Positions 1-64,000 of a DNA stretch of 64,000 bases are shown here, piece after piece. The number at the start of each line of letters is the position of its first letter. Within the stretch, counting starts at the first letter, position 1. The notes beneath the pieces are model-generated. The model saw only the letters and a list, made by a program, of their open reading frames with translations, was not told the DNA's origin and did not search any database. The stretch comes from Bacteroidales bacterium. GTDB lineage: Bacteria; Bacteroidota; Bacteroidia; Bacteroidales; VadinHA17. The stretch covers positions 4,308-68,307 of the forward strand of contig JAGNKY010000012.1 in assembly GCA_017999895.1 (NCBI GenBank), in the 5' to 3' direction. The translations under genes were made by a program, and so were the position numbers.

Positions 1-597
1 AACAGGCATTTTTTGAGATTCGTATCCTACAAACGATATATTAAGCGATGCACTTTCGTTTGGTATCTCTATAGAGAATTTACCATCTGTATCGGTTAAG
101 GTACCGATAGAGGTACCTTCAACCTGTACAGTAGCACCTGCAAGTGGATTACCATTTTCATCTCTTACAACACCAGTTACTCTCCTCTGCTGTTGCTGCT
201 GCAATATATCTTCAAGTTTCGAGGATTCTACAACCGGTGTCAGTACAATCTGACGATCGCTTACAATGAATTTAACATCCTTTGGGAAAAGCTCACTCAG
301 AATGTCCTTTATGGGTTCATCTTTTGCTTTTATGCTTACTTTTCTCTCGACATCAATAAGTTTCTGATTGAACAGGAAGTAATATTCGCTCAGATCTTCA
401 ATTTTGTTCAGAACACTCTCAACAGTGGCATCCTGCATGTTAATTGAGATCCTTGTATTCTGCGAATAACCGGGAGAAGCAATTATGCTTATCATCCCTG
501 CAAAAAACAGAAAGAAAGTTATTCTCATAGTCAGGAGTAATTTGTGCCATTTAATATTTGGTTTATAAAAACCATAGTACTTAAAAACTTTTTTCAT
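1..597 (-). CDS. SusC/RagA-type TonB-dependent receptor, N-terminal fragment (continues past window start)
   Basis: Absent from the ORF track because it runs off the window. My translation of the minus strand from the ATG at 597..595 gives MKKVFKYYGFYKPNIKWHKLLLTMRITFFLFFAGMISIIASPGYSQNTRISINMQDATVESVLNKIEDLSEYYFLFNQKLIDV...RRVTGVVRDENGNPLAGATVQVEGTSIGTLTDTDGKFSIEIP. That is a signal segment, an STN-type signalling domain and a carboxypeptidase-regulatory-like domain. It lies directly downstream of the FecR/ECF-sigma pair. Confidence 0.8.
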   Translation of the reverse strand, partial: MKKVFKYYGFYKPNIKWHKLLLTMRITFFLFFAGMISIIASPGYSQNTRISINMQDATVESVLNKIEDLSEYYFLFNQKLIDVERKVSIKAKDEPIKDILSELFPKDVKFIVSDRQIVLTPVVESSKLEDILQQQQQRRVTGVVRDENGNPLAGATVQVEGTSIGTLTDTDGKFSIEIPNESASLNISFVGYESQKMPV

Positions 598-784
598 AAT
601 TTTGTAATGTTAGGTTTAATACTCTGAATGTAAATTTTAAAAAACATTCTACTGACCCCTAACATGAGGAAAGGTGTTGCAGCACTTTTCCTCTTTTCAT
701 TGTTCAAAGGGTCAAAATCGTAATAATTCATGGTGCAGCCATAGTTCTTCTTTTTAAGGTTAATAATCAGTATTTTTAATTATA

Positions 785-1849
785 TTATTTTGCTGGATAA
801 ACAATCACTTTCTTCTTCGGAAATGAGCCGTCAGGCAATGGAATCCTTTCAACTTCAGTATAGTTTATTGGAGCGCTTAGCTTAAGCAGCTTCAGAATTT
901 CCTCCAACGATTCTTCCTCAAAAGTGGCTCGATACCGGTAGTAATTCAACTCTTCGCCCTGTAACTCAATATCAACATTGAAAATCATACTTAATTTCTT
1001 CAGGACATCGGGAAGAGGATCATTGCGAAAAATCAGCTTCCCGTCTTTCCATGATATATACCTGTAAGTGTCTGTCTTTGAAATTGTTTTTGTCCCTGTT
1101 TCATTGTTATAAACCAGATGCTGCTCGGGTTTCAACTCCGATATCAACTGAGAACCTGCCTCATTACCCATTTTGCTTACAGTTACTTTACCACTGACCA
1201 GTGTTACTTCGCTTAAAGGGTCAAAACCATAATCCTCGACATTGAACTTCGTGCCAGTAGCTTTTACGGACAATGACGGAGTATTAACAATAAAAGGTCT
1301 GGATACATCACTCTTAACCTCGAAGTAAGCTTCACCTTTCAAAAAAACCTGACGCGTCTTCTCACTGAATTGTATCGGATATCTCAAGCTGCTGCCAGAA
1401 TTAAGATAAACAACGGTGGAATCTGAAAGTAACAGTGAAGAACGCGTTCCAAAAGCAGTAAATATTTCATTATAAACTGTTTCATTTACCGAACTCTTTT
1501 TATGTGAATTCATACTAATTAACAGCAATAAACCCACTGCAAGCGGAAGAACTATAACAGCAGCAATCTTTTGCCAGTAATACCATATAATCTTTTTCGA
1601 AGGCACTTTCATTATCCTTGCCTGAACTTTTTTCAGCGCGTCTTCCGTGTTTATTTTATCTATTCCTGGATTTTTTTCTGATGCTTCCCATATATTCCGT
1701 ACCTGTTCAAAAAAACGCTTATTTTCTTCTGAAATGTCAATCCACTCTTTTAACCGGGAAGCTTCCTGAGAATCTGCATTACCTGCCAGATTCCTTGCGA
1801 TTAATTGCAGAATGTCATCCTGGTCTATTATTCCTATAGTATTCATCAT
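785..1849 (-). CDS. FecR-family anti-sigma factor (transmembrane sensor)
   Basis: The track ORF is 785..1924. I prefer the internal MMNTIGIIDQDD start (ATG at 1849). It has an N-terminal anti-sigma segment (LAGNADSQEASRLKEWIDISEENKRFFEQVRNIWEA), one TM helix (IAAVIVLPLAVGLLLLI) and a periplasmic FecR-like domain. Its position between an ECF sigma and an STN-SusC is the canonical one. Confidence 0.85.
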   Translation of the reverse strand: MMNTIGIIDQDDILQLIARNLAGNADSQEASRLKEWIDISEENKRFFEQVRNIWEASEKNPGIDKINTEDALKKVQARIMKVPSKKIIWYYWQKIAAVIVLPLAVGLLLLISMNSHKKSSVNETVYNEIFTAFGTRSSLLLSDSTVVYLNSGSSLRYPIQFSEKTRQVFLKGEAYFEVKSDVSRPFIVNTPSLSVKATGTKFNVEDYGFDPLSEVTLVSGKVTVSKMGNEAGSQLISELKPEQHLVYNNETGTKTISKTDTYRYISWKDGKLIFRNDPLPDVLKKLSMIFNVDIELQGEELNYYRYRATFEEESLEEILKLLKLSAPINYTEVERIPLPDGSFPKKKVIVYPAK

Positions 1850-1924
1850 ATTATTGTAAAGACGATTCAAAAAAAGAAAACCACAATCAAAACAAGTAAA
1901 AAATAATCCGTTAATCTCAATCAA

Positions 1925-2533
1925 TTAGATAATGTGCATTTGATTTTCTATTAAAAGAGTTACAAAGCTTAAGATTACCGGAAAAAACTCTTTTAAATAT
2001 TTTCTTAGCAATTCCAGCGCTTTTCCTATTCGAACCTCAATCGTTCTAACAGAAACACCCTGAATTTCAGCTATCTCATTATATTTCAACCCTTTGTATC
2101 TGTTCATCCGGAAAGCATCCGAAATCGGTTCCGGCAGATTTCCAAGCGCTTTCTCAATCTGTTCCTGAAGCTCCGAATGAAGTATATAGTTTTCAGTATC
2201 ATACTCGAAATATGATTGACTATCCATCATATAATCATTGTAAGCCTGCCTGACTTTCACATGCCGGTGCCAGTCAATGCATTTATTCTGTGTAAGTTTG
2301 AGCAGGTAAGATTTCAATGATATATCTATTGTCAAAGACTCACGCTCTTCCCATAGCCTGACAAAAATATCCTGTATAATCTCTTCCGATTTATCTGTGT
2401 CGCGTGTAAACCTTGTAGCAAATCGGACCAGATCTTTATAATAAGCATAAAAGACAGACGAAAAAGCAGAATAATCACCTGTTTTAAGCTTCGAGATAAG
2501 TACCTTTTCAACCAGTGAAGAATGATTTTTCAT
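1925..2533 (-). CDS. ECF-type RNA polymerase sigma-70 factor (Bacteroides expansion type)
   Basis: 202 aa. Region 2 (DIFVRLWEERESL) and a region 4 helix-turn-helix (LKYNEIAEIQGVSVRTIEVRIGKALELLRKYL) are recognisable. The gene lies directly upstream of FecR. Confidence 0.9.
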   Translation of the reverse strand: MKNHSSLVEKVLISKLKTGDYSAFSSVFYAYYKDLVRFATRFTRDTDKSEEIIQDIFVRLWEERESLTIDISLKSYLLKLTQNKCIDWHRHVKVRQAYNDYMMDSQSYFEYDTENYILHSELQEQIEKALGNLPEPISDAFRMNRYKGLKYNEIAEIQGVSVRTIEVRIGKALELLRKYLKEFFPVILSFVTLLIENQMHII

Positions 2534-3097
2534 CTTAATTCTTACTGTTGTTAATCAAAGTTAACAAATCTTCATGATAAGTGGAGCATAAATTCACTTC
2601 ATTTTTAGGGGTTAAATGCAGATTATCCTTCATCTTACATGGGGTATTCTTAATTAAACAATATAAACGAAGTGAAATGCCAATTAACTATCAGCATTTC
2701 ACCTCTTTACTAACCCTAACCTAACCCTCCTGTTAACCTTGAACCTTGAATATATCCGGCTGTGACTTGTCCTGAATTTTTAAAATAAAGGAATGAACCG
2801 GAATTTGCTATTTATTTTCATAACAAAGACGTTTCAGAAAACAAAAACCACATTAAGAATTAATATGGTATATTTTCCTGTCTGGATTTTTACCTTGTTA
2901 ATGAAATCTTACTCTGTTTTTGCGATCGTGATAAACCCTGTAGGATTATGTTTTTTATCTTATTTGGATTTGTGCAATCATATATTAAACCGGAATTTGC
3001 ACTCCACACAAAGCCAGAAAAAGCAGTTTTCTTTTTTATGAACCTCAGGTCAGCAAATTTAAAGAGATAAAAATATTTAATAATGATTCACAACTGA

Positions 3098-3167
3098 GGG
3101 CACTGTGTAATACGGATTTATTCTTCACGAAATATCCGTGCAAACCCGTGCAATATGTGGTGAAAAG
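3098..3167 (+). repeat. Short (~70 bp) copy of the CGGAT/ATCCG structured repeat family
   Basis: gggcactgtgtaatACGGATttattcttcacgaaatATCCGTgcaaacccgtgcaatatgtggtgaaaag. It shares the 5' end (ggcacNgtg..acggattt) and the 3' end (ccgtgcaaa.ccgtg...gtggtgaaaa) with the long copies at 62175 and 63296. Confidence 0.5.
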
Positions 3168-3454
3168 GTTTTTACTCGATTTTTATGCTGGTTCACATAC
3201 TAAAAATTCCATACTGTTAAATCAATCAATAAAAAAGCAGGAAAACAATTACTTCTTCTATAGTTAAAGTTTAAAGAGATTCTACATTCGAATCTGGCAT
3301 TTAATTTGATACCTTTCAAAGGAAAATTTGTCAGAGTGCCAATTTGACAATGTTTAATTTGCAAGTTTTTATAATTAGATTATTGTGTCATAAAATATTT
3401 AAAATGTATAAAATACTTAAAAGAATATTATTGGATTATTAATTTAAACAAGTT

Positions 3455-6400
3455 ATGATCGAATCAGGCAAAAATTTGAAAAACTTATTATTAAAGGTTT
3501 GTTTCCTGGTGGGATTATGGGGCATGATAATAATGGATATAAACGCTCAGTATTTTGGCCAGAATAAACCATCTTATAAGGTTTTCAACTATGAAGTTTA
3601 TCGGACACCCCATTTTGATATTTATCATTATCTCAAAAACGACTCGGTACTGAATATGATGGCCGGTCGGGCAGAGGCATGGTATCGTCATCACCAGTCT
3701 CTGTTTCTTGATACAATCAAAGAATATAATCCGCTCTTTATTTATGAGAACCATGCTGAATTTCAGCAGACGACCGTTATTTCAGGGATGATTAGTGAGA
3801 GCACGGGAGGTGTAACGGAGGCCTTAAAGAGAAGAATCGTTATGCCGCTTTTCCCATCGTTTCCTCAAACCGACCATGTATTAGGCCACGAGATGGTTCA
3901 TGCTTTTCAATTTAACATGCTTACAACAGCCGATTCTTTGAAACTTTCTAATATCAGCAATTTACCTCTATGGCTGGTGGAGGGAATGGCCGAATATTTC
4001 TCTCTTGGAAGTATCGATCCAAATACCGCCATGTGGATGAGAGATGCAGTTCTTTCAAATGATATTCCGACAATAAAGGATTTGACAAAAGGAACAAAAT
4101 ATTTTCCATATAGATATGGCCAGGCAGTCATGGCAATGATCGGGAAAACATGGGGTGATTCATCAATTGTTAAGCTTTTCAGGCAAACGGCTATTCATGG
4201 ATATGAAAAGGCTTTCCTCGATGTTCTTGGTGTTGACGACAAGTCATTTTCAACACTCTGGAGAATAGCTCTCATAAACAATTATAAATCAGTATTAACC
4301 GATACAACCGACCCAATTACAGGTAAAAAATTAATATTCAGCAAAAATGCAGGCGATATGAATCTTTCACCTTCAATAAGCCCTGACGGCAAATATGTTG
4401 TATTTCTTTCCGAAAGGGATGTTTACGACTTTGACCTTTTCCTTGCAGATGCCGCCACAGGAAAAATAATCAAAAAACTATCCAACCGGATACATAAGGA
4501 TGAAATTGATGCCCTCAGTTATCTCGAATCTTCGGGAACATGTTCACCTGACGGTTCTGATTTTGCCTTTGTCGTTTTTTCCGAAGGCAAAAACAAGCTG
4601 ATAATATTCAACATGAAAAAGTTAAAAGTCATAAAAGAAGTTGAATTGCCTGGTTTACCATCAATTACAAATCCTTCATGGTCGCCCGACGGAAAATATA
4701 TTGCATTAACTGGCATGAAAGATGGAGTATCGGATATTTACCTTTACGAGACAGATAGTGAAAGAGTTATCAGACTTACAACCGACAGTTATTCGAATAT
4801 GCAGCCTTCGTGGTCGCCCGACGGAAAATATATAGCTTATGTAACAGACAAACCTCTCCCAGGTCAAATATTCAAATTCCAACACGATTTTTATAACATA
4901 GGTATTGTAAACACCGAAAATCCATCTGATGACAGACTTTTAGAGATGTTTACAGGGGCAAGGAATATGAATCCTGTGTTTTCTTCCGATGGAAAGAGTC
5001 TCTACTTTCTTTCCGACAGGGATGGATTCCGAAACCTTTATAGGTACAGTTTTGAAAATGACAATATAATGCAGATGACAAATTATATGCGAGGCATAAC
5101 AGGAATTACAGTCAATGCGCCTGCCATTTCAGTCGCATTATCAACAGGGGATATTGTATATTCATATTATGCCAATCGATGTTATACTATATACAGTGCG
5201 CGTCCAGATGAGTTTAAAGAGATTCCTGTCGAAAAAAATAGAATCGATTACACTGCAGGCACAATTCCTCCAATGATTTATGCGGCGCAGAATCTGGTGG
5301 ATAGCTCTCTATTTTCTCCTTATGATTATTTTTCCGATATTAAGAAAGACGAATATAAAACTATACCCTATCGTCCAAAATTCAAACTCGATTATATCAC
5401 AAATGGCTCTATAGGAGTATCAACGGGAGGTCCTATAGGAACAGGTATGGAGGGAAGTATAAGTGCAATATTTAGTGATATGTCTGGTGACAATCAGTTG
5501 TTTACTTCGTTATCACTTAATGGCGAAATATATGATTTTGGAGGAGAGGTGGCTTACCTGAACCAGAAAAAAAAGCTCAAATGGGGAGCGTCACTTTCGC
5601 ATATACCAAACTATTATGGTTTTCTCACTTCAGGTATTGACACGTTGACAACGAAGAAAGGCGAAGCTTTTCTTGTGAATACTATTGATCTTAATTATCT
5701 GAGGATGTTCGAGGATAAATTAGGTCTTTATGGATATTATCCTTTATCACAAACGAGAAGATTTGAGGCCTCAGCAGAATTATCGAGATACTATTACAGA
5801 TTTGACCAGTACAAAACATATTATGACATGTTTGGCGTTCCCATTGGTTCGGGACGTGAGAAGCTGGATGCACCGGAAGGTTTCGGCCTTCAAACTGCAA
5901 GTGTGGCATTTGTAACCGACAACAGCCTTATGGGAGTTAACGGACCTATAAGAGGTACAAGATACAGAATAGAAGGAGGAAAATACTTTGGAACACTTGA
6001 TTTTTACAATGTATTGCTCGATTACAGAAAATATTTCTTTATAAGGCCATTGACCCTTGCATTCCGCTCTTTAAATACCGGAAGACTTGGCTCAGGCTCA
6101 GAAAGCGAAATGATTACGCCGCTTTATATAGGATATCCATGGCTGGTAAGAGGTTATGAGAGAACCGACCAATACTGGAGTGACACTCAGCTCAGCGGGA
6201 AAGGTATAAGTCTTGAGAATTTTTTTGGAAGTAAAATGTTTATAGCTAATGTTGAACTAAGGCTACCGGTAAGCGGGCCAAAGAACATATCTCTCATTAA
6301 ATCGGGAATGTTTTTTACTGACTTAAGCCTTTTTTTTGACGGCGGACTGGCTATGAACAAAGATTCGAAACTTGGCAGCGACTGGTATAATCCTGCACCT

Positions 6401-6553
6401 GGTGAACGAGTTCCGATAGTTAGCTATGGTGCATCATTAAGATTTAATCTTTCGGGTTATCTGGTTATTGAACCGTATTACGCAGTTCCTGTCAACAAAA
6501 GAGCAGGACTTTTCAATGGTAATTTCGGAATTAATTTCACTCCGGCATGGTAA
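3455..6553 (+). CDS. Outer-membrane three-domain protein: MA-clan zinc peptidase + TolB-like beta-propeller + Omp85/surface-antigen beta-barrel
   Basis: 1032 aa with a signal peptide. Peptidase evidence: HEMVH zinc motif followed by WLVEGMAEYFS (gluzincin third-ligand context). Propeller evidence: repeated SPDGKY blades (ISPDGKYVVF, WSPDGKYIAL, WSPDGKYIAY, SSDGKSLYF). Omp85 evidence in the C-terminal part: LVRGYE, ANVELRLPV, FFDGGLA and a terminal aromatic residue (...FTPAW). Confidence 0.75.
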   Translation: MIESGKNLKNLLLKVCFLVGLWGMIIMDINAQYFGQNKPSYKVFNYEVYRTPHFDIYHYLKNDSVLNMMAGRAEAWYRHHQSLFLDTIKEYNPLFIYENHAEFQQTTVISGMISESTGGVTEALKRRIVMPLFPSFPQTDHVLGHEMVHAFQFNMLTTADSLKLSNISNLPLWLVEGMAEYFSLGSIDPNTAMWMRDAVLSNDIPTIKDLTKGTKYFPYRYGQAVMAMIGKTWGDSSIVKLFRQTAIHGYEKAFLDVLGVDDKSFSTLWRIALINNYKSVLTDTTDPITGKKLIFSKNAGDMNLSPSISPDGKYVVFLSERDVYDFDLFLADAATGKIIKKLSNRIHKDEIDALSYLESSGTCSPDGSDFAFVVFSEGKNKLIIFNMKKLKVIKEVELPGLPSITNPSWSPDGKYIALTGMKDGVSDIYLYETDSERVIRLTTDSYSNMQPSWSPDGKYIAYVTDKPLPGQIFKFQHDFYNIGIVNTENPSDDRLLEMFTGARNMNPVFSSDGKSLYFLSDRDGFRNLYRYSFENDNIMQMTNYMRGITGITVNAPAISVALSTGDIVYSYYANRCYTIYSARPDEFKEIPVEKNRIDYTAGTIPPMIYAAQNLVDSSLFSPYDYFSDIKKDEYKTIPYRPKFKLDYITNGSIGVSTGGPIGTGMEGSISAIFSDMSGDNQLFTSLSLNGEIYDFGGEVAYLNQKKKLKWGASLSHIPNYYGFLTSGIDTLTTKKGEAFLVNTIDLNYLRMFEDKLGLYGYYPLSQTRRFEASAELSRYYYRFDQYKTYYDMFGVPIGSGREKLDAPEGFGLQTASVAFVTDNSLMGVNGPIRGTRYRIEGGKYFGTLDFYNVLLDYRKYFFIRPLTLAFRSLNTGRLGSGSESEMITPLYIGYPWLVRGYERTDQYWSDTQLSGKGISLENFFGSKMFIANVELRLPVSGPKNISLIKSGMFFTDLSLFFDGGLAMNKDSKLGSDWYNPAPGERVPIVSYGASLRFNLSGYLVIEPYYAVPVNKRAGLFNGNFGINFTPAW

Positions 6554-6729
6554 TAGTAATTTTTCCGATATTTCTTAATATATGTAAGTCCCTTTACATT
6601 TAACCTGCATTATTCATGCAGAAGATAAAAGATAAAATTAAAAAGATAAATGTCAGGCAATTGCTAACCTTTTTCAATCTTTTTCAGTAAGGTTGATTTT
6701 TATGATAGTTTTTCTTAATGTCCTGAACC

Positions 6730-6750
6730 TTTTGTCTTTTGTCTTTTGTC
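6730..6750. repeat. Tandem heptamer (TTTTGTC)x3
   Basis: Three perfect units read directly, followed by a degenerate ttatctg. Located in the intergenic region between convergent genes. Confidence 0.8.
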
Positions 6751-6820
6751 TTATCTGAAGTATATGAATTAATCAGATCAAATCTGCTCCCTAAATCCCC
6801 CTCTGCTTTTATTTGCCCCC

Positions 6821-6844
6821 TAAGTCCGCCAGCTGGCGGACTTA
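6821..6844. other. Perfect 24-bp palindrome inside a G/C-rich intergenic element (possible terminator or REP-like element)
   Basis: TAAGTCCGCCAGCTGGCGGACTTA is its own reverse complement. It is flanked by ccccctc (about 6797) and gagggg (about 6888), which could form an outer stem. It lies between convergent genes ending at 6553 (+) and 6912 (-). Confidence 0.45.
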
Positions 6845-6911
6845 TTTCTGTTGCACCTTGCTGCTCCTCACCATTTGGGGAGGTCGGGAGGGGCTTCAAC
6901 GAAAATACTCT

Positions 6912-7802
6912 CTATAGCTTCTTTGAATTTGCTATCATTTTTTCAAAGAGTGTCTTCTGCTCTTTCATAGCTGCAATACGGTCGGGTGGTTCGGTACGCG
7001 CTTCAAGTAATAACCATCCATTATAATTAATACCTGTTAACAGATCAAATAATTGCTGATAAGGGTAACTTTCGTCATTTAGTTCTCTTATATGGACAGT
7101 ATCGCCTAACCATTTTTTAACAGAATTGAAATTAGCTTCGAGACCTGGTGGTAATAAGTCCTGTTCGTTGCAGTTCCAGCACATTACGACATTCTTTTCG
7201 GTTACTTGTTCAAAAATAGCCTTCATGTTTGGTATTTCCTGAGTATAGGTTCCATGGACTTCCACTCTTACAAGCTGATTATAATCCTGTGCAAATTTCC
7301 CGCATTCATTCAATGAAGCTGCAATCTGGGCGATTGTTTTTTCCTTAGGTATTTCAGGCGGCAGATAATTTGGTTTCACTTTAATCCCTGTGGCACCAAT
7401 ATCGTAACAGAGCTTAATATATTCTTTTGTTTGCTCTATATTATAGCGAAGTTGTTTTGGGTCGGGGCTATGGTATTCAAAATTTGAGCCATAACCCAGA
7501 CATTTTACGCGGCTATCAGCGAATCGTTTTTTCACTTCTGCGCGTTGGGCTGGTGTAAGATTAGTCTCAACCTTATGGGCATGCTGTGTACGAAGTTCCA
7601 CACCATAATAGCCTGTCTTTTCAAGATTTGCTATAAGTGTAGGCAGGTCCCAATCGCGGCCCCACTGGTAAGTTACAAACCCAAGCCTCATTCCAGTGTC
7701 TGCTGCTAAAGTCCATTCCGGCAAGTTCCGGAGAAATGCAAGTGAAATTCCTGCTCCGAAGCTTCTCTGAATAAACTGCCGTCGTGAAAGTTCGGTTTTC
7801 AT
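6912..7802 (-). CDS. Xylose-isomerase-like TIM-barrel protein (sugar phosphate isomerase/epimerase family), Tat signal
   Basis: 296 aa. The N-terminus MKTELSRRQFIQRSFGAGISLAF carries a twin-arginine motif. The rest has AP-endonuclease-2/xylose-isomerase-like barrel features (GYYGVELR, VEVHG, VHIRELND). Confidence 0.75.
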   Translation of the reverse strand: MKTELSRRQFIQRSFGAGISLAFLRNLPEWTLAADTGMRLGFVTYQWGRDWDLPTLIANLEKTGYYGVELRTQHAHKVETNLTPAQRAEVKKRFADSRVKCLGYGSNFEYHSPDPKQLRYNIEQTKEYIKLCYDIGATGIKVKPNYLPPEIPKEKTIAQIAASLNECGKFAQDYNQLVRVEVHGTYTQEIPNMKAIFEQVTEKNVVMCWNCNEQDLLPPGLEANFNSVKKWLGDTVHIRELNDESYPYQQLFDLLTGINYNGWLLLEARTEPPDRIAAMKEQKTLFEKMIANSKKL

Positions 7803-7811
7803 ATTAGAAAT

Positions 7812-9173
7812 TTAAACTTCTTTAGGAACTACATAAGGTTCGCGATAGTTTCTTGTAAGCATCTGATCGGCTGCTTTATCTTTCACGAATTTCTCCTTTA
7901 CCCCGTCGAAAATAAGGTCGCGTCCGAGACGATAGGAAATATTTGCAAGGGCAGGAAGTACCGATGACATATAGCCTTCGTATATATCGCAATGGAGAAC
8001 CTCGTTTTTACCTTCTCTTATTGCATCGATAAAGTTACCGTAGTGGCCTCCGCCTCCTGGAGGAGCCATAAAATCGGTAGGTCTTTCACCTATATCTGAA
8101 CCTGCAAAAGGTTTTGTTTCGCGGCGTCTGAAAGCTTTCCACTCACTTCCGTTTATTTCGAGATATCCTTCTGTTCCATAAAAAATATTACCTATTCTTA
8201 TATCCAATTCTCCTTCTGCATTTGTATATCTGCCCCTTGTTTCAAATTCGAGTACTTTGCCGTCTTTATATTTGAATAAAGCCGACTGGGTATTAGGAGT
8301 TTCCTGTGAACATTCTTTTGGATCTATACCAAAAAGGCCTCCGGTCGAATAGATATGCACCGGATGTTCATTTTTGTTAAGACCCCAGCGGGCGATGTCG
8401 AACTGATGAGGACCCTGATTAGCAGTGTCGCCGCCACCTGTAGCCCAATGCCAGTGCCAGTTATAGTGCACTTTCTTTTCATTATATGGTTGCCACTGAC
8501 AAGGCCCAAGCCACATATCGTAATGCAATGATGCAGGAGGTTCGCTGTCTTTAGCAATTCCAAATGAATCGCGAGGTTTATAGCAAAGGCCTTTTGCCAT
8601 AAAAACGTCGCCTATTCCGCCATCGTGCAAAAACTTGATAGCCTGCATCACATTTGGTATAGAACGATTCTGAAATCCAGTTTGTACCCTTACATTGTAT
8701 TTGCGTGCTGCTTCTACCATTTTCCTGCCTTCCCATACACAATGGGTTGAGGGCTTTTCAACGTAAACATGTTTACCTGCCTGGCAAGCCCATATAGTCC
8801 CAAGTGCATGCCAGAAATTAGGGGTAGCAAAAGAAACTGCATCAATCTCTTTATCATCGAACACTCTGCGCATATCCCATTCAGTCTTAGGATTTTCACC
8901 TGTACGTGATACAATTGTTTTGATGCGTTCTTCCCATGTTGCTTCATCCACGTCGCAAATAGTTTTCAATCTTACATTCTTACTATCTTTCATTCCCAGA
9001 AAACTATTTATATGGGTTCCTCCCTGTCCGCGAATACCAATTACAGCAACAGTGATACGATCATTGGCTCCGACGATAGAATTATAGGAACTACGGCTAA
9101 AACCTAATCCTCCTATGGCTATGCCGGCTGTCCCCAGTACACTCTTTTTAATAAAATCCCTCCGTTTTGTCAT
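7812..9173 (-). CDS. Gfo/Idh/MocA-family oxidoreductase, Tat signal
   Basis: 453 aa. MTKRRDFIKKSVLGTAGIAIGG is a Tat motif. A Rossmann start VAVIGIRGQGGTH and the EKP motif (VYVEKPSTH) typical of the family follow. Confidence 0.85.
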   Translation of the reverse strand: MTKRRDFIKKSVLGTAGIAIGGLGFSRSSYNSIVGANDRITVAVIGIRGQGGTHINSFLGMKDSKNVRLKTICDVDEATWEERIKTIVSRTGENPKTEWDMRRVFDDKEIDAVSFATPNFWHALGTIWACQAGKHVYVEKPSTHCVWEGRKMVEAARKYNVRVQTGFQNRSIPNVMQAIKFLHDGGIGDVFMAKGLCYKPRDSFGIAKDSEPPASLHYDMWLGPCQWQPYNEKKVHYNWHWHWATGGGDTANQGPHQFDIARWGLNKNEHPVHIYSTGGLFGIDPKECSQETPNTQSALFKYKDGKVLEFETRGRYTNAEGELDIRIGNIFYGTEGYLEINGSEWKAFRRRETKPFAGSDIGERPTDFMAPPGGGGHYGNFIDAIREGKNEVLHCDIYEGYMSSVLPALANISYRLGRDLIFDGVKEKFVKDKAADQMLTRNYREPYVVPKEV

Positions 9174-9250
9174 TTTGAAATTGTTTTTGGTTAGTAATAT
9201 AATTTAAAATATTTGATAACTAAATTACATATATTTTTTCAGAAATAATA

Positions 9251-10000
9251 CTATTGAATGAATTCTAACCATGTTTTTGCCATTAGTCGGGCACCGGCTA
9301 TTGAAGGATGAACTCCGTCGCCAGTCCAATATGAACCAGGTGCTCGTTTTTGTGCTTCATTGTACACTTTCTGAAATGGTACAAAAACAGCATTGTATTT
9401 ATAAGCTAACTCCTTTGCCGTTCTCTGGTAGTCATAAAACTCTGGATACCATTTTTCATCTACAGCTTTTACACCCGGAACAGCGAATGGTTCGCATATT
9501 ATCAGCTTAACATCAGGTAGGGCTTTTTTAGTTCTCAGGATAAGCTCATCATAGTCGCCTTTGTATTTTTCGATAGTTCCGTTATAGTTTCCGTTAAGTG
9601 TATGCCAGATATCATTAACTCCTATTAGAATGCTCAGAACCGATGGCTTTATCTCGAGGCAATCTTTGTCCCATCTTTCAGCAAGCTGAAAGACTTTATT
9701 ACCCGAAATTCCCCTGTTATAGATTTTCAAGTCGAGTTGAGCATATTTCTCGAGCAAATCAGCTCCTGCCATAAAGACATAACCTGAACCAAGTGATGAA
9801 GGATTATTAAAACCTTCATTTTGCTTGTTTCTTCCAGCATCGGTTATTGAATCCCCCTGAAAAAGTATAACATCGCCTTTTTTTAAAGGCACTTTTTTAG
9901 GCTTGACCTCCGCCATAGAGGCTGACAAAATTTCCGGGATGCAGGCCGCCATAAAGCTTCCTGCTGTCGCTTTTTTTATAAAATTGCGTCTGCTGTTCAT
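9251..10000 (-). CDS. SGNH/GDSL-family hydrolase (esterase), Tat-like signal
   Basis: 249 aa. MNSRRNFIKKATAGS is an RR motif. Block I is FQGDSITDAGR, with later GxND (LIGVNDIW) and DGVHP blocks. Confidence 0.8.
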   Translation of the reverse strand: MNSRRNFIKKATAGSFMAACIPEILSASMAEVKPKKVPLKKGDVILFQGDSITDAGRNKQNEGFNNPSSLGSGYVFMAGADLLEKYAQLDLKIYNRGISGNKVFQLAERWDKDCLEIKPSVLSILIGVNDIWHTLNGNYNGTIEKYKGDYDELILRTKKALPDVKLIICEPFAVPGVKAVDEKWYPEFYDYQRTAKELAYKYNAVFVPFQKVYNEAQKRAPGSYWTGDGVHPSIAGARLMAKTWLEFIQ

Positions 10001-10017
10001 AATAATAAATTATATTA

Positions 10018-11469
10018 TTACACTTCATCTTTTAATATACCAATCGGTTTTTTCAAACCATTACAATAAAACAGAAATAATACTAGAGCTGCTAGTGAAG
10101 TCAGACAGCCGACAGGGTAAGCCACAGAACCTGGAAGTGCAAAACCCTCGGGTGCAAAGAGTATATAAGTTACTGAAACGGCTGTCATAAATACTGCAGG
10201 GATAAGAGTGATCCAGTAAAGTTTATTCTCCCTTACAAGATATATTGTTTCAGCCCAAAGGACTATCATAGCAAGAGTCTGATTCGACCATGCAAAATAT
10301 CGCCATATAACGCTGAAATCAAATCTTGTAATAAGAAAACCAATAGCAAATAATGGCAAGCTTATCAGAAGCCGATTTTTAATCGGGCCTTGTTTGATTT
10401 TAAGAAAATCGGCAACTATGAGTCTCGCTCCTCGGAAAGCTGTATCGCCTGATGTAATCGGCGCAACCACAACGCCTAAAAGAGCAATAACGCCACCAAA
10501 TGTTCCGAGAAGAGAATATGAAACCTGATTTACAAGTATGGCCGCATTTCCTTTATTTACAGTCATCACATCATTTAGCTCATTAATCCCTCCCCAGAAG
10601 CTCATTCCGATAGTTGCCCATATCATTGCAACAATAGCTTCTGCGATCATTGCGCCGTAAAAGACTCTCCTTCCAAGTTTTTCATTTTTAATGCACCGGG
10701 CCATTAATGGTGACTGTGTAGAATGAAATCCTGAAATAGCACCGCATGCAATGGTTATGAACATCATCGGAAACACCGGAAATTTATCAGAGTTTACATG
10801 AAAATTGTGCAGGTTTGCAGGAGTTAGTTCGGGGATATGATAACCTTTTACGAAAAGTGCTGTAATCAATACCACTGCCATAAAAACTAATACAAATCCA
10901 AAAAATGGATAAATCTTTCCGATTATTTTATCAATTGGAAGTAGAGTTGCAAATATATAGTAAGCGAACACAACCCAGACCCAGAAAGTCATGGAAAAAA
11001 AGTCGGGTGTCATTCCGGCAAGTATTTCCGAAGGGCCCATAATAAACACTGCTCCAACGAGAACCATTAGAATAACCGTAAAAACGCGCATGAACTGTTT
11101 AACGCCGTTTCCAAGATATATTCCTACAATTTCAGTGATACTTAGTCCGTTATGATATACCGAAAGCATTCCTGAAAGGTAATCGTGGACAGCACCGGCG
11201 AAAACTGAACCAAAAATAATCCATAAATAAGCAACGGGCCCCCACATCGCACCGGTAATAGCACCAAATATAGGACCAAGTCCGGCAATATTAAGAAATT
11301 GTATAAGAAAAGCTTTACTCCACGGCATAGGTATGTAATCCACACCATCGTTAATTTTATATGCAGGTGTTGTCCGTGATGAATCAGCTCCGAAAATTTT
11401 TTCAATAAACTTTGAATAACAAAAATATCCTAGAAGAAGAATAACAATGCCGCAAATAAATGTAATCAT
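10018..11469 (-). CDS. cstA: Carbon starvation protein A family transporter
   Basis: 483 aa polytopic membrane protein. The N-terminal region (PMPWSKAFLIQFLNIAGLGPIFGAITGAMWGP, AGAVHDYLSGMLS) matches my memory of CstA. Confidence 0.8.
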   Translation of the reverse strand: MITFICGIVILLLGYFCYSKFIEKIFGADSSRTTPAYKINDGVDYIPMPWSKAFLIQFLNIAGLGPIFGAITGAMWGPVAYLWIIFGSVFAGAVHDYLSGMLSVYHNGLSITEIVGIYLGNGVKQFMRVFTVILMVLVGAVFIMGPSEILAGMTPDFFSMTFWVWVVFAYYIFATLLPIDKIIGKIYPFFGFVLVFMAVVLITALFVKGYHIPELTPANLHNFHVNSDKFPVFPMMFITIACGAISGFHSTQSPLMARCIKNEKLGRRVFYGAMIAEAIVAMIWATIGMSFWGGINELNDVMTVNKGNAAILVNQVSYSLLGTFGGVIALLGVVVAPITSGDTAFRGARLIVADFLKIKQGPIKNRLLISLPLFAIGFLITRFDFSVIWRYFAWSNQTLAMIVLWAETIYLVRENKLYWITLIPAVFMTAVSVTYILFAPEGFALPGSVAYPVGCLTSLAALVLFLFYCNGLKKPIGILKDEV

Positions 11470-11560
11470 TTGATAAGTTTATTTTTAGTAAGACATTGAA
11501 ATTGCTTAGAATAAATAATCATAACTGTATTTATGATTAACTTGAAATCAGAGAAATATT

Positions 11561-12637
11561 TTATAAATTAAGTTTATACCATTTAACAGCATTTTGATAA
11601 TATATTTTGTCAACAACTTTACGTGGGAGTTTAAGCCCCGCGAATTTGCCCCTGAATTTATCAGATGTCATTTCGAAGCTTGTAGTGAAATATCTCCAAT
11701 CGTCGGTCCAGGTTTTATGTATTCTCTCTTTAACAGCCCTGGGATCACTGCTCCCATTGTAACCAATATCAGTTCCATATAAAAGCCTGTCCTGATATTT
11801 TATACAGAAGTCACGAACTTTTTTTCTATCGGTAAGGGACTGATATTGCAAATGACATATTCGTGCCGACATATCAACAGCCATATTTGGATATTTATCA
11901 AGCCGTTTTGCAAGTGAGTCGACATTCCATTCAAGGCTCCCGAGATGGCATCCTATAAACGTCAGATCGGGATTTTTTTCGAGAAAATGATCGCGTGCGT
12001 TAATCTGGTCTTCATACGACGGATAATCGGGATGGAGGTACATGTGATATTGAGGATTCCGGGCAAAATAGCTACTGTCGCTCGAAACTGTCATCTTATC
12101 GAGTGGCAGCCAGCAGTTTCTTGGTTCACCCAGATGGCCTGTAATCGGAAGATTTTTTGATTTAATAAAATTCACAACCGGGTCGAGGCCAGGATCATCA
12201 ACCATTATGAACTTTCCGGTTCTGTCGCGAAGAGTCATCCCAATATTTTTCCAAATTTTTACCGTCACGGCTCCTTCAGAGATATCCCTGTCGAGTTGTG
12301 CAATAATTTTACGGCTCCATTCTTCTGTTCCCCATCCGGCAGTATCGAAATAAAATGAAACACCGAAAAAGACTTTCCCAGGATGTTTCCTGAAACTGTT
12401 CACTGCATAATTTAATTGCTTTCTGAGGTCTGCAGAATCGGAATGGTCAACATTCAATGTCAAAAGAATAAAATTGTCTGCTTCGGCTTGTTCCTCAAAA
12501 ACACCATCATCGCTGTCAATATGAACATGGGCATCAACCTTCGGAACATTTGCAAAATCATCTTCAAAATAAAAATTTGTTTTACACCCTGTTATAATAA
12601 TCGCAGCAAATAAAATTATAAAGAATAATCTTTTCAT
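11561..12637 (-). CDS. Amidohydrolase-superfamily metal hydrolase, lipoprotein (possible lactonase-type enzyme)
   Basis: 358 aa. The lipoprotein signal is FAAIIITGC. An HxH metal motif (VDAHVHID) starts a TIM-barrel hydrolase. The specific substrate cannot be read from the sequence. Confidence 0.6.
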   Translation of the reverse strand: MKRLFFIILFAAIIITGCKTNFYFEDDFANVPKVDAHVHIDSDDGVFEEQAEADNFILLTLNVDHSDSADLRKQLNYAVNSFRKHPGKVFFGVSFYFDTAGWGTEEWSRKIIAQLDRDISEGAVTVKIWKNIGMTLRDRTGKFIMVDDPGLDPVVNFIKSKNLPITGHLGEPRNCWLPLDKMTVSSDSSYFARNPQYHMYLHPDYPSYEDQINARDHFLEKNPDLTFIGCHLGSLEWNVDSLAKRLDKYPNMAVDMSARICHLQYQSLTDRKKVRDFCIKYQDRLLYGTDIGYNGSSDPRAVKERIHKTWTDDWRYFTTSFEMTSDKFRGKFAGLKLPRKVVDKIYYQNAVKWYKLNL

Positions 12638-12740
12638 AATTAGAAATCTTATTCAGGAAATAAAAATAATAATTTGCATTAAAAATATAACATTTCTTAA
12701 TTTTACAAGAATCGTACGTAATTGATAATTTATATATCAT

Positions 12741-13877
12741 TTAATTAACAAAACCTTTTAGCCTGCCATCGAAATCTTTTCTGTTTTCTGGCAGTATAGG
12801 CCACTTTACGGGTTTATTGTCTCTTGCCGACCTGTATATAGCTGTAAAAATTTCGACCGTCACCCTTCCATCTTCACCGGTAACAAGTGGTTCTTTATTG
12901 TTAAGTATGGCACGCAAAAAATCCTCTATTTGGCGTTCGTGATAGTATTCCATTGGGTTTGGCAGGGAAAGAAAAAATTCACTGTCTTCCTTAACCATTT
13001 CTCCGAGCATATTTTCTTCTCCCGGGATAGTCCAGATATCGTTCACGGGTGGTTCGAGAATACTTGACATTCCAGCCACAAACATTGCTCCGCCGTCGGT
13101 CTGAACGCCTGCAGAAGCACCATTTTTACCGTGGACATGAACCTTTCCGTATATCCCGGGCTTCTGGGAATTCGAGACAACGATATTGCCCAGAGCACCG
13201 TCCTTAAATTTTATTATTGCAAGAGCAGTATCTTCAACTTCAATATATGGGTGATTTAAATTCGACCAGATACCGAACAGCTCCACAGGCTCACCCATAA
13301 ACCATTGAAGAAGATCAAGTTGATGAGGAGCTTGATTAACGAGCACTCCCCCTCCTTCGCCCAGCCATGAGCCTCTCCATGGATCGCTTCTGTAATAATT
13401 TTCATCTCTCCATCCAAGCATGGTTACCGTACCCAGAACAGGTTTGCCCAGTTTGCCGGAATCAATAGCATTCTTAACTCTCTGGACTGGATGATACCAT
13501 CGGCGCTGTGAAACCACACCTATTTGTTTATTACATTTTTTTGCCGTTGCGAGCATTGCATCACAGTCATCAATAGATGAAGCCATAGGTTTTTCAATCA
13601 GGACATGTGCACCTGCTTCCATTGCTTCTATAGCGGGCCTTTTATGATAAGGATGCGGAGTGCATATCACAGCCACATCTATTTTCTCATTAATAACCAT
13701 TTCACTTACATCTGTATATCCCTTTGCACCATAGCGTGAAGCGAAATCATCAGCTTTTTCCTTTTTGGAACTGCAAACAGCCGTGAAATGTGATTCAGGA
13801 AGTCGCCATAGTGCGGCAGCATGTAATGGAGTAACCTTGCCTACACCTATAACTGCTGTTTTAAGTTTTTCTTTCAT
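12741..13877 (-). CDS. Gfo/Idh/MocA-family oxidoreductase (no signal, cytoplasmic)
   Basis: 378 aa. Rossmann start KTAVIGVGKV and the EKP motif (VLIEKPMAS). Confidence 0.85.
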   Translation of the reverse strand: MKEKLKTAVIGVGKVTPLHAAALWRLPESHFTAVCSSKKEKADDFASRYGAKGYTDVSEMVINEKIDVAVICTPHPYHKRPAIEAMEAGAHVLIEKPMASSIDDCDAMLATAKKCNKQIGVVSQRRWYHPVQRVKNAIDSGKLGKPVLGTVTMLGWRDENYYRSDPWRGSWLGEGGGVLVNQAPHQLDLLQWFMGEPVELFGIWSNLNHPYIEVEDTALAIIKFKDGALGNIVVSNSQKPGIYGKVHVHGKNGASAGVQTDGGAMFVAGMSSILEPPVNDIWTIPGEENMLGEMVKEDSEFFLSLPNPMEYYHERQIEDFLRAILNNKEPLVTGEDGRVTVEIFTAIYRSARDNKPVKWPILPENRKDFDGRLKGFVN

Positions 13878-13893
13878 ATCAACAGGCTTTTAT

Positions 13894-14931
13894 TTATGGT
13901 TTCAAAACAACTTTCAGTAATTGTGGTTCCCTGTTATATAACTTTTTGAACCATTCGGCCCCTTCCGACAGTGGAGCTTCGGCTGAAAGAAGTGATTCAA
14001 CATTTACTTCTCCTCTTGCCATCATGTCGAGCACTGATGAGTACTCGCCGCATAGTGCACAGCTTCCCTGAATCCTGACCTGCCGGGTAACTACTGACTG
14101 TAAAGGAATTTTTACAACCGGAGAGATATTTCCAACGAGTACAACTGTACCGCCTTTCCTGGCCGAATCAATTGATATACTTACTGTTTCCTGAATACCT
14201 GCAGCTTCATAAACTATATCAGCACCTCTTCCTGAAGTCATTTCCATTATCTTTTCCATGACGTTTTCCGAACGAGGATTGATGATAAAATCAGCTCCAA
14301 GATTTTTAGCTTTTTCAAGTTTGAAATCATCAATATCTATTGCGAAAATATTACCGCATCCTCGCGACCTTGCAATCTGAATAATAAAAAGGCCTATTAT
14401 TCCTGTGCCTGCAACAACAACGCTATCATCCCAGTTGAGGCATGCCAGGTTAACGGCATGTGCAGCAACAGCAGCAGGTTCGACCATAGCTGCCTGAGTG
14501 AAAGATACATTCTCAGGTATTCTGTAAAGGATATGCTGAGGAATATTAACAAATTCAGCAAAAGCTCCATGCCGCCTGTATTCATTAGTAGCAACACCCA
14601 GTACCATTCTGTTATCGCTCAGGTTGTACAAGCCTTTGAGTGTGTACCAGTCGTCGAGCGGATAAATCGTCGAATCGAAAGTTACTCTGTCTCCTTCATT
14701 CCACTTTGTTACTGCCTGACCTTTACCGACAATTACGCCTGCGGCCTCGTGTCCCATTATCAACGGCGGGATTCTTCGACCTGTACTGCCATCTATTCCG
14801 TGTACGTCGCTTCCACAGATACCGGCAGCATGAACCTTAACAAGTACTTCGTCGCGTCCTGGTTCAGGATCAGGCCAGTCGCGATATACAAGCTTATTAT
14901 ATTCCTCGAGAACAAGTGCTTTCATTTCCAA
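13894..14931 (-). CDS. Zinc-dependent alcohol/polyol dehydrogenase (MDR family, sorbitol/threonine dehydrogenase-like)
   Basis: 345 aa. It has the catalytic-zinc motif AAGICGSDVH with GHE(AAG), and an NAD fold VVVAGTGIIG. Confidence 0.85.
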   Translation of the reverse strand: MEMKALVLEEYNKLVYRDWPDPEPGRDEVLVKVHAAGICGSDVHGIDGSTGRRIPPLIMGHEAAGVIVGKGQAVTKWNEGDRVTFDSTIYPLDDWYTLKGLYNLSDNRMVLGVATNEYRRHGAFAEFVNIPQHILYRIPENVSFTQAAMVEPAAVAAHAVNLACLNWDDSVVVAGTGIIGLFIIQIARSRGCGNIFAIDIDDFKLEKAKNLGADFIINPRSENVMEKIMEMTSGRGADIVYEAAGIQETVSISIDSARKGGTVVLVGNISPVVKIPLQSVVTRQVRIQGSCALCGEYSSVLDMMARGEVNVESLLSAEAPLSEGAEWFKKLYNREPQLLKVVLKP

Positions 14932-15040
14932 TCAATATCATTTAAAACACCGAAAAATACTGATTTTAAAGTTTCTTATTTTGATTTCATAATTAATTTT
15001 ATGAATGAACAGAAAAACATTATTAAGACATTTAATGAAA

Positions 15041-15129
15041 CGCCGATTTAGGCGGATCTTCAAGCGCGGATTATATCAAACTAATCGGCGTTAATCCGCG
15101 GTAATCAATCTGCGTCAATACGCGTGCTA
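15041..15129 (-). repeat. Diverged partial copy of the CGGAT/ATCCG repeat family (GCGGAT variant)
   Basis: The reverse complement starts tagcacgcgtattgacgcagattgattaccgcggatta. The long copy at 62231 starts tagcacgcggattacgcggattttacggattt, so the first 9 nt are identical. It contains a perfect 9-bp inverted repeat: cgcggatta (15065..15073) and taatccgcg (15092..15100). Confidence 0.5.
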
Positions 15130-15221
15130 TAAAAATAAAATATTGTTTTTATTAAAAATAAAGTGGCCCGATAAAAACCGAACCACCTTAATATATTTCA
15201 TGTTTTAAATTATGTAATACT

Positions 15222-16103
15222 CTATTGAGGCATTACCACATATTCGGCATTATTAAGAAATTCGAGGCTCTTCTGGCAGCTTGTGAACTCGTCATAATTA
15301 TATCTTTCAACTTCCACTATTCCGTATTTCATACCGGAAATGGCTGAAGCTGCCCATATTTTAGCAAAATCCATTTTCCCGCTTGCTCCTACTTCTGCTT
15401 CATCTTTGATATGCCATAATTCAAAACGGCCGGGATATTTATTAAAATATTCCACAGGGTCGGCCCCTCCTTCAACGCACCAGTAAAGATCTATCTCGAA
15501 AAAGACTTTTGACGGGTCGGTATTCTGCAACATATAATCGTAAAGTACTATCGTACTGTCGAATACTGTTTTGAACTCCATGCTATGGTTGTGATATCCA
15601 AACTTTAAACCGGCTTTACTGCATTTTTCACCTACAGCATTAAAATAATCACAATATTTTTTTATTCCATCGAGACTTTCATAAGCTTCGCGACCCATTG
15701 AGGGTTGAACAATATATTTGGCTCCAACAGCGACATGAGCGGCAATACAGGTATCCCACCATGCCATTGTACTCTCCACATTTTTTGAATCAGGTGCTGG
15801 CTGGCCTGTATGAGAACTCAGAACATAAATTCCATTTTTTTCACAAATAGACTTAAACTCTTCAGGGGACAGGCCATAGAATTTTCCGTTCGCATAGCCT
15901 GCAGGTTCTACAAATTTATATCCCATTTGCGCTATTTTCTTGATAGCTCCAGGCACGTCTCTGTTAATTGAATCGCGTATCGAGTATAACTGCAATCCAA
16001 TATTTTTACCTTCTGGCTTTTTAGTACAAGAATTAAATGTCAATGCCGCAGTTAAGCTGAAAACCGACAGCAACAATAAAGCAAAAACGTTTTTTGTTTT
16101 CAT
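15222..16103 (-). CDS. Xylose-isomerase-like TIM-barrel protein, Sec lipoprotein
   Basis: 293 aa. The signal ends LTFNSC. Barrel features include IGLQLYSIRD, GYKFVE, YHNH and WHIKD. Confidence 0.75.
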   Translation of the reverse strand: MKTKNVFALLLLSVFSLTAALTFNSCTKKPEGKNIGLQLYSIRDSINRDVPGAIKKIAQMGYKFVEPAGYANGKFYGLSPEEFKSICEKNGIYVLSSHTGQPAPDSKNVESTMAWWDTCIAAHVAVGAKYIVQPSMGREAYESLDGIKKYCDYFNAVGEKCSKAGLKFGYHNHSMEFKTVFDSTIVLYDYMLQNTDPSKVFFEIDLYWCVEGGADPVEYFNKYPGRFELWHIKDEAEVGASGKMDFAKIWAASAISGMKYGIVEVERYNYDEFTSCQKSLEFLNNAEYVVMPQ

Positions 16104-16209
16104 TTTAACAGGTTTAATGATTAGTTAGCAATAGTATGAAATCCTATAAAATTATAAAGTTAATAAAAAATCGTCATAAAAATAATAATTCGTAACAATT
16201 TATTAACTC

Positions 16210-18651
16210 TTATTTCACAATGTCAATTGTAAAGGTAAGACTGTTAAGACCCTCACCTGAAATTTTTACATTTGCCTTTCCAGGAATATCTGAAGATTGA
16301 AGATAAATCAGCAATTTACCATGAAAGGCATTTTGCATATTATCCTTATAATCTTCTGTGTTTCGGGGGTTTGCATCTTCCATACCGAGGAGCTTAAGAG
16401 GTCCTGTAATTTCACAAGTTATTTTGTTTGAAGCATCATAAACCGGATTTCCTTTGTTGTCGGTTATGGTGATATATATTCTCGAAATATCTGTTCTGTT
16501 TGCTTTAATAGTCATAGCATCGCACAAAGCCTTTATCTTTTCAGGTTTTCCGTATGTATAGAGAGTGCATGTTGAAGTAATTAACCCTTTATTTTTTGCT
16601 ACTGCCTTCAGTTCCCCCGGTTCGAATGGCACATCCCATGAGATTGTCCTGTTTGTAAAATCTGCCAGCTTCTTTACGCCGAGCGATTTATCATTCAGAT
16701 AAAGTTCTACCTCTTCGCAGTTCGTAAATGCATTTACACTAATTATCTGACCTTCTTTGTAATTCCATAGCGGTTCCACTCTTTTATGTGCCCACAGGTT
16801 TTCAGGTTCAGTATAAGTGTTCCTGTCTGTTGTTCCCAACCATACCATAGGTTTGTTACTCCATAAGCTCTGCCTGAAAAAGAACTCAGGCTTTTTATTA
16901 CCTGCAAGGTCAATTAGTCCCGAAGTGCTATGCCGTGAAGGGTACTGGCCTGCTTCTCCAAGATATTCAATTCCTGTCCATAAAAATTGTCCGGCAACAT
17001 AATCGTTCTGCTCGACAGCTTTCCAGGCTTCGAGGCTCATTCCGTTTTCACTGCCATAAAGTGGCCTGGCAGGGTATTTCTTATGATCGCTTTCATATCT
17101 GAATTCCTGATAGTTATAGCCTACAACATCAAGGGCATCGGTATAGCCTACTTCGTTCGATATCAGTGCAGATGCAAGCCCCGCTGTGACAGGCCGGGTT
17201 TTATCAAATTTCTTAATGGTCGAAGCAAGCTCTGATGCAATTTCGCCAAGACGCTCCGCACGATGGAGCCTCTCATCAAATTTTGCCCATGTTTGAGGAT
17301 TTGCCTCAGTATTAAGTATCGGATGAGTATACGGGTCGTTCGGATAATCAATTTCATTTCCGATACTCCACATGATAACTGATGGGTGGTTACGGTCACG
17401 CAGAACAAAATCTGTAAGGTCTTTTATAGCCCACTCTTTAAAATATTCCGCATAACCGTCTTTACCTGGAACCCCTTTGTTCCAGCCTTCTATCCATTTC
17501 TTTTTAGGTAGCTCCCATTCGTCGAATGCTTCATCTATTACTAAAAAACCGATACTATCACAAATATTTAGAAAATCAGGTGAATAAGGATTATGACTTG
17601 TTCTTATAGCATTAGAACCCATTTCCTTAAGTAGAAGCAAACGTCGTTCGATCTCGCTCTTCGGTACGGCTGAACCAAGTGCTCCAGCGTCGTGATGAAG
17701 ACAGACGCCTTTTAGCTTCATATTTATACCATTGATACTGAATCCTTTATCAGGATCAAAATTAAAATATCTTATTCCTGCCTTGGTAACAATCTTATCA
17801 CTAAATCTCCTGCCTTTAACCGTTGTGACAAGTGTATAAAGATGAGGATTATCGATACTCCATAGTATAGGTCGCTGAACAACAAGCTTTTGTACTGTTA
17901 TCGTTTCACTGGTCGGCAAGAGAATTACCGGTGATGAAACCTCAGTAATAATCTCATTTCCGTCATATAACACAGTGGTTAATTCAATCTCACCTTTTTT
18001 ATCTTTTTCATTAATTACTCTTACCTGCAGATCTATCTCGGCTTCGTCATTATCAATTACTCTGGTTGTATAGTTTACACCCCACAATCCTATATGTATC
18101 TCCGGAGTAAAAATGAGTTTAACATTCCGATAAATTCCGGAGCCGGTATACCAGCGCGAATCGGCATATTTACTATGGTCTACCTTAACAGATATAATAT
18201 TCGTTTTGCCGTATTTAAGAAAAGGAGTTATATTATATTGAAAGGATATATATCCATTAGGCCTTTTCCCGAGATAGTTGCCGTTAATCCATATTTCACT
18301 GTTATTATAAATTCCTTCGAACATTACAAATACGTTCCCTTTTTTCCACGAACGTGGTATATCAAAAGTCTTCCGGTACCATCCAATTCCTCCAGGAAGA
18401 TATCCGGTGCAACTCGCCCATTTTGGGCTGAATGGGCCTTCAATGCTCCAATCGTGAGGAATATCGAGCGTCCTCCATCCCGAGTCATCAAATTCAGGAG
18501 TTTGTGCATCCGGAAAATCACCCTTGATAAATTTCCAGCCAAAATTGAAATTAATTTCTTCACGATTAATATTTTGTGCATTAAGTGAAATAGTCGTTAA
18601 CGCAAAGACTACAATCATGCTAAAACCAATACTTAAATAAATTTTTTTCAT
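16210..18651 (-). CDS. Glycoside hydrolase family 2 (beta-galactosidase-like)
   Basis: 813 aa with a signal peptide. It has a GH2 sugar-binding N-terminus (WRTLDIPHDWS) and the catalytic region NHPSVIMWSIGNE. Length and domain order are typical of Bacteroidota GH2 enzymes. Confidence 0.85.
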   Translation of the reverse strand: MKKIYLSIGFSMIVVFALTTISLNAQNINREEINFNFGWKFIKGDFPDAQTPEFDDSGWRTLDIPHDWSIEGPFSPKWASCTGYLPGGIGWYRKTFDIPRSWKKGNVFVMFEGIYNNSEIWINGNYLGKRPNGYISFQYNITPFLKYGKTNIISVKVDHSKYADSRWYTGSGIYRNVKLIFTPEIHIGLWGVNYTTRVIDNDEAEIDLQVRVINEKDKKGEIELTTVLYDGNEIITEVSSPVILLPTSETITVQKLVVQRPILWSIDNPHLYTLVTTVKGRRFSDKIVTKAGIRYFNFDPDKGFSINGINMKLKGVCLHHDAGALGSAVPKSEIERRLLLLKEMGSNAIRTSHNPYSPDFLNICDSIGFLVIDEAFDEWELPKKKWIEGWNKGVPGKDGYAEYFKEWAIKDLTDFVLRDRNHPSVIMWSIGNEIDYPNDPYTHPILNTEANPQTWAKFDERLHRAERLGEIASELASTIKKFDKTRPVTAGLASALISNEVGYTDALDVVGYNYQEFRYESDHKKYPARPLYGSENGMSLEAWKAVEQNDYVAGQFLWTGIEYLGEAGQYPSRHSTSGLIDLAGNKKPEFFFRQSLWSNKPMVWLGTTDRNTYTEPENLWAHKRVEPLWNYKEGQIISVNAFTNCEEVELYLNDKSLGVKKLADFTNRTISWDVPFEPGELKAVAKNKGLITSTCTLYTYGKPEKIKALCDAMTIKANRTDISRIYITITDNKGNPVYDASNKITCEITGPLKLLGMEDANPRNTEDYKDNMQNAFHGKLLIYLQSSDIPGKANVKISGEGLNSLTFTIDIVK

Positions 18652-18899
18652 TTTTACTTCAGATATTATTATGATTAAAAGATTAAAATTAAATATTACC
18701 AGCGAATTCGTACAATTTAAATTGTAATTCTTTATTATTTTTATTAATCAATGATATTGTTAAAGAATGTTAAGTACTCAAAAGAAAAGAGAAACAGTTA
18801 TAGGAAATAATTTTAAAAATTATCTTTGAAAGAAAATTAATAATTAATGTAGAATAAAAACGATAAACTTTAAACGAAACAACCTAAAATAACTTTTAT

Positions 18900-19895
18900 A
18901 TGAGCAGACCAGTTACACTTTTTACCGGACAATGGGCCGATATTAAACTCGAAGAACTTTGCAAGAAAGCGAAGGAATTCGGATACGAAGGCCTGGAACT
19001 CGCATGCTGGGGCGACCATTTTGAAGTCAACAAAGCCGATGCTGCATACTGTAAAGCAAAGAAAGATTTGCTTGCAAAATACGGATTGAAACTATATGCT
19101 ATTTCGAACCATCTAGTCGGACAGGCAGTATGTGACCGCATTGATCAGAGGCATAAAAGTATCTTACCCGATTATATCTGGAGCGACGGTTATCCTGAAA
19201 GAATAAATCAGAGAGCTGCACAGGAAATGATGAAAACTGCTGAAGCTGCTGCCCGTCTTGGAGTTGAAGTAGTTAACGGTTTCACTGGAAGTCCGATATG
19301 GCATCTGTTATACTCATTTCCTGCAGTCTCACCATCGATGATTGATGATGGCTATAATGAATTTGCCTCAAAATGGATACCTATTCTTGACAGATTCAAA
19401 CAGCTTGGAATAAAATTTGCACTCGAAGCTCACCCTACGGAAGTTGCTTTCGATATAGCATCAGCTCAGCGAACCCTTAATGCAATTAATAATCATCCGG
19501 CTTTCGGTTTCAACTTCGATCCTTCACATTTCGGATATCAAGGCGTTGATTATGTAAAATTTATTTATACGTTTGCCGACAGGATTTTCCACGTACACAT
19601 GAAAGATGTTTACTGGTCAGATATACCTACTGATGCAGGAGTATTCGGAGGCCACACTGAATTTGGAGCCAAAGGAAGATACTGGGATTTCAGAAGTCTT
19701 GGAAGAGGTAAAATCAAATTCGAAGAAATTATAAGAGCTCTTAATAGAATAGGATATAACGGACCATTATCGGTTGAATGGGAGGATAGCGGCATGGATC
19801 GTGAGTTTGGTGCAAAAGAAGCAGCCGCTTTCGTAAAGAAAATAGATTTTCCACCCTCTGAGATGGCATTTGATGCTGCATTTGAAAAAAGATAA
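18900..19895 (+). CDS. Xylose-isomerase-like TIM-barrel protein (cytoplasmic)
   Basis: 331 aa with no signal. Features include [26 protein letters not shown] and LSVEWED. It is paired with the downstream Gfo/Idh/MocA gene. Confidence 0.75.
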
Positions 19896-20045
19896 TTTCT
19901 CAAAATATCCCGAAATGATTTCGCTTTTGGTTTTGCCTGGATAATGTTACCTAATTATAAAACAAATTATATAACTGTTTTAATGTTATTAATCGTTCGG
20001 GAAGTAAAAAGTTATTCAGCAAATAATAACTAAAAAGCATTTGTC

Positions 20046-21182
20046 ATGAAGAAAATAAAACTTGGGATGATTGGTGGCGGTATAGGAGCATTTATTGGAG
20101 ATGCCCATCGTCGTGCCGCCCGTATATCAAACGATTTCGAACTTATCGGAGGAGTTTTTGATGCCGACTATGAGAGGGCCAAAGAGTTTGCAGTAAAAGA
20201 AGGCATAGCCTCCGACAGATGTTACGAAAACGTTGATGTTATGATCAAGAGCGAGAAGGCAAGACCTGAGGGGGAAAGAATAGAGGCTGTTTCAATAGTA
20301 ACGCCAAACTACCTTCATTTTCCCTTTGCAAGGTTGCTTCTTAAAAACGGATTTCATGTAATGTGTGAAAAACCAATGACGATGACCGTTGAGGAAGCTA
20401 TTGAGTTGGAAAGGCTTGTGAAGGAAACCGGACTTACTTTTGCACTTACTCATACATATACCGGCTATCCTATGGTGAGGCAGATGCGTGAAATGATTAA
20501 ATCGGGTGCTTTAGGCAATATACAGAGAGTTGATGCTCAGTATTATCAAGGATGGGTGAATTCTATTATTCACGGTTCAGAAAGCCGGATTACTGGTGTA
20601 TGGAGATTTGACCCAGAGCAATCGGGCGTAAGTAGTTGTATGGGTGATATTGGTGTTCATGCATTTAACCTTATCGAATATACTACAGGGCTCGAGATAA
20701 AACAGGTACTTTCTGACTTAAATTCTATTAAGGAAGACTTTAAACTCGATCTTGACGGCACGGTACTTCTGCGATTCGGAAATCCAAAACTTAAAGGGGT
20801 AATTAGATCGTGTCAGGTAGCAACAGGAGAAGAAAATAACCTGACTATTGCCGTTTATGGTTCAAAAGCGAGTCTTAAATGGGGACAGGAGAACCCTAAC
20901 TACTTATTTCTTCTGAGCGACACAGAGCCTGTGAAAGTGCTTAAACCGGCTCATGGATATAATAGCGAATTCGCCGAAAAAAGCCATACAATGCCTTGCG
21001 GACATCCTGAAGGGATTTATGAAGCAATAGCCAATATTTACAAGGGCATGGCAAAATCAATAAGAGGAGAAAAATTTATCCCGGGAGAGTTTCCAACTGT
21101 TTACGACGGCGTTCGGGGAATGAAATTTATTCATGCAGTAGTAAACTCAAATAAAAAGGGTAATGTATGGACTGTTCTTTAA
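20046..21182 (+). CDS. Gfo/Idh/MocA-family oxidoreductase (cytoplasmic)
   Basis: 378 aa. Rossmann start KLGMIGGGIGAFIG and the EKP motif (VMCEKPMTM). Confidence 0.85.
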   Translation: MKKIKLGMIGGGIGAFIGDAHRRAARISNDFELIGGVFDADYERAKEFAVKEGIASDRCYENVDVMIKSEKARPEGERIEAVSIVTPNYLHFPFARLLLKNGFHVMCEKPMTMTVEEAIELERLVKETGLTFALTHTYTGYPMVRQMREMIKSGALGNIQRVDAQYYQGWVNSIIHGSESRITGVWRFDPEQSGVSSCMGDIGVHAFNLIEYTTGLEIKQVLSDLNSIKEDFKLDLDGTVLLRFGNPKLKGVIRSCQVATGEENNLTIAVYGSKASLKWGQENPNYLFLLSDTEPVKVLKPAHGYNSEFAEKSHTMPCGHPEGIYEAIANIYKGMAKSIRGEKFIPGEFPTVYDGVRGMKFIHAVVNSNKKGNVWTVL

Positions 21183-21231
21183 AGAATTTAATTTTCAAAA
21201 TAATTTAACATTTAATTTTAAATTGAATAAA

Positions 21232-22317
21232 ATGACGACAAACAGTAAAAATGGGAAAAGTTTATCCAGACGCAAGTTTCTGGGGACTACAGCTGTTGCA
21301 GCTTCATCTGTCTTTTTCGTTCCCTCATTATTCGGGCGTGAAGGATATACTGCACAACAGAAAATTTCAAAACCAAATTCAAAATTCGGAGGCGTTCAAA
21401 TAGGTGCTATAACCTATAGCTGGCGCGATATGCCTGGCGGTGTCGAGAACATAATCAAATATTGTCAGGAAGCCGGTGTAAGTTCAATTGAGCTAATGAG
21501 CAATGACCTTGAGATGTATCTCGGTGCACCTCAGAATCCTTTTATGAGACAACCCGGGCAACAGCCTGCTGCTCCTCCAAACCCTCCTGCTCCTCCGGCA
21601 AATATGCCTGCAGGTGCTCCACCGGCAGGAGGACAAAGGCCTCAACGTACCCCTGAACAGGAAGCCGCTATTACAAAGTATAATCAGGAGCTTAAAGCCT
21701 GGAGAACATCGTTGCCAATGTCTAAGGTGGAACAGGCTAAGAAGCTATTCAACAACGCAGGCATTAGCGTGCATATAGTCAAATTCTCACCTGCACGCTG
21801 GTCGGACGAAGAGATTGATTATGCCTTCAGAGTTGCAAAAGCTATGGGCGCAAAAGGTGTTACGGAGGAGATCGGCGAGGAAGCAGTGAAAAAATTGGCT
21901 CCGTTTGCCGAAAAAAACAAATCGTATGCAATCTTCCACAATCACATGCAGTTTGCAACACCCGGCTTTACATACGACAACTTCCTTAATGTATCACCTG
22001 CCGTAATGATGAATTTCGATGCCGGACATTTCTTCGGCTCAACAGGAATTCATCCTAATGAAATTATAAAGAAATATCACGACAGGATCGCAAGTATTCA
22101 CATTAAGGATAAAACCGGGCCAAAAAGCAATCCACCTAACACCAATACCGAATGGGGAAAAGGCGAAACACCTATTGCAGATGTGCTCCTCCTTCTGAAA
22201 AAAGAAAAATGGCCCATTAATGTCGATATTGAACTTGAATATCCAATACCTCAGGGTTCAGACTCAGTAAAAGAAGTAAAAAAGTGTATTGAATTCTGCA
22301 GAAAAATTCTCGCTTAA
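21232..22317 (+). CDS. Xylose-isomerase-like TIM-barrel protein, Tat signal, with an internal Pro/Ala-rich insert
   Basis: The track ORF starts at 21163. I prefer the ATG at 21232 (MTTNSKNGKSLSRRKFLGTTAVAASS), which gives a Tat signal and removes the overlap with the upstream gene. Barrel motifs include IHIKDK and DIELEY. The insert reads QPGQQPAAPPNPPAPPANMPAGAPPAGGQRPQ. Confidence 0.75.
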   Translation: MTTNSKNGKSLSRRKFLGTTAVAASSVFFVPSLFGREGYTAQQKISKPNSKFGGVQIGAITYSWRDMPGGVENIIKYCQEAGVSSIELMSNDLEMYLGAPQNPFMRQPGQQPAAPPNPPAPPANMPAGAPPAGGQRPQRTPEQEAAITKYNQELKAWRTSLPMSKVEQAKKLFNNAGISVHIVKFSPARWSDEEIDYAFRVAKAMGAKGVTEEIGEEAVKKLAPFAEKNKSYAIFHNHMQFATPGFTYDNFLNVSPAVMMNFDAGHFFGSTGIHPNEIIKKYHDRIASIHIKDKTGPKSNPPNTNTEWGKGETPIADVLLLLKKEKWPINVDIELEYPIPQGSDSVKEVKKCIEFCRKILA

Positions 22318-22347
22318 AAGAAAGCGTACTGCCTTTTGAATAATATC

Positions 22348-22393
22348 CCTGTGCCGGAAAAGCAAGATAGCTAACCGGCACAGGTTTTTTTTT
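22348..22393 (+). terminator. Rho-independent terminator
   Basis: Stem cctgtgccgg (22348..22357) pairs with ccggcacagg (22375..22384). It is followed by a T9 run (22385..22393), 30 nt after the stop at 22317. Confidence 0.8.
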
Positions 22394-22421
22394 CAGCTAA
22401 TAAGAATATAATAGAATCTTG

Positions 22422-22688
22422 CTATTTCTTCTTTGTAAGTGAAATAACAATTCCACCGACAATAATTACCGCAGCAACTATAATAATAATTCTGCTTGCC
22501 GATCCTCCTTTATTACCATTACTTTCGGAAGTTTCGTCTTCAACCGCATAATAGTAAGTCGGCTTTATTATCGTATCCATATTAACAGAGTCTTTTTTCG
22601 GCTGCGGTTCTTGTTGTGCTCTTAAAAAAGATGCACTGCCAAATATAAGGATAGATACAAATACTAATTTCAATAATGTTCTTTTCAT
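22422..22688 (-). CDS. Small exported, C-terminally anchored hypothetical protein
   Basis: 88 aa. It has a signal peptide (LVFVSILIFGSASFLRAQ), an acidic/Ser-rich middle (EDETSESNGNKGGSAS), a C-terminal TM helix (IIIIVAAVIIVGGIVISL) and a KKK tail. Confidence 0.5.
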   Translation of the reverse strand: MKRTLLKLVFVSILIFGSASFLRAQQEPQPKKDSVNMDTIIKPTYYYAVEDETSESNGNKGGSASRIIIIVAAVIIVGGIVISLTKKK

Positions 22689-22734
22689 AATTATTTCCTT
22701 GTTTTTCCTATTTATTAAATTAGTTATACATATA

Positions 22735-24804
22735 TTATTTAATCCTGCTTACAATTTCATCATATTTTCGCGCCATATCAGGATTTGAGGTTCGGTAAGA
22801 ATCAGCCAGTGCCATAAGTGCCGGCTTATATACAGGATTAATTTCCAGACATTGTCTTAATATTTTTCTTGCCCGCTCTACGTCCTTTCTGCTAATTACT
22901 TCAGCCAGTTTCACGTAAGCCTCGAAGTATTTCCGATTAAAATTAATTAGCTTTTCAAAATATCCCTCAGCTTTATCATATTCACTTCTGGAAACTGAAA
23001 TAATTCCTGCATACATCAATGCCGGTTCAAAGAACGGATTAATTTTCAAGCATTCATTAAGCACTGAATCAGCTTTAAGTGAATCTCTCAATCTGTTAAG
23101 CGCAACTGCAAAATTATAAAAAATCATTTCATCACAATGATTTTCTAAAATCGCCTTCTGGAAAAGTTTTACTGCATCATCGCATCTATTCTCCTGTAAA
23201 GCCCTAAATGCATTATAATCAGCTTTCGATTGTCTTTCAATTACCGTACACACTGGAGCCTCTCCGGCATAAACTACTTTAAGAGCACCGGTAGGAGGCC
23301 ATAATCCTTCTTTTAACCTGAAAGGCAATATATATCTGTTAGTTGAAATATAATAATCCCAGTTGTAAGTACTTCTTTCTTCATTTCTTATATATATATT
23401 TTTAACAAACGGCTGATTACGGAAATACCATTCAGCCGAAAAATTCGAAGCAACTACTATGCTGTCTTTAATTCCTTTACTTTCAAGATATTCAGTCAGC
23501 CATTCCGAAGCTTCGCGTTGTCCTATAAAATAATAATCTATTTCATAATTTCCATTTGCTCCTTTAACACCGCCAACAAGCTGATTAAAATATAAATATG
23601 CATACCTGTAATTAGCGGCCAGAAATTTTACAACATGAAATGAAGGAACAAAGAGTAAGAACACACAAAACCATTTAAGGTAGTTTTTAATATTTAATTT
23701 GAATATTGTAGAAATACCGACAGCCGAAAGAATTACAATTCCCGGATACAAAAACATAAATTGCCTCCACCCGCTGTAAATATTTGGTCTGGAGAATATA
23801 GTATAGAAAAGGGGAAAAATAATACTGAAAACAAGAATGAAATATGCCAGAAAATTTCCTTTTCGAAAAATCTTTGGTGAAAAGATTATAAACAAAAGTA
23901 AACCGGCAGTAATAGCAACAGGTATTGTAATCAATATATATTTGGGCATGTAGTACCATGGCATATAATCGGTCCACTCCACTCTGCCTTCAAATATTTC
24001 CCTGAAAGTGAGTGGAAATCTGCTCATAAAAAGATGGGCTTTGACAGGATTGATCACAGGGTTCTGTAATCCATAAGGCCATAAAACAACACTTAGAAAC
24101 CATCCTGCAGCTGAAATTATTGTAACAAGAAAAAATTTTCCAGCTAATGCATTGATGCTTTCCCCTTTACCATTAATATATTTTATAAGTTCATCTATGA
24201 AAAAGAAAAAGAAAAGATAACAAATAAGAATCATACCACTTGCTCTTATACTCATACAAAAAGCTATACTAAGAGCAAGCAATACACCACTTACAACTGG
24301 AATTTTCTTTTCAGACGATAAAAACTTTATGATAAAAAATACGCCTGATACATAGCCGAGTGCAAAGGGGATATCCTTAAGGTTATTCTGAGAATGGCCA
24401 AGAAATGTGGAAGATATTCCAAACAGCAGAATTACTATTATCCCTGCTTCATACCCTGAAAGCTTAACCGCAAAAAATACAGTTATAATAATTGTGAGCC
24501 ACCCGGCCATTGTGGCCATAATATGACGGAAACCGTAAATATCTTCCACACCTAACAGCTTAATAAGAAAAGTTGTAATATTGTCGTATGACTGTCCGTA
24601 ATATTTAAGGTGAGTGCCGGGAGTATGGAGACATGATCTGTCCTGACCATGTGTTACAAAATAGTTATAAACCGATACCGACTGGTTGTAATGAAGCACT
24701 TCGTCACAACTGACGCCTGCCTGTTTGCTTCCATAGAGCATAGCAACAAGAAGGGCAAAAGAAAGAACCGATAGAACAAGCTTATACCGTATTGTACTCA
24801 TCAT
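22735..24804 (-). CDS. GT-C fold membrane glycosyltransferase (ArnT/PMT-like, GT39/83-type) with C-terminal TPR repeats
   Basis: 689 aa. About 500 aa form a polytopic membrane region typical of polyprenyl-phosphate-sugar-dependent transferases. They are followed by TPR-like helical repeats (YNAFRALQENRCDDAVKLFQKAI..., YDKAEGYFEKLINFNRKYFEAYVKLAEV...). Its start overlaps the GT2 stop by 4 bp (ATGA). Confidence 0.65.
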   Translation of the reverse strand: MMSTIRYKLVLSVLSFALLVAMLYGSKQAGVSCDEVLHYNQSVSVYNYFVTHGQDRSCLHTPGTHLKYYGQSYDNITTFLIKLLGVEDIYGFRHIMATMAGWLTIIITVFFAVKLSGYEAGIIVILLFGISSTFLGHSQNNLKDIPFALGYVSGVFFIIKFLSSEKKIPVVSGVLLALSIAFCMSIRASGMILICYLFFFFFIDELIKYINGKGESINALAGKFFLVTIISAAGWFLSVVLWPYGLQNPVINPVKAHLFMSRFPLTFREIFEGRVEWTDYMPWYYMPKYILITIPVAITAGLLLFIIFSPKIFRKGNFLAYFILVFSIIFPLFYTIFSRPNIYSGWRQFMFLYPGIVILSAVGISTIFKLNIKNYLKWFCVFLLFVPSFHVVKFLAANYRYAYLYFNQLVGGVKGANGNYEIDYYFIGQREASEWLTEYLESKGIKDSIVVASNFSAEWYFRNQPFVKNIYIRNEERSTYNWDYYISTNRYILPFRLKEGLWPPTGALKVVYAGEAPVCTVIERQSKADYNAFRALQENRCDDAVKLFQKAILENHCDEMIFYNFAVALNRLRDSLKADSVLNECLKINPFFEPALMYAGIISVSRSEYDKAEGYFEKLINFNRKYFEAYVKLAEVISRKDVERARKILRQCLEINPVYKPALMALADSYRTSNPDMARKYDEIVSRIK

Positions 24805-25730
24805 GCATCGAATGTACCTCCATAAAAATTCTTTACGAAATACAGCGGCCTGTTTTGTGATTCCTTATAGCTTCGGTAAACGTATTCTCCAATTATTCCC
24901 AGGAAAATAAGTTGAACCGAACCGAGGAAATATATACTAAGAAGTGTTGATGACCATCCCGGCACAGCCAGATGTGCAGCTTGTGCCACGAGTATATATA
25001 TACCAGCAACCATAAAGACCACTACGCCTATTATTCCAAGAAAATAGCATACCTGTAGTGGAAATTTCGAGAATGAGAAAATTGCATCACCTGCCAGTAT
25101 TAAAAGTTTTTTCATACTCATTTTAGACTTGCCGGTAAATCGTTCATCCCTAACGTAATCTACAAATCCCTGTTTGAAACCAACATAAGAACGTATTCCC
25201 GGCAAATAACGCATATTTTCTCCGAATGAAATTATAGCATTTACTGCGCACCGCCTCATCATTGAAAAATTACCAGCATTCGCAATATTATTTAATCCGG
25301 CAATTTTCTTAAAAAGAAAATGAAATATGGACATAAAAATCTTTCTCTGCAGATTTTCTTTTCTGGCTTTTTTCCGGCCATTTATTACATCATATCCTTC
25401 CGAATAGATTTTTTTGTACATCTCGGGCAGCATTTCAGGGGGATCTTGAAGGTCGCCGTCCATCATTGCCACAATGTCACCGGATGCATGTTCGAGGCCA
25501 GCAGTATAGGCTATTTGATGGCCAAAGTTTCTCGATAAAGAAAGGATTTTAATTCGAGGGTTTTTATTCCGGAACGAAAGAAGCAAATCAAGACTTTTGT
25601 CGGAACTACCGTCGTCAACGAATATTATCTCATAATTATCTATAAATGATTCAATTGCAGAGACTGTTCTTCTTATGAGCTCTTCCAGAACATCTTCCTC
25701 ATTATATATTGGAATAACTACAGATAACAT
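24801..25730 (-). CDS. GT2 polyprenyl-phosphate glycosyltransferase (ArnC/GtrB/DPM1-like)
   Basis: 309 aa. Evidence: VVIPIYNEE, FVDDGSSD, MDGDLQDPP (DxD region) and two C-terminal TM helices. Confidence 0.85.
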   Translation of the reverse strand: MLSVVIPIYNEEDVLEELIRRTVSAIESFIDNYEIIFVDDGSSDKSLDLLLSFRNKNPRIKILSLSRNFGHQIAYTAGLEHASGDIVAMMDGDLQDPPEMLPEMYKKIYSEGYDVINGRKKARKENLQRKIFMSIFHFLFKKIAGLNNIANAGNFSMMRRCAVNAIISFGENMRYLPGIRSYVGFKQGFVDYVRDERFTGKSKMSMKKLLILAGDAIFSFSKFPLQVCYFLGIIGVVVFMVAGIYILVAQAAHLAVPGWSSTLLSIYFLGSVQLIFLGIIGEYVYRSYKESQNRPLYFVKNFYGGTFDA

Positions 25731-25747
25731 ACAGCAAAATAAAATTA

Positions 25748-25839
25748 GTCTCTATGCACTTTGTGCCTTTTCTATTATGCTATTTGATATTTAATTAGTT
25801 AAGATAAGCGACACGAAGTTGACACGTAGTGGCATAGAG
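25748..25839. repeat. Intergenic inverted repeat (9-bp arms, 74-nt spacer)
   Basis: tctctatgc (25748..25756) and gcatagaga (25831..25839) are exact reverse complements. On the minus strand the distal arm is followed by a T-rich run. The element lies between the ThuA-like gene and the GT2 gene. Confidence 0.6.
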
Positions 25840-25848
25840 AAGTGATAA

Positions 25849-27057
25849 TTATTTAATTCCCAGTCGCTCAAGCGCAAAACTAACTTCATCTTTTAATTCA
25901 GGCACTGATTGCAGATTTCTAATAGCAGGAATACAATAATCGGTTCCCATCCAGCTGAGCTCACGCAAAACAAGTTTCTTTGCCTCAACTGTAGCCGAAC
26001 TGTTATTAAGAACTCCGGTCATCAATTTCTCTATTTCAAGGAGTTTTTCCTTATCGCCTGCCGCCCGTCTGATATATTCCTGAAGACCAGTATAGCATTT
26101 TGTGCTTTTCCCTATATCATAATTCACAAGGCCGGCAATATTCTCCTCAAGAGAAAGATATTTATAATCTTTTCTAATAGAAACGCCTGCAGCACTTGGG
26201 AAATCGGGAGGGATACTCTGTGTTACATTCCCTGATGCAGCCCATTCAGTGCCCCGTTGGAAAGTAGTAATAAAACCTGCACATTTCAAGGCAGGGCTTT
26301 CTTCTCCTTCCGGATACCCGAGTGTAGTATGAAACACTCTTCCTTTTCCGTAATTAATCGTCATCATAACAGGTTCGTGCCTTCCCGTTCCATTTCCGGA
26401 AGTGTCACAGAAAGCTGTGGCCAGAACCTCGAGATTCTTCGCCGGTCCCCTCATTCTTGCATAAAGAAGATCGCTGCCATGCATCCATCTTACTGGTAAA
26501 CCTTTCATTACAGGATGCTCCATATTACGTGTTCTTACCTCAAATTCTCTGGTTTTGCCGTACCATCCAGCCTGGCCTGGTGTAGAATCGATAACCATCC
26601 GGCCATCCTTGAAATAAATGTATGGCCCGTTTATTTCCGATCTCCCTCCCCATCCGGTCAAACCGCATATTTCTTCATACTCTTTCCAGCCGGGAAACGC
26701 TGATGAGGCTGAATGATACACAACTACTCCACCACCGTCAGAGACGTAATTAACAAAAGCCTTTTTTGTATCTTCTGACCATGAATCACCGGAATAATTA
26801 AGTACCACTACATTATATTTGCCAAAAGAAGGCTTAAAACTCTTCATATCACCTCCTTTTTCCGGTGATATTGCTATATCGACTCTGAAAAGTCCGGTTT
26901 GTTCAAGAATCTGTTTAATGACCGGGGTGCTAACTTTCCAGTTGGTCGTATTTTGTCCGGTTACAATTAGAGCTCTATATTGCATACTTTTTTGACATGC
27001 TATGGATATTAACATTACCATGCATGCCATTATTGCGAAAATTTTTGTTTTTTTCAT
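25849..27057 (-). CDS. ThuA-domain protein with C-terminal HEAT-like repeats, lipoprotein
   Basis: The track ORF starts at 27090. The ATG at 27057 gives MKKTKIFAIMACMVMLISIAC, a lipoprotein signal. ThuA-like features: ALIVTGQN, YVSDGGGVVVYHSA, HPVMKGLP, YGKGRVFHTTLGY. The tail is HEAT-like (VEAKKLVLRELSWMGTDYCIPAIRNLQSVPELKDEVSFALERL). Confidence 0.75.
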   Translation of the reverse strand: MKKTKIFAIMACMVMLISIACQKSMQYRALIVTGQNTTNWKVSTPVIKQILEQTGLFRVDIAISPEKGGDMKSFKPSFGKYNVVVLNYSGDSWSEDTKKAFVNYVSDGGGVVVYHSASSAFPGWKEYEEICGLTGWGGRSEINGPYIYFKDGRMVIDSTPGQAGWYGKTREFEVRTRNMEHPVMKGLPVRWMHGSDLLYARMRGPAKNLEVLATAFCDTSGNGTGRHEPVMMTINYGKGRVFHTTLGYPEGEESPALKCAGFITTFQRGTEWAASGNVTQSIPPDFPSAAGVSIRKDYKYLSLEENIAGLVNYDIGKSTKCYTGLQEYIRRAAGDKEKLLEIEKLMTGVLNNSSATVEAKKLVLRELSWMGTDYCIPAIRNLQSVPELKDEVSFALERLGIK

Positions 27058-27068
27058 TGATGTGTGTT

Positions 27069-28382
27069 TTAAACTGTCGGTAATGTCCATGGTTTTCTAA
27101 ATGGTCGGCTCATTAAACGACTTGCCGCCTGATTGTTAATTATTTCTTCTTTTTCTGGGTCCCATTTTATTTTTTGTCCGGTTGTCATTGCAATTTCTCC
27201 GAGCAAAGCTACAGATATTGCCCGGTAAGCAGGTTCAATCGGGCAAATAGTCTCTTTGCGTGAGCGAACGCAATCTATGAAATTCTGGTAATGATTAGTA
27301 CTTTTATAAAGATGTAACTCATCATCTTTTATCTTTTCTTCAAGTATTTTCGGGTTAGAAGCACTAATTTTGTTTCCGCGGTCTACATGTATCCATCCGA
27401 GGTCGCCATACCAGCATGTACCCATGCCCTTTGGAAGCCGTGAAGCATTGGCCACTCTCATTTCCATTCCATCAGCATATTTGCATAATATATCATATTC
27501 AACAGGAGCGTTGTATATTCCCTCAACCGGGTAAACTCCTTTTCCCTCTATTTCAACCGGGCCTGTGTGCTCCAGACCTGCTCCCCAGTTTGCAATATCA
27601 ACGTGATGTCCGGCCCAGTCGGTGAGTTGTCCACCGGAATAATCGAGTATCCATCTCCAATTCCAGTGACATACGCCGCGATATGGTACCCTCAGAGCAG
27701 GGCCGAGCCACATGTCCCAGTTTAGTTCTTTCGGAACTTCCTGTACTGGTGGAGTTCCTATCCCTCTTTCACCGTCGGGAAGCCCCACTTCAATATATTT
27801 TATCTTTCCTATTCTTCCATTTGCAACCAGTTCAGCCCCACGATGGAAATTCTCCTGCGACCTCTGCCAGCTTCCAGTCTGCCAGATAATTCCATTTTTC
27901 TTAACTGCACTAACAATAACCTTTCCTTCGTTTATTGTACGGCATATTGGTTTTTCGCCATATACATCCCATTTTTTCATGGCAGCTTCTGTATAGATAA
28001 CACCATGCCAATGATCGGGAAGAGCAATGAGTACTGCGTCAAGATTTTCCTTATCAAAGAACTCCCTGAAATCGCCATAAATCCTGCAGTCCCTGCTTCT
28101 ATTAACTTTATCAACCGTTTCCTTTGCTGCTGCAAGTCGTGAAGCATCAACATCACATAGAGCTACAAAACGCGTCTGATATTTTAGTCTCATAAAGTCT
28201 CTCATATCGCTCATGCCCTGTGAACCGGTTCCGATAACACCCATAACTATACGGTCGGAAGGAGGTATTTGGCCTCCACGACCTAAAGATGAAGCCGGCA
28301 TAATGTAAGGAATAACAAAAGTTCCGGCTATAGCAGAAGCAGATTTTTTTAAAAAATCCCTTCTTGATGTTTTCGTTTTCAT
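27069..28382 (-). CDS. Gfo/Idh/MocA-family oxidoreductase, Tat signal
   Basis: 437 aa. MKTKTSRRDFLKKSASAIAG is a Tat motif. Rossmann start MGVIGTGSQG; the family EKP motif appears as YGEKPICR. Confidence 0.85.
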   Translation of the reverse strand: MKTKTSRRDFLKKSASAIAGTFVIPYIMPASSLGRGGQIPPSDRIVMGVIGTGSQGMSDMRDFMRLKYQTRFVALCDVDASRLAAAKETVDKVNRSRDCRIYGDFREFFDKENLDAVLIALPDHWHGVIYTEAAMKKWDVYGEKPICRTINEGKVIVSAVKKNGIIWQTGSWQRSQENFHRGAELVANGRIGKIKYIEVGLPDGERGIGTPPVQEVPKELNWDMWLGPALRVPYRGVCHWNWRWILDYSGGQLTDWAGHHVDIANWGAGLEHTGPVEIEGKGVYPVEGIYNAPVEYDILCKYADGMEMRVANASRLPKGMGTCWYGDLGWIHVDRGNKISASNPKILEEKIKDDELHLYKSTNHYQNFIDCVRSRKETICPIEPAYRAISVALLGEIAMTTGQKIKWDPEKEEIINNQAASRLMSRPFRKPWTLPTV

Positions 28383-28415
28383 TTTATACTTTTTTAATTA
28401 TCAACAGATCAAATT

Positions 28416-29753
28416 TCATATTTGAACAGGCAATCCGGGAATAGGGACTTCAAATTTCATATCAACCGGCCCGAATTCTATTTTTGAGGGGCCCAGGTTC
28501 ATGTCTGATTTAAGTATTTCATCCCATGTGATCATTCTGCCGGTATATGCAGCAGTTCTTCCCATTATTGCAGTCAGTGTAGAGATTGCAGTTTGTTCCG
28601 CTTCGTTAACGTAATTACCAGTACGTATAGCCCATACCAGATGCATGTGTTCCTGTACATAGGCAGGTATTTTCAATGAATTTGTTGGATTATTATTTTC
28701 ATCTCTGGGATATTCAAATTTCCATTTAATATTTCCATCCAGATCCCAGATAATATTCTGACAGTTAGTATATCCTTCGGTTCCAACGACTATCTCACCG
28801 GTGCCGTTTGCACAACCGTCTATTTGTCTGCACATGCTATGGGAACTCAGACCGTTTCCGTAATTAAAATCAATACTGAAAAAATCATACTGGTCGCCTG
28901 TAACACGTCGGTGTCTTCCTCCGTAACCAATTGCACTTTCAGGATGTTTTCCCGTGAACCAGTTTACCACATCAATATTATGTACATGGGTATCAAGTAT
29001 ATGATCGCCTGAAAGCCAGCAAAAATTATTCCAGTTACGTATCATATATTCCATGTCGTTCCATCCAGGCTCTCTTAGTCGGAACCATACATGATCCTGG
29101 TTCCAGTAAGCTTTTGCGGATGTAATACGTCCGATAGCACCGGCGGCCACCTGTTTGTATGTTTCGATATAATCTTCCTGATGGCGTCTTTGTGTACCCG
29201 TAACCACATTGATACCTATTGCTTCGGCTTTTTTCGCTGTCGTAAGTATTGACCGTATTCCTGTAGAATCCACTGCAACAGGTTTTTCCATGAAGACATG
29301 TTTGGTTCTGGTCACTGCTTCAAGGAAATGTTCGGGTCGGAATTTAGGAGGTGTAGCAAGTAGTACGACGTCAATCTCGTCGATAGCCATGAGTTTCTTA
29401 TATGCATCGAATCCCACGAAACAATTTTCGGCGGGAATAGGCAATCCGAAAGAAGCAAAGCGTTCTCTGCATGCATCAATTTTGTCCTGAAATACATCGG
29501 CCAGTGCAATAATTTCAAGGTCTGGACCTGCACTGATAAAATTGATTGCAGCGCCTGTACCGCGGCCTCCAGCCCCTACAAGGCCTGCTCTGAGTTTTTT
29601 GCCCGGAGGTGCTCCATTTAGTATAGGGGGCAGTCCAGCGGGTTCTGCTATCTTTTTTCTTCCGCATCCGGTCATTATTGCGCCTGCACCAGCCAGGCCA
29701 ATACTTGCCGCAGCAGCTTTTTTGATGAATTTTCTTCTATCAAAATTTTTCAT
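28416..29753 (-). CDS. Gfo/Idh/MocA-family oxidoreductase, Tat signal (possibly lipidated)
   Basis: 445 aa. MKNFDRRKFIKKAAAASIGLAGAGAIMTGC combines an RR motif with a Cys after the h-region. Rossmann start AGLVGAGGRG and EKP motif FMEKPVAV. Confidence 0.85.
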   Translation of the reverse strand: MKNFDRRKFIKKAAAASIGLAGAGAIMTGCGRKKIAEPAGLPPILNGAPPGKKLRAGLVGAGGRGTGAAINFISAGPDLEIIALADVFQDKIDACRERFASFGLPIPAENCFVGFDAYKKLMAIDEIDVVLLATPPKFRPEHFLEAVTRTKHVFMEKPVAVDSTGIRSILTTAKKAEAIGINVVTGTQRRHQEDYIETYKQVAAGAIGRITSAKAYWNQDHVWFRLREPGWNDMEYMIRNWNNFCWLSGDHILDTHVHNIDVVNWFTGKHPESAIGYGGRHRRVTGDQYDFFSIDFNYGNGLSSHSMCRQIDGCANGTGEIVVGTEGYTNCQNIIWDLDGNIKWKFEYPRDENNNPTNSLKIPAYVQEHMHLVWAIRTGNYVNEAEQTAISTLTAIMGRTAAYTGRMITWDEILKSDMNLGPSKIEFGPVDMKFEVPIPGLPVQI

Positions 29754-29759
29754 AAGTTT

Positions 29760-31295
29760 CTATTTCTTTGATAACACCAAGCTATCGGGTTCACATACCA
29801 CTCTAAATCCCACATCGATACAATCGGAATACCACCAGATGCTCTTAGGCATTTGCGGGTCAGTCATTAACCATATATCGGTTTTTGTAAAGTCACGCGC
29901 AGCGCTTCTCACATCCTTTGCGTCACTCTTGAACGAACCTCCTCTTATCACTCTCTCTTTTCCCTCCAAAGGGCCCCGTGGATTTATTGAAACAGTATCA
30001 TTTTTATAAGCATCGGCAGAATAATAGTCAGAGCAGAACTCTGCAACGTTTCCCGACATATTTTTTATTCCAAACGGATTGGGCTTGACTGCCGAAGGCT
30101 CAGCCGTTCTGTAATTGCTATTTTCCTTATATATAACGTATGAAGCAATTACGGCAGTATCAGGCTTGAATATCTTTTTCACAAATCCTTCTGAAGAAAA
30201 CTTTTTTGGATTGCCTTCGAAGAAATATGGAGTTGAAGAGCCGCCTCTACATGCATATTCCCATTCTGCTTCTGTTGGCAGACGGTAATATTTACCTGTT
30301 TTTTGCGAAAGCCATTTGCAGTAAACATTCGCGGCATACCAGGTCATGGTTATTGCCGGACGTGAGCCTTTGCCCCAGCCCTGGTCGGGAGCTCCCCATG
30401 GAGGGGTTGGCCCGGTGACAGCATCAACTTTTTTTGTCGTGACTATCTGTCCTTCGGTTCTCCCCTGAGAAGAAGTGGCCTGGAAAAAGGCAAGATATTC
30501 ATCCCATGTCACCTCTACTTCACCTATCCAGAAAGGAGATACTGTAACTTCCCTTACCGGGCCTTCATCATCTTCGCGCAGAGGTTCATCGTCAGGGCTT
30601 CCCATATTATATTTACCGCCGGGAACCGCTATCATATTAAACGAAACTTCTGTTCCGGGGATATGCTCGGTGAAATTTTCAAATTTTTCTACTTTGGCCG
30701 GCTCAGTGTAAACAATCGCAGTTTCAGTTTTAATGACTCCAAAGGTTGTGTCTTTCGCATGTTTAATGTTTTTATCAAAATGGCCTACATCAATATGACA
30801 GTTAATGCACTGCAAAGATTCCTTGTTTAAGGTATAAAACAGATGTGCATTGCCTCCGTCTTCGGATAATGTTACAGGAAACAGGTTAGTATGACATTCA
30901 AGACATGATTCTTCATAAACAATTTTCTTTGCATTTTCTGGAAGTTTTTTTGCCTCCCAGTTAAAATCGGCACTATCCTTAAACCAGTATCCATAAATAT
31001 CCTTTATTCCATGCTTAACCTTGGTTAAAAGATATCCCTTGCCTTTTGGGGCAAGATGACATTCAATACAATGTGTCTTTACGCCCGAACTATTGTTGTA
31101 ATGAGTCGAGAGTTTCCACGATTGTTCAGCATGGGGGTGAACATGGCATGACATACAATATTCATCGGTCGAAGTATAAGAAATTGCCTTATCTCCAAGT
31201 ATTATTAATATTATGCAAGCAATAACTCCTGCAAAAAAAATCCAGACAAATGACTTCTTTTTTTTTGATTGTCTGGTTATTTTGATTTTATTCAT
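29760..31295 (-). CDS. Fusion protein: membrane-anchored NapC/NirT-type tetrahaem cytochrome c + FGE-sulfatase (SUMF1)-fold domain
   Basis: 511 aa. It has an N-terminal TM helix (FVWIFFAGVIACIILIILG). Four CxxCH motifs occur at residues 47, 76, 131 and 163 (CMSCH, CIECH, CLECH, CINCH) with NapC/NirT-like spacing. The C-terminal ~290 aa carry FGE-fold hallmarks (MIAVPGGKYNMGS, YRLPTEAEWEYACRGG, NMSGNVAEFCSDYY, RVIRGGSF). Confidence 0.8.
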   Translation of the reverse strand: MNKIKITRQSKKKKSFVWIFFAGVIACIILIILGDKAISYTSTDEYCMSCHVHPHAEQSWKLSTHYNNSSGVKTHCIECHLAPKGKGYLLTKVKHGIKDIYGYWFKDSADFNWEAKKLPENAKKIVYEESCLECHTNLFPVTLSEDGGNAHLFYTLNKESLQCINCHIDVGHFDKNIKHAKDTTFGVIKTETAIVYTEPAKVEKFENFTEHIPGTEVSFNMIAVPGGKYNMGSPDDEPLREDDEGPVREVTVSPFWIGEVEVTWDEYLAFFQATSSQGRTEGQIVTTKKVDAVTGPTPPWGAPDQGWGKGSRPAITMTWYAANVYCKWLSQKTGKYYRLPTEAEWEYACRGGSSTPYFFEGNPKKFSSEGFVKKIFKPDTAVIASYVIYKENSNYRTAEPSAVKPNPFGIKNMSGNVAEFCSDYYSADAYKNDTVSINPRGPLEGKERVIRGGSFKSDAKDVRSAARDFTKTDIWLMTDPQMPKSIWWYSDCIDVGFRVVCEPDSLVLSKK

Positions 31296-31349
31296 TATAT
31301 ACTATTCCAGTCGTTTTTATAAAATTGAGCTAATTTTTATCTGGTATTT

Positions 31350-32288
31350 TCAATGAACTATTTCTTTTTTAAAATAATCTATCGTCATTTTGAGTCCTTC
31401 CTGTAGAGTAACTTCAGGGCTCCAGTTAAGGACAGCTTTCGCTAGTGATATATCGGGTTGTCGTTGTCGGGGATCATCTTCCGGAAGAGGACAGAATTTT
31501 ATCTTTGACTTTGAACCTGTCATTTTTATGATTATCTGTGCCAGGTCAATTATTTTTATTTCAGCAGGGTTTCCTATATTTACCGGTCCCGTAAAAGATT
31601 CGGGTGATTCCATAGTTAAAAGCAATCCTCTTATCAAATCATCAAAATATTGAAAACTTCTTGTCTGGGAACCATCACCAAAAATTGTAATTTCATTCCC
31701 TTTCAGGGCCTGAACGATAAAGTTTGAAATCACTCTTCCGTCGTCGGCCCTCATCTTTGGCCCATAAGTATTGAATATTCTGACAATTTTGATATTAACT
31801 TTTTCCTGTCGGTGGTAGTTCATAAAGATAGTTTCTGCACATCTTTTCGCCTCATTGTAGCATGAGCGGGCTCCAAGCATGTTTACATAACCTCTGTATC
31901 CTTCATGCTGTGGATGAATCTGAGGATCACCATAGATTTCGCTTGTTGATGCCTGTAGAATCTTTGCACCTGTTTTTATCGCAAGTTCAAGAGTATTTAT
32001 TGCACCAAGTACTATTGTTTTAATAGTCTTTATACCGTCTTTTTGATAAAATATGGGTGAAGCAGGACAGGCAAGATTATATATTTCATCGCAACTGATA
32101 TGTATTTTTTCTGTTACATCCTGCTCAATAACTCTGAAATATCTGTTATTTCTTAGATGTCGGATATTTTTTTCCCTCCCGCTAAAAAAATTATCGAGAC
32201 ATATAACGTAGTGCCCCGATTCAAGAAGTTTTTCACAAAGGTGTGACCCAATAAAACCGGCCCCGCCTGTGACCAGAATTTTTTTCAT
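31350..32288 (-). CDS. UDP-glucuronate decarboxylase (UDP-xylose synthase), SDR family
   Basis: 312 aa. Evidence: [77 protein letters not shown]. This closely matches the UXS pattern as I remember it. Confidence 0.8.
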
Positions 32289-32432
32289 TAAATAAACTTA
32301 TTAAAAAGAATTCCCACAAATATAATTTTTTATCATTATTATCCCATAGATAATTACAATTTTACACAAGTTTTGGAGAATAATATTAAAGGAAATAGTG
32401 AACTGCCTGAAACAAGTATATAAATGCTATTT

Positions 32433-33836
32433 TTACTGTAATGATGATATTGTTTTCCAGACATCATCCGGATTCTTCAAGGCGTTATCGGGCATCTTCC
32501 CGTTCTTTCCGAATACCAGAAGTTTATCATATTTTTCGATAGTCACCTTCGATTCATCAATTTTGCCGCTCTTATCTTTAACAGCATTTATGTTAAGTCC
32601 GAGATGCTTTGCCATAAAATCGTACATTGCAATCCGTTTCGAATAGCCATAATCGTGCTTTTCATTTGCAAGGTGCACATTCTCGACATTATCCTGCTTT
32701 CCATATAAGGAATATATTTTCCGGAGATATGGAAACTCTATTTCAGGCACATGTTTTGTCCAGTCGTCGCCGTCGGAAATAACCAGCATCGGGCGGGGTG
32801 ATGCCATCGCAGCAATTTCGGCATTATAGGTTAAAAGTTCCGTGCATGATTGTAGCGGCATTCCACTTTCGCACGGACAGCCTCCATAATAGTATGAAGA
32901 AACCATAACAACAGGCACACTTACTTTTATCCTGTCGTCGAGGGCAGTTGCAAGCATTGCCTGTGTTGCTCCTCCCGAGGCGCCTGTGATCCCAATTCTT
33001 GTGCCATCCACAAAAGGCAAAGTAGTAAAATAATCTATCGCCCGTATAGAATTAAGAGTTTGCATTGTATGTGCCAGCCCTGTTCTGTGTAGTTCGCTCG
33101 CAAACTGTAGTCTCGATTCACCCCATGCAAACATGTCGTAACTAAATACTATGGCACCCATCCTTGCAAGAGTGGCGCAACGGTATTGCATATCGGGCCG
33201 ATAACGGCCATACAGATTTGTATCGGGGTTTGAAAAATGTCCGTAAGGGCATAAAATAAGGGGAAACGGACCTTTACCTTTTGAAGGTTTATAAACAGAG
33301 CCGCACAGATAAACCCCCGGAATTGTTTCAATTGCAATGTTTTCCACGCTATAGCCTTCATATTTTCTTGCAGGTGTGACAATGGGATTGAAAGCCGTTT
33401 TCCGTGGAAAAGGATTTAGTTTCAACTGTGTGAGAAAACATTCACGCAGCTGAGCTTTTCTCGATTCCCAGATTTCGGGCGTAGTACAATAGGCAAGAAG
33501 TTGTTCAAGATGTTTCCTACCTTCTTCCACCGGACGCTGATAATAATTAAATTTGCTTATCTGGTAAGTATTCTCACCGGTTTTTTCATATACCAGATCA
33601 AGTGGGTAAAGAATATTAGTAAGGGTCGGCTCAATATCTACCCGGTAACGCCATGTAGGATAGTTTACAAACATATCTTTTACAAGGCTTTCACTATACT
33701 GTAGTTTTATATGGTATCGGCTTTCGATATCAATTAAAACTTCTTTCAAAGGTTTCTTATAAACCTCTTCCGGCAGTTGTGATCTGACAAAAGTGGCCGA
33801 AAACACTAATAAAAAGAGAAGAAATAGTTTTTTCAT
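32433..33836 (-). CDS. Secreted alpha/beta-hydrolase (acetyl-xylan-esterase / dienelactone-hydrolase-like)
   Basis: 467 aa with a signal peptide. A nucleophile-elbow-like motif RIGITGASGGAT (GxSxG) is present. Family-level call only. Confidence 0.55.
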   Translation of the reverse strand: MKKLFLLFLLVFSATFVRSQLPEEVYKKPLKEVLIDIESRYHIKLQYSESLVKDMFVNYPTWRYRVDIEPTLTNILYPLDLVYEKTGENTYQISKFNYYQRPVEEGRKHLEQLLAYCTTPEIWESRKAQLRECFLTQLKLNPFPRKTAFNPIVTPARKYEGYSVENIAIETIPGVYLCGSVYKPSKGKGPFPLILCPYGHFSNPDTNLYGRYRPDMQYRCATLARMGAIVFSYDMFAWGESRLQFASELHRTGLAHTMQTLNSIRAIDYFTTLPFVDGTRIGITGASGGATQAMLATALDDRIKVSVPVVMVSSYYYGGCPCESGMPLQSCTELLTYNAEIAAMASPRPMLVISDGDDWTKHVPEIEFPYLRKIYSLYGKQDNVENVHLANEKHDYGYSKRIAMYDFMAKHLGLNINAVKDKSGKIDESKVTIEKYDKLLVFGKNGKMPDNALKNPDDVWKTISSLQ

Positions 33837-34000
33837 TATATTAATTTTTTATATCTCTCTAAAGGCTCTCTGTAGAGCTTTGTGTCTGGTGGTGCAAAAA
33901 AAAAAACTCAAAAAACAGTGAGAAACCGCAAAGATATACAGAGATGCTTTAATAATTATTCAATTTTTCATAATATGAAACAGGAATGTAAGATAACAAA

Positions 34001-35395
34001 TTATTTACAATTGTATAAAATAGGGTTTACCTGATTATCTTTCATTTCATACGGTAGTTCATATACTTTTCTCCCATTATCATTAGTGAAATAGAGGTGT
34101 GATTCCGACAGTTTATCGGCATCCCCATCTGCCCAGAAAGAGTAGAAATCATTATTTGCATTCAAAGGACGTCTGGCATAGGAGTGATTACGTATACTTT
34201 TATTTGTAATCATACGTACTCTCTTCCATGTAATGCCTTCATTGTTACTTTCCCATAATGCCATTTCACCTCCGGTTCCATATTTCTGAGGGCCAGGTTC
34301 GGTAGGCCCGATTATCTTCCATTTATTATTTTCAGTATACAAGGAACCCATATCATAGTTATGTGTTGATTCGCAGACTTTACTGAAGTTCCATCTGTTA
34401 TCTTTCCAGTGAATAATAAACCATTCTCTCGGGTCTCCGGCGGGCCCAGGCCTGTAATCCCGGCCTATAACGGCAAGGATAACCGGGTTCCCTTTGCTAT
34501 CAAAGTTCAGATCGTTTATATATACGAGTCTTTTTTCAGATTCATAATCCTTTACAAGTGCTTCACAATGAACGTCTGTAAGTGGTGGCTTTAATATTCT
34601 CCCGTCGATTGTCTTCCATGTTTTTCCCATATCTTCAGTTTGCACGCAATAAAGATTTGTCCTTTTGTCAACGTCGCCTCCAGGATGATACATAAAAGCA
34701 GAAACGAGTTTATCACCGTACATATTTGTAACCTGATAATGACCGCCCATTCCGGCAAGTTTATTATCGGGCGACCAGTTTATTCCGTCAGGGCTTGTTG
34801 CCCAGTAGAGTTCGCGTCCGTTTGTATATTTTGTGAAAAGAAATATAAATCCTTTGCCTTTCACCCACCATGGTTGAGGATAGGTTAGTTCGCCTTCTTT
34901 AATTTTTTCAAAAGAGTCTATATTATAAGGGTTAATGCTTTTATAAATAAAACCCGGCCTATTTCGAGCCCTTCCGCTGATAAAGACCCAGAGATAGCCA
35001 TTTTCATCTATTGAGATTGAAGCATTATCGTGAGGATCATTAACGCCTTGCTTGTCATAAACTATTACAGGTCGTGGAATTATTTTTTGCAAATGGTCGT
35101 AATATGAAATCATTATTAACAAATGCCGTTCGTAGGCGTTTGTAGTTCCGCCCCATGTAAAGAATGTTTTTCTGGCCTCAGGCGAATATATTGCGATTGG
35201 AATATGATTGGCGGTATATGTACCGAGCCCGCCTGAATATTTATCACCGTATTCGGAATACTGGCCAAGAGTAAACCAAATACCTTTATAACCTTCGGCG
35301 CGAGCATTCTTACTTTGAGATAAAACTGCAGAGTTTAATATAAAACTTATTGAAATAATAGCTACAGCTATTTTTACTATTATTTTCATTTTCAT
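34001..35395 (-). CDS. BNR/Asp-box repeat beta-propeller protein (BNR_4-like), secreted
   Basis: The track ORF starts at 35464. The ATG at 35395 gives MKMKIIVKIAVAIISISFIL, a signal peptide. Three Asp-box-like motifs are present (SPDGINWS, TEDMGKTWKT, SNNEGITWKR). Confidence 0.6.
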   Translation of the reverse strand: MKMKIIVKIAVAIISISFILNSAVLSQSKNARAEGYKGIWFTLGQYSEYGDKYSGGLGTYTANHIPIAIYSPEARKTFFTWGGTTNAYERHLLIMISYYDHLQKIIPRPVIVYDKQGVNDPHDNASISIDENGYLWVFISGRARNRPGFIYKSINPYNIDSFEKIKEGELTYPQPWWVKGKGFIFLFTKYTNGRELYWATSPDGINWSPDNKLAGMGGHYQVTNMYGDKLVSAFMYHPGGDVDKRTNLYCVQTEDMGKTWKTIDGRILKPPLTDVHCEALVKDYESEKRLVYINDLNFDSKGNPVILAVIGRDYRPGPAGDPREWFIIHWKDNRWNFSKVCESTHNYDMGSLYTENNKWKIIGPTEPGPQKYGTGGEMALWESNNEGITWKRVRMITNKSIRNHSYARRPLNANNDFYSFWADGDADKLSESHLYFTNDNGRKVYELPYEMKDNQVNPILYNCK

Positions 35396-35490
35396 AGTTT
35401 TACAAAGAAAGAACACCGCTGACTTAAGACAGCGGTGCTCTTTCTTTTCATAATTAATGATCAACCATACTACAAATCAATCCTACAATT

Positions 35491-36468
35491 CTACTGATAA
35501 TGTGCGGGATTCTCATCCTGCCATTCGTTAATACCGTCGCGTATTCGGTTACGGAATTTTAATGTGTCGGTGCAATGATATGTCCAGCCGTTTCCTGGGT
35601 TTAGATATTTATACTTCAGAAATATCTTACGCTCCTGTAGTAATTTTGCATTGTTGAATAAGCTTTCACCGTCAGGCTGAATTAAATAAGTAGCATTTTT
35701 AACACTATCTACATAAACCCTATTCCCTTTAAGGATTAGTTTCATCTGGGATTTAGATGCTGTCTGATCAAGATATCCATTACATCTTAAAGTTGTCGGT
35801 CCTGATGTTGTCAATACCCATATTTTCGCCTCTGCTGTCGGTATAACAGTTTTATATGTATAGATTGAATCAGGCAGCCCTGGTCTTTCAATCCTCGCCT
35901 GTCCACCATGCCAGTAATTACCGAAAAGCATATTTTCAAATTTCAGACCTACTATATTATACCGTTTGCTTTCGAGTATTGTATCGGCGTCTGCTTTTTC
36001 AATATAGAATGGTAATGCATAAGTTGCGTACAATGTATTAATCGAATCATTCAAAAAATTAACTGAATCGGCCTTTACAACAATCGAACCCATGTGCTGT
36101 CCTGCCTTTATTATTATTGTATTTGCATTGCTCAATGTATAGTAATTTGAAGGAAGTAACTGTAGCGATGCAATAGGTGTTGTTGCCTCTTTGATGAAAG
36201 TCAGAGATGAGCCTTTCATTTGGGCAAGTACAGCAGGCGTAATCAAAGCCGGATCTATATTGAAAGTAACTTCACGGTCTATATTGTTTTTTCTCACTCC
36301 GCCCAGAGCGGCACCAACTTCTATTTTCATACCCTCTCCCACCACAAAGGTTCGAACATCAATCTGGTAAGGAAAATATATGCCGGTATAAATGTAATCA
36401 TGTATATAATCTTCGTAGCATGATACAGCGGCTACTGAGAGAATTATGAATGCCAGTAATTTTTTCAT
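35491..36468 (-). CDS. PUL-associated surface lipoprotein (DUF1735-like)
   Basis: 325 aa. The lipoprotein signal is LSVAAVSC. It lies immediately downstream of SusD, where accessory glycan-binding lipoproteins are normally encoded. The domain call is from memory only. Confidence 0.5.
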   Translation of the reverse strand: MKKLLAFIILSVAAVSCYEDYIHDYIYTGIYFPYQIDVRTFVVGEGMKIEVGAALGGVRKNNIDREVTFNIDPALITPAVLAQMKGSSLTFIKEATTPIASLQLLPSNYYTLSNANTIIIKAGQHMGSIVVKADSVNFLNDSINTLYATYALPFYIEKADADTILESKRYNIVGLKFENMLFGNYWHGGQARIERPGLPDSIYTYKTVIPTAEAKIWVLTTSGPTTLRCNGYLDQTASKSQMKLILKGNRVYVDSVKNATYLIQPDGESLFNNAKLLQERKIFLKYKYLNPGNGWTYHCTDTLKFRNRIRDGINEWQDENPAHYQ

Positions 36469-36488
36469 ATCTGTTTCTTTTAAAATTT

Positions 36489-38354
36489 TTAGTTCCAGGA
36501 AGGCCAGCCTTCGTTCTGTTCAAGTTTGCTCATACGCAATATTTCATTATATGGAATTGGGTTATATGGTGATGGGAAAGTACGTTCGTCAGCCACATAA
36601 CTATAGTCGTAAGTAAATGAAAGGTCAGCATTTTGGGTTATTGTAACTCCATGTACCGGCTTATTGATTACAGATTGCCAATTAGCATCTGTTGTCCACC
36701 TGCGAAGGTCATAAAATCTCACTCCTTCGAAGCACATTGTTATTCTTCTTTCATTTTTTATCAATTCGTCAAAGGCATCTGCGCCTTCAGAGGCAACCTG
36801 AGCAAGATATGCATCGGGGGCGCCTGGTACAGCAGGGCAAAGCCCATTAGCATTATCATAAGTCTTCCTTGCACGCAGATATTGAATAGCTGTACGTGCC
36901 GACATTCCATATCGTGATGCATCGAGAGGACCGACTACTTTATTTGCAGCCTCGGCGAAAGTAAGAAGCATTTGCTCCCAGCGTATAAGATATCTGTAAT
37001 GAGGCTGACGGTTTATTGAAGCATCCGACCAGTTTAGACCTGCAAAAATGAATTTCTTGATATGGTAATTTGTAAGGCTGTTTGTCGGCTTAACGCCGTA
37101 GGCGTCCTTACCCGGGCCGTTTGGCCCGCTGTTCCAGTTTTCGAAAATGTACATAATGTTTGAAGGAGAAACATTGTTATTTCTGTAAACTGGCCGATTA
37201 TTATAAAAAATAACACTATAGAATCTTGGATCACGGTTCACATAAGGATTTGCCGGGTTATACCCGCTTGCAGGGTCAGTTATTGGTCGTCCGTTAGCCA
37301 TTGGAAAAGCATCTACAAGTTCCTGTGTGGCACCTATCAGACCGTTACCCTGAAAACCTCCGGGGTAAAGCATGCGTTCAATATCATCATTTGAAGAATT
37401 ATAACGGGTTATTGCAATTGCCTCCGGGGCGTTCGGATTTGTCCATTGAACGGAATTCAAAGGTCTGAAGCTGGAAGAGGAAGAAGTCTGGTCAACCGTA
37501 AGTTTAAAGTTAACTGCTTTATATGAATTTACTGCAGCGCTATCGTATCTTGTAATGTCGTTCGAAGGGTTAAACCTCGGACTTGCCCATGTAAGATAAA
37601 CTATACCTTTGAGTGCATACATTGATATTCCGTCAAAACGACCCCAATATTTGCCTCCAGCATAAACCCTGTCAGCGGCATTAGGAACAAGAAAATCCCT
37701 GTGTGCAATCGGCAGATACTTTATTGCCGAGTCGCAGTCACTAATAATCTGCTGAACACATTCGTCATAAGTATTACGGGGAACATTAATTATATCGGTT
37801 GCACCATAAACTTCAGTAATAATTGGGAAACCAAGCATCTCTCCCGATTGAAAGCCTTTACCTCCAAATTTCTGCAAGAGATCCCATTCAAACCATGCTC
37901 GAAGTGCGAATGCCTCACCCTGAAGCCTGTTTCTTACAAGTGTGTTCCAATAAATATTCAAAATAAATTTAGTGTTATAACCTTTCCTGTCTTTAAGGAA
38001 AAGATTGCAATTCCTAATAGCTCTATAATCCCTGTCCCAGTATGTAGCAAACGGATCTTGTGAATTTGTCATTGTATTGTTTGCATATCTTCTCATAACG
38101 TGAGTACTGTTTGTAATTACGCCGTCGTCTGTTATAGCATCCATGTAAATGTCTTCATTGCCTGTGTAGTTCCTTACGTTTGAGTTTACCTGGTCGTAGC
38201 AGTAACCTATAAGACCCTGAACAAGGCTCTGGTAATCCCACAACATTTCAGTGTCGTAGTTGCCCTGGGGATAAGGTTCGAGGTAATTCACGCATGAACC
38301 AAGCAAGGCAGCGGTTACCATCATCAATATAGTATTCTTTATCTTTATCTTCAT
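36489..38354 (-). CDS. susD: SusD/RagB-family nutrient-binding lipoprotein
   Basis: 621 aa. The lipoprotein signal is AALLGSC. Its size, TPR-like core, the C-terminal R(F)YDLRRW motif (VRFYDLRRW) and its position after SusC support the call. Confidence 0.85.
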   Translation of the reverse strand: MKIKIKNTILMMVTAALLGSCVNYLEPYPQGNYDTEMLWDYQSLVQGLIGYCYDQVNSNVRNYTGNEDIYMDAITDDGVITNSTHVMRRYANNTMTNSQDPFATYWDRDYRAIRNCNLFLKDRKGYNTKFILNIYWNTLVRNRLQGEAFALRAWFEWDLLQKFGGKGFQSGEMLGFPIITEVYGATDIINVPRNTYDECVQQIISDCDSAIKYLPIAHRDFLVPNAADRVYAGGKYWGRFDGISMYALKGIVYLTWASPRFNPSNDITRYDSAAVNSYKAVNFKLTVDQTSSSSSFRPLNSVQWTNPNAPEAIAITRYNSSNDDIERMLYPGGFQGNGLIGATQELVDAFPMANGRPITDPASGYNPANPYVNRDPRFYSVIFYNNRPVYRNNNVSPSNIMYIFENWNSGPNGPGKDAYGVKPTNSLTNYHIKKFIFAGLNWSDASINRQPHYRYLIRWEQMLLTFAEAANKVVGPLDASRYGMSARTAIQYLRARKTYDNANGLCPAVPGAPDAYLAQVASEGADAFDELIKNERRITMCFEGVRFYDLRRWTTDANWQSVINKPVHGVTITQNADLSFTYDYSYVADERTFPSPYNPIPYNEILRMSKLEQNEGWPSWN

Positions 38355-38367
38355 AGTTTTTAGGTAT

Positions 38368-41300
38368 TTAGAAATTAAACTTCACACCTCCGGAGATTGT
38401 CCTGAACAGGGGATAATTTGTAACACCTGAGTTAATAGATTCCGGATCGACATCTTTCACTTTAGAAATTGTAAGGAGGTTGGCGCCTCTCAGATAAATA
38501 CGTAAACCACGTCCCCCCATAAACGTTAATGATTTTGGTGGCACAATATATGCAAGCTCCACATTTTGAATCTTGAAGTAACCTCCCTTAACCAGCCAGA
38601 AATCTGATGTAATAAAATTGTTATTAACTTTGTAATAAGTAAGTCGTGGATATTTACCCCCTATATTATCTTTTACAAAGTTTGAATAATTATTATCACC
38701 CCATCCGTTCCAGTAGTAAACATTTGTAAGGGCCAGATCGTAGAAAGCTCTGCCTGCTCCGGTAATCCAAAATTCAATATTTCCAAATCTTACCGTTGCA
38801 TCTATACCATAATACATTCTGGGTGATGAATGTCCAACCATTGACTGGTCGTTATCATCCACAAAACCGTCATTATTCAGATCTGCATATTTAAGATCGC
38901 CGGCTTTTAATTTAGCATCAAATAATTGCGGAATAAGTTTTGTTTCGGCATCGGTTGTAAATTTACCCAGATATGTCAAGCCAAAGATTGCATCCGATGG
39001 TTTACCTGTTCTTTTCTGGTATTCATATCTGTAATTCGGTTCATCATATTTAAGCCTTTTCTCCATTCCGGTTGTTATATTACCACCGATAGTAAATGTT
39101 ACTTTTCCTATTTTTTGTGTGAAATTAAGATCGGTTAGCAAATAATTACCCTGGGTTTTTGTGTAATTATACCACGGTCTCGCGCCCTGAAGTCCTACCA
39201 CATAAGGGAGCACATTTGAAACCTGAACTATAACTCCATCGTCAATATAATGTTGGTAAGTCATTTCCAGAGAGAGGCTCTTATTAAATAATAGTGCATC
39301 GAAGCCTGCATTGAATTCTTTAAAGACTTCCCATCCGAGGTCGGGATTTCCTATTCTTTGCGGACTGGTTCTTGGTACATTTGCATCGGTTGTGCTTCCA
39401 AACCATTGATTGCTTGAGTATGCACCGAAAGCCGAACCTGATGTATTTACACTTAACCTGTCAATATAATAGAAAGGAGATATGAAAGTTTCTACTCCAA
39501 GCTGACCATACTGTGTTCTAAGTTTCAGAAAGTCAATAAAGTTAATGTTCGACATAAAATTTTCCTCAGAAATGACCCAGCTTAATCCGGCTGATGGAAA
39601 TAGGCGATATCTGTTTTCTTTAGCAAACCGGTCGCTTCCTGCATAGGTAAGAACCAGTTCGGCAGAGTATCTATCTTTCAAAGAATACATCGAATGCCAG
39701 ATGATATTAGCCTGCCGTTCAGGTTCCTCGACACCGTTTTTAAATGTCTTCCCACCGTAGAATACAAGGTTTGACTCAATCAGATGATCTCCAAATCTGT
39801 TGTTATATTCCAGTTTTTCATAAAAACCATATCTCTGGTAATAATAGTCCATGAGCTTCGACTCGCTTGTTTGATTTGCCGAAGTATGTGAAGATGATTT
39901 TGAAAGCAATATTGTATCTTTTCCTGTATAAGGGCTTATGGAAGGTGACACAAGATATGCATCATAGTCTTCGACTTGACCTGACCGCACAACATTGTAA
40001 ATATTAAATCCGAAGAATGTTTTTGATTTCAAGCCCGGAACAAACTTTCCGATGTCAAAATCGAGTGAGATACTCGAAGCGCCAAGACGTCCGACGTCCT
40101 TATAATAGCCCTGGCTTACCAGGTTTCCAATTGGGTTATTGGTATAGTTTGAAGAAATGCCATACCAAGGTATACCTGTTTCTTCGTCATAATGAGCATA
40201 AACTGGAAAAGCAACAGGAGGAACAGTGATAATATCACTTAGAACACTGGGCATTTCAAGGAGGCTCAATACCGGGTTAGTGTTTGAGTCTTCCGATGTG
40301 AAATCAGGGTCGTATCCATAATTAGGTGAACGCCTGATTGAAATATTGCCGTAAAAACTGAGGCTTGTGGAAAATAAGTCATTAATTTTCACATCAACAT
40401 TTTGTCGGGTACTTATCAAGTTATAATCCGCTTTAGCGCCAATTTTATATATATCTCCCTCATTGTTGTAACCTATAAAAGAATAATACTGCACTATATC
40501 GTTTCCTCCAGAGGCCGATATATTTGCCCGCATGAAAGGTGTGTTATTTTTTAACATCATCTCTCGAAAGTTAACGCTTGGGTATTTTTTGTCGTAAGGA
40601 TCATTTTTTGCATAAGCGGAAATAGCTTCTTCGGTATAATTAGGAGTAAGACCGTCATTGATTCGGGCCTGGTTATTAAGTCTTGCATAATCCGCGCCTC
40701 CAACCCAGCCTGGCATACGGTCGACAGTATTTAAACCTCTTTCTATATTTACATCGAGAATTCTCTCATTGGCATATCCACGTTTAGTTGTGATGAAGAG
40801 AAATCCGTTCTTGGCAGCAACTGGGCCGAACATTGCAGAGGCAAGTGTGCCTTTATTAACGGTAATAGACTCAATTTCCGATGCATTAAGGGCCACTTCT
40901 GAAAGGTCGGTATAAATTCCGTCAACAATTGCTATGGGTATGTTTGAAAATTTACTTGTTGCACCAAACGAACCAAGTTTTTCCTGAGCATTTGGTCCAG
41001 GCCAACCATAAAGTTCTCTTACATCCATTCCTGAAGTAAGCCCTGTTAATGAGGCTCTTATGTCGTTTGAAGGATATTTTTCAAGACTTGAAGCCTGGAT
41101 TATAGTTTCCGGCCCCGTTATCTGTCGTTTATAGAGATTGGTAAAAGGAAGAGCTACCATATCGGCACTCGTCATAAAAAGTTTTGACCTGACAAGTGTT
41201 ACTGTATTATTCTGCAACAGGTTTGTAACAATCGAAACATTTTTTTCAAATGCAGGAGAAGTAATTGTAACTACATTTTCAGGATGAGCCCTGAATGTAA

Positions 41301-41526
41301 CAGAGCCGTTAGAATCAGTTTCTGTATAAATTACTCCTTCACCAACAACCACTCTGGCACCGGGCACAGGGTTTCCTGAGTCGTCAACAACCTTAATCGT
41401 AATATCAATAGTCTGCCTTACTCTTCTTTCTCTCTGTGCCTGTCCATAAGTATTTGATATTGCAAGCACAAGAATAAGGAAAAAACTTGCAAATCTGAAT
41501 TTTTGAAATATATTATACAATTGCAT
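38368..41526 (-). CDS. susC: SusC/RagA-family TonB-dependent outer-membrane transporter
   Basis: 1052 aa. It has a signal, a carboxypeptidase-regulatory-like domain (IKVVDDSGNPVPGARVVVGEG), a plug and a barrel, and a terminal ...GGVKFNF typical of the family. Confidence 0.9.
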   Translation of the reverse strand: MQLYNIFQKFRFASFFLILVLAISNTYGQAQRERRVRQTIDITIKVVDDSGNPVPGARVVVGEGVIYTETDSNGSVTFRAHPENVVTITSPAFEKNVSIVTNLLQNNTVTLVRSKLFMTSADMVALPFTNLYKRQITGPETIIQASSLEKYPSNDIRASLTGLTSGMDVRELYGWPGPNAQEKLGSFGATSKFSNIPIAIVDGIYTDLSEVALNASEIESITVNKGTLASAMFGPVAAKNGFLFITTKRGYANERILDVNIERGLNTVDRMPGWVGGADYARLNNQARINDGLTPNYTEEAISAYAKNDPYDKKYPSVNFREMMLKNNTPFMRANISASGGNDIVQYYSFIGYNNEGDIYKIGAKADYNLISTRQNVDVKINDLFSTSLSFYGNISIRRSPNYGYDPDFTSEDSNTNPVLSLLEMPSVLSDIITVPPVAFPVYAHYDEETGIPWYGISSNYTNNPIGNLVSQGYYKDVGRLGASSISLDFDIGKFVPGLKSKTFFGFNIYNVVRSGQVEDYDAYLVSPSISPYTGKDTILLSKSSSHTSANQTSESKLMDYYYQRYGFYEKLEYNNRFGDHLIESNLVFYGGKTFKNGVEEPERQANIIWHSMYSLKDRYSAELVLTYAGSDRFAKENRYRLFPSAGLSWVISEENFMSNINFIDFLKLRTQYGQLGVETFISPFYYIDRLSVNTSGSAFGAYSSNQWFGSTTDANVPRTSPQRIGNPDLGWEVFKEFNAGFDALLFNKSLSLEMTYQHYIDDGVIVQVSNVLPYVVGLQGARPWYNYTKTQGNYLLTDLNFTQKIGKVTFTIGGNITTGMEKRLKYDEPNYRYEYQKRTGKPSDAIFGLTYLGKFTTDAETKLIPQLFDAKLKAGDLKYADLNNDGFVDDNDQSMVGHSSPRMYYGIDATVRFGNIEFWITGAGRAFYDLALTNVYYWNGWGDNNYSNFVKDNIGGKYPRLTYYKVNNNFITSDFWLVKGGYFKIQNVELAYIVPPKSLTFMGGRGLRIYLRGANLLTISKVKDVDPESINSGVTNYPLFRTISGGVKFNF

Positions 41527-41549
41527 AGCCGTAAGTATTAATAATTATT

Positions 41550-43388
41550 TTACCAGACTTCATTAGGTTCGAATTTTCTCATTTTGAAATTATCCACTAT
41601 ATTGAAAGGCAGATAATACATAGCCGGTTTCCATGAAGGTTGCCGATCGGCTCCCAGAGGCATACGTGTATATTTGAAACCTGTAGGGTATTGCGCTGAC
41701 ATAGTTACTTTTTCTATATCCATCCCGATAAGTGTGCTGGAATAGCATTGCGGAGCATCTTTCCAGCGTCGTATATCAAAGTAATAATGTCCTTCCCAGC
41801 TAAGTTCCACATTTCGTTCATTTTTAATCCTGTCCCTGAAAATCTCTTTAGATACCGTATATTGTGGCAGGACATTAACCTGGCCAACTCTATTTCTTAC
41901 TACATTGATTGCCTCCACCGCATTTAAGTCGGCCCCCGGAACACCTATTTCAGTAGGTCCGTAAGCTTCGTTCGAAGCTTCTGCATAATTCAGATAAAGT
42001 TCAGCAAGTCTGATAAGTGGATCTGTATGCAAAACATTAACTTTATTCCTCTCACTGTTATTGGCCCAGTTTTTACGAAGGTAATAACCGGTTTTAGTTA
42101 TTCCAAGAAAACTCTGGTCGAGTAGTTCTGAATATGTATTTCCCTGTCTCCATATCTGTGCTTTACCGGCTGTCCAGCCTATACAGGGCGACTGATTTGT
42201 AATCACATCGAGTGCAAGACGAGGATCTCTGTTAGTATATGGATCTTGTTCGTTATAATGACCTGCAGCTATTGCAGCATCTCTATCGGCCTGTGTATTA
42301 AGTGCCTCCCCGAAACTTGTTTCATATTTATCAACAAAATTCTGAGTTGGGCATACACCCGACCATGATGATTTGCTCGCACCGAACACGCCGTTGTATA
42401 ATCCTGCAAAATCGCCGCTGTTCCATGCTCGAGAACCTGTGTAATAGGCCCATATCTGTTCATTGGAATACTGGACTCCATAAAAGTTTCTGAAACGGTC
42501 GGCAATCGGTAGAAGTTCATATTTATTGGCAAGAGCCAATTGAATTGCTTCCCACGATGCAGCAGCGGCAGCCTCCCATGCAGCTTGTCCAGCAACATTA
42601 TTCAAGGGGCTTGCTGCATATAAGAGAACCCTCGATTTTAGGGCTTTAGCTGCTACACCATTTGGAGCCCTCTGGTCAGGGTCGGCAAGGTGACCTGGAA
42701 GGCCCGGGCCCGGATCACGACGAACCTTACCTGCTCTTTCAAAGAAAAAATAAGCCGAATCAAGATCTTTTGCAATCTGCATACAGGTTTCATAATTTGA
42801 AAGCCTTGGTATGTCCCATTCATCATCAGCACCAATAACATAAGTTAAATAAGGCATCCTCCCCCATATTTTAAAGAAAGTGAAATGACAATAAGCTCTT
42901 ATAAAATGCATCTGACCACGCAAGTCATCTTTGTCCTGCTGAGTAGCATCCTGTAAAAGATCTAGCTTTCTGAGAGCTATATTGCATATCCTTATATCCA
43001 TGAACATTGATTTAAGAATAGGACGCCGGTTGCCGTCATTTATAAACTTATCAACAAAGCCAATAACAGAACCTGCCTTGAAATTATGACCTTCCATGTA
43101 ACGTCCCTGGTCGGCTGCGTCGGTTATTCCTTCCCATGTATATTTCTGATCCCAGTAATCAAAATAAAGTGGATGTGCATTTTTGATGTTGAAATCACGC
43201 CAGTTGTTATTGTACAGCGACTGTCCTTCATAAACAGCATTGAAAAACAACTTGAAATTTGTTATTTTTGACCATATATCGCTTTCCTTAATTCCTTCTT
43301 CAGGTGCTTTGTCGAGGTATTCCTCACAAGAAGTCTGAAAAATAAGACCCACACTAAGAAGTGCCAGTATATATAAGTACTTTTTCAT
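41550..43388 (-). CDS. susD: SusD/RagB-family nutrient-binding lipoprotein
   Basis: 612 aa. The lipoprotein signal is LIFQTSC. The C-terminal motif is YFDIRRW. It lies downstream of a SusC. Confidence 0.85.
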   Translation of the reverse strand: MKKYLYILALLSVGLIFQTSCEEYLDKAPEEGIKESDIWSKITNFKLFFNAVYEGQSLYNNNWRDFNIKNAHPLYFDYWDQKYTWEGITDAADQGRYMEGHNFKAGSVIGFVDKFINDGNRRPILKSMFMDIRICNIALRKLDLLQDATQQDKDDLRGQMHFIRAYCHFTFFKIWGRMPYLTYVIGADDEWDIPRLSNYETCMQIAKDLDSAYFFFERAGKVRRDPGPGLPGHLADPDQRAPNGVAAKALKSRVLLYAASPLNNVAGQAAWEAAAAASWEAIQLALANKYELLPIADRFRNFYGVQYSNEQIWAYYTGSRAWNSGDFAGLYNGVFGASKSSWSGVCPTQNFVDKYETSFGEALNTQADRDAAIAAGHYNEQDPYTNRDPRLALDVITNQSPCIGWTAGKAQIWRQGNTYSELLDQSFLGITKTGYYLRKNWANNSERNKVNVLHTDPLIRLAELYLNYAEASNEAYGPTEIGVPGADLNAVEAINVVRNRVGQVNVLPQYTVSKEIFRDRIKNERNVELSWEGHYYFDIRRWKDAPQCYSSTLIGMDIEKVTMSAQYPTGFKYTRMPLGADRQPSWKPAMYYLPFNIVDNFKMRKFEPNEVW

Positions 43389-43408
43389 ATTTATTAATCA
43401 GTTTAAAG

Positions 43409-46400
43409 TCAGAAATTAAGTTTAACTCCCAATCGTACCGAAGCTATAATTGGATAAAATCCCTGTTGGAAATTTGTGGCTTCAGGGTCGCCTTCAGGTA
43501 GTTTAGTCAGTGTAAAAAGGTTATTCCCTGTCACATAAACCACAAAGTTTGAGATACCAAGGCTATTCTTAAGTGCACCAGGTCTAATCGTATAACTTAA
43601 ATACACATCTTTCAGACGAAGGTAATTTGCTTTCCTGAAGAACCTGTTTTCGATCATTATCTGGTAACCTCTGTCGGCTTCGCCGCCACCCCAGAACAAT
43701 ATTGGCGAACTTGAACTACCTGCATAGTGTAATGTAGAGTGGTTAGCATCCTGGTTTACAGGTGTCCAGTAATCAAGTTGAGATTTATGGACACGCCAGT
43801 CACCTTTTATAAACTCAACTTCATAAAGCTGGTTATACTGCACATATTTTCCATAATTACCTGAGAAGAGGAAATTGAAATCGAAGTTTTTCCATGTGAA
43901 CCCGCTTCCTAATGAATAAACTATCGGAGGATATGTCAATCCCTTTATCGGATATTTATCGCCCGCCGGAGTGACAGCTCCGTCGGCATCAAAGTCGAGA
44001 AATTTATAATCCCCTACTCTCAACAGGTTTAATGCTATAGGTGATACATTATTATGAATATCATCAATAGTTGTATAATATCCTGTACCTGTAAGCTGGA
44101 CGCCATTTATTTCAGTACCTTCAACACCTGCTTCAGCGAACATCATTGAAGTAAGAGGTTTACCTTCTTGCTTTCTATGTTCGGGTGCATAAGGTTCATC
44201 ATCCTTGAATAATACTCTGTTTTCGTTTGCAGAAAACATACCTCTTATAAAATATGTAAAATTGGGATTGACTGTTTTTCTAAATTCGAGTTCGGCCTCG
44301 ATTCCATGTTTTTTCATTTTTCCAAGATTTAATTCCTTGAAGCTGTTACCTACAAGGAATGTGACACTCTTGGGAGTAAGAAGCATTTTATCGCGGTATT
44401 CATCAAACAAATCAACATTAAGAGTGATCAAATTTTTAAAAAGTCCGATTTCAATGCCAAGATCTCTTTTATGAGCTCTTTCCCATTGTGCCCGCGTATT
44501 GGCTCCGAGGTCCTCACGGATATAACCTCTTGCATCCTTATAATATGAGCTTGTATATAGCCATCTGCTTCTTGCATAGTCGCTTCCTACATAGCCGTCG
44601 GAGTACCGTAATTTTAGTCTGTTTACCCAGGGAACTGCTGCTTTGAAAAAGTTTTCTTCGGATACAACCCATCCAATAGCAATTGACGGGAAGGTACCGA
44701 ATCTGTTAGCAGGAGCGAATCTCTCAGAACCAGTATAGCCTATATTAAATTCGAACAAGTATTTTCTGTCAAAGTCGTAAGTTGCTCTTCCAACCCATGC
44801 TTCATTATAATAAGGGAAGTCTGTCTCCTGATTTTTTTCCTGTCTGTTAAAAAGTCCGAGACCCGATATACTATGCTTTCCGAAAGTCCTGGCATAATTA
44901 ACTGATGCCTCATAATACAGGTCTCTGTAGTAGCCGCTATTAAGGCCGCCCACGTTGATGTCGTACGGTCCGAGTTTGTAGTATTCATTACCTTCACCCG
45001 CTCTGTACCATGGGTTAATCAATCTTCCCGTCGAAGGATTAAACTGCCCCGATTGGGGAATCAAGTCATAATAAAGCTGGTATTCCGGAAAAGTATATGA
45101 AAGTGTAAGTTGTCTGTTGTTATAATATGTACTCAAAGCGACTTTACCATTTACGGAAAGCCCTTCTGTTATCCATCCCAGATCCTGTTTAAACAATAAA
45201 TCTGTAAACAAACGTGAGCCAAGGTCTCTGTTGAAGCTTCCCTGTGTAAGATTTGTATATGGATTGCCTGTATATTCACCAAAAGCCTGTGCCCTCCTCC
45301 AGTTTTTATCCTCAGGATAATCCGGATCAGGAACCATTTCAAGTGCCCATTCAGGGAAGTAAGCCGGGAATCTTGACGGTCCTGTTGAATAAAGGTTACG
45401 CCATGAAGCATTGGACGGAGTATTTTTTGTATTCAGAGAACCGCCTGCATTAAGTGAGATAGTTGTTGTTTTAGTGATACTGAAATCAACATTTATCCTG
45501 TAATTAAACAACTGATTCCAAAACCTCGAGTCCATATAACCCTCTTTCAGACCAATGAAGAATGAACTCTCATGTTGGAATCCAAGATTGAGAAAGTACT
45601 TGGCAAACTCAGTGCCACCTGAGATGTTTAGGCTTGCAACGGCTGTTGGTGAAAATGGATGCGTGCATTCGTCGAACCAGTTAACATTCGGGAATCTCAG
45701 AGAATTAAGAGGAGTTGAAGGATTCTTATATTCCTGTAATTGCCATTCCGGAATAAGTTGCGAGAAATATGTTCCTCCTTCATTCATTAAAGCCACATTA
45801 TACATTGACATGGTTGTATACGAATCAATATGTTCAGGAATTCTTGTTGCCCTCAATAAACCATAAGATAGAGAAAGATCCATTTTTGGTTTACCAAGCG
45901 TGCCGCGTTTTGTAGTTACAAGAATAACGCCATTAGCTCCTTTTGCGCCGAACACAGCTGTTGCAGATGCATCTTTTAGAACGGAAATTGTATTGATTTC
46001 ATTTGGGTCGAGTTGGGAAAAGTCGCGTTCAACACCATCAACAAGAACCAGAGGTGCCGAACCATTCCAGCTTGAAACGCCGCGTACATATATTTCAGCT
46101 GCATTGTTCCCAGGTTCTCCTCTTTGTTGTATTGTAAGTACACCAGAAAGTTTCCCTGCAATTGCATTGGTAATAGTTGCCGCACCTGCTTGCATGAGAG
46201 TGGCATTACTTACCTGAGTTATTGCTCCCACGACACTCTCTTTTTTCTGAACGCCATAACCGACCACCACGACTTCTTCAATTCTTTGCTCTTCTGTTTG
46301 CATCCTGACTGAAACATTTGAACCTGCAGTCACGCTCATTTCCTGAGTTGAATAACCAACGAAAGAAAACTGAAGTACAGCTTCACGTGCCGGCAATACT

Positions 46401-46648
46401 ATCGTAAATTTACCGTTCTCATCGGTTAACCTGCCGGTTGAGGTTCCTTTTACCAGTACTGTCACACCTGCCATGGGCTCACCAGTCGAGGCATCTGTGA
46501 CCGTCCCGGTCACGGTAAATTGTTGTTGTTCTTCAAAGCCGACCGTGATAAAATTCTCATTTGAGATATCGCCGGCTGATACATTCAAATTACCAGTAGT
46601 AAACAAAGTCACTACACAGGTAAAAAATAAAACACACAATTTTGTCAT
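43409..46648 (-). CDS. susC: SusC/RagA-family TonB-dependent outer-membrane transporter (no STN domain)
   Basis: 1079 aa. It has a signal and a carboxypeptidase-regulatory-like domain (VTGTVTDASTGEPMAGVTVLVKGTS). The TonB-linked plug contains VVVGYGVQKK, and the C-terminus reads ...RLGVKLNF. Confidence 0.9.
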   Translation of the reverse strand: MTKLCVLFFTCVVTLFTTGNLNVSAGDISNENFITVGFEEQQQFTVTGTVTDASTGEPMAGVTVLVKGTSTGRLTDENGKFTIVLPAREAVLQFSFVGYSTQEMSVTAGSNVSVRMQTEEQRIEEVVVVGYGVQKKESVVGAITQVSNATLMQAGAATITNAIAGKLSGVLTIQQRGEPGNNAAEIYVRGVSSWNGSAPLVLVDGVERDFSQLDPNEINTISVLKDASATAVFGAKGANGVILVTTKRGTLGKPKMDLSLSYGLLRATRIPEHIDSYTTMSMYNVALMNEGGTYFSQLIPEWQLQEYKNPSTPLNSLRFPNVNWFDECTHPFSPTAVASLNISGGTEFAKYFLNLGFQHESSFFIGLKEGYMDSRFWNQLFNYRINVDFSITKTTTISLNAGGSLNTKNTPSNASWRNLYSTGPSRFPAYFPEWALEMVPDPDYPEDKNWRRAQAFGEYTGNPYTNLTQGSFNRDLGSRLFTDLLFKQDLGWITEGLSVNGKVALSTYYNNRQLTLSYTFPEYQLYYDLIPQSGQFNPSTGRLINPWYRAGEGNEYYKLGPYDINVGGLNSGYYRDLYYEASVNYARTFGKHSISGLGLFNRQEKNQETDFPYYNEAWVGRATYDFDRKYLFEFNIGYTGSERFAPANRFGTFPSIAIGWVVSEENFFKAAVPWVNRLKLRYSDGYVGSDYARSRWLYTSSYYKDARGYIREDLGANTRAQWERAHKRDLGIEIGLFKNLITLNVDLFDEYRDKMLLTPKSVTFLVGNSFKELNLGKMKKHGIEAELEFRKTVNPNFTYFIRGMFSANENRVLFKDDEPYAPEHRKQEGKPLTSMMFAEAGVEGTEINGVQLTGTGYYTTIDDIHNNVSPIALNLLRVGDYKFLDFDADGAVTPAGDKYPIKGLTYPPIVYSLGSGFTWKNFDFNFLFSGNYGKYVQYNQLYEVEFIKGDWRVHKSQLDYWTPVNQDANHSTLHYAGSSSSPILFWGGGEADRGYQIMIENRFFRKANYLRLKDVYLSYTIRPGALKNSLGISNFVVYVTGNNLFTLTKLPEGDPEATNFQQGFYPIIASVRLGVKLNF

Positions 46649-46884
46649 AATTATTGGTTTTAGCTGGTAATTGCCGATAAAGGCAATCTCTGATTTTTTT
46701 TATTCATCTTAGATTGATTAATAATAATGGATTCATTTGCAGGAAATTAAATATCCTGACATTCATGTTGCATCTTTCATAAATCGTTTTAATTAATTGT
46801 TTAAATAATTTTTTTAGGTAGTCGCTTGAAAATATAGCTTTTATGTAATTCTCTTGAAATATTTCGTGTACGTTAACGTACTTT

Positions 46885-46935
46885 GAAATAAAAAACAGAC
46901 TGTATGCTTCCTTTTGTAAGCATAAGCAGTCTGTT
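46885..46935 (-). terminator. Orphan intrinsic-terminator-like hairpin in the SusC upstream region
   Basis: Read on the minus strand: aacagactg-ct-tatgctt acaaaagg aagcata cagtctgtt, followed by ttttatttc. That is a 16-bp stem with a 2-nt bulge, then a U-rich tail. No annotated minus-strand gene ends here. Confidence 0.45.
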
Positions 46936-47428
46936 AAAAATTCCTTTCCGCTTCTTTATTTATATAAGAACGGCTTCATAGGTTCGGTCAGGGTTATCTG
47001 TTCAAAGAGAATATCCTTCGTTCCTGCTGTATTAATCTTTACTGATCAGGTTTGAAAGAAATTCCTTTACAATATTAATAAAAATATTTTAACAAACAAT
47101 AATTTTTTTTAATTTTTTTTAAACTTTTTATAAATATTTGATTTACTTTAATTAATGGGTCTTATTTAAATTTATCTTACTTTAAAATATATGAGTATAC
47201 GACAAAAAACCTTATAAATATGCAAAAACATTCTTTCCAAGTAAAAACTGTTAAAATAATTATCAGGGTTAGGTAAACCGGTCGGCTATGTTCAACAAGA
47301 TTGAAAAAATAATTTTTTAAGCTGTAAGACATATTATATATTATAAGGTATAATTTGATCTATTTTCTTAATTTTATTAAAACATTTTTATCATTTAATA
47401 ATATTTTATAAAAAATTTTATTAAATCC

Positions 47429-47458
47429 TTTGATTTTAAAAAATCATAATTATCTTTG
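47429..47458 (+). promoter_or_regulatory. Candidate Bacteroidota promoter for the ilv-leu leader
   Basis: TTTG (47429..47432) and TAtcTTTG (47451..47458) match the TTTG / TAnnTTTG -33/-7 consensus with an 18-bp spacer. The leader ATG is 20 nt downstream of the -7 box. Confidence 0.4.
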
Positions 47459-47477
47459 CTTTTCAATTGTGATAAAA

Positions 47478-47543
47478 ATGAAGAATTATTTATTACCTGT
47501 TATTTCCCTTATTATCATCCTTCTTCTTAATGGCCGAAGATGA
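47478..47543 (+). CDS. ilv-leu operon leader peptide (21 aa, Leu/Ile/Val-rich)
   Basis: My translation is ATG AAG AAT TAT TTA TTA CCT GTT ATT TCC CTT ATT ATC ATC CTT CTT CTT AAT GGC CGA AGA TGA, giving MKNYLLPVISLIIILLLNGRR. Eleven of the 21 codons are Leu (6), Ile (4) or Val (1). Confidence 0.65.
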   Translation: MKNYLLPVISLIIILLLNGRR

Positions 47544-47591
47544 CCCGGAAATAATTTGTAATAAATTTTGATATTCAGAACTTTCCGGGTC
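47542..47591 (+). promoter_or_regulatory. Antiterminator stem of the leader attenuator
   Basis: gacccggaaa (47542..47551, overlapping the leader stop codon) is the exact reverse complement of tttccgggtc (47582..47591). The second arm overlaps the 5' arm of the terminator, so the two structures are mutually exclusive. Confidence 0.6.
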
Positions 47592-47613
47592 TAATCCGGA
47601 AAGTTCTTTTTTT
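47577..47613 (+). terminator. Attenuator terminator upstream of ilvD
   Basis: A perfect 12-bp stem, agaactttccgg (47577..47588) with ccggaaagttct (47596..47607), has a 7-nt loop and is followed by a T run. It ends 13 nt before the ilvD ATG. Confidence 0.75.
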
Positions 47614-47626
47614 ATATAAAAAGGTT

Positions 47627-49453
47627 ATGAAAATAAAACTCAGAAGTTCTGTCTCCACACAGGGAAGGAATATGGCCGGAGCAAGAAGCCTCTGGCGGGC
47701 AAATGGAATGAAGGAAGAACAATTTGGAAAACCCATATTTGCCGTTGTTAATTCTTTCTCTCAATTAGCTCCAGGTCATGTGCATCTGCAGAAAGCCGGT
47801 GAAATAATAAGAAATCATATCCGAAATCAGGGCTTTTTCGCTGCAGAATTCAATACCATTGCAATTGACGACGGAATTGCAATGGGCCATAATGGGATGC
47901 TCTACTCGCTCCCATCCCGTGAACTAATCGCTGACAGTATCGAATATATGATAAATGCTCACATGGTCGATGCCATGATATGCATCACTAACTGTGACAA
48001 AATCACACCCGGTATGCTTATGGCTGCAATGAGGCTAAATATCCCCACTGTGATTGTATCGGGAGGCCCGATGGAAGCAGGTTCGCATAACAATACATAT
48101 ATAGATCTTATAGATGCAATGGTTGCTGCTGCCGATGACAATGTAAGCGACATGGAACTTCTTCAGATTGAAAAATCTGCCTGTCCTACCTGCGGCTCAT
48201 GCTCAGGGATGTTTACTGCAAACTCCATGAACTGCCTCTCTGAAGCAATCGGTCTTGCTCTCCCTGGGAACGGAACAGTGCTCGCTACTCATAAAAACAG
48301 ACACTTGCTTTTTGAAAAAGCCGCTGATACAATCGTAAAAAATACAGTAAAATATTATTACGATGGAGACGAATCGGTATTACCACGTTCAATAGCAACA
48401 AAAGAAGCGTTTATGAACGCTATGGCTCTCGATATTGCAATGGGCGGGTCAACAAACACGGTATTGCACCTTCTCGCAATAGCTCGCGAAGCAGAAGTTG
48501 ATTTTACCATGAACGACATTGACGCACTTTCGCGCAAAATACCAAATATCTGTAAAGTGGCTCCCAGTTCAAAATACCATGTGCAGGATGTAAACCGTGC
48601 AGGTGGAATTCTTTCGATAATGGGAGAACTTGAAAAAAATAACCTTATAAACTCTGCAGTGAAAAGAGTTGATTACCCTTCTCTGCATGATGCAATATCT
48701 GAATGGGACATTTTGAGTGAAAAAGTGATTCCGCTGGCAATTCAGTTTTATAAAAGTGCTCCTTCAACAGAAAAAAGTTCGGAAGGCGGTTTCAGTAATT
48801 CAATCTATAAAGAATTGGATACAGATCGTCATTCCGGTTGCATCAGAGACATAAGTCACGCGTACACCAGCGATGGAGGCCTTGCAGTTTTGTATGGAAA
48901 TATTGCATCAAAAGGCTGCATTGTAAAAACAGCCGGAGTGGATCAGTCTCTTTTTACATTCAGAGGCCCGGCAATAATTTTTGATTCGCAGGAAGAAGCA
49001 GTCTCTGGCATACTTGGAGGGAAAGTTAAACCAGGCGATGTTGTGGTAATAAGATTCGAAGGGCCAAAAGGAGGACCCGGAATGCAGGAAATGCTTTACC
49101 CTACTTCATACCTCAAATCAAAAGGCCTTGGTACAAAATGTGCGTTGATAACCGACGGACGTTTTTCAGGAGGAACAGCAGGATTATCAATAGGTCATAT
49201 TTCTCCCGAAGCCGCTTCCGGCGGCGAAATCGCTCTTCTGCATCAAGGAGATATTATCGAAATCAATATCCCTGAAAGAACAATAAATGTCTTACTCGAT
49301 AATACCGAAATCGAAAGACGACGAAAACAAGAAGAAGAGAAAGGGGTCGAAGCATGGAAACCGGTTTCGAGAGAAAGAAATATACCTGCTTCGCTAAGAG
49401 CTTATGCAGCACATGTATCCTCAGCCGATATGGGAGCGGTAAGGATAATATAA
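47627..49453 (+). CDS. ilvD: Dihydroxy-acid dehydratase
   Basis: 608 aa. Evidence: [23 protein letters not shown], the [11 protein letters not shown] motif, and a cluster Cys context ([19 protein letters not shown]). Confidence 0.95.
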
Positions 49454-49481
49454 GGAAAAAGGAAAAAGGAAAAAGGAAAAA
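49454..49481. repeat. Tandem heptamer (GGAAAAA)x4
   Basis: Four perfect units read directly, starting right after the ilvD stop. They lie 40 nt upstream of ilvB. Confidence 0.85.
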
Positions 49482-49521
49482 GTCATAACTATAAAAAAGA
49501 AACCAGAAAAAAAAACATTTT

Positions 49522-51252
49522 ATGTCTGACAGTGAAAAAAAATCTTTCGATGGGAACGTGCCCGAACAAATTACAGGAGCGGAAGCAGTTCTAAGAAGCT
49601 TAATAGCTGAAGGCATTAATACTATCTTTGGCTATCCGGGCGGTGCAATTATACCGATATATGACCACCTGCTTAATTTTCAGGACAAAATAAGACATAT
49701 ACTTGCACGTCACGAGCAGGGAGCAGCGCATGCTGCACAAGCTTACGCAATGGTAACAGGGAAACCGGGTGTTTGCTTCACAACTTCGGGGCCTGGAGCT
49801 ACGAACCTTGTAACAGGAATTGCAAATGCTTTCCTCGATTCTGTGCCGGTTATTTTCATCACAGCACAAGTCGTTTCAGGCCTTATCGGTACCGATGCGT
49901 TTCAGGAAACAGATATAATCGGTATTTCAATGCCAATAACCAAATGGAATTGCCAGGTAAAAAGAGCCGAGGATATTCCGTCAGCAATAGCCAGAGCATT
50001 CTATATAGCAACTACTGGCAGACCTGGACCTGTTTTACTCGACATTACAAAAGATGCCCAGACTGAAAAAATGAATTTCAGTTACAAAAAATGTACTTAC
50101 ATTCGAAGCTACCACCCACACAAGCCTTTGAAAACAAAAGAAATTGAATCGGCTGCAATACTTATAAACCATGCCGAAAGACCATTGATTATGGCAGGAC
50201 ATGGAATACTCATCTCTAAAGCTGAAAGAGAGCTAAAAGAGTTTGCCGAAAAAACAGGTATTCCTGTTGCCGTAACACTTCTCGGCCTTTCATGCTTCCC
50301 TACTAATCATAAACTCTATGTCGGGCTGCTCGGGATGCATGGAAATGTAGGCCCAAATAAGCTCACTAACGAGGCAGATTTGATAATAGCTATAGGCATG
50401 CGATTCGACGACCGTGTTACCGGCGATTTGATGAGATATGCACAACAAGCAAAAATAATCCATATCGAAATTGACGAAGCCGAAATAAACAAAAACGTTA
50501 ATGTAGATATTGAAATAAACAATGATGCCGCCGAAGTTCTGAGATATCTTATCCCTATCGTAAATCAAAATTCACATGAGCGATGGCTAAGAGAATTCAG
50601 AGTATGCGACAAAATAGAGTATGACACGGTGATAAAGCCGGAAATTAAACCTAAATCAGGTCCCATTAAAATGGGAGAAGTAGTAAATGCTATTTCAGAA
50701 CTCACACAGGGAAGTTCAATAATTGTTACAGATGTGGGACAAAACCAGATGTCGGTAGCTCGTTATTACAAATTCACAGAACCAAATACATTTGTTACAT
50801 CCGGGGGGATGGGAACAATGGGTTTCGGACTGCCCGCTTCAATAGGAGCAAAGATTGGAAGACCCGAGAAACAGGTAATTGCTTTCCTTGGTGACGGCGG
50901 ATTCCAGATGACAATACAGGAACTTGGCACTATATTACATTATAAAATACCGGTCAAACTAATAATTCTCAATAATTTTTTCCTGGGTATGGTAAGACAG
51001 TGGCAAGATATGTTCTTCAACAAAAGATATGCATCAACCGAACTTGTAAACCCCGATTTTGTTAAAGTTGCCGAAGGATACAATATTCCGGGAAAACGAG
51101 TATCAACAAGAGAAGAACTTATACCGGCAATAAATACAATGCTAAATAGCGAAAGCGCTTATCTGCTCGAAGTAATGGTAGAAAAAGAAGGTACCGTTAT
51201 GCCAATGGTGGAACCTGGCGCTTCAGTATCGGAAGTAAAAATTAAAAAATAA
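49522..51252 (+). CDS. ilvB: Acetolactate synthase, large (catalytic) subunit
   Basis: 576 aa ThDP enzyme. Evidence: GAEAVLRSLIAEGINTIFGYPGGAI, HEQGAAHAA, and the ThDP motif GDGGFQMTIQELGT...NN. Confidence 0.95.
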   Translation: MSDSEKKSFDGNVPEQITGAEAVLRSLIAEGINTIFGYPGGAIIPIYDHLLNFQDKIRHILARHEQGAAHAAQAYAMVTGKPGVCFTTSGPGATNLVTGIANAFLDSVPVIFITAQVVSGLIGTDAFQETDIIGISMPITKWNCQVKRAEDIPSAIARAFYIATTGRPGPVLLDITKDAQTEKMNFSYKKCTYIRSYHPHKPLKTKEIESAAILINHAERPLIMAGHGILISKAERELKEFAEKTGIPVAVTLLGLSCFPTNHKLYVGLLGMHGNVGPNKLTNEADLIIAIGMRFDDRVTGDLMRYAQQAKIIHIEIDEAEINKNVNVDIEINNDAAEVLRYLIPIVNQNSHERWLREFRVCDKIEYDTVIKPEIKPKSGPIKMGEVVNAISELTQGSSIIVTDVGQNQMSVARYYKFTEPNTFVTSGGMGTMGFGLPASIGAKIGRPEKQVIAFLGDGGFQMTIQELGTILHYKIPVKLIILNNFFLGMVRQWQDMFFNKRYASTELVNPDFVKVAEGYNIPGKRVSTREELIPAINTMLNSESAYLLEVMVEKEGTVMPMVEPGASVSEVKIKK

Positions 51253-51818
51253 TGAAAAAAGAATTCACACTTTCAATTTTTACAGAGAATCGAATAGGAA
51301 TTCTCAACCAGATAACGATCATTATGACGCGCAGGCAGATTAATATCGAGAGTGTTACCTCTTCAGAATCTGCAGTAAAAGGAATTCAACTTATAACCCT
51401 TGTAGTCAGAACAACAGACGATATGATAAGAAAAGTCGCACGACAAATAGAAAAAATAATTGATGTAGTAAAAGTCTTCGTTCATAACCCTGAAGAAATA
51501 GTCTATCAGGAAATTGCTCTTTTCAAGGTATCGACAAAATCTCTTCTTACAGGAGACATAATTGACCACCTTGTCAGATCGCATAATATTAGATTTCTTG
51601 ATATTACTTCCGAGTACATGGTCATTGAAAAAACCGGACATAAAAATGAAATAATTCGACTTCTTAACGAACTCGAACCTTTCGGTATCCTGCAATATGC
51701 CAGATCGGGCAGGGTAGCAATCACTAAACAGGTAAAAGAGTTAGATGCTTACCTTAAAGAAATGGATGAAATACTTCATAATGAAAATGAAAAAGAAGAA
51801 TTTGAAATGATTAAATGA
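51252..51818 (+). CDS. ilvN: Acetolactate synthase, small (regulatory) subunit
   Basis: 188 aa. It has an ACT-domain start (FTLSIFTENRIGILNQITIIMTRRQINIESV). Its start overlaps the ilvB stop by 1 nt. Confidence 0.9.
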   Translation: MKKEFTLSIFTENRIGILNQITIIMTRRQINIESVTSSESAVKGIQLITLVVRTTDDMIRKVARQIEKIIDVVKVFVHNPEEIVYQEIALFKVSTKSLLTGDIIDHLVRSHNIRFLDITSEYMVIEKTGHKNEIIRLLNELEPFGILQYARSGRVAITKQVKELDAYLKEMDEILHNENEKEEFEMIK

Positions 51819-51928
51819 CTGATAAAGAATCTCCGGCATTCAATTTCCCATGTTAAAATAAACTTTTTTAATCTATCGGGGTGTTTTGAATCAGACCGGG
51901 TAATGTAAAACCAATAAAACTAATAAAT

Positions 51929-52978
51929 ATGGCAAAAATTGATTTCGGTGGTGTTATCGAAGATGTGGTTACAAGAGAAGAGTTTCCTCTCTCGAAAGCA
52001 CGTAAAGTGCTTAAAAATGAACTTATTGCAGTAATTGGTTATGGCGTTCAAGGCCCTGCACAAGCCCTTAATATGAAAGATAACGGCTTAAATGTAATCG
52101 TAGGTCAGGCGCCTGAATTCAAAAATGACTGGGACAGAGCAGTCTCCGACGGATTTGTTCCTGGAAAAACTCTTTTCCCTATCACCGAAGCTGCTTCCAG
52201 AGGAACAATTATCATGTACCTCGTTTCCGATGCGGCACAGAGATTACTCTGGCCCGAACTGAAAAATTGCCTCAAAAGGGGCGATGCTCTTTATTTCTCA
52301 CATGGCTTTTCAATAACTTACAAGGAGCAGACTGGAGTTATACCTCCTCCTGATATTGATGTTATTCTTGTCGCTCCTAAAGGCTCAGGAACAAGCGTGC
52401 GTCGCAATTTCCTGGCCGGAACAGGAATAAACTCGAGCTACTCTGTTTATCAGGACTATACGGGAAGAGCTACCGATAGAGTGCTGGCCCTCGGAATTGC
52501 AGTAGGCTCGGGTTACCTTTTCCCAACAACTTTCGAAAAAGAAGTATATAGTGACCTTACAGGAGAACGAGGAGTGCTTATGGGAGCACTTGCAGGAATT
52601 ATGGATGCACAATATCAGATCCTAAGAGATAATGGTCACTCTCCTTCAGAAGCATTCAACGAAACAGTGGAAGAACTTACACAAAGTCTAATCCGACTTG
52701 TTGATGAAAAAGGCATGGATTATATGTATGCAAACTGCAGTGCAACTGCACAGCGTGGCGCTCTCGACTGGAGACCAAGATTCAGGGATGCCGTCTTGCC
52801 TGTATTCAAAGAGCTGTATGAAAGTGTGAAAACAGGCAAAGAAACGGAAAGAGTTATACAGGCACTGAGCAATCCTAATTATAAAGACCTTCTCGATGCC
52901 GAACTGAGAGAACTACGGGATTCCGAAATGTGGAGAGCAGGAGCTGCAGTAAGGAAATTAAGACCCGGTAATAAATAA
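51929..52978 (+). CDS. ilvC: Ketol-acid reductoisomerase (class I)
   Basis: 349 aa. Evidence: AVIGYGVQGPAQALNMKDNGLNV, the SHGF motif, and LTGERGVLMG. Confidence 0.95.
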   Translation: MAKIDFGGVIEDVVTREEFPLSKARKVLKNELIAVIGYGVQGPAQALNMKDNGLNVIVGQAPEFKNDWDRAVSDGFVPGKTLFPITEAASRGTIIMYLVSDAAQRLLWPELKNCLKRGDALYFSHGFSITYKEQTGVIPPPDIDVILVAPKGSGTSVRRNFLAGTGINSSYSVYQDYTGRATDRVLALGIAVGSGYLFPTTFEKEVYSDLTGERGVLMGALAGIMDAQYQILRDNGHSPSEAFNETVEELTQSLIRLVDEKGMDYMYANCSATAQRGALDWRPRFRDAVLPVFKELYESVKTGKETERVIQALSNPNYKDLLDAELRELRDSEMWRAGAAVRKLRPGNK

Positions 52979-52990
52979 ATATAAAAGATA

Positions 52991-54484
52991 ATGGAAGAGA
53001 AAATAATTATTTTCGACACCACACTGCGCGATGGTGAACAAGTTCCTGGTTGCCAGCTCAACACCATAGAAAAAATTCAGGTGGCAAAAGCTCTTGAAGA
53101 ACTTGGAGTTGACGTTATCGAAGCCGGCTTCCCTGTTTCAAGCCCGGGTGATTTTAACTCCGTGGTCGAAATATCAAAATCAATATCGGAACCAATTATC
53201 TGTGCACTTACCAGAGCAGTGAAAAAAGACATAGAGGTGGCTGCCGAAGCCCTTCAGTATGCAAAACGCAAAAGAATTCATACTGGAATCGGCGTCTCTC
53301 CTTATCATATCGAATACAAACTTAAAACAACACCCGATGAAATAATCAAAAGAGCATCAGATGCTGTCAGATATGCACGGAAATTTGTTGATGACGTCGA
53401 ATTCTATGCTGAAGATGCAGGAAGAACTGATAACGAATACCTTGCGAAGGTGATCGAGGCAGTAATAGATGCAGGTGCCACTGTAGTAAATATACCGGAT
53501 ACTACAGGATATTGCCTCCCTGTTGAATACGGGGAAAAAATCAAATACCTGAAGGACAATGTACCAAACATAGATAAGGCCATCATTTCCACACACTGCC
53601 ATAACGACCTCGGAATGGCAACTGCAAATACAATCATGGGAATTCTGAACGGGGCACGCCAGGCCGAGGTTACAATAAACGGCGTGGGCGAAAGAGCAGG
53701 CAACACCTCCCTCGAAGAGGTCGTAATGACGTTGAAAAGCCACAAAAATCTAAAATTTGTAACCGGCATCAACACACAGCTCATATACAAAACCAGCCGT
53801 CTCGTCTCAACATTGATGAATATGCCTGTCCAGCCAAACAAAGCAATTGTCGGCCGTAATGCATTCGCCCATTCCTCAGGTATCCACCAGGACGGCGTAC
53901 TGAAGAAAAGAGAAAACTACGAAATTATCAACCCTGTTGAGGTCGGCGTAAGAGAATCATCTATCATCCTCTCCGCACGCAGCGGACGAGCAGCTCTTAA
54001 CCACAGACTCGAACTTCTTGGATACAAATTCAACAAGGAAGAGCTTGACGATATATACTACCGCTTCCTTAAACTCGCCGACAAGAAAAAAATTATAAAC
54101 GATGATGACATTAAGATACTTACCGGAGAGGTGACTCAGGGTGAAAAACCTCTGCGACTCGAGCTCCTGCAAGTGTCATGTGGCAAATCATTAATACCTG
54201 TTGCTACAGTCGGACTCTGGATAAACGGAGAAATTCACACAGCCACTGCAACAGGTAATGGCCCTATAGACGCCGCATTTACTGCTGTACGACAACTTAT
54301 TAATAAAACGGTACATCTCGAAGAATTCCTTATTCAGGCTATTACAAGGGGTAGTGATGATATCGGAAAGGTACATATACAGGTTGAACATCAAGGGAAA
54401 ATATATTACGGATTCTCTGCTAATACTGACATCATTACAGCCTCGGTTGAAGCTTTAATTGACGCAATAGCTAAAATTAAGTAA
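52991..54484 (+). CDS. leuA: 2-isopropylmalate synthase
   Basis: 497 aa. Evidence: [35 protein letters not shown], and a C-terminal LeuA regulatory domain. Confidence 0.9.
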
Positions 54485-54497
54485 ACCATTTTCAATT

Positions 54498-55895
54498 ATG
54501 AGTTCAAAAACTCTTTTTGATAAAATATGGGATGCCCACGTCGTCTATTCAATCGAAGGAGGACCCGACGTCCTCTATATCGATATGCATTACATTCACG
54601 AAGTGACTAGCCCTCAAGCCTTTAACGGACTCAGAAATAGAGGCATAAAAGTATTCCGACCTGAAAGAACCCTTGCAACTGCCGATCATAATATCCCTAC
54701 AAAAGATCAGCACCTGCCAATACGAGATGAAATTTCAAGAAACCAGGTCGAAACTCTCGAGAAAAACTGCAGGGAGTTCGGAATAAAGTTTTTCGGAATG
54801 CAACATCCTAATAATGGAATCGTCCATGTTATTGGTCCAGAACTTGGTTTTACACGACCTGGTATGACGATTGTATGCGGCGACAGCCATACCTCAACTC
54901 ACGGTGCCTTCGGTTCGATTGCTTTCGGAATCGGCACTTCCGAGGTGGAAATGGTACTTGCTTCCCAATGCATACTCCAAAATCGACCACGGGTGATGAG
55001 AATAAGTGTAAATGGTACACTTCCACATGCAACCACTGCCAAAGATATAATAATGTTTATCATCTCGCGCCTTTCTTCCGGCGGAGCTACAGGCTATTTT
55101 ATAGAATATGCCGGACAGGCTATCGAAAGCCTCAGTATGGAAGGTAGAATGACCGTGTGTAATATGAGTATTGAAATGGGAGCCCGCGGGGGCCTTATTG
55201 CACCCGATAACAAAACAATCGATTACGTTAAGAAAAGCTCCAAAATCTCAGGTATTGAAATCACGGAAAATGAAATAAGAAACTGGGAAAATCTTAAATC
55301 GGACAATGGAGCCAGTTTTGACAGGGAAGTGGAATTCGACGCAGGCGAAATAAAACCTATGATAACATTCGGAACAAATCCGGGTATGGCAATAGCTGTT
55401 GATGATGTCATTCCTGAACCTTCCGAAAATAAAAAAGAAGCAACATCATTTATGAAAGCTCTTGAATATATGGGCTTCAAACCAGGCATGAAACTCGAGG
55501 GACATAAAATAGATTATGTTTTCCTCGGTAGTTGTACAAATGGACGCATTGAGGACTTCAGAGCATTTGCTTCGGTTATCAAAGGAAGAAAAAAATCTCC
55601 CGATGTGACTGCATTGATAGTCCCGGGCTCAAAAAGAGTTGAAGCTCAAATTTTTGAAGAAGGCCTTGATAAAATATACAGAGAAGCCGGTTTTGAAATA
55701 CGACAGCCCGGATGCTCATCATGTCTCGCAATGAACGATGATAAAATACCTGCAGGAAAATATTCTGTTTCAACTTCAAACAGAAATTTTGAGGGCAGGC
55801 AGGGTCCCGGCGCCAGAACAATACTTGCAAGCCCTCTTACTGCCGCCGCATGCGCTATAACCGGTGAAATAACCGATCCACGAAATTTTTTATAA
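54498..55895 (+). CDS. leuC: 3-isopropylmalate dehydratase, large subunit
   Basis: 465 aa aconitase-family protein. Evidence: [36 protein letters not shown], and the cluster Cys context [10 protein letters not shown]. Confidence 0.95.
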
Positions 55896-55915
55896 CAATT
55901 TTTAATCAGAAAACA

Positions 55916-56515
55916 ATGCCAGGAGTAAAATTTACAACACTCGAATCAACATGCGTGCCTCTTCCGGTTGAAAACATCGATACAGATCAGATAATTCCTG
56001 CAAGATATCTGAGCGCTACATCCAGAGAAGGTTTCGGGGAAAAGCTATTCTATGACTGGCGCTACGACAAGGATGGGAAACCAGTAACGAGCTTCGTTCT
56101 TAATAACCCTCTTTATTCAGGTTCTATTCTTGTGGCAGGAAGGAACTTCGGGTGCGGCTCAAGTCGTGAACATGCCGTATGGGCATTATACGACTACGGC
56201 TTCAGAGTAGTAATATCGAGTTTTTTTGCCGACATCTTCAAAAACAATGCCCTCAACAACGGACTTCTGCCAATTGTCATTCCAGACGAAGATCTCGAAA
56301 ATCTCTTTATGCTCATCCAGAAAGATCCCGGCATGAAAGTAAAAATCACTCTTGAACATCAACTCCTCGAGATACCAAAAATCGGAAAGGCAATCAGGTT
56401 CGACATAAATCCTTATAAAAAAGAGTGCCTGCTTAAGGGACTCGACGATATTGACTATCTGCTTGGATTAAAAGATAAAATTGAAGAGTTTGAAAGAAAC
56501 CGATTACGAAAATGA
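55916..56515 (+). CDS. leuD: 3-isopropylmalate dehydratase, small subunit
   Basis: 199 aa. Evidence: [13 protein letters not shown] and [13 protein letters not shown]. Confidence 0.95.
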
Positions 56516-58071
56516 AAATAGAAATCATGGATACCACTCTGCGCGATGGGGAGCAAATGCAGGGGGTATCTTATACTCCGTTTGAAAAGCTTCATATTGC
56601 CTCTCTCCTTCTAAAGGATCTGAGGGTTGATCGCATCGAAATTGCATCGGCACGTGTCTCAAAGGGCGAATTCGAAGCTGCCTGTAAAATTGCAGAATGG
56701 GCAGCACAAAACGATATGTTACAGAAAGTGGAAGTGCTCGGCTTTGTTGACGGCGATATTTCACTCAAATGGATAAAAAAAGCCGGATTAAAGGTGGTAA
56801 ACCTCCTCTCTAAAGGCTCATTGAGACATCTCAAAGAGCAACTCCGCAAGACTCCTGAACAGCATGTCGACGAAATTAGACAGGTTATTAAAATAGCCGG
56901 CGAAATGGGTATATCAGTTAATATTTATTTCGAAGACTGGTCAAACGGAATGATACACTCACCCGACTATGTCCATTTTATGATGGAGTCGCTCAAAAAT
57001 GAAAATGTGCTCCGATTCATGCTCCCCGACACCCTTGGGATACTAAACCCTGACCAGACTTACGAGTTTTGTTCGATAATGATAAAAAGATATCCCGGCC
57101 TCCATTTTGATTTCCACCCGCACAACGACTATGATCTTGCAGTTGCAAATGTCTTTTCTGCCCTTAAAGCTGGCGTAAAAGGTGTACATACTACTGTGAA
57201 CGGCCTCGGCGAACGCGCCGGTAATGCTCCTCTTTCAAGCGTCGTTGCAGTTATTAAAGACCAGCTTGGATTTGAAACAAATATTGATGAAGCAGCTATC
57301 ACAAAAGTGAGCCGGGTAGTCGAATCATACAGCGGAATAAGAATTCCTGAGAATAAACCTGTAATCGGTGAAAACGTATTCACGCAAACTTCCGGTATTC
57401 ATGCCGACGGCGACAGCAAGGCAAATCTCTATTTTAATAACCTCCTGCCAGAACGCTTCGGAAGAAAAAGAAAATACGCTCTCGGAAAGCTCTCAGGTAA
57501 AGCAACTATACGAAAGAACCTCGAAGAATTCGGACTAAACCTTCCTCCCGAATCAATCGAACGTGTTACACGACGAGTTATAGAACTTGGCGACAAAAAA
57601 GAAATTGTAACAACTGAAGACCTTCCTTTTATCATTTCAGATGTGCTCGGCGATGATAAAATAAATAATTACAAAGTAAGAATAATAAACTATTCACTTG
57701 CAACTTCACAAGGCATAAGGCCCGTGGCAGGCGTATTTATTGAAATTGAGGGACAGCCTTATGAAGAAACGTCTCTCGGCGACGGCCAGTACGATGCTTT
57801 CATGAAAGCCTTACGAAAAATATATGAACGGATAGGAAAAGAGTTGCCCATACTTACCGATTATAAAGTTTCAATACCTCCCGGCGGCAGAACCGATGCC
57901 CTGGTCGAAACAGTTATTTCATGGAATTACAGAGGGATGGAATTCAGAACAAAAGGACTCGATGCCGATCAGGTTGCATCTGCAATAAAAGCCACGGAAA
58001 AAATGCTTAACATTATCGAAAACCCAGAATCAAATAAAAAATTCATGTCTTCTTTTTCCGACAAAAAATAA
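56512..58071 (+). CDS. Second LeuA-family synthase, citramalate-synthase-like (CimA-like)
   Basis: 519 aa. Evidence: [34 protein letters not shown], and a C-terminal LeuA-dimer/regulatory domain. It is clearly diverged from the leuA at 52991 and overlaps the leuD stop by 4 bp. Confidence 0.7.
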
Positions 58072-58125
58072 TAATAAGGAAAAAATCAATTTCTTAAATA
58101 ATAAATTATCAATAAAAATAAATTC

Positions 58126-59196
58126 ATGAATAAATCATATAATATCGCTGTAATACCTGGCGACGGCACAGGCCCTGAAGTTGTCAGAGAAGGGAAAAAA
58201 GTGATTGATACTGCCGCTTTAAAGTTCGATTTTAAACTTAATTACCATGAATACGATTTCGGAGGCAATCGCTACTTGAAGACAGGAGAATTACTGCCTG
58301 ATTCGGCTATAGAGGAACTAAAAACATACGACGCAATCCTTCTTGGTGCAATTGGTCATCCCGACGTTAAACCAGGTCTTCTCGAAAAGGGAATATTACT
58401 CAGACTTAGATTCGAACTCGACCAGTACATTAACCTTCGTCCGGTAAAACTCTATCCAGGTGTTAATACCCCATTGAAGGACAAAGGACCCGAGCATATT
58501 AATTACGTTGTTGTAAGAGAAAATAGTGGCGACGTATATACCGGTGCCGGTGGCATTATGATGAAAGGTACTCCTGCTGAAGTTGCAGTACAGAATATGA
58601 TTTACACCCGAATGCAGGTTGATCGTTGCCTCAAATATGCATTTGAATATACCTTAAAAAGGAATAAGAAGAAAACCCTTGCGCTTTGCGGTAAAACTAA
58701 TGTCCTTACTTATGTTTTCGACCTGTGGGAAAGAGCTTTTCATGAAATGGGAAATGCAAAATATCCCGATATAAAACGGGAATATTATCATGTTGACGCA
58801 ACATGTATGTGGATGATAAAAAATCCCGAATGGTTCGATGTTATAGTAACCAGCAATATGTTCGGAGATATAATAACCGACCTTGGTGCTATCACACAGG
58901 GAGGCATGGGTATTGCAGCCGGAGGTAACATTAACCCCGAAGGCGTCTCAATGTTTGAACCTATAGGCGGCTCGGCTCCAAAATATGCAGGCAAAAATGT
59001 GATAAACCCTCTGGCTGCCATTGCAAGTGGCGCTATGATGCTCGAACATCTCGGAGAGGAAAAAGCTGCAACCGCAATAGAAAATGCAATAATGTATGTG
59101 ACAGCAAACAAAATAAAAGATCTGGGCGCAGGCAAAATGGGCTATTCTACAACCGAAGTCGGAGATATGGTGGCTGAGAGAGTACAATTGGAATAA
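58126..59196 (+). CDS. leuB: 3-isopropylmalate dehydrogenase
   Basis: 356 aa. Evidence: IAVIPGDGTGPEV, NLRPVK, NMFGDIITDL, and GGSAPKYAGKNVINP. Confidence 0.9.
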   Translation: MNKSYNIAVIPGDGTGPEVVREGKKVIDTAALKFDFKLNYHEYDFGGNRYLKTGELLPDSAIEELKTYDAILLGAIGHPDVKPGLLEKGILLRLRFELDQYINLRPVKLYPGVNTPLKDKGPEHINYVVVRENSGDVYTGAGGIMMKGTPAEVAVQNMIYTRMQVDRCLKYAFEYTLKRNKKKTLALCGKTNVLTYVFDLWERAFHEMGNAKYPDIKREYYHVDATCMWMIKNPEWFDVIVTSNMFGDIITDLGAITQGGMGIAAGGNINPEGVSMFEPIGGSAPKYAGKNVINPLAAIASGAMMLEHLGEEKAATAIENAIMYVTANKIKDLGAGKMGYSTTEVGDMVAERVQLE

Positions 59197-59212
59197 CAAT
59201 TTATTAAGGAAA

Positions 59213-60031
59213 ATGGTTTTACGCCACATTATAAAATTTATTCATTTAATTATCCTTACACCTGCAGTTATATTTCCCTTATCCGGACAGGAAATCTCCA
59301 AACAAACCGGAGAACTTGCAAGATTTACGGTATCTGAAGCAAAACAGGCAGTGGCGGTCGACAAAAGCTGTTTTTACGTCATCAATAACAGTACCATCAC
59401 AAAACACGACAAAAAGAGCGGGCTACTGACAACTAAATGGGATGGATCGGAAGAAGGAATTTCCCATCTTAACAGCGGTGTGGTGATAAGAGGACGATTA
59501 TACTGCGCTTCTTCAAATTATCCTGCTTCACCTATGGCAAGCTCAATAGAAATCTTCGATGCAAAAACTCTCAAACATTTAGGTAACCATAGTTTCGGCA
59601 TCTATGCAGGATCTGCAACATGGATAGATAAATACGACGGATGCTGGTATGTCGGTTTCGCACACTATACGGGCACAGGCTCAAGTGAGGGCAAAGATAC
59701 GCGCTGGACATCTGTCATTAAATTCAATAAAAAATGGCAACAAATTGAAGCATGGATATTTCCTGATAATATAATCGAACTCTTTAAACCAAAAAGTAAT
59801 TCGGGTGCCGCATGGGGATTTGATGGCAGATTATACTGTACCGGACACGACCGTCCGGAAATATACGTCATGGAAATCCCAAACACGGGTTTTACTCTTA
59901 AACATGTAAAAACTCTTACTGTGCCAGTATATGGACAGGGAATTGCCTTCGACCGATCAGTGAAAAATAAGAAGATAATTTATGGCATAGACAGAATTAA
60001 TAACCAGGTGATTTCTTTTGAAATTAAGTGA
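59213..60031 (+). CDS. Secreted hypothetical protein (beta-rich)
   Basis: 272 aa with a signal-like N-terminus (IHLIILTPAVIFPLSG). I recognise no motif. It starts 16 nt after the leuB stop. Confidence 0.45.
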   Translation: MVLRHIIKFIHLIILTPAVIFPLSGQEISKQTGELARFTVSEAKQAVAVDKSCFYVINNSTITKHDKKSGLLTTKWDGSEEGISHLNSGVVIRGRLYCASSNYPASPMASSIEIFDAKTLKHLGNHSFGIYAGSATWIDKYDGCWYVGFAHYTGTGSSEGKDTRWTSVIKFNKKWQQIEAWIFPDNIIELFKPKSNSGAAWGFDGRLYCTGHDRPEIYVMEIPNTGFTLKHVKTLTVPVYGQGIAFDRSVKNKKIIYGIDRINNQVISFEIK

Positions 60032-60277
60032 GGTTTTTTAAACCTAATTAGTTTTAAACAAGTTTTTTCCACGCTTTTTCCAGCGTATAAGGGTTTCCCT
60101 TTTATTAATCCATTTCAAAAACGAAACAATTATTTTTATATATTTGTATCATGGCTTAATTTTTGCTTAAAAGTATTTTATTTTTTAATCGTAACATTTT
60201 TCAAACGGAGTTCTTAAAAATAATTTAAGGTTTATAGTAAACATCCGGTTGAATAAGTAGATTAAAAATAGACGATT

Positions 60278-61660
60278 ATGGAAACTTCTATTAGCAAAAA
60301 AAATTTAAAGATAATTCTGAAGTTGGCTTCGAAATTCTCTGATAAAAACTTAGTCCGAATTATTAATCTGGCTGAAAAAACTCTTTCTGACGATAAACTG
60401 ACAAGTGCTCAAATTGAAGGAATTAAGAAACTTATTCAGGAAAGACACCCTTCTGTTGAACTAATGAGAAAAATCCTTAAAGACCTTTCCAAAAACAGTA
60501 AAGATAAATTGATTGAAAATTTCTTTTTTAATGCCGTAATATATGGCCGGCAAAAGCAAAAAGAATTGAAAAGTAAATTAGGATTCAGACCTCCCTGGTT
60601 TATGGTTATCAGCCCTACCGCAAGATGCAACCTGAACTGCAATGGCTGTTATGCAGGTAGTTATGTAAAAGATGAAGGTCTCTCTTTTGAAATTGTGGAC
60701 AGAGTATTAACCGAAGCAAAAGAACTTAGTATCTATTTTGTTACTATTTCGGGCGGAGAACCATACATGTGGCCTCATTTGTTGAAAATATTCGAAAAAC
60801 ATAATGACATGTATTTTCAGACCTATACAAATGGCACCTTGTTAGATAAGGAAATGGTGGAAAAATTAGCAAAATTAGGAAATGTTGCACCAGCTATATC
60901 AATTGAAGGTCTTGAAAAAGAAACAGATGAAAGAAGAGGGAAAGGTACATTCAATAAGGTGATGCGGGCAATGGATAATCTGAAAAATGCCGGAGTTCTG
61001 TTTGGATTTTCTGCCACACCTACAAAATACACCACTAAAACCTTAATGTCCGATGAATTTATTGATTTAATGATTGAAAAAGGGTGCTCTTTCGGCTGGT
61101 TTTTCCAGTATGTACCTATTGGCAAAAAGCCGGACGTAAGCTTAATGTCAACTCCAGAGCAGAGAAATAAGCTCAGGGACAGAATACATGAGATCAGACG
61201 AACCAAACCTATCTTCATCGGCGACTTCTGGAACGACGCTCCATTTGTGGGTGGTTGTATTTCTGGCGCAAGGCCTGGAGGATATTTCCATATTAATTGT
61301 CATGGAGATATCGAACCTTGCGTATTCCTGCAATTTTCAACAGACAATATTAAAGACAAAAAATTAATCGATGTCATTCAGTCATCATTCTTTAAGGCTT
61401 TACAAGAAGCACAGCCATATTGCAAAAATAAAAACCTTCTTGCACCATGCGCATTAATTGACCATCCTGAGGTTCTAAGAGATATCGTTAAGAGATATAA
61501 CGCTAAACCATCATATAACGGAAGCGACGAGGTTATTACTAATCCGGAAATATGCAAATTCCTCGACAAATATTCCAGAGAATTCATAAATTTAACCGAT
61601 CCTGTGTGGGAAAAGGAATATGATCCTTCTAAACATAAACACTGGAAGGAATTCGCTTAG
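60278..61660 (+). CDS. Radical SAM enzyme with an N-terminal helical extension and a C-terminal Cys-rich (SPASM/twitch-like) region
   Basis: 460 aa. The CxxxCxxC motif is ARCNLNCNGCYAG, with a SAM-binding GGEP (TISGGEPYMW). Further cysteines occur in GGCISG...HINCHGDIEPCVF...PYC...APCA. Confidence 0.8.
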   Translation: METSISKKNLKIILKLASKFSDKNLVRIINLAEKTLSDDKLTSAQIEGIKKLIQERHPSVELMRKILKDLSKNSKDKLIENFFFNAVIYGRQKQKELKSKLGFRPPWFMVISPTARCNLNCNGCYAGSYVKDEGLSFEIVDRVLTEAKELSIYFVTISGGEPYMWPHLLKIFEKHNDMYFQTYTNGTLLDKEMVEKLAKLGNVAPAISIEGLEKETDERRGKGTFNKVMRAMDNLKNAGVLFGFSATPTKYTTKTLMSDEFIDLMIEKGCSFGWFFQYVPIGKKPDVSLMSTPEQRNKLRDRIHEIRRTKPIFIGDFWNDAPFVGGCISGARPGGYFHINCHGDIEPCVFLQFSTDNIKDKKLIDVIQSSFFKALQEAQPYCKNKNLLAPCALIDHPEVLRDIVKRYNAKPSYNGSDEVITNPEICKFLDKYSREFINLTDPVWEKEYDPSKHKHWKEFA

Positions 61661-61723
61661 ACTTTTGTGGAATTTTTAAATAATCGAACATAATTGACCA
61701 ACTTTAAGATATAGGGCTTTAGA

Positions 61724-62083
61724 ATGAAAATAGATATTATCGAGGAAAATGGAATCAAAATTGCAATATTGAGATCTTCAGATGTTGTGCTACGTGAAAC
61801 ACAGGATGTTCTGGATTTAATGGCGAATGCAATATATATGGACTCCAAAAAGATTATTATAGAAAAGGATCAGATAATACCCGAGTTCTTTGACCTTAAG
61901 ACTGGAATAGCCGGCGAAATACTACAGAAATTCTCTAACTATGATGTTCAACTTGCTATCATCGGTGACTTTTCGAAATACCCGAGCAAGAGTTTTAGAG
62001 ATTTTATATTCGAGAGTAATAAATATGGTCGAATCAATTTCGTAAACACATTCGAAGAAGCTAAAGAAAAACTAAGCAGATAA
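61724..62083 (+). CDS. DUF4180-like protein
   Basis: 119 aa. DFFDLKTGIAGEILQKFSNYDVQLAIIGDFSKY...FRDFIFESNKYGRINFV matches my memory of the DUF4180 family. No function is known. Confidence 0.65.
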   Translation: MKIDIIEENGIKIAILRSSDVVLRETQDVLDLMANAIYMDSKKIIIEKDQIIPEFFDLKTGIAGEILQKFSNYDVQLAIIGDFSKYPSKSFRDFIFESNKYGRINFVNTFEEAKEKLSR

Positions 62084-62174
62084 TTGCATTGAATTCAGGC
62101 CGGATCGAACCCCATATATTGTTTGCTATACTGCAGGTACAGGTAAAAGGTAATAGGGGAAATATCGGGGAATT

Positions 62175-62411
62175 GGGTGATTGGATGATGGGGGATTGAA
62201 TTCCAGGGAAATAAGAGAATCACATATTAATAGCACGCGGATTACGCGGATTTTACGGATTTACGCTGATCCGTGAATATCCGTCGAATCCGTGTCATCG
62301 GTGTTCTGTCTGGAAATAATTCAATTCACCACTCGGAGCACGGGTCAACACGGATTTCCCCGTGCCAATCCGTGGCCTCCGTGGTAAAAAAATAAACACC
62401 CTTAACTGTAA
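62175..62411 (+). repeat. Structured ~235-bp intergenic repeat, copy A (CGGAT/ATCCG family)
   Basis: It aligns with 63296..63520. By hand count the ~160-bp core has about 16 differences. The core contains three forward CGGAT(T) units and then three ATCCG(T) units (cgcggattacgcggattttacggatttacgctgatccgtgaatatccgtcgaatccgtg). It also contains a second stem, gcacggg/cccgtgc. Confidence 0.85.
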
Positions 62412-62542
62412 CACTTTGCCAGTATTTCCCCTCCCATTTTGAAGGTTGACGAAGCAAAATACAATTCATTAAAAATTTGTGGTGAAATGTTGAACAGATT
62501 CGACTAAAATTAAATGTTTGTTTATCTTTGTATTAATAGCAA

Positions 62543-62929
62543 ATGGATAATAAAATTAAATACTGGATCGATTTGTCAGATTATGATCTGGAGACGGCAG
62601 AATCTATGCTTCAAAGCAAACGTTTTATATATGTGGGTTTTATGTGCCATCAGGCTATTGAAAAAGCCTTCAAAGCATATTATGTGAAACTCAAATCAGA
62701 TACAGCTCCTTACACTCATAATTTGTCTTACCTCGCAAAACAAGGCGATTTTTATGAGTTGTTACCGGAAAGTTACATAGAATTCATTGACCAGATAGAA
62801 CCATTGAATATTGAGGCACGTTATCCATCGCATAAAGAAAGATTATTGAAAAGTCTTACGGATTCAAAATGTGCTGAAATCATCCAGAAAACTAAAGAAA
62901 TACAAAAATGGATAAAAGAGAAGCTATAA
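62543..62929 (+). CDS. HEPN-domain protein (toxin component of a HEPN/MNT module)
   Basis: 128 aa and helical. The C-terminal EARYPSH motif resembles the (T/A)RYP signature of the classical HEPN family. It overlaps the downstream nucleotidyltransferase gene by 22 nt. Confidence 0.7.
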   Translation: MDNKIKYWIDLSDYDLETAESMLQSKRFIYVGFMCHQAIEKAFKAYYVKLKSDTAPYTHNLSYLAKQGDFYELLPESYIEFIDQIEPLNIEARYPSHKERLLKSLTDSKCAEIIQKTKEIQKWIKEKL

Positions 62930-63210
62930 ATAAAGTCAAAGCCTACAGACAATTATTGAAAGATCATTTACGCTTTGAGGATATGTACCTCTTTGGTTCG
63001 TATGCAAAGGACAATTACCATGAAGATAGTGATATTGACGTTGCTATAGTCGTGGATCATATTGAAGATGATTATTTTTCAATAGCACCCCTTTTGTGGA
63101 AACTAAGAAGACAAATTGACGATAGAATCGAACCTGTTTTAATCGAAAAAGACTTTGACGATGCCGGTTTCCTTTGCGAAATTCAAAAACATGGCATTAA
63201 AATTACCTGA
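62908..63210 (+). CDS. Minimal nucleotidyltransferase (MNT, antitoxin component)
   Basis: 100 aa. It carries the Pol-beta-type NTase signature LFGSYAKDNYHEDSDIDVAIVV (GS...DxD). Confidence 0.8.
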   Translation: MDKREAINKVKAYRQLLKDHLRFEDMYLFGSYAKDNYHEDSDIDVAIVVDHIEDDYFSIAPLLWKLRRQIDDRIEPVLIEKDFDDAGFLCEIQKHGIKIT

Positions 63211-63295
63211 CAGAATATTTAGTTTAGTATTTTGTAAGCGGCAAGATTAATTGTACGCATTATGCGGCTCATATTTTATAATTTGCACCTTAACT

Positions 63296-63520
63296 GGGTG
63301 ATTGGATTCCAGGGACATAAAAGACTTACGTACTTATCAATGGCACGTGGATTACGCGGATTTTACGGATTTACGCTGATCTGTGAAAATCCGTTGCATC
63401 TGTGTCATCAGTGTTCTATCTGGAAATAATTCAATTCACCACGGGGAGCACGGGACAACACGGATTCCCCCCGTGCAAATCCGTGGGCTCAGTGGTGAAA
63501 AAGCAACATTTTAACCGTAA
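63296..63520 (+). repeat. Structured ~225-bp intergenic repeat, copy B
   Basis: See copy A. The track ORF 63402..63602 lies inside it and is probably spurious. Confidence 0.85.
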
Positions 63521-63653
63521 GTTTCGCAAAAACCTGGAAATTTTTCTGATTGCGCAAAAGCTGAAAAAAATTTATTACATAATTTTCGATGATCTTTGTT
63601 GAATCTACAATAAGAACAGTAGAATTAGTATCTTAGCTGAAATTTTGATCAAA

Positions 63654-63974
63654 ATGATTGATAAGAAAATAATATTGACTGACTTGAAACGGAAGTTAGA
63701 GGAGTTATATCCTGATTCAGTCAGGGATGTTGTTTTATTTGGATCGCAAGCAAATAACAAAGCTAATGAATATTTAGATTATGATGTATTAATTATCCTA
63801 AATAGGAGTTATAATAAAAATGATGAAAACAGGATATTGGATATATGTTATGATATTGATTTAAAATATGATATTATAATTGATGCTCATTTAATTTCAA
63901 TTCAGGAGCTTAAAACAAAAAGAGGTAAACAGCCAATATTTGTCAATGCTCTTAAAAATGGTATTTACGCATGA
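63654..63974 (+). CDS. Minimal nucleotidyltransferase (MNT)
   Basis: The track ORF starts at a TTG (63645); the ATG at 63654 is more likely. The signature is LFGSQANNKANEYLDYDVLIIL (GS...DxD). Confidence 0.75.
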   Translation: MIDKKIILTDLKRKLEELYPDSVRDVVLFGSQANNKANEYLDYDVLIILNRSYNKNDENRILDICYDIDLKYDIIIDAHLISIQELKTKRGKQPIFVNALKNGIYA

Positions 63975-64000
63975 GTATTGACAATCAGGATAGATTAGAT
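63971..64000 (+). CDS. Start of an ORF translationally coupled to the MNT (possible HEPN partner), truncated by window end
   Basis: ATGA start/stop overlap at 63971..63974. Only MSIDNQDRLD is visible, so the identity is not determinable. Confidence 0.3.
   Translation, partial: MSIDNQDRLD

Follow-up and report, generated by a model that had tools for sequence, protein, structure and literature searches.

The window analysed here, 64,000 nt read on the forward strand, comes from a Bacteroidales bacterium of VadinHA17 (GCA_017999895.1, contig JAGNKY010000012.1, positions 4,308-68,307). Four ORFs follow one another on its minus strand. The first, cytFGE (29760-31295, 511 aa), encodes a tetrahaem NapC/NirT cytochrome that is anchored in the membrane and carries a fused FGE-fold domain. 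It is followed by GFO-A (28416-29753, 445 aa), a Tat-signal oxidoreductase matching Pfam GFO_IDH_MocA; by GFO-B (27069-28382, 437 aa), which joins a Tat-signal Gfo/Idh/MocA part to a PF19051 C-terminal domain (Pfam); and by a gene for a ThuA-family lipoprotein (25849-27090, 413 aa). The spacings are 6 bp and 33 bp, and the last two genes overlap by 22 bp, or lie 11 bp apart if the ThuA gene begins at MKKTKIF (27057), its likely start. A preliminary description of this DNA had given the same layout and spacings, which the ORF coordinates reproduce for either start, and the profile-HMM searches that it suggested matched GFO_IDH_MocA, ThuA, Cytochrom_NNT and FGE-sulfatase.

Extent and conservation of the operon

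The four genes are conserved together, as had been supposed, but the unit is larger and comprises at least seven genes, since three further minus-strand genes always follow. These encode GT2 (24801-25730), a PgfS/ArnC-like polyprenyl-phosphate glycosyltransferase (PF00535; NF047588, E 2e-70; PRK10714, ArnC-type, E 2e-51) that in every locus examined follows either ThuA or GFO-A; TPRmem (22735-24804), a protein that spans the membrane several times and carries TPR repeats at its C-terminus, its start overlapping the end of GT2 by 4 bp; and small88 (22422-22688), whose 88 residues begin with a signal-like segment and end in a hydrophobic anchor, and which is conserved behind TPRmem. The inverted repeat at 25748-25839, previously taken as the downstream boundary, amounts to a 9-nt perfect pair (25749-25757 and 25832-25840) 74 nt apart, which is at chance level, and no terminator features were found at 25749-25840. 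Because the conserved gene order continues beyond it, this repeat is not an operon boundary.

With TPRmem as bait, the order cytFGE–GFO-A–(GFO-B–ThuA)–GT2–TPRmem–small88 was seen in all 31 metagenome loci that had sufficient upstream flank, so that the neighbourhood check proposed earlier shows the gene association to be strongly conserved among relatives. The same order from cytFGE to small88 occurs in L001-L004, L085, L087 and one additional contig, and GT2–TPRmem–small88 accompanies cytFGE–GFO-A in Prolixibacteraceae and Draconibacterium as well; this trio is a fixed operon partner. The GFO-B and ThuA genes are absent from some relatives (L005, L008, L107, L110 and L137). In Bacteroidota, Planctomycetota, Verrucomicrobiota, Acidobacteriota and Gemmatimonadota an FGE-like gene has GFO-A directly downstream, and the two, often joined by the gene of a Tat-exported xylose-isomerase-like TIM barrel, are the ancient, cross-phylum core. 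Upstream of the operon, relatives carry ilv genes, GAPDH, msrAB or polA. That it stands at a PUL's end therefore holds for this window alone: the operon does not belong to the adjacent PUL, which is a lineage-specific insertion.

The tetrahaem cytochrome

Both domains of cytFGE were matched within one ORF, in agreement with the fusion described before: Cytochrom_NNT (PF03264, 92.9 bits, E 2.5e-26) and FGE-sulfatase (PF03781, 153.2 bits, E 1.3e-44). About 7,900 homologues were found, and the best 120 of these all have both domains (identity 67-100%). The expected membrane anchor is a single N-terminal helix (residues 16-34, 31194-31250; Kyte-Doolittle maximum 2.94) preceded by a Lys/Arg-rich N-terminus, assigned to the cytoplasm. 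The four expected CxxCH haem-binding motifs lie within 30795-31157, at residues 47 (31143-31157), 76 (31056-31070), 131 (30891-30905) and 163 (30795-30809); they are invariant in alignment A1, and 119 of the 120 homologues have all four. His53, His65, His151 and His172 are likewise invariant and are candidate distal haem ligands. The segment K92-x3-G96-x2-D99 (30999-31022), also invariant in A1, aligns together with Y101 to the K..G..D.Y segment of NrfH (2j7a_C). We take the NrfH positions opposite K92 and D99 to be Lys82 and Asp89 of its quinol site.

The FGE-fold domain as a probable flavin carrier

The C-terminal domain (residues 220-502, 29790-30638) was delimited by Pfam, AlphaFold2 (mean pLDDT 81.7) and Foldseek. 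Its Pfam score and database names such as 'SUMF1/EgtB/PvdO' and 'formylglycine-generating enzyme' would suit a working FGE that matures sulfatases with cytochrome-supplied power. Yet it lacks the catalytic cysteine pair: the first cysteine is replaced (GGSFKS instead of the GGSFLC of FGE), and the following segment has no cysteine conserved across the family in A1. The top Foldseek match is a non-FGE protein, PvdO (5hha, E 3e-19), with FGEs next, and neither the operon nor its conserved neighbours showed a sulfatase gene. A sulfatase-maturing function is thus scarcely credible, and the domain is not an FGE. It also carries the subfamily signature DPQMPKSIWWYSD (residues 479-491, 29823-29861), with D479, P480, Q481, P483, K484, W487, W488 and D491 invariant in A1. 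This signature is missing from canonical FGEs and marks out the subfamily found paired with GFO-A and apbE.

The domain also has a flavinylation-type heptad, D291-A-V-T-G-P-T297 (30405-30425), whose Asp291 and Thr297 do not vary in A1. Its consensus is D-x-x-[ST]-x-[AP]-[TS], with the terminal Thr/Ser invariant and retained across phyla, and DAISGAT, exactly the canonical form, accounts for 85 of 120 close homologues. A genuine FGE, from T. curvata, shares part of it (D-A-V…P-W); only the Thr/Ser positions are specific to the subfamily. The motif of the flavin transferase ApbE is D-x-x-[S/T]-G-A-[S/T], and changing its Gly to Ala or its Ala to Val merely reduced flavinylation, to about half (PMC12052999). 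The DAVTGPT of the window, in which Pro replaces the canonical Ala, is the rarest variant (1/120). In the AlphaFold2 model the heptad sits in a surface loop, with pLDDT <50 around Thr297, and no flavin pocket is visible there. We propose Thr297 as the site of FMN attachment.

The genomic neighbours of the subfamily bear on the same question. An apbE gene (ApbE Pfam E 1e-65 to 1e-77) adjoins the FGE-like gene in 20 of the 56 loci of the subfamily, from five phyla, whereas none of 24 other FGE-like loci has one (Fisher p = 4e-4). In L019, L022, L037 and L054 apbE is adjacent to the FGE-like gene and no GFO-A was detected. A search of the other ORFs in the apbE modules found no canonical flavinylation motif, save one within the apbE ORF of L048 itself. 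Forms that stand alone and read 'TRPT' tend to come with an apbE, and SGAT-like NapC/NirT fusions mostly do without one (p = 0.02): among 13 genome loci with the NapC/NirT fusion, only L013 has an adjacent apbE, split over two ORFs, and none was found in the 64-kb window.

From their motif and their neighbours, FGE-like domains of this kind probably carry a covalently attached flavin. Haem domains have been fused to them in several distinct architectures, the N-terminal extension being a tetrahaem NapC/NirT domain, a mono- or dihaem cytochrome c (PSCyt1, Cytochrom_C) or nothing. The preliminary description had left the FGE fold as an unexplained appendage; loss of the catalytic cysteines, the invariant Thr/Ser heptad, the apbE neighbours and the varied haem fusions are new here, and they suggest that it carries a flavin which links NAD(P)H, a donor of two electrons, to haems that take one at a time.

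A possible route from sugar to menaquinone

GFO-A has a Tat motif (29718-29741), a possible lipobox, IMTGC (29664-29678), and a GxGxxG motif (29556-29579), and among solved structures it comes closest to inositol dehydrogenases and to DgpA, a C-glycoside 3-oxidase. Judged on sequence, the operon, conserved in uncultured Bacteroidales, appears to join periplasmic sugar oxidation to the respiratory chain. GFO-A would be exported through Tat, folded and with NAD(P) bound, and would oxidise a sugar, glycoside or cyclitol. Its bound NAD(P)H would be re-oxidised by FMN that ApbE had linked covalently to Thr297 in the flexible loop; the flavin would split the two-electron hydride into single electrons, which the fused NapC/NirT domain would pass along its four c-type haems and which may reach menaquinone at the membrane-adjacent NrfH-like site. 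GFO-B and its obligate partner ThuA would be a second dehydrogenase pair inserted in this lineage, and may share the outlet. We give this route, from substrate to menaquinone, an even chance. Re-oxidation of Tat-exported, NAD(P)-bound GFO enzymes is described as unresolved for BT2158 (PMC8121099), and it is this question that the flavin/haem model addresses.

Several observations fit a periplasmic dehydrogenase that feeds the respiratory chain, namely the conserved gene association, the NrfH-type residues and the fusions to other c-type cytochromes. The respiratory-chain-linked glycoside oxidation suggested earlier is in this respect partly supported, while its extent, its PUL and its core are revised. 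We know of no comparable system that has been characterised. NapC/NirT proteins as a rule oxidise quinol rather than reduce quinone, and most characterised members of the NapC/NirT/NrfH group are quinol dehydrogenases. With NrfH-like residues retained, menaquinol might pass electrons through the haems to the FGE-like domain for a periplasmic reduction, for example of keto-sugars or another acceptor. However, reduction of NAD(P)+ by menaquinol is thermodynamically uphill, and other phyla fuse the FGE-like domain to ordinary cytochrome c modules, which usually take electrons away from periplasmic dehydrogenases; this direction is very unlikely. In favour of the route to menaquinone, genes related to haem and quinone chemistry lie near some modules: cydAB in L007, a fumarate-reductase-type flavoprotein gene in L005, and a ResB/CcsA cytochrome c biogenesis gene after the module in L011.

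The GFO-B–ThuA pair

Tat signals had been noted on both dehydrogenases; the motifs, DRRKFIKK and SRRDFLKK, are present, and TIGR01409 scored above cutoff for GFO-B. The ThuA protein (PF06283, 84.8 bits, E 1.3e-23) resembles 4e5v (E 8e-96, TM-score 0.93) and has the lipobox LISIAC, as a lipoprotein should. Its tail of ~100 residues (25864-26151), previously called HEAT-like, matched nothing in Pfam, which leaves the HEAT label conjectural; AlphaFold2 predicts six helices there (residues 303-398, pLDDT above 90), making a helical repeat plausible. The tail is kept in about 120 homologues (55-71% identity; coverage 94-100% in all but one).

GFO-B stands next to ThuA in every ThuA context sampled, and in L084 and L086 the pair occurs alone in glycoside-hydrolase clusters with no cytochrome nearby. 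It is a separable accessory pair added to the operon, and its cytochrome-free occurrence suggests that it possibly needs no external acceptor. Such contexts favour a redox-neutral alternative, in which the GFO enzymes recycle their bound cofactor, acting either as NAD-dependent glycosidases or by oxidation, elimination and reduction in the manner of GH4/GH109/BT2156-2160. CytFGE would then do something unrelated, or would serve only to prime or rescue the enzyme by re-oxidising molecules stuck with NAD(P)H. Similarity of the N-terminal half of GFO-B to 8tdf/8tdh (E 1e-28) and to the BT_2158 family (155 bits, where the cutoff is 750) points the same way, as does the proposal of Liu et al. (PMC8121099) that BT2158 restores its cofactor at the expense of a second sugar, which it reduces. 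The curated score for the BT_2158 glycoside 3-dehydrogenase was reached by neither GFO-A nor GFO-B, and it is by inference that we speak of a glycoside substrate and a 3-keto product. TIM-barrel partners, typical of elimination pathways, also speak for redox neutrality: a xylose-isomerase-like TIM barrel with a Tat signal comes after GFO-A in L007, L009, L011, L014, L028, L035, L047 and L049, and in L017 one sits alongside the module. These barrels, like the resemblance of GFO-A to inositol dehydrogenases and DgpA, equally suit the sugar chemistry of the menaquinone route. Yet GFO-A is almost never found apart from the FGE-like gene in five phyla, and a dedicated apbE with repeated haem-domain fusions seems too costly for occasional repair, which leaves the redox-neutral alternative doubtful.

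Glycosyltransferase and membrane partners

The invariable linkage to GT2 and TPRmem is unaccounted for by a purely catabolic model. An alternative is a biosynthetic operon, in which GT2 would make a polyprenyl-phosphate sugar, GFO-A would oxidise it in the periplasm with electrons leaving through cytFGE to menaquinone, GFO-B/ThuA would re-reduce it with inverted stereochemistry, and TPRmem, as a putative GT-C enzyme, would move the sugar to an envelope acceptor; the oxidation and re-reduction follow the logic of mycobacterial DprE1/DprE2. The fixed linkage and the PgfS/ArnC-like character of GT2 agree with such a pathway, as does, in several relatives, a UDP-sugar decarboxylase/epimerase-like SDR (UXS/ArnA C-domain type). 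In the window this gene (31350-32288, minus strand) lies 54 bp upstream of cytFGE, with a Bacteroidetes-type -7 box, TATATTTG, 36 nt ahead of its start; L001, L089, L090, L093 and L099 have it, and L003 and L085 do not. TPRmem has an invariant D34-E35 immediately past its first hydrophobic segment, presumably facing the periplasm, and this motif may be GT-C-like. However, its membrane part matches no known glycosyltransferase family: the 535-residue N-terminal part had no Pfam match, and among the PDB matches listed all fell within the TPR region. The proposed reductase, GFO-B/ThuA, is missing from the five relatives named above, and the FGE-like/GFO-A/apbE core found outside Bacteroidia is accompanied by Tat TIM barrels rather than by any GT2. 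A biosynthetic role for the whole operon is accordingly unlikely. Beyond small88 lies a convergent plus-strand cluster (18900-22317) encoding a xylose-isomerase-like TIM barrel (18900-19895), a cytoplasmic GFO (20046-21182) and a Tat-signal TIM barrel (21163-22317), the first two of which are kept in that position in most relatives.

Organization and extent of the operon

Open reading frame calling bore out the preliminary description of four closely spaced, co-directional genes on the minus strand: cytFGE (29760-31295), which encodes a tetrahaem cytochrome fused to an FGE-fold domain, the genes for two Gfo/Idh/MocA enzymes with Tat signals, GFO-A (28416-29753) and GFO-B (27069-28382), and the gene for the ThuA lipoprotein (25849-27090). 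In this order, the intergenic distances are 6 bp and 33 bp, followed by a 22-bp overlap that becomes an 11-bp gap if the second ATG of the ThuA gene is used. Profile searches recovered all the domains that had been named (Cytochrom_NNT, FGE-sulfatase, GFO_IDH_MocA twice and ThuA), and inspection of the two dehydrogenase sequences found the twin-arginine signals DRRKFIKK and SRRDFLKK. On the other hand, the inverted repeat thought to bound the group downstream consists of just 9-nt arms lying 74 nt apart, with no T-run and no terminator character, which rules out a terminator or boundary role. A sigma-70 promoter scan returned 20 sites against 19.9 expected. The scan for the Bacteroidetes -7 box found one box before the SDR gene and one within the 3' end of the ThuA gene, and none between the four genes; with the density of such boxes at chance level, this lends weak support to a single transcript.

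The gene association is kept in relatives, as had been anticipated, but the conserved unit is larger than four genes. Contigs with 70%-identical homologues have the same gene order, always followed by a glycosyltransferase gene (GT2) and the genes for a 690-aa membrane protein whose C-terminus has TPR repeats (TPRmem) and a protein of about 88 aa; past the small protein comes a convergent pair encoding a cytoplasmic GFO and a TIM barrel. As an independent test, TPRmem was used instead of the cytochrome as bait against metagenome contigs, yielding 80 loci at 46-86% identity, among which related populations may be counted more than once. The cytochrome–FGE fusion and GFO-A were found upstream of TPRmem in 31 of the 31 loci having at least 6.5 kb of upstream flank (27 with both GFO-B and ThuA, one with ThuA alone and three with neither), and the contigs with a shorter flank all agree with this order. 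In Prolixibacteraceae and Draconibacterium genomes, cytFGE, GFO-A, GT2 and TPRmem follow directly in series. Because the core of haem–FGE-like protein and GFO-A is spread across phyla, while the GFO-B/ThuA pair also occurs alone, the operon is, on these comparisons, a composite of that core, an inserted GFO-B/ThuA pair and a Bacteroidia-specific trio of GT2, TPRmem and the small protein.

The operon had also been placed at the end of a PUL. This holds for the window, which has SusD/SusC genes at 36489-46648, and not for the relatives, whose upstream flanks differ (ilv/leu in L001, GAPDH in L003, msrAB in L085, and polA). In the related locus L001 (1-9944), the SDR–cytFGE operon has an ilvD/ilvB/ilvC/leuA/leuC cluster as its immediate neighbour; the window has this cluster at 47627-59196, about 15 kb off, past the SusC/SusD genes. 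The stretch at 32433-46648 contains two SusC/SusD pairs and the genes for a BT_3987-like protein, a BNR_4 protein and an esterase. Since its two flanks adjoin each other in L001, this PUL of about 14 kb looks like a block insertion between former neighbours, and its link to the operon looks incidental; membership of the operon in the PUL is ruled out by the synteny.

Tetrahaem cytochrome domain

In its first part, cytFGE resembles NrfH, NapC, CymA and cytochrome cM552. It has the profile match, the N-terminal anchor and the four CxxCH motifs of the PF03264 (Cytochrom_NNT) family, scoring 92.9 bits against a cutoff of 24.1 (E 2.5e-26). The membrane anchor and four haem-binding motifs noted earlier are thus present: a single TM helix spans residues 16-34 after a Lys-rich N-terminus, and the CxxCH motifs at residues 47, 76, 131 and 163 are invariant in the alignment of cytFGE homologues. 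The NrfH model TIGR03153 matches as well (E 8e-19), with 68 bits against an equivalog cutoff of 134; cytFGE therefore belongs to the NapC/NirT family but is no NrfH orthologue. Residues K92, G96, D99 and Y101 align with the K..G..D.Y segment of NrfH, which we take to be the site of the quinol-site residues Lys82 and Asp89, and all except Y101 are invariant in the family alignment. Four further histidines are also invariant there and are candidate distal haem ligands. Unlike the NrfH/NapC proteins, cytFGE is fused to an FGE fold, has CxxCHxH at haem 1 (CxxCHxM in NrfH), comes without a nitrite, nitrate or TMAO reductase partner in its operon, and would work in the direction of quinone reduction rather than quinol oxidation. 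Quinone reduction is the direction taken by cM552 of Nitrosomonas.

Respiratory genes lie near the module in several relatives. A ResB/CcsA cytochrome c biogenesis fusion gene follows it in L011 (11854-14046) and cydAB lie 3-6 kb from it in L007 (1931-4623), each in a single genome, and a gene for a fumarate-reductase-type flavoprotein, with a small membrane protein before it, is found about 2.7 kb past the operon in L005 (15745-17420). Anecdotal as they are, these neighbours fit a haem and quinone context. Covalent haem c and quinol/quinone exchange by cytFGE are predicted indirectly, from the ResB/CcsA gene of L011 and the NrfH-like K/G/D/Y positions.

FGE-fold domain and its conserved heptad

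The FGE-sulfatase profile PF03781 matches cytFGE with 153 bits (E 1.3e-44). In Foldseek the predicted domain (mean pLDDT 81.7) matched PvdO best (5hha, E 3e-19), ahead of FGE structures at about E 1e-18. PvdO is a periplasmic FGE-fold protein of pyoverdine maturation in Pseudomonas, which is named dihydropyoverdine dehydrogenase in NCBIfam. PvdO likewise lacks catalytic cysteines; its identity with the FGE-like domain is, however, about 25%, and we know of no haem fusion, GFO partner or apbE link for it. The domain thus has the fold of the FGE/SUMF1 family without the catalytic copper-binding cysteine pair: the alignment places GGSFKS of cytFGE against GGSFLC of T. curvata FGE, and no conserved cysteine occurs across the family alignment in the segment following this motif. 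Since the catalytic cysteines are missing, a genuine FGE function is ruled out.

In a scan of one genome per species, full-length cytochrome–FGE fusions were found in Bacteroidia, one KSB1 genome and one Acidobacteriota genome. A far wider set of stand-alone FGE-like proteins has a common C-terminal signature, DPQxP[KQ]SxW[WY], which is absent from true FGEs. Within the Bacteroidota, this subfamily occurs in Flavobacteriia, Sphingobacteriia, Cytophagia, Chitinophagia and Saprospiria, and it extends to Planctomycetota, Verrucomicrobiota, Acidobacteriota and Gemmatimonadota. At its N-terminus, the FGE-like domain is extended by a tetrahaem NapC/NirT module, by a segment with either one cytochrome c motif or two (PSCyt1, Cytochrom_C or CBB3-type; Verrucomicrobiota, Bryobacteraceae), or by a signal peptide alone. 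A search of a representative library with the full fusion gave about five full-length 50%-identity clusters among the matches listed, which are dominated by giant multi-FGE proteins. Members of the subfamily are also seen in giant proteins, 1,000-4,400 aa long, in which as many as 22 stretches match, as well as fused to protein kinase, DUF1566 or FG-GAP domains.

The family alignment revealed a heptad, D-A-[IV]-[ST]-G-[AP]-T followed by PPWG, with an invariant Asp…Thr pair. It resembles the ApbE recognition motif D-x-x-[S/T]-G-A-[S/T], in which FMN is attached to the last residue (PMC12052999; PMC8238504). The heptad of the window protein, DAVTGPT, matches the published motif at 6/7 positions, with Pro for Ala, and is the rarest variant among the 120 closest homologues, 85 of which have DAISGAT and 92 [ST]GAT; an Ala→Val change in the motif is reported to have still given about 50% flavinylation (PMC12052999). 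In the stand-alone subfamily the heptad reads D-[AG]-[VI]-[TSA]-R-P-[TS], and the final Thr/Ser is kept in the hits fitting this pattern (110 of the 118 profile hits). The predicted structure puts the heptad on a long low-confidence loop (full-length residues 278-304), which is compatible with an accessible modification site in the model and shows no flavin pocket.

Co-localization with apbE

In 20 of 56 subfamily loci from five phyla, the flavin transferase gene apbE lies close to the FGE-like gene, usually right next to it or one gene away; none of the 24 other FGE-like loci from the same scan has it nearby (Fisher p = 4e-4). Under a rough model with three apbE genes per 5-Mb genome, the probability of such co-localization by chance is about 1e-26. 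The candidates match Pfam ApbE with E values of 1e-65 to 1e-77 in the six loci checked. This association is a property of the family and not of the window itself, which has no apbE within its 64 kb. An adjacent apbE accompanies 1 of 13 NapC/NirT fusions with the near-canonical SGAT, as opposed to 19 of 43 forms with the TRPT heptad (p = 0.02); that the fusions mostly come without their own apbE is expected if they use the general ApbE of the cell.

The ApbE target in these modules might instead have been GFO-A. Yet GFO-A has no canonical motif, and in L019, L022, L037 and L054 apbE is adjacent to the FGE-like gene with no GFO-A detected. No other ORF in the apbE modules carries a canonical flavinylation motif, save the apbE ORF itself in L048. 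These observations argue for the FGE-like protein as the target and make GFO-A an unlikely one. Two of these loci, both from Flavobacteriaceae, have no GFO partner: in L022 (7893-10574) and L054 (7881-10493), a YceI-like gene separates the FGE-like gene from the apbE gene downstream of it. Proteins of the YceI type bind polyisoprenoids or quinones, and this arrangement may represent a different output for the same carrier.

Known ApbE substrates (NqrC, RnfG, NosR, PceC, PplA, DUF2271 and DUF3570) have in common with the FGE-like proteins a heptad of similar type on a periplasmic protein, an apbE gene alongside, and a tie to cytochromes and quinone-level electron transfer (PMC8238504, PMC11334425, PMC12052999). 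Their carrier is FMN_bind or a related domain, whereas here it would be an FGE (C-type-lectin-like) fold, and in most FGE-like members Arg-Pro takes the place of the canonical Gly-Ala. FGE-like and Gfo proteins go unmentioned in the main texts of these three papers, and the eLife supplement holds a single Gfo entry, an unrelated neighbouring gene. Literature searches, incomplete in coverage and thus giving absence of evidence only, found no link between ApbE or flavinylation and FGE, formylglycine, SUMF1, PvdO or Gfo/MocA, and nothing relevant that pairs ThuA/ThuB with a cytochrome.

Dehydrogenases and ThuA

Both dehydrogenases have the Rossmann GxGxxG motif (VGAGGRG and IGTGSQG) and the C-terminal domain of the Gfo/Idh/MocA family, with PF01408 scores of 55.8 and 48.8 bits and PF22725 and PF19051 as C-terminal domains; they are 21% identical to each other, and GFO-A has a possible lipobox. 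In most subfamily loci, a Tat oxidoreductase of the GFO-A type is encoded directly downstream of the FGE-like gene, and a Tat-signal xylose-isomerase-like TIM barrel often comes next, including in the distant Bacteroidales fusions L007, L009, L011 and L014. GFO-A resembles inositol dehydrogenases and DgpA; the similarities of GFO-B are to 8tdf/8tdh and the BT_2158 family. Taken together, the TIM-barrel partners and these similarities point to sugars, glycosides or cyclitols as the substrate.

Pathways that cleave 3-keto-glycosides, namely those of BT2156–BT2160 from Bacteroides thetaiotaomicron, DgpA/DgpBC and the O-glycoside β-eliminase, also combine a Tat-signal GFO, xylose-isomerase-like TIM barrels and a cytoplasmic GFO (PMC8121099, PMC10628242); related genes flank the operon, and the N-terminal half of GFO-B matches both 8tdf/8tdh and the BT_2158 model NF058561. 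However, with 155 bits for GFO-B (profile positions 1-264 of 487) and 41.8 bits for GFO-A, both enzymes score far under the 750-bit, full-length equivalog cutoff of that model for BT_2158-type glycoside 3-dehydrogenases. Moreover, none of those pathways has been described with a cytochrome, an FGE-like protein or ThuA, and their oxidised cofactor is believed to be restored through the reduction of a sugar.

ThuA has both the profile and the fold of its family (PF06283, 84.8 bits against a cutoff of 33.4, E 1.3e-23; 50% identity and a TM-score of 0.93 to 4e5v). It had been described as a lipoprotein with a HEAT-like tail. The lipobox is there, and AlphaFold2 predicts six confident helices in the C-terminal tail, which is conserved in about 120 homologues, but the tail matches no profile, HEAT or other, in Pfam or NCBIfam and Foldseek matched the ThuA domain only. 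In L026, a locus from Planctomycetaceae, a 1003-aa protein with a C-terminal CxxCH (4723-7734) precedes the FGE-like/GFO-A pair; its sequence suggests the 'membrane-bound dehydrogenase / HEAT / cytochrome c' architecture of the PVC type. If so built, helical repeats beside a haem domain would recur, as the ThuA tail in the window may hint.

GFO-B, of the PF19051 type, adjoins ThuA in every ThuA context sampled. The pair also stands alone, in one case in a GH106/GH43/GH2 cluster and in another next to glycogen phosphorylase, both times away from any cytochrome, and may use no cytochrome at all. ThuA and ThuB of Sinorhizobium and Agrobacterium are encoded after an ABC importer and regarded as cytoplasmic, whereas GFO-B and ThuA of this operon are each marked for export, by a Tat and a lipoprotein signal respectively, and this ThuA bears an additional helical tail. 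The likeness to the rhizobial pair, in which a ThuA-family protein is likewise encoded beside a Gfo/Idh/MocA enzyme, is one of Pfam families only. ThuAB has been cited as forming 3-keto-disaccharides (PMC8121099).

In all, the window has six Gfo/Idh/MocA genes (among them those starting at 7812, 12741, 20046, 27069 and 28416) and five xylose-isomerase-like TIM barrels. The gene at 7812-9173 (minus strand) encodes a further Tat-signal GFO, 29% identical to GFO-B, with a PF19051 C-domain and a BT_2158-like N-terminal half, and adjoins a xylose-isomerase-like TIM barrel at 6912-7802 (minus strand). A Tat-signal TIM barrel at 21163-22317 (plus strand), the first 20 bp of whose gene lie within the end of the GFO gene before it, contains a Pro/Ala/Gly-rich low-complexity insert of about 45 residues (…QQPAAPPNPPAPPANMPAGAPPAGGQRPQ…); its homologues are present in some related loci only.

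Proposed mechanism

Tat-exported Gfo/Idh/MocA enzymes are among the commonest unexplained genes of Bacteroidota and PVC genomes, and they are now known to start non-hydrolytic glycoside breakdown. The glucoside 3-dehydrogenases LacABC and G3DH and other cytochrome-c-linked enzymes, which also oxidise sugars in the periplasm, are FAD-dependent GMC-type flavoproteins with a separate cytochrome c subunit. For the exported Gfo/Idh/MocA enzymes, an acknowledged gap is the route by which their tightly bound NAD(P)H becomes re-oxidised where free nicotinamide cofactors are absent, and the regeneration of the bound cofactor of BT2158 is part of it (PMC8121099). In the mechanism proposed here, GFO-A, exported in the folded state with NAD(P), would oxidise its substrate, and the bound NAD(P)H would pass a hydride to the tethered FMN, acting as the second substrate of a ping-pong cycle. 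The flavin would then deliver single electrons to the haem chain, the membrane-proximal haem of which would reduce menaquinone; in other phyla, the same carrier would hand electrons to cytochrome c instead. The tethered FMN would thereby fill the step left open in the preliminary description, from a two-electron nicotinamide donor to one-electron haems, and an FGE-fold partner that carries the flavin and connects to c-type haems would concretely answer the re-oxidation problem, including the question raised for BT2158. A related case is the glucose-fructose oxidoreductase of Zymomonas mobilis, also of the Gfo/Idh/MocA family, which leaves the cytoplasm through Tat with NADP bound tightly (cited in PMC8121099). 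To recycle this cofactor, it reduces fructose in a ping-pong cycle, whereas here a protein-bound flavin is the proposed second substrate. In LacABC and G3DH, electrons likewise reach the respiratory chain through a c-type cytochrome (PMC8121099), but the catalyst here is an NAD(P)-bound Gfo/Idh/MocA enzyme and the flavin would sit on a separate FGE-fold carrier.

Quinone-linked periplasmic oxidation, as first suggested for this operon, therefore stands as the reading best supported by sequence comparison, although the composition, the boundaries and the key mechanistic element differ from those first envisaged. As far as such comparison goes, the operon represents a variant of the cytochrome-linked periplasmic dehydrogenases that is widespread and uncharacterised, and a flavinylated carrier of a new kind is probably part of it. 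The full proposition is more tentative, and we would give it somewhat less than an even chance: that the FGE-fold subfamily are unrecognised ApbE-flavinylated carriers, through which Gfo/Idh/MocA enzymes exported by Tat with their NAD(P) loaded become respiratory dehydrogenases in five or more bacterial phyla, and that in anaerobic Bacteroidia they are fused to a NapC/NirT module working 'backwards' to reduce menaquinone. If true, it would answer how periplasmic GFO enzymes regenerate their bound cofactor. Periplasmic oxidation of sugars, glycosides or cyclitols would feed anaerobic respiration directly, and sugar oxidation outside the cytoplasm would be a source of conserved energy for some anaerobic Bacteroidales. 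The known folds of ApbE substrates would gain a further one, and thousands of proteins now called 'formylglycine-generating enzyme' or 'SUMF1/EgtB/PvdO nonheme iron enzyme' would have to be re-annotated.

Linked glycosyltransferase, membrane protein and small protein

The fixed linkage to a polyprenyl-phosphate glycosyltransferase and a TPR membrane protein provides a second lead. By profile similarity, GT2 is a PgfS/ArnC-like polyprenyl-phosphate glycosyltransferase, and a UXS/ArnA-type SDR is encoded upstream of the operon in some relatives. The 535-residue N-terminal membrane part of TPRmem (22735-24804, minus strand) has no Pfam or NCBIfam match, and its PDB matches listed cover the TPR region only; judging from the sequences compared, TPRmem represents a family of membrane proteins that is unclassified and confined to this operon. 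An invariant Asp-Glu (D34, E35) comes right after its first hydrophobic segment, and H38, a YYGQS motif and NLKDIPFA are invariant as well.

The trio may carry out a glycosylation step on a component of the system. Alternatively, by analogy with DprE1/DprE2, the operon may modify a lipid-linked or envelope sugar by oxidation followed by reduction. Both possibilities draw on the absolute linkage of the trio to cytFGE–GFO-A in Bacteroidia. The core, however, occurs without the trio in all other phyla, and the DprE1/DprE2-like scheme is for this reason ranked below the catabolic model, in which oxidation of the substrate feeds respiration. The 88-aa protein (22422-22688, minus strand), which matches no family, may serve the putative glycosylation pair as substrate or subunit; its N-terminus resembles a signal, its middle is rich in Ser/Thr/Gly/Asn, and a hydrophobic anchor near the C-terminus precedes KKK.

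Follow-up and report, generated by a model that had tools for sequence, protein, structure and literature searches.

A cytochrome-fused FGE-like domain beside a Tat-exported dehydrogenase in Bacteroidales: loss of the formylglycine-generating residues and a candidate flavin attachment site

The 64-kb stretch of Bacteroidales DNA that was analysed (in the following called the window) carries a gene for a protein of 511 aa in which a tetrahaem cytochrome is joined to a domain with the fold of formylglycine-generating enzymes (FGEs). The features of this gene and of the genes downstream of it are as follows:
29760..31295, (-) strand: whole gene, membrane-anchored tetrahaem cytochrome plus FGE-like domain; open reading frame of 511 aa, based also on Pfam matches PF03264 and PF03781 and on at least 120 full-length homologues
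31170..31262, (-) strand: N-terminal transmembrane anchor, residues about 12-42 (hydropathy scan)
30777..31265, (-) strand: NapC/NirT-type tetrahaem domain, residues 11-173 (Pfam Cytochrom_NNT, 2.5e-26)
31143-31157, 31056-31070, 30891-30905 and 30795-30809, (-) strand: CXXCH motifs, starting at C47, C76, C131 and C163
30999..31022, (-) strand: K92...D99, putative quinol/quinone site (aligned to NrfH Lys82/Asp89)
29790..30638, (-) strand: FGE-sulfatase-fold domain, residues 220-502 (Pfam, AF2, Foldseek)
30405..30425, (-) strand: DAVTGPT (D291-T297), candidate ApbE flavinylation motif (translation and family table)
29895..29942, (-) strand: GGSFKSDAKDVRSAAR, degenerate counterpart of the Cys-x4-Cys copper loop of FGEs, containing 0 Cys (FGE alignments)
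29823..29873, (-) strand: family signature WLMTDPQMPKSIWWYSD (W475-D491), an insertion relative to FGEs (54-sequence alignment)
28416..29753, (-) strand: GFO_A, a Gfo/Idh/MocA oxidoreductase of 445 aa with a Tat signal (DRRKFIK), the conserved partner (Pfam)
27069..28382, (-) strand: GFO_B, a second Gfo/Idh/MocA oxidoreductase with a Tat signal, present in the closest relatives only
25849..27090, (-) strand: ThuA-like lipoprotein, extended at the C-terminus by about 120 aa (Pfam ThuA; PDB 4e5v, 8e-96)

In the cytochrome part the four CXXCH motifs, K92 and D99 are all invariant in an alignment of ten fused homologues, and the family profile matches NrfH (2j7a_C) at 7.5e-9. The FGE-like domain follows the N-terminal anchor and the c-type haems, which places it outside the cytosol; in keeping with the NapC/NirT topology, we take everything beyond the anchor to lie on the periplasmic side. 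A full-length AF2 model made from a 37-sequence alignment showed a helix at residues 3-41. It reached a mean pLDDT of 49 and was discarded, so that only a model of the FGE-like domain was used (pLDDT 75.9, pTM 0.80).

The FGE hallmarks that a preliminary description of this DNA had listed were all found, namely YRLPTEAEWEYACRGG (337-352), NMSGNVAEFCSDYY (412-425) and RVIRGGSF (448-455), and Pfam assigns residues 220-468 to FGE-sulfatase PF03781 at 1.3e-44. The same description had pointed out that the Cys-x4-Cys pair is missing, and this is indeed the case: the loop reads GGSFKSDAKDVRSAARD (452-468) and there is no Cys in 452-467. The only cysteines of the FGE-like part (C326, C349, C421, C492, and C501) are all situated outside this loop, and its only His is H211 in the linker. 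HMMER alignments to the FGEs from T. curvata (6s07), S. coelicolor (2q17), and human (2aft) end at GGSF|KS, where FGEs read GGSFLC or GGSYMC. As the PDB profile and single-sequence alignments stop before the Cys loop, the correspondence past GGSF was established by counting to the common AAR and GFR motifs. Counted in this way, the loop from GGS to AAR is 3 residues shorter than in human FGE, human C336 corresponds to S457, and human C341 to about V462. The position of human Trp299 in GNAWEW, the active-site Trp of FGE, is taken by A418 in the sequence GNVAEF and by A, R or K in the homologues.

None of the ten fused homologues has a Cys in the loop, and in an alignment of 54 family sequences (53 loci and the protein described here) neither Cys nor His reaches 90% conservation in any column. 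A displaced Cys pair, for which a structural check had been proposed, is excluded because these 54 sequences contain no conserved Cys or His column. Together with the loss of the FGE residues, this absence argues against a Cu or non-haem-Fe site. Of the window's real ORFs with 150 aa or more, none matched PF00884, in agreement with the earlier statement that it holds no sulfatase gene; the four ORFs of this size left out of the scan are shadow ORFs overlapping annotated genes on the opposite strand. The radical SAM/SPASM gene at 60278-61660 was considered as an anSME and rejected, since it is not an anSME equivalog.

One could still imagine a genuine FGE with a displaced catalytic pair that is matured or powered by the cytochrome, given the strong Pfam match, the FGEs at the top of the PDB sequence matches, and the names FGE or SUMF1 under which the family is found in several sources. 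With no Cys in or near the loop and none conserved in the family, with W299 replaced, no sulfatase gene in the window, and a conserved neighbour that encodes a dehydrogenase, there remains virtually no chance for this explanation, which we regard as already refuted at the level of sequence. As far as its residues can tell, the domain is a repurposed fold and no sulfatase maturase. This had been suggested before and is supported by the missing catalytic pair, the change from W299 to A418, the PvdO-like structure, and the dehydrogenase partner.

Judged by the alignment of the 54 sequences, the protein belongs to a large family that is uncharacterised and is marked by a signature of its own, W..DPQxPKSxWW, whose residues W475, D479, P480, Q481, P483, S485, and W487 are each conserved at 90% or more (49-54 of the 54 sequences per position). 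The fusion of a NapC/NirT cytochrome to an FGE fold had been called unusual. This part of the preliminary description does not hold, since the best 120 database matches all have the fusion, at 67-78% identity; the architecture is often met with in metagenomes of Bacteroidales and merely lacks characterisation. There are at least two kinds of cytochrome fusions: to NapC/NirT haems in Bacteroidia, KSB1, and Acidobacteriota (L004-L016), and to mono- or dihaem domains of the PSCyt1 type in Verrucomicrobiota and Bryobacteraceae (L023-27, L033, L038, L046). Standalone FGE-like homologues carry Sec signal peptides. Some members (P0125, P0173, and members from Phycisphaerae) have a deletion within the N-terminal half of the fold. 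Two further combinations, FGE with FAD-oxidase_C (P0157) and FtsH_ext with FGE (P0137), look like assembly chimeras and were ignored.

The gene for GFO_A starts 6 nt downstream of the cytochrome-FGE gene on the same strand. Among 47 related loci from Bacteroidota, Planctomycetota, Verrucomicrobiota, Acidobacteriota, and Gemmatimonadota, 35 have a GFO_A homologue directly next to the FGE-like gene, within 300 nt and in the same orientation; an adjacent GFO_A is missing in 9/47. The pairing was also seen in gene calls with precomputed Pfam annotation. A survey of what neighbours the fusion, as proposed earlier, thus leads to a Tat-exported Gfo/Idh/MocA dehydrogenase and not to a sulfatase. In the family alignment of GFO_A the Tat motif RRxF is present in 39/42 sequences, in addition to the Rossmann motif G.G.RG and the EKP motif. 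GFO_B partly resembles glycoside 3-dehydrogenases of the BT2158 type (PDB matches 8tdf/8tdh). The gene for the ThuA-like lipoprotein overlaps the end of the GFO_B gene. A scan for promoters and terminators between 22500 and 32600 gave the same counts as shuffled sequence; Bacteroidota promoters were not covered, and the scan is uninformative on the limits of the operon.

In the aerobic phyla the neighbouring genes are catabolic and encode aldose 1-epimerase, xylose-isomerase-like TIM proteins, and sugar transporters. In Bacteroidia a glycosyltransferase pair (GT2 and GT-C/TPR) following the FGE-like/GFO_A pair is more constant than catabolic genes, and for this reason the physiological substrate is not settled.

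An apbE gene is present in 20/56 family loci, whereas it was found in 0/24 other FGE-like loci (Fisher p = 2e-4). The gene products match PF02424 at 9e-71 and NCBIfam ApbE at 7e-58, and the order FGE-like gene, GFO_A, apbE is often collinear, with apbE frequently belonging to the same operon. The 64-kb window and all of the Bacteroidales loci lack apbE, so that a housekeeping ApbE encoded elsewhere must be assumed in these cases.

The motif of ApbE is D-x-x-[ST]-G-A-[ST], of which the last residue is modified (PMC12052999). The family conserves the sequence D-[AG]-[IV]-[ST]-x-[PA]-[TS], and the pattern is matched by 48/55 ORFs of the family (background 0.03 per 316 aa). Its last Thr or Ser is retained in every intact member, the sole exception (L016) being frameshifted. 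In the protein described here the motif, DAVTGPT, has one deviation, a Pro instead of Ala, and several close Bacteroidales homologues match exactly with DAISGAT or DGISGAT. Most members from outside the Bacteroidales read [ST]-R-P-[TS] (e.g., D-A-V-T-R-P-T), which is no documented ApbE site. We also considered GFO_A as a target of ApbE; the pattern occurs in 0/42 of its members, and its DVVLLATPP is an ordinary Rossmann-fold strand of all Gfo enzymes. The O-glycosylation motif of Bacteroidetes, D-[ST]-x, does not fit D291-A292.

According to the HMMER alignment, T297 is situated six residues before P303, the equivalent of human Pro182 at one end of the FGE substrate groove, and the W475-D491 signature behind the former Cys loop marks the other end. 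Within the fold, low confidence is limited to the loops of the motif segment and of the signature, the rest being modelled with confidence; apart from these, only model residues 1-3, which belong to the linker, fall below 50. Two groove loops of this kind are what the model would be expected to give for a ligand site or an interface. The low confidence of the loop with the motif can also be held against FMN at this place. From the motif, Thr297 is predicted to be the attachment site of FMN; covalent FMN is an inference, and there are no flavin data. To our knowledge the FGE fold is not among the known flavin-binding folds. No mention of FGE, sulfatase or Gfo was found in Meheust 2021, Huang 2024, and the 2025 ApbE review, nor in the available part of the survey supplement. 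The literature contained no paper that we could find linking ApbE to the FGE fold or to Gfo, joining NirT, FGE, MocA, and ThuA or Tat-MocA and cytochrome c, or connecting ApbE with Pedobacter, Echinicola or 3-ketoglycoside.

The presence of a dehydrogenase neighbour and, across phyla, of a frequent flavin-attaching enzyme suggests that the FGE look-alike probably carries electrons from sugar oxidation into respiration. The reading that we prefer, with a probability of roughly 55%, is that the FGE-like domain serves a periplasmic dehydrogenase with bound NAD(P) as its electron-transfer subunit, handing electrons from FMN on Thr297 over the four haems to menaquinone. GFO_A would oxidise a hydroxyl group of a periplasmic sugar or glycoside, a substrate class that we infer, and would thereby convert its tightly bound NAD(P)+ to NAD(P)H. 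In a complex of the two proteins, itself inferred, the hydride would then pass to FMN, which the ApbE flavin transferase would have bound by a phosphoester to Thr297 on a flexible loop of the remodelled substrate groove. The FMN would give single electrons to the four c-type haems of the fused NapC/NirT domain, and these could reduce menaquinone at the membrane site K92/D99, a direction of flow that is likewise inferred. We know of no exact precedent for a hydride that passes directly from NAD(P)H bound to one enzyme to FMN tethered on another subunit. For the combination of a NapC/NirT protein with flavinylated partners there is a precedent in CymA, which feeds ApbE-flavinylated periplasmic reductases (PMC8238504). 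The earlier suggestion that the domain could serve for docking or as a new redox site thus stands as a possibility, and the ApbE-type motif and the recurrent apbE point to covalent FMN.

Whether the entire family forms an unrecognised class of ApbE substrates, in which FMN tethered in the remodelled groove serves as the 'second substrate' that re-oxidises the tightly bound NAD(P)H of Tat-exported Gfo/Idh/MocA enzymes and passes the electrons on to c-type cytochromes, appears to us evenly balanced.

We considered three alternatives to the preferred reading. First, the domain could be an adaptor without cofactor that only docks one or more Tat-exported dehydrogenases to the cytochrome, with the electrons taking another route. 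FGE folds of the GldK/PorK type are purely structural, and PorK and GldK are among the PDB matches of the domain as examples of non-catalytic roles. The conserved pairing with GFO_A, the members with a deletion in the N-terminal half, and the Bacteroidales genes without a nearby apbE would also suit an adaptor. We nevertheless consider it unlikely, since it leaves unexplained both the linkage to apbE in 20 loci and the invariant Thr/Ser within an ApbE-like motif, and since it offers no converter from two-electron to one-electron transfer between NAD(P)H and the haems.

Second, the electrons could flow in the reverse direction, from menaquinol over the NapC/NirT haems and FMN to bound NAD(P)+, which would make GFO_A a respiratory reductase of a keto-sugar or another carbonyl compound. 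The potentials of menaquinol (about -74 mV) and NAD(P)+ (about -320 mV) make this transfer uphill, and in aerobic phyla the neighbouring genes are catabolic. NapC/NirT proteins such as NrfH and CymA are classically quinol dehydrogenases, and CymA supplies flavinylated periplasmic enzymes that, where characterised, are reductases (PMC8238504); even so, reverse flow seems improbable to us.

Third, the domain could be a catalyst similar to PvdO whose groove takes up a small molecule or peptide of the periplasm for oxidation or another modification, with the haems as electron sink and GFO_A as a separate enzyme of the same pathway. PvdO is the top structural match (TMt 0.77), NCBIfam gives a strong partial PvdO match (1.4e-29), and the segments lining the groove are the most conserved family-specific parts. 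However, the equivalog score of 103 stays far below the cut-off of 500, a pyoverdine context is absent, and there is no conserved Cys, His or Met for redox chemistry. The linkage to apbE would remain unexplained unless a flavin is invoked, in which case this alternative merges with the preferred reading, and as a separate explanation it is highly doubtful.

Bacteroidota and the PVC phyla are very rich in Tat-exported Gfo/Idh/MocA dehydrogenases, on which oxidative pathways of glycoside degradation described in recent work are based. The compartment in which these enzymes work offers no free nicotinamide cofactors, and the way in which their bound NAD(P)H is re-oxidised there is unresolved. In the case of BT2158, an unidentified second sugar was the only acceptor that the authors could propose (PMC8121099). 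If the preferred reading is true, a flavin-carrying, cytochrome-wired partner would answer this question for one large family, and a new protein fold would join the targets of ApbE. Thousands of annotations as 'formylglycine-generating enzyme' or 'non-haem iron enzyme' would have to be corrected. Gut and sediment Bacteroidales would possess a route for electrons from periplasmic sugar oxidation into menaquinone-dependent respiration, and such a coupling of sugar or glycoside oxidation to respiration would be general in Bacteroidota, Planctomycetota, Verrucomicrobiota, and Acidobacteriota.

With the aerobic FGEs (human SUMF1, T. curvata, and S. coelicolor) the protein has the fold in common (Foldseek TM about 0.6 and E about 1e-16; 6xtp, 6s07, 2q17, and 1z70, with PvdO 5hha ranking ahead of them), and its family shares the core motifs RLPTEAEWEYA and N..G..GN..E..D. 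It differs in the missing copper pair Cys336/Cys341, the loop shortened by 3 residues, Ala418 in place of Trp299, the W..DPQxPKSxWW insertion, and the ApbE-like motif in the loop before the Pro182 equivalent, as well as in its fusion to haems and the lack of a sulfatase association. PvdO (5hha), the best structural match, is likewise a Cys-less periplasmic FGE fold with an assigned redox role, and NCBIfam names it periplasmic dihydropyoverdine dehydrogenase. The identity is only 28%, the match to NF051459 reaches 103 bits of the required 500, no pvd genes are nearby, and PvdO, unlike the protein described here, is not known to us to have a cytochrome fusion, a GFO partner or an ApbE-type motif. 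To the T9SS ring lipoprotein GldK/PorK (TIGR03525) the match is limited to residues 313-473, with 117 bits against a cut-off of 350, and the protein has no lipobox and no gld or por neighbours.

The N-terminal anchor and the four CXXCH motifs are as in NrfH, CymA, and NapC (PF03264 with 92.9 bits, cut-off 24.1). By alignment, K92/D99 correspond to Lys82/Asp89 of the NrfH quinone site, and a role in the quinol site has been described for NrfH Lys82 (CymA Lys91) (PMC2762525). The haem-1 motif is CMSCHVH (CxxCHxH), whereas NrfH has CTSCHIM (CxxCHxM). In contrast to these cytochromes, the protein has a covalently fused partner domain of 300 aa, and the proposed electron flow is directed towards quinone and not away from it.

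Like the ApbE-flavinylated proteins (NqrC/NqrB, RnfG/RnfD, NosR, PplA, UrdA/FrdA, DUF2271, and DUF3570 were compared), the family is extracytosolic, has a 7-residue motif resembling D-x-x-[ST]-G-A-[ST] and ending in an invariant Thr/Ser, is accompanied by apbE in the same cluster in many genomes, and is associated with cytochromes and membrane quinone chemistry. It is set apart by its FGE-sulfatase carrier fold, which is absent from the two surveys and the 2025 review, and by the Arg-Pro at motif positions 5-6 of most members; flavinylation is undemonstrated. GFO_A resembles glucose-fructose oxidoreductase (GFOR) and BT2158 in being a Tat-exported enzyme of the Gfo type, and these two have tightly bound NAD(P) (PMC8121099). 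Their cofactor is thought to be regenerated by the reduction of a second sugar, whereas in the system described here a dedicated FGE-like, cytochrome-linked partner is encoded. The glucoside 3-dehydrogenase LacABC, although FAD-based and unrelated in sequence, also uses a dedicated cytochrome subunit for the periplasmic oxidation of sugars (PMC9007349).

The ORF at 29760-31295 (-) is a single reading frame encoding a protein of 511 aa with the following features:

residues 11-173, NapC/NirT cytochrome domain (Pfam 2.5e-26)
residues 12-42, hydrophobic membrane anchor
residues C47, C76, C131 and C163, starts of the four CXXCH motifs
residues 220-468, FGE-sulfatase domain (Pfam 1.3e-44)

The protein met the tests for the NapC/NirT family, failed three of the four tests for FGE membership and remained far below the equivalog cut-offs of PvdO and GldK. 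According to the preliminary description, the FGE-like domain lacks the catalytic cysteine pair and is probably not a sulfatase maturase. All peptide strings quoted there were found in the protein, and the loop following GGS, GGSFKSDAKDVRSAAR, is indeed devoid of cysteine. HMMER alignments with solved FGEs end exactly between GGSF and KS, at the point where the T. curvata enzyme reads GGSFLC and the human enzyme GGSYM(C/S). Counting to the common AAR motif, the loop is 3 residues shorter than that of human FGE, with S457 in the place of C336 and approximately V462 in the place of C341; human W299 (GNAWEW) corresponds to A418 (GNVAEF). The only cysteines of the FGE-like part are 326, 349, 421, 492 and 501, its one histidine (H211) is located in the linker, and the family has no conserved Cys or His able to hold Cu or Fe. 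The absence of a sulfatase from the 64 kb was borne out by Pfam scans of the real ORFs from 150 aa upwards; the four others of this size, left out of the scans, are shadow ORFs that overlap with genes already annotated. The loss of the catalytic residues, the missing sulfatase and a dehydrogenase gene as partner together support the non-maturase reading. The gene at 60278-61660 (+) encodes a radical SAM/SPASM protein (460 aa) whose best partial NCBIfam matches are NirJ2 and mycofactocin-type maturases; it reached no equivalog cut-off and cannot be recognised as an anaerobic sulfatase maturase.

When the N-terminal part is aligned with NrfH of D. vulgaris (family profile score 7.5e-9), K92 and D99 fall on K82 and D89 of NrfH; both residues as well as the four haem motifs are invariant in an alignment of ten fused homologues. 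In CymA the equivalent Lys91 is essential for the interaction with menaquinol (PMC2762525). The haem domain has the appearance of a functional quinone/quinol module in the membrane. The haem-1 motif CMSCHVH (31143-31157 (-)) is of the type CxxCHxH, versus CxxCHxM in NrfH, and His53 is invariant in the family. As the Met of CxxCHxM is the proximal haem ligand in NrfH, haem-1 ligation may differ between the two proteins.

The covalent attachment of an FGE fold to a NapC/NirT cytochrome had been regarded as unusual. This view could not be upheld: the architecture belongs to a large family and is present in all of the best 120 matches from a search of 5.8 billion database proteins (about 510 aa, 67-78% identity). 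These matches stem mostly from Bacteroidales metagenome bins and are labelled "SUMF1/EgtB/PvdO family nonheme iron enzyme" or "formylglycine-generating enzyme". A survey of the architecture and its neighbours, which had also been proposed, revealed that the fusion is common in Bacteroidales metagenomes and that GFO_A, the Gfo/Idh/MocA gene next to the cytochrome gene, is a recurrent neighbour. None of the ten aligned members has a cysteine in the degenerate loop; strongly conserved is a C-terminal signature (T470, W475, D479-P-Q-x-P-K-S-x-W-W-Y-S-D491), an insertion relative to FGEs.

Scanning one genome per GTDB species yielded 80 loci, whose ORFs were compared with the window proteins. The full NapC/NirT fusion occurs in 13 loci (Bacteroidia, KSB1, Acidobacteriota and one unclassified bacterium), and about 40 further loci share with these the FGE-like domain alone, including its C-terminal signature, at 35-44% identity (Sphingobacteriia, Flavobacteriia, Cytophagia, Chitinophagia, Saprospiria, Planctomycetota, Verrucomicrobiota, Acidobacteriota and Gemmatimonadota). 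Beyond the NapC/NirT clade the domain takes several forms, one being a standalone secreted protein (280-370 aa, Sec signal). In five Verrucomicrobiota loci (L023, L024, L025, L027, L033) the FGE-like domain is preceded by one or two PSCyt1 ("planctomycete cytochrome c") domains, and such fusions are also found in Bryobacteraceae (L038, L046). Cytochrome fusions to the FGE-like domain thus arose more than once and are of at least two kinds; that two unrelated kinds of c-type cytochrome are fused to it argues that electron transfer is part of the function of this domain. In L018:4684-6855 and in protein P0236 the domain has an N-terminal extension of yet another, third kind, which is about 420 aa long, lacks haem motifs and gives a faint FG-GAP repeat signal.

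GFO_A (28416-29753 (-)) carries a twin-arginine signal (DRRKFIK) and starts 6 nt past the cytochrome gene. Its homologues directly adjoin the FGE-like gene on the same strand within at most 300 nt in 35 of the 47 evaluable loci. In an alignment of 42 members RRxF is found in 39, and the Rossmann G.G.RG and EKP motifs are conserved; because of these motifs GFO_A appears to be an active NAD(P) enzyme that is exported in folded form together with its cofactor.

Clustering of the neighbouring ORFs uncovered a recurrent third gene beside the FGE-like and GFO_A genes, which encodes the FAD:protein FMN transferase ApbE (Pfam 9e-71; NCBIfam 7e-58). Of about 56 family loci, 20 have an ApbE-like gene (binomial probability about 1e-26 under a generous chance expectation of 1%), as against none of 24 loci with other kinds of FGE-like proteins (Fisher p = 2e-4). 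The typical collinear order is FGE-like, GFO_A, ApbE; in three Sphingobacteriia or Flavobacterium genomes (independent gene calls, precomputed Pfam) it recurs with an aldose 1-epimerase gene coming next.

The residue to which ApbE links FMN is the last one of the motif D-x-x-[S/T]-G-A-[S/T] (PMC12052999; PMC8238504). At residues 291-300 the family conserves D-[AG]-[IV]-[ST]-x-[PA]-[TS]-x-[PQ]-[YWF], and the Thr/Ser at the seventh position is present in every intact member, the deviating L016 being frameshifted. Bacteroidales homologues read DAISGAT, DGISGAT or DAVSGPT, several of them matching the motif exactly; distant members, many with their own apbE, mostly read DAVTRPT. Of 55 family ORFs, 48 contain a loose version of the pattern (background, 0.03 per 316 aa); none of the 42 GFO_A members has an ApbE-type motif. 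Since the motif lies in the FGE-like protein and not in GFO_A, and since loci without GFO_A keep ApbE, the FGE-like protein is the common denominator and the likely ApbE substrate. In two Flavobacteriaceae loci (L022:7932-10574, L054:7881-10493) the FGE-like gene is followed by YceI-like (polyisoprenoid-binding) and ApbE genes without GFO_A; through this variant module the putative flavoprotein may be linked to a ligand, either a lipid or a quinone.

A weak point of the flavinylation reading is that the protein studied here (DAVTGPT) has Pro in place of the canonical Ala. To our knowledge no ApbE site of the R-P type has been documented, nor is the FGE fold known to bind flavin. Furthermore, neither the window nor any of the Bacteroidales loci examined contains an apbE, so that a housekeeping ApbE has to be assumed; Bacteroidales generally have an ApbE, serving Nqr and Rnf.

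By HMMER alignment T297, W300 and P303 correspond to A176, W179 and P182 of human FGE, and the W475-D491 signature immediately follows the former Cys loop. The FGE substrate groove has Pro182 at one end and Cys336/Cys341 at the other (PMC10375594), which places the two family-specific conserved segments at the two ends of the old groove. An AlphaFold model of the domain alone was confident overall (130 sequences, pLDDT 75.9, pTM 0.80), with pLDDT below 50 at residues 289-307 and 477-492, that is in both conserved segments, and otherwise only in the first three model residues (linker). High conservation with low model confidence would be expected of a ligand site or subunit interface, for which the model gives weak support.

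Taken together, the FGE-like domain is very probably a conserved redox partner of a Tat-exported dehydrogenase and, with moderate confidence, a new kind of ApbE-flavinylated electron carrier. GFO_A would oxidise a periplasmic sugar-type substrate, and its bound NAD(P)H would reduce FMN tethered to the FGE-like domain at Thr297, in a flexible loop. The FMN would split the two-electron step into one-electron steps to the four haems, which in turn would reduce menaquinone. Complex formation, covalent FMN, the direction of electron flow and the substrate are inferred. Flow in the reverse direction is possible, but the direction given here is favoured both by redox potentials, electron transfer from NAD(P)H to menaquinone being downhill, and by the catabolic genes that lie nearby in aerobes (aldose epimerase, xylose-isomerase-like TIM proteins, sugar or nucleoside-type transporters).

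The second Tat-signal Gfo/Idh/MocA gene, GFO_B (27069-28382 (-)), and an overlapping ThuA-like lipoprotein gene (25849-27090; PDB 4e5v 8e-96; extra C-terminal ~120 aa) accompany the fusion gene and GFO_A only in the closest relatives. GFO_B resembles BT2158-type glycoside 3-dehydrogenases and PDB 8tdf/8tdh, and the two look like a ThuB/ThuA-type pair within the cytochrome operon. More constant in Bacteroidia (L085, L088, L001-L003, L005, L008) is a GT2 and GT-C pair, here an ArnC/PgfS-like GT2 polyprenyl-phosphate glycosyltransferase (24801-25730 (-)) and a GT-C-like protein of 689 aa with about 11 TM segments and TPR repeats (22735-24804 (-)). Both genes flank the redox genes, as does that of a secreted, C-terminally anchored protein of 88 aa (22422-22688 (-)); upstream there is a UXS/ArnA-like NAD epimerase/decarboxylase (31350-32288 (-)). 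The constancy of the GT2 and GT-C pair hints at a link between the fusion–GFO_A pair and periplasmic glycosylation or a polyprenyl-P-sugar pathway, cf. DprE1. The region 6912-22317 is densely packed with genes for Gfo/Idh/MocA oxidoreductases and for TIM-barrel proteins resembling xylose isomerase; several of the products have Tat signals (e.g. 21163-22317, SRRKFLG and a proline-rich linker). A GH2 glycosidase, a CstA transporter and a GDSL esterase are encoded there too, and this gene content fits an oxidative (keto-sugar) catabolism of glycosides. A polysaccharide utilisation locus with two tandem SusC/SusD pairs and BT_3987-like, BNR_4 and esterase genes (36489-46648 (-)) is followed on the opposite strand by a complete operon for the biosynthesis of branched-chain amino acids (ilv/leu; 47627-59196 (+)). 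Elsewhere, MFS sugar transporters follow the PSCyt1 fusions of Prosthecobacter (L023, L025; Verrucomicrobiota), and Nucleoside:H+ symporter-family transporters adjoin the module in Gemmatales and Sphingobacterium loci (L019, L028).

FGE, sulfatase and Gfo are not mentioned in two flavinylation surveys and a 2025 ApbE review, and no paper was found in which ApbE or flavinylation occurs together with Gfo or with FGE terms; subscription journals were outside the coverage and a prior description is not excluded. In fold, the domain model is nearest to PvdO, a Cys-less periplasmic redox protein (Foldseek, TMt 0.77), followed by the copper FGEs. In its proposed working, the protein is most like ApbE-flavinylated extracytosolic carriers such as NqrC, RnfG and UrdA/FccA, the last being fed by CymA, itself a NapC/NirT cytochrome like the haem domain described here, and like multi-subunit periplasmic sugar dehydrogenases with a cytochrome subunit, for example LacABC.

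Follow-up and report, generated by a model that had tools for sequence, protein, structure and literature searches.

Leader-peptide attenuators of branched-chain amino acid operons

Classical multivalent attenuation is known from the E. coli leaders ilvL (ilvGMEDA), ivbL (ilvBN) and leuL. These leaders combine a short ORF carrying runs of Leu, Ile and Val codons with three overlapping hairpins (1:2, 2:3 and 3:4) and an intrinsic terminator in front of the first structural gene, and transcription terminates when the ribosome reaches the stop codon. The locus described here shares these traits, the last of them as a prediction. It differs from the E. coli leaders by a Bacteroidota-type promoter, Shine-Dalgarno-free translation and a very short predicted 5' UTR; furthermore, its stop codon belongs to the antiterminator arm, a single leader precedes a fused ilv, leu and cimA operon, and there is no sequence or covariance-model similarity to the E. 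coli leaders. For the Bacteroidetes/Chlorobi, ilv attenuators were reportedly predicted by Vitreschak et al. in 2004 (FEMS Microbiol Lett) and, as is said, by Lopatovskaya et al. in 2010.

Experimentally supported examples are known from other phyla: the ilv-leu operon of Staphylococcus aureus has a leucine-rich attenuator peptide, to which CodY adds control (PMC5794164), and ilvBNC of Corynebacterium glutamicum has a three-hairpin attenuator (PMC11857589). Both leaders resemble the present one in joining a branched-chain-rich peptide to a terminator/antiterminator pair before an ilv or ilv-leu operon; they have no sequence relationship to it.

Within the Bacteroidetes, the leader-type cis-regulatory RNA Bacteroid-trp (RF01692) precedes an amino acid biosynthesis operon (Weinberg et al. 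2010, PMC2864571). It concerns Trp rather than branched-chain amino acids, and it has no match in the DNA analysed here at E up to 10. The closest precedent is found in F. psychrophilum, where the transcriptomics-mapped 5' region of ilvE-ilvD-ilvB-ilvH is annotated as a leader peptide attenuation element (Guerin et al. 2021, PMC9723704 supplement D9, Table S7); the same supplement lists a hisG leader and Rfam Bacteroid-trp, called tryptophan peptide leader. The F. psychrophilum ilvE leader thus comes from the same phylum and the same pathway as ours. It differs in that its leaders are Ile-only and arranged as three tandem units in a 437-nt 5' region, compared with a single unit here, and in that ilvE comes first in an operon without leu genes. 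The B. thetaiotaomicron transcriptome paper treats leader-like small ORFs in general terms only, and ilvD does not occur in the supplements examined. The initial annotation of our locus, which regarded ribosome-mediated attenuation as best known in Proteobacteria, therefore overstated the novelty for Bacteroidota, where leader-peptide attenuators had been proposed earlier (Bacteroid-trp RF01692; F. psychrophilum ilvE and hisG). Since such elements were already proposed for the phylum and the mechanism is textbook, no concepts are changed by the present case.

The leader and its operon

The locus lies in a 64,000-nt stretch of a Bacteroidales genome, hereafter the window. Its sequence elements and their energies, conservation and covariation were computed in this work, and the elements are arranged as follows:

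47429..47432, + strand: -33-like promoter box TTTG (read from the sequence)
47451..47458, + strand: -7-like promoter box TATCTTTG, 19 nt before the leader ATG (read from the sequence)
47478..47543, + strand: leader ORF of 21 codons plus TGA, peptide MKNYLLPVISLIIILLLNGRR, ATG at 47478 and TGA at 47541-47543 (read from the sequence)
47488..47507, + strand: region 1, 5' arm of the anti-antiterminator (1:2) hairpin, inside codons 4-10 (minimum-energy fold)
47508..47528, + strand: regulatory run LIIILLL, codons 11-17, CTT ATT ATC ATC CTT CTT CTT (codon listing)
47542..47551, + strand: region 2a, antiterminator 5' arm gacccggaaa, overlapping the stop codon (sequence, duplex and folding)
47547..47566, + strand: region 2b, 3' arm of the 1:2 hairpin, followed by TTTT (minimum-energy fold)
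47577..47591, + strand: region 3, terminator 5' arm 47577-47590, containing the antiterminator 3' arm 47582-47591 (sequence, folding and covariation with both partners)
47594..47613, + strand: region 4, terminator 3' arm 47594-47607 (perfect 12 bp from 47596) and T run 47608-47613 (sequence and folding)
47627..59196, + strand: operon ilvD, ilvB, ilvN, ilvC, leuA, leuC, leuD, cimA-like, leuB (NCBIfam)

The nine genes of the operon are co-directional, with intergenic gaps of -4 to 110 nt, and their order is the same in the nearest relatives. NCBIfam bears out the gene calls of the nine-gene ilvDBNC-leuACD-cimA-leuB operon, with one qualification: the cimA-like gene is a citramalate-synthase-like LeuA paralogue, which at 677 bits stays below the curated equivalog cut-off of 950. 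A hairpin scan of 47400-62500 revealed no strong internal terminator in the operon; the strongest terminator-like hairpin in this interval, by far, is that of the leader. Upstream lies a gene for a SusC-like TonB-dependent receptor (43409-46648, minus strand). Because this neighbour is divergent, the hairpin terminates no upstream gene.

The leader peptide MKNYLLPVISLIIILLLNGRR contains 6 Leu, 4 Ile and 1 Val, i.e., 11 of its 21 codons specify end products of the pathway, and 7 of these are consecutive. A reading of 47200-47760 reproduced this ORF and its LIIILLL run just as the initial annotation had given them. The end-product codons are hence clustered in a short upstream ORF, and the bias is kept in relatives. 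There is a single Val codon in the leader, yet the operon makes valine as well, an observation that counts against the attenuator reading. An in-frame TTG at 47430 would open a 37-codon leader; this start was rejected because it lies upstream of the -7 box.

AT-rich intergenic DNA readily yields short ORFs rich in Ile, Leu, Phe, Asn and Lys, and the pair of ORF and hairpin might in principle be a chance ORF next to an ordinary terminator. The odds of this are negligible in our estimate. When upstream regions of this type are dinucleotide-shuffled, 0.06% of the shuffles contain a mini-ORF in which at least 9 of 10 residues are Leu, Ile or Val, and reverse-complement controls mostly score 3-6, with a maximum of 8. 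Moreover, the divergent orientation upstream leaves no co-directional gene for an ordinary terminator to serve, and the element is conserved with covariation (see below), so that comparative data already refute a chance origin.

Predicted promoter, transcript start and translation of the leader

Both boxes of the promoter-like pair TTTG...TAtcTTTG, which had been noted just upstream of the leader, are present. They are separated by 18 nt, a spacing that recurs in the nearest relatives L002-L005, and they presumably correspond to the Bacteroidetes promoter consensus of TTTG and TAnnTTTG-type boxes. Searching all 64,000 nt for the bipartite pattern TTTG-N17-21-TANNTTTG gave one match, that upstream of the leader, which is no rarer than chance (1 match versus 2.9 expected) and to that extent suits the notion of a fortuitous arrangement. 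The -7 box was also looked at locally: from 43263 to 49623, the + strand has no match to TANNTTTG other than TATCTTTG, and a + strand scan found no TANNTTTG box between 47458 and ilvD. Among the family loci treated below, 32 of 36 have a TANNTTTG box at most 90 nt upstream of the leader start, mostly 16-43 nt away, and in many of them a TTTG lies 18-20 nt further upstream. Since the sole -7 box precedes the leader and the hairpin is only 19 nt from ilvD, the operon can be expressed only by read-through.

With the start site deduced from the -7 box, the 5' UTR would be some 13-15 nt long. The ORF would accordingly lie very near the 5' end of the transcript, which is the notable feature of this arrangement.

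A Shine-Dalgarno-like motif is found upstream of just 1 of the 41 genes in the window, and the upstream regions are A-rich and G-poor. The initial annotation had remarked that the organism lacks obvious Shine-Dalgarno signals and asked how the leader could then be translated. Its first part holds, whereas the difficulty is not specific to the leader, the upstream context of which (gtgataaaaATG) is A-rich like that of the other genes. Given that the genes of the window generally do without this motif and have A-rich upstream regions, translation of the leader poses no special problem.

Mutually exclusive RNA structures

The antiterminator arm gacccggaaa (47542-47551), which overlaps the stop codon, is the exact reverse complement of tttccgggtc (47582-47591), and the two segments can form a perfect 10-bp helix. 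The second segment is part of the terminator stem, in which 47577-47588 and 47596-47607 pair perfectly over 12 bp, or over 14 bp when the two weak closing pairs, U-A and G-U, are included. A T6 run at 47608-47613 follows, and another 13 nt lead to the ilvD ATG at 47627, which leaves 19 nt between stem and ATG. The initial annotation had described the complementary arms, the 12-bp stem and the distance of 13 nt, and all three are exact apart from the extension of the stem to 14 bp. Antiterminator and terminator are mutually exclusive, and the intrinsic terminator stands before the first structural gene with no later promoter.

A third element had been overlooked in that otherwise valid terminator/antiterminator layout, namely an AU-rich hairpin of 18 bp with a 2x2 internal loop, formed by 47488-47507 and 47547-47566. 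Its 3' arm shares the last 5 nt of the antiterminator arm; owing to this overlap the leader has the full 1:2 / 2:3 / 3:4 layout. The folding energies of the alternative structures, the calculation of which had been suggested together with the original description, are these:

Terminator (3:4): -19.4 kcal/mol; with inner hairpins, not applicable
Antiterminator (2:3): -14.9 kcal/mol; with inner hairpins, -17.8 kcal/mol
1:2 hairpin: -12.9 kcal/mol; with inner hairpins, -19.5 kcal/mol

Compared with shuffled sequences, the leader as a whole folds far more stably (-42.2 versus -23.3 +/- 3.3 kcal/mol; z -5.8, 0/200), and so do the duplex of arms 2 and 3 (-18.5 versus -7.6 kcal/mol; z -4.1, 0/200) and, in the window, the 1:2 duplex (-16.8 versus -9.0 kcal/mol; z -3.3).

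Folding in the presence of a ribosome

The ribosome was mimicked by hard folding constraints with a 33-nt footprint, footprint sizes being assumed from established knowledge. The full-length leader of the window adopts the following folds:

No ribosome: 1:2 hairpin and terminator
Ribosome at the stop codon: terminator with 14/14 pairs, antiterminator with 0/10
Ribosome on codons 11-14: antiterminator with 10/10 pairs, terminator with 0/14
Ribosome on codon 5 or 17: the equilibrium fold retains the terminator

In these constrained folds, a ribosome at the stop thus occludes the antiterminator arm, and a ribosome on the regulatory codons frees it. The geometry is tight: the last regulatory codon begins 16 nt 5' of the arm, and the stop codon overlaps it.

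Across relatives, a purely thermodynamic switch had to be abandoned: with a stalled ribosome masked on the full-length RNA, the minimum-energy fold is still the terminator in 28 of 36 loci. Folding of nascent RNA was used instead. Before arm 4 is made, a ribosome stalled at codon 11 or 17 allows the antiterminator of the window to form, and one at the stop does not. Without a ribosome, the antiterminator can form in the nascent RNA before the 1:2 hairpin wins, which counts against the model, as does the unchanged equilibrium fold for stalls at codons 5 and 17. For most Leu/Ile/Val stall positions, the terminator arm in the nascent RNA is at least 50% sequestered in 36/36 loci, versus only 7/36 with the ribosome at the stop. 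Because the terminator usually wins at equilibrium on the full-length RNA, the switch would have to be kinetic, and a kinetic decision in the window and its relatives would be in line with classical attenuators.

The behaviour of the terminator at equilibrium also suits a different type of switch, in which the same hairpins form a conditional terminator read by something other than a ribosome (a protein, uncharged tRNA in a T-box-like manner, a small molecule or Rho), and the mini-ORF is incidental. The attenuator function is, after all, deduced from sequence, and in some relatives (e.g., L010 and L088) arm 2 reads GGGTGGTAC, which we take to resemble a T-box core. At gathering thresholds, however, Rfam gave 0 matches in the whole window, no T-box, riboswitch or protein-binding RNA family exceeded its threshold in the window or in one Bacteroides relative, and the T-box covariance model had no match at E up to 10 in 46600-47800. 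A ribosome-free switch would need neither an ORF whose Leu/Ile/Val bias is kept while its sequence varies and Phe is avoided, nor an antiterminator arm linked to the stop codon (25 of 36 loci), nor a promoter box that holds the ORF near the 5' end. On these grounds such a sensor is disfavoured, and we regard it as improbable.

The element is very probably a ribosome-mediated (leader-peptide) transcription attenuator of ilvDBNC-leuACD-cimA-leuB that senses charged Leu- and Ile-tRNA and, more weakly, Val-tRNA. In the sequence of events that we infer, which includes the start site, the ribosome footprints, the kinetic folding order and the amino acid response, transcription would begin a few bases after TATCTTTG, and the 21-codon leader, preceded by a short, A-rich 5' UTR that lacks a Shine-Dalgarno motif, would be translated at once. 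When branched-chain amino acids are plentiful, the ribosome would advance to the TGA at 47541-47543 and cover the arm 47542-47551; 47577-47590 would then pair with 47594-47607, and RNA polymerase would stop in the T run before ilvD. When Leu or Ile is scarce, the ribosome would stall in codons 11-17, possibly also at codons 5, 6, 8 or 9, thereby blocking region 1 and leaving the arm 47542-47551 free. The free arm would pair with 47582-91 upon transcription of that segment, preventing the terminator, and the operon would be transcribed. Without translation, region 1 (47488-47507) would pair with 47547-47566 and favour termination. The two outcomes put forward in the initial annotation, termination with a ribosome at the stop codon and read-through upon a stall at Leu/Ile codons, are supported by the geometry of the window, by mask folding and by more than 80 related loci. 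A mode of action like that of the E. coli ilvL, ivbL and leuL attenuators is likewise supported, even though the leader is not a sequence member of any curated family.

Conservation of the leader upstream of ilvD

The comparison of ilvD orthologues that the initial annotation had proposed used 330 nt upstream of each ilvD, in which the best Leu/Ile/Val-rich ORF of 8-45 codons was sought, followed within 70 nt of this mini-ORF by a stem (perfect or with G-U pairs) and a T run. Mini-ORF and terminator stand directly before ilvD in 36/80 genome loci and 45/77 metagenome loci, and mini-ORFs and covarying stems are conserved, as had been anticipated. The positive genome loci are all labelled Bacteroidota (Bacteroides, Phocaeicola, Alistipes, Odoribacter, Rikenellaceae, Prolixibacteraceae, Paludibacter, Azobacteroides and others), and the positive loci from genomes and metagenomes together apparently all belong to this phylum. 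Cultivable carriers include Bacteroides graminisolvens DSM 19988 (L020), Odoribacter laneus (L048) and Phocaeicola faecalis (L043). None of the 19 non-Bacteroidota ilvD loci (Desulfobulbaceae, Spirochaetes, Proteobacteria, Fibrobacter, Acidobacteria) was positive, despite IlvD proteins of comparable similarity (62-68% identity). An identical IlvD protein has no database record, and the best relatives in genomes and metagenomes are encoded by Bacteroidales and Rikenellaceae metagenome-assembled genomes, with at most 73% identity; in the nearest relatives L002 and L005, the leader starts with GTG.

The leader peptides vary in sequence between lineages, their composition being constant. Among relatives, 55% of the residues in the leaders are Leu, Ile or Val versus 27% expected from base composition, Phe accounts for 1.6% versus 6.6% expected, and Met, Ala and Trp are low, too. 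Such a bias is what would be predicted of a sensor of branched-chain tRNA charging, not of a membrane helix. It bears directly on the idea that ilvD is expressed separately and that the mini-ORF, together with the terminator, forms a small gene of its own encoding a hydrophobic membrane peptide. The peptide is indeed short and hydrophobic, like many small membrane proteins; the avoidance of Phe nevertheless disfavours a membrane peptide, only composition is conserved, and the depletion of Phe, Met, Ala and Trp is unlike that of a generic transmembrane helix. From the terminator to the ilvD ATG there are only 19 nt, which contain no -7 box, and the arm complementary to the terminator would be left without a role. 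Finally, a blind scan of 3.4 Mb on both strands, with the criteria applied upstream of ilvD, returned 81 matches, of which 71 lie before ilvD, 4 before leuA-first operons and 6 elsewhere; 75/81 are thus at ilvD-first or leuA-first operons. We consider a membrane-peptide gene highly implausible and retain the attenuator reading.

Alternative pairing and covariation

In 32 of 36 loci the stop-codon arm pairs with the terminator 5' arm of its own locus better than dinucleotide shuffles do (median z -4.1). The antiterminator arm overlaps or adjoins the leader stop codon in 25/36 loci, and TGA is the stop codon in 25/36. The sequence of the helix is GTGAGAAAGG / CCTTTCTCAC in most lineages, GAGAGTGG / CCATTCTC in some and CCCGGAAA / TTTCCGGG in the group of the window.

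In alignment A1, 83.8% of the cells of the antiterminator are paired, and double-change cells number 28 versus 9.2 in shuffles (0/500); sliding the register lowers the pairing to 46-57%. For the terminator, 91.9% of cells are paired, with 36 double-change cells versus 10.1 in shuffles (0/500). The 1:2 hairpin beats shuffles in the window and most of its subgroup, and in just 11/36 loci overall, another point against the model.

Within the subgroup of the window (10 sequences), the nucleotide that follows TGA (C or U) varies in step with one in the terminator loop (G or A), a pairing constrained by the antiterminator alone. The counts are U-A 5, U-G 1 and C-G 3 plus the window in its true register, as the MAFFT subgroup alignment places the window row one column out of register. 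This covariation, which concerns one pair, is not significant alone (3 double-change cells versus 1.4 shuffled, with 58/500 shuffles reaching this value).

An uncurated leader family in Bacteroidota

Three sub-threshold Rfam hits were rejected as memberships: PyrR (31 bits, driven by the terminator), Phe_leader (20 bits) and BTnc201 (23 bits). Phe_leader is the sole Rfam leader family that appears in a permissive search, at 20.2 bits versus a threshold of 55.

The Bacteroidota ilv/leu leader family to which we refer is uncurated and was defined in this analysis from 33 relatives, from which, excluding the window, the covariance model R1 was built. Its top match in the window, 47541-47615, has a modest score of 26.2 bits (E about 0.02). 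A second match at 26748-26868 on the minus strand (14.7 bits) lies in a 413-aa coding ORF and was dismissed as chance. Through its recognition by R1 and its position just before ilvD, the element belongs to this family, which has been noted in the literature.

How far the family extends is less certain, and we give even chances to its being a phylum-wide, uncurated group covering Bacteroidia and Flavobacteriia, with UGA within the antiterminator arm, an ORF about 10-40 nt from the predicted 5' end and no Shine-Dalgarno motif. Should its members function as proposed, the first ribosome in Bacteroidota would have to be tightly coupled to RNA polymerase, and this coupling, together with very rapid Shine-Dalgarno-independent initiation, could be tested directly with a natural reporter. 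The leader would thus offer a natural test bed for transcription-translation coupling in a phylum that starts translation without Shine-Dalgarno pairing. It would also account for the control of an operon that carries the citramalate route to isoleucine. With more than 80 examples, the family is delimited and missing from Rfam, and its inclusion could better the annotation of Bacteroidales, where such leaders go uncalled.

The proposed reach into Flavobacteriia draws on the F. psychrophilum ilvE region, as printed in the supplement (PMC9723704). Its Ile-rich mini-ORFs are given as MRKFNIIPSIIIAIVIITTAKGML, and the printed sequence encodes MTTNTIIIISIIIRSFE as well. The mini-ORFs end in GAG TGA, the TGA stop lying within a GAGTGAG...AGGCT arm, and AAGCCTTTCTCA...TGAGAAAGGCTTTTTTTT follows, which matches the Bacteroidales consensus motif; the motif common to this region and the Bacteroidales family is AAGCCTTTCTCA...GAGAAAGGCTTTTTT. 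The lineage of the window differs from F. psychrophilum in that its helix has changed to CCGGGAA / TTCCGG.

Variants of the Leader in Related Loci

In some relatives, namely Ancylomarina, Labilibaculum and one Prolixibacteraceae genome, a second terminator lies directly 5' of the ilvD leader. The ilvD loci that carry such an additional upstream terminator are:

L029, 9583-9716 and 9740-9878
L035
L007

In L029 the extra terminator is itself preceded by a second Leu/Ile/Val-rich mini-ORF, and this locus thus harbours two putative attenuators in tandem, an arrangement that recalls the tandem units in the 5' region of Flavobacterium psychrophilum ilvE. Furthermore, leuA-first operons or separate leu operons possess their own Leu/Ile/Val-rich leader and terminator ahead of leuA:

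L015, 3495-3629, leuA leader and terminator
L052, 3284-3413, leuA leader and terminator
L053, 3362-3490, leuA leader and terminator
L029, 16059-16194, leuA leader and terminator

With the criteria used here, a Leu/Ile/Val-rich leader followed by a terminator was not found before ilvD in the Prevotellaceae loci L059, L066, L070-L072 and L075, or in the Muribaculaceae loci L036, L057 and L063, both families being lineages of Bacteroidales. This absence may reflect loss of the leader, the use of another regulator or a different operon start.

In a few relatives (L010, 9884-9900; L088) the antiterminator arm, i.e., the segment at the leader stop codon that pairs with the 5' arm of the terminator, reads AGGGTGGTAC, which is similar to the T-box core sequence. 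Since both loci also carry a normal Leu/Ile/Val-rich leader ORF, the likeness is probably a coincidence.

Promoter Pattern and Operon Spacers

The strict bipartite pattern TTTG-N17-21-TANNTTTG matches only once on both strands of the 64 kb window, at the leader promoter (47429-47458); approximately 2.9 matches are expected by chance. Given this single match versus approximately 41 genes in the window, most promoters of the organism must depart from the strict form.

Within the operon, GGAAAAA is repeated perfectly four times in tandem at the start of the ilvD-ilvB spacer (49454-49481), and further A-rich sequence continues 3' of the repeats. In an organism devoid of Shine-Dalgarno motifs, this stretch could act as the A-rich region at which ilvB translation is initiated; alternatively, it could be just a simple repeat. 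The longest intra-operon gap is the 110-nt ilvN-ilvC spacer (51819-51928), where a search for terminator-like and promoter-box matches yielded none.

ORF Downstream of leuB

An ORF of 272 amino acids (59213-60031) starts 16 nt past leuB. Its N terminus resembles a signal peptide, and the ORF neither belongs to a Pfam or NCBIfam family nor has a homologue among the 80 genome loci. The operon transcript may carry this ORF along; the next -7 box (the Bacteroidota-type promoter element) on the + strand is located at 60139, ahead of a radical-SAM/SPASM gene.
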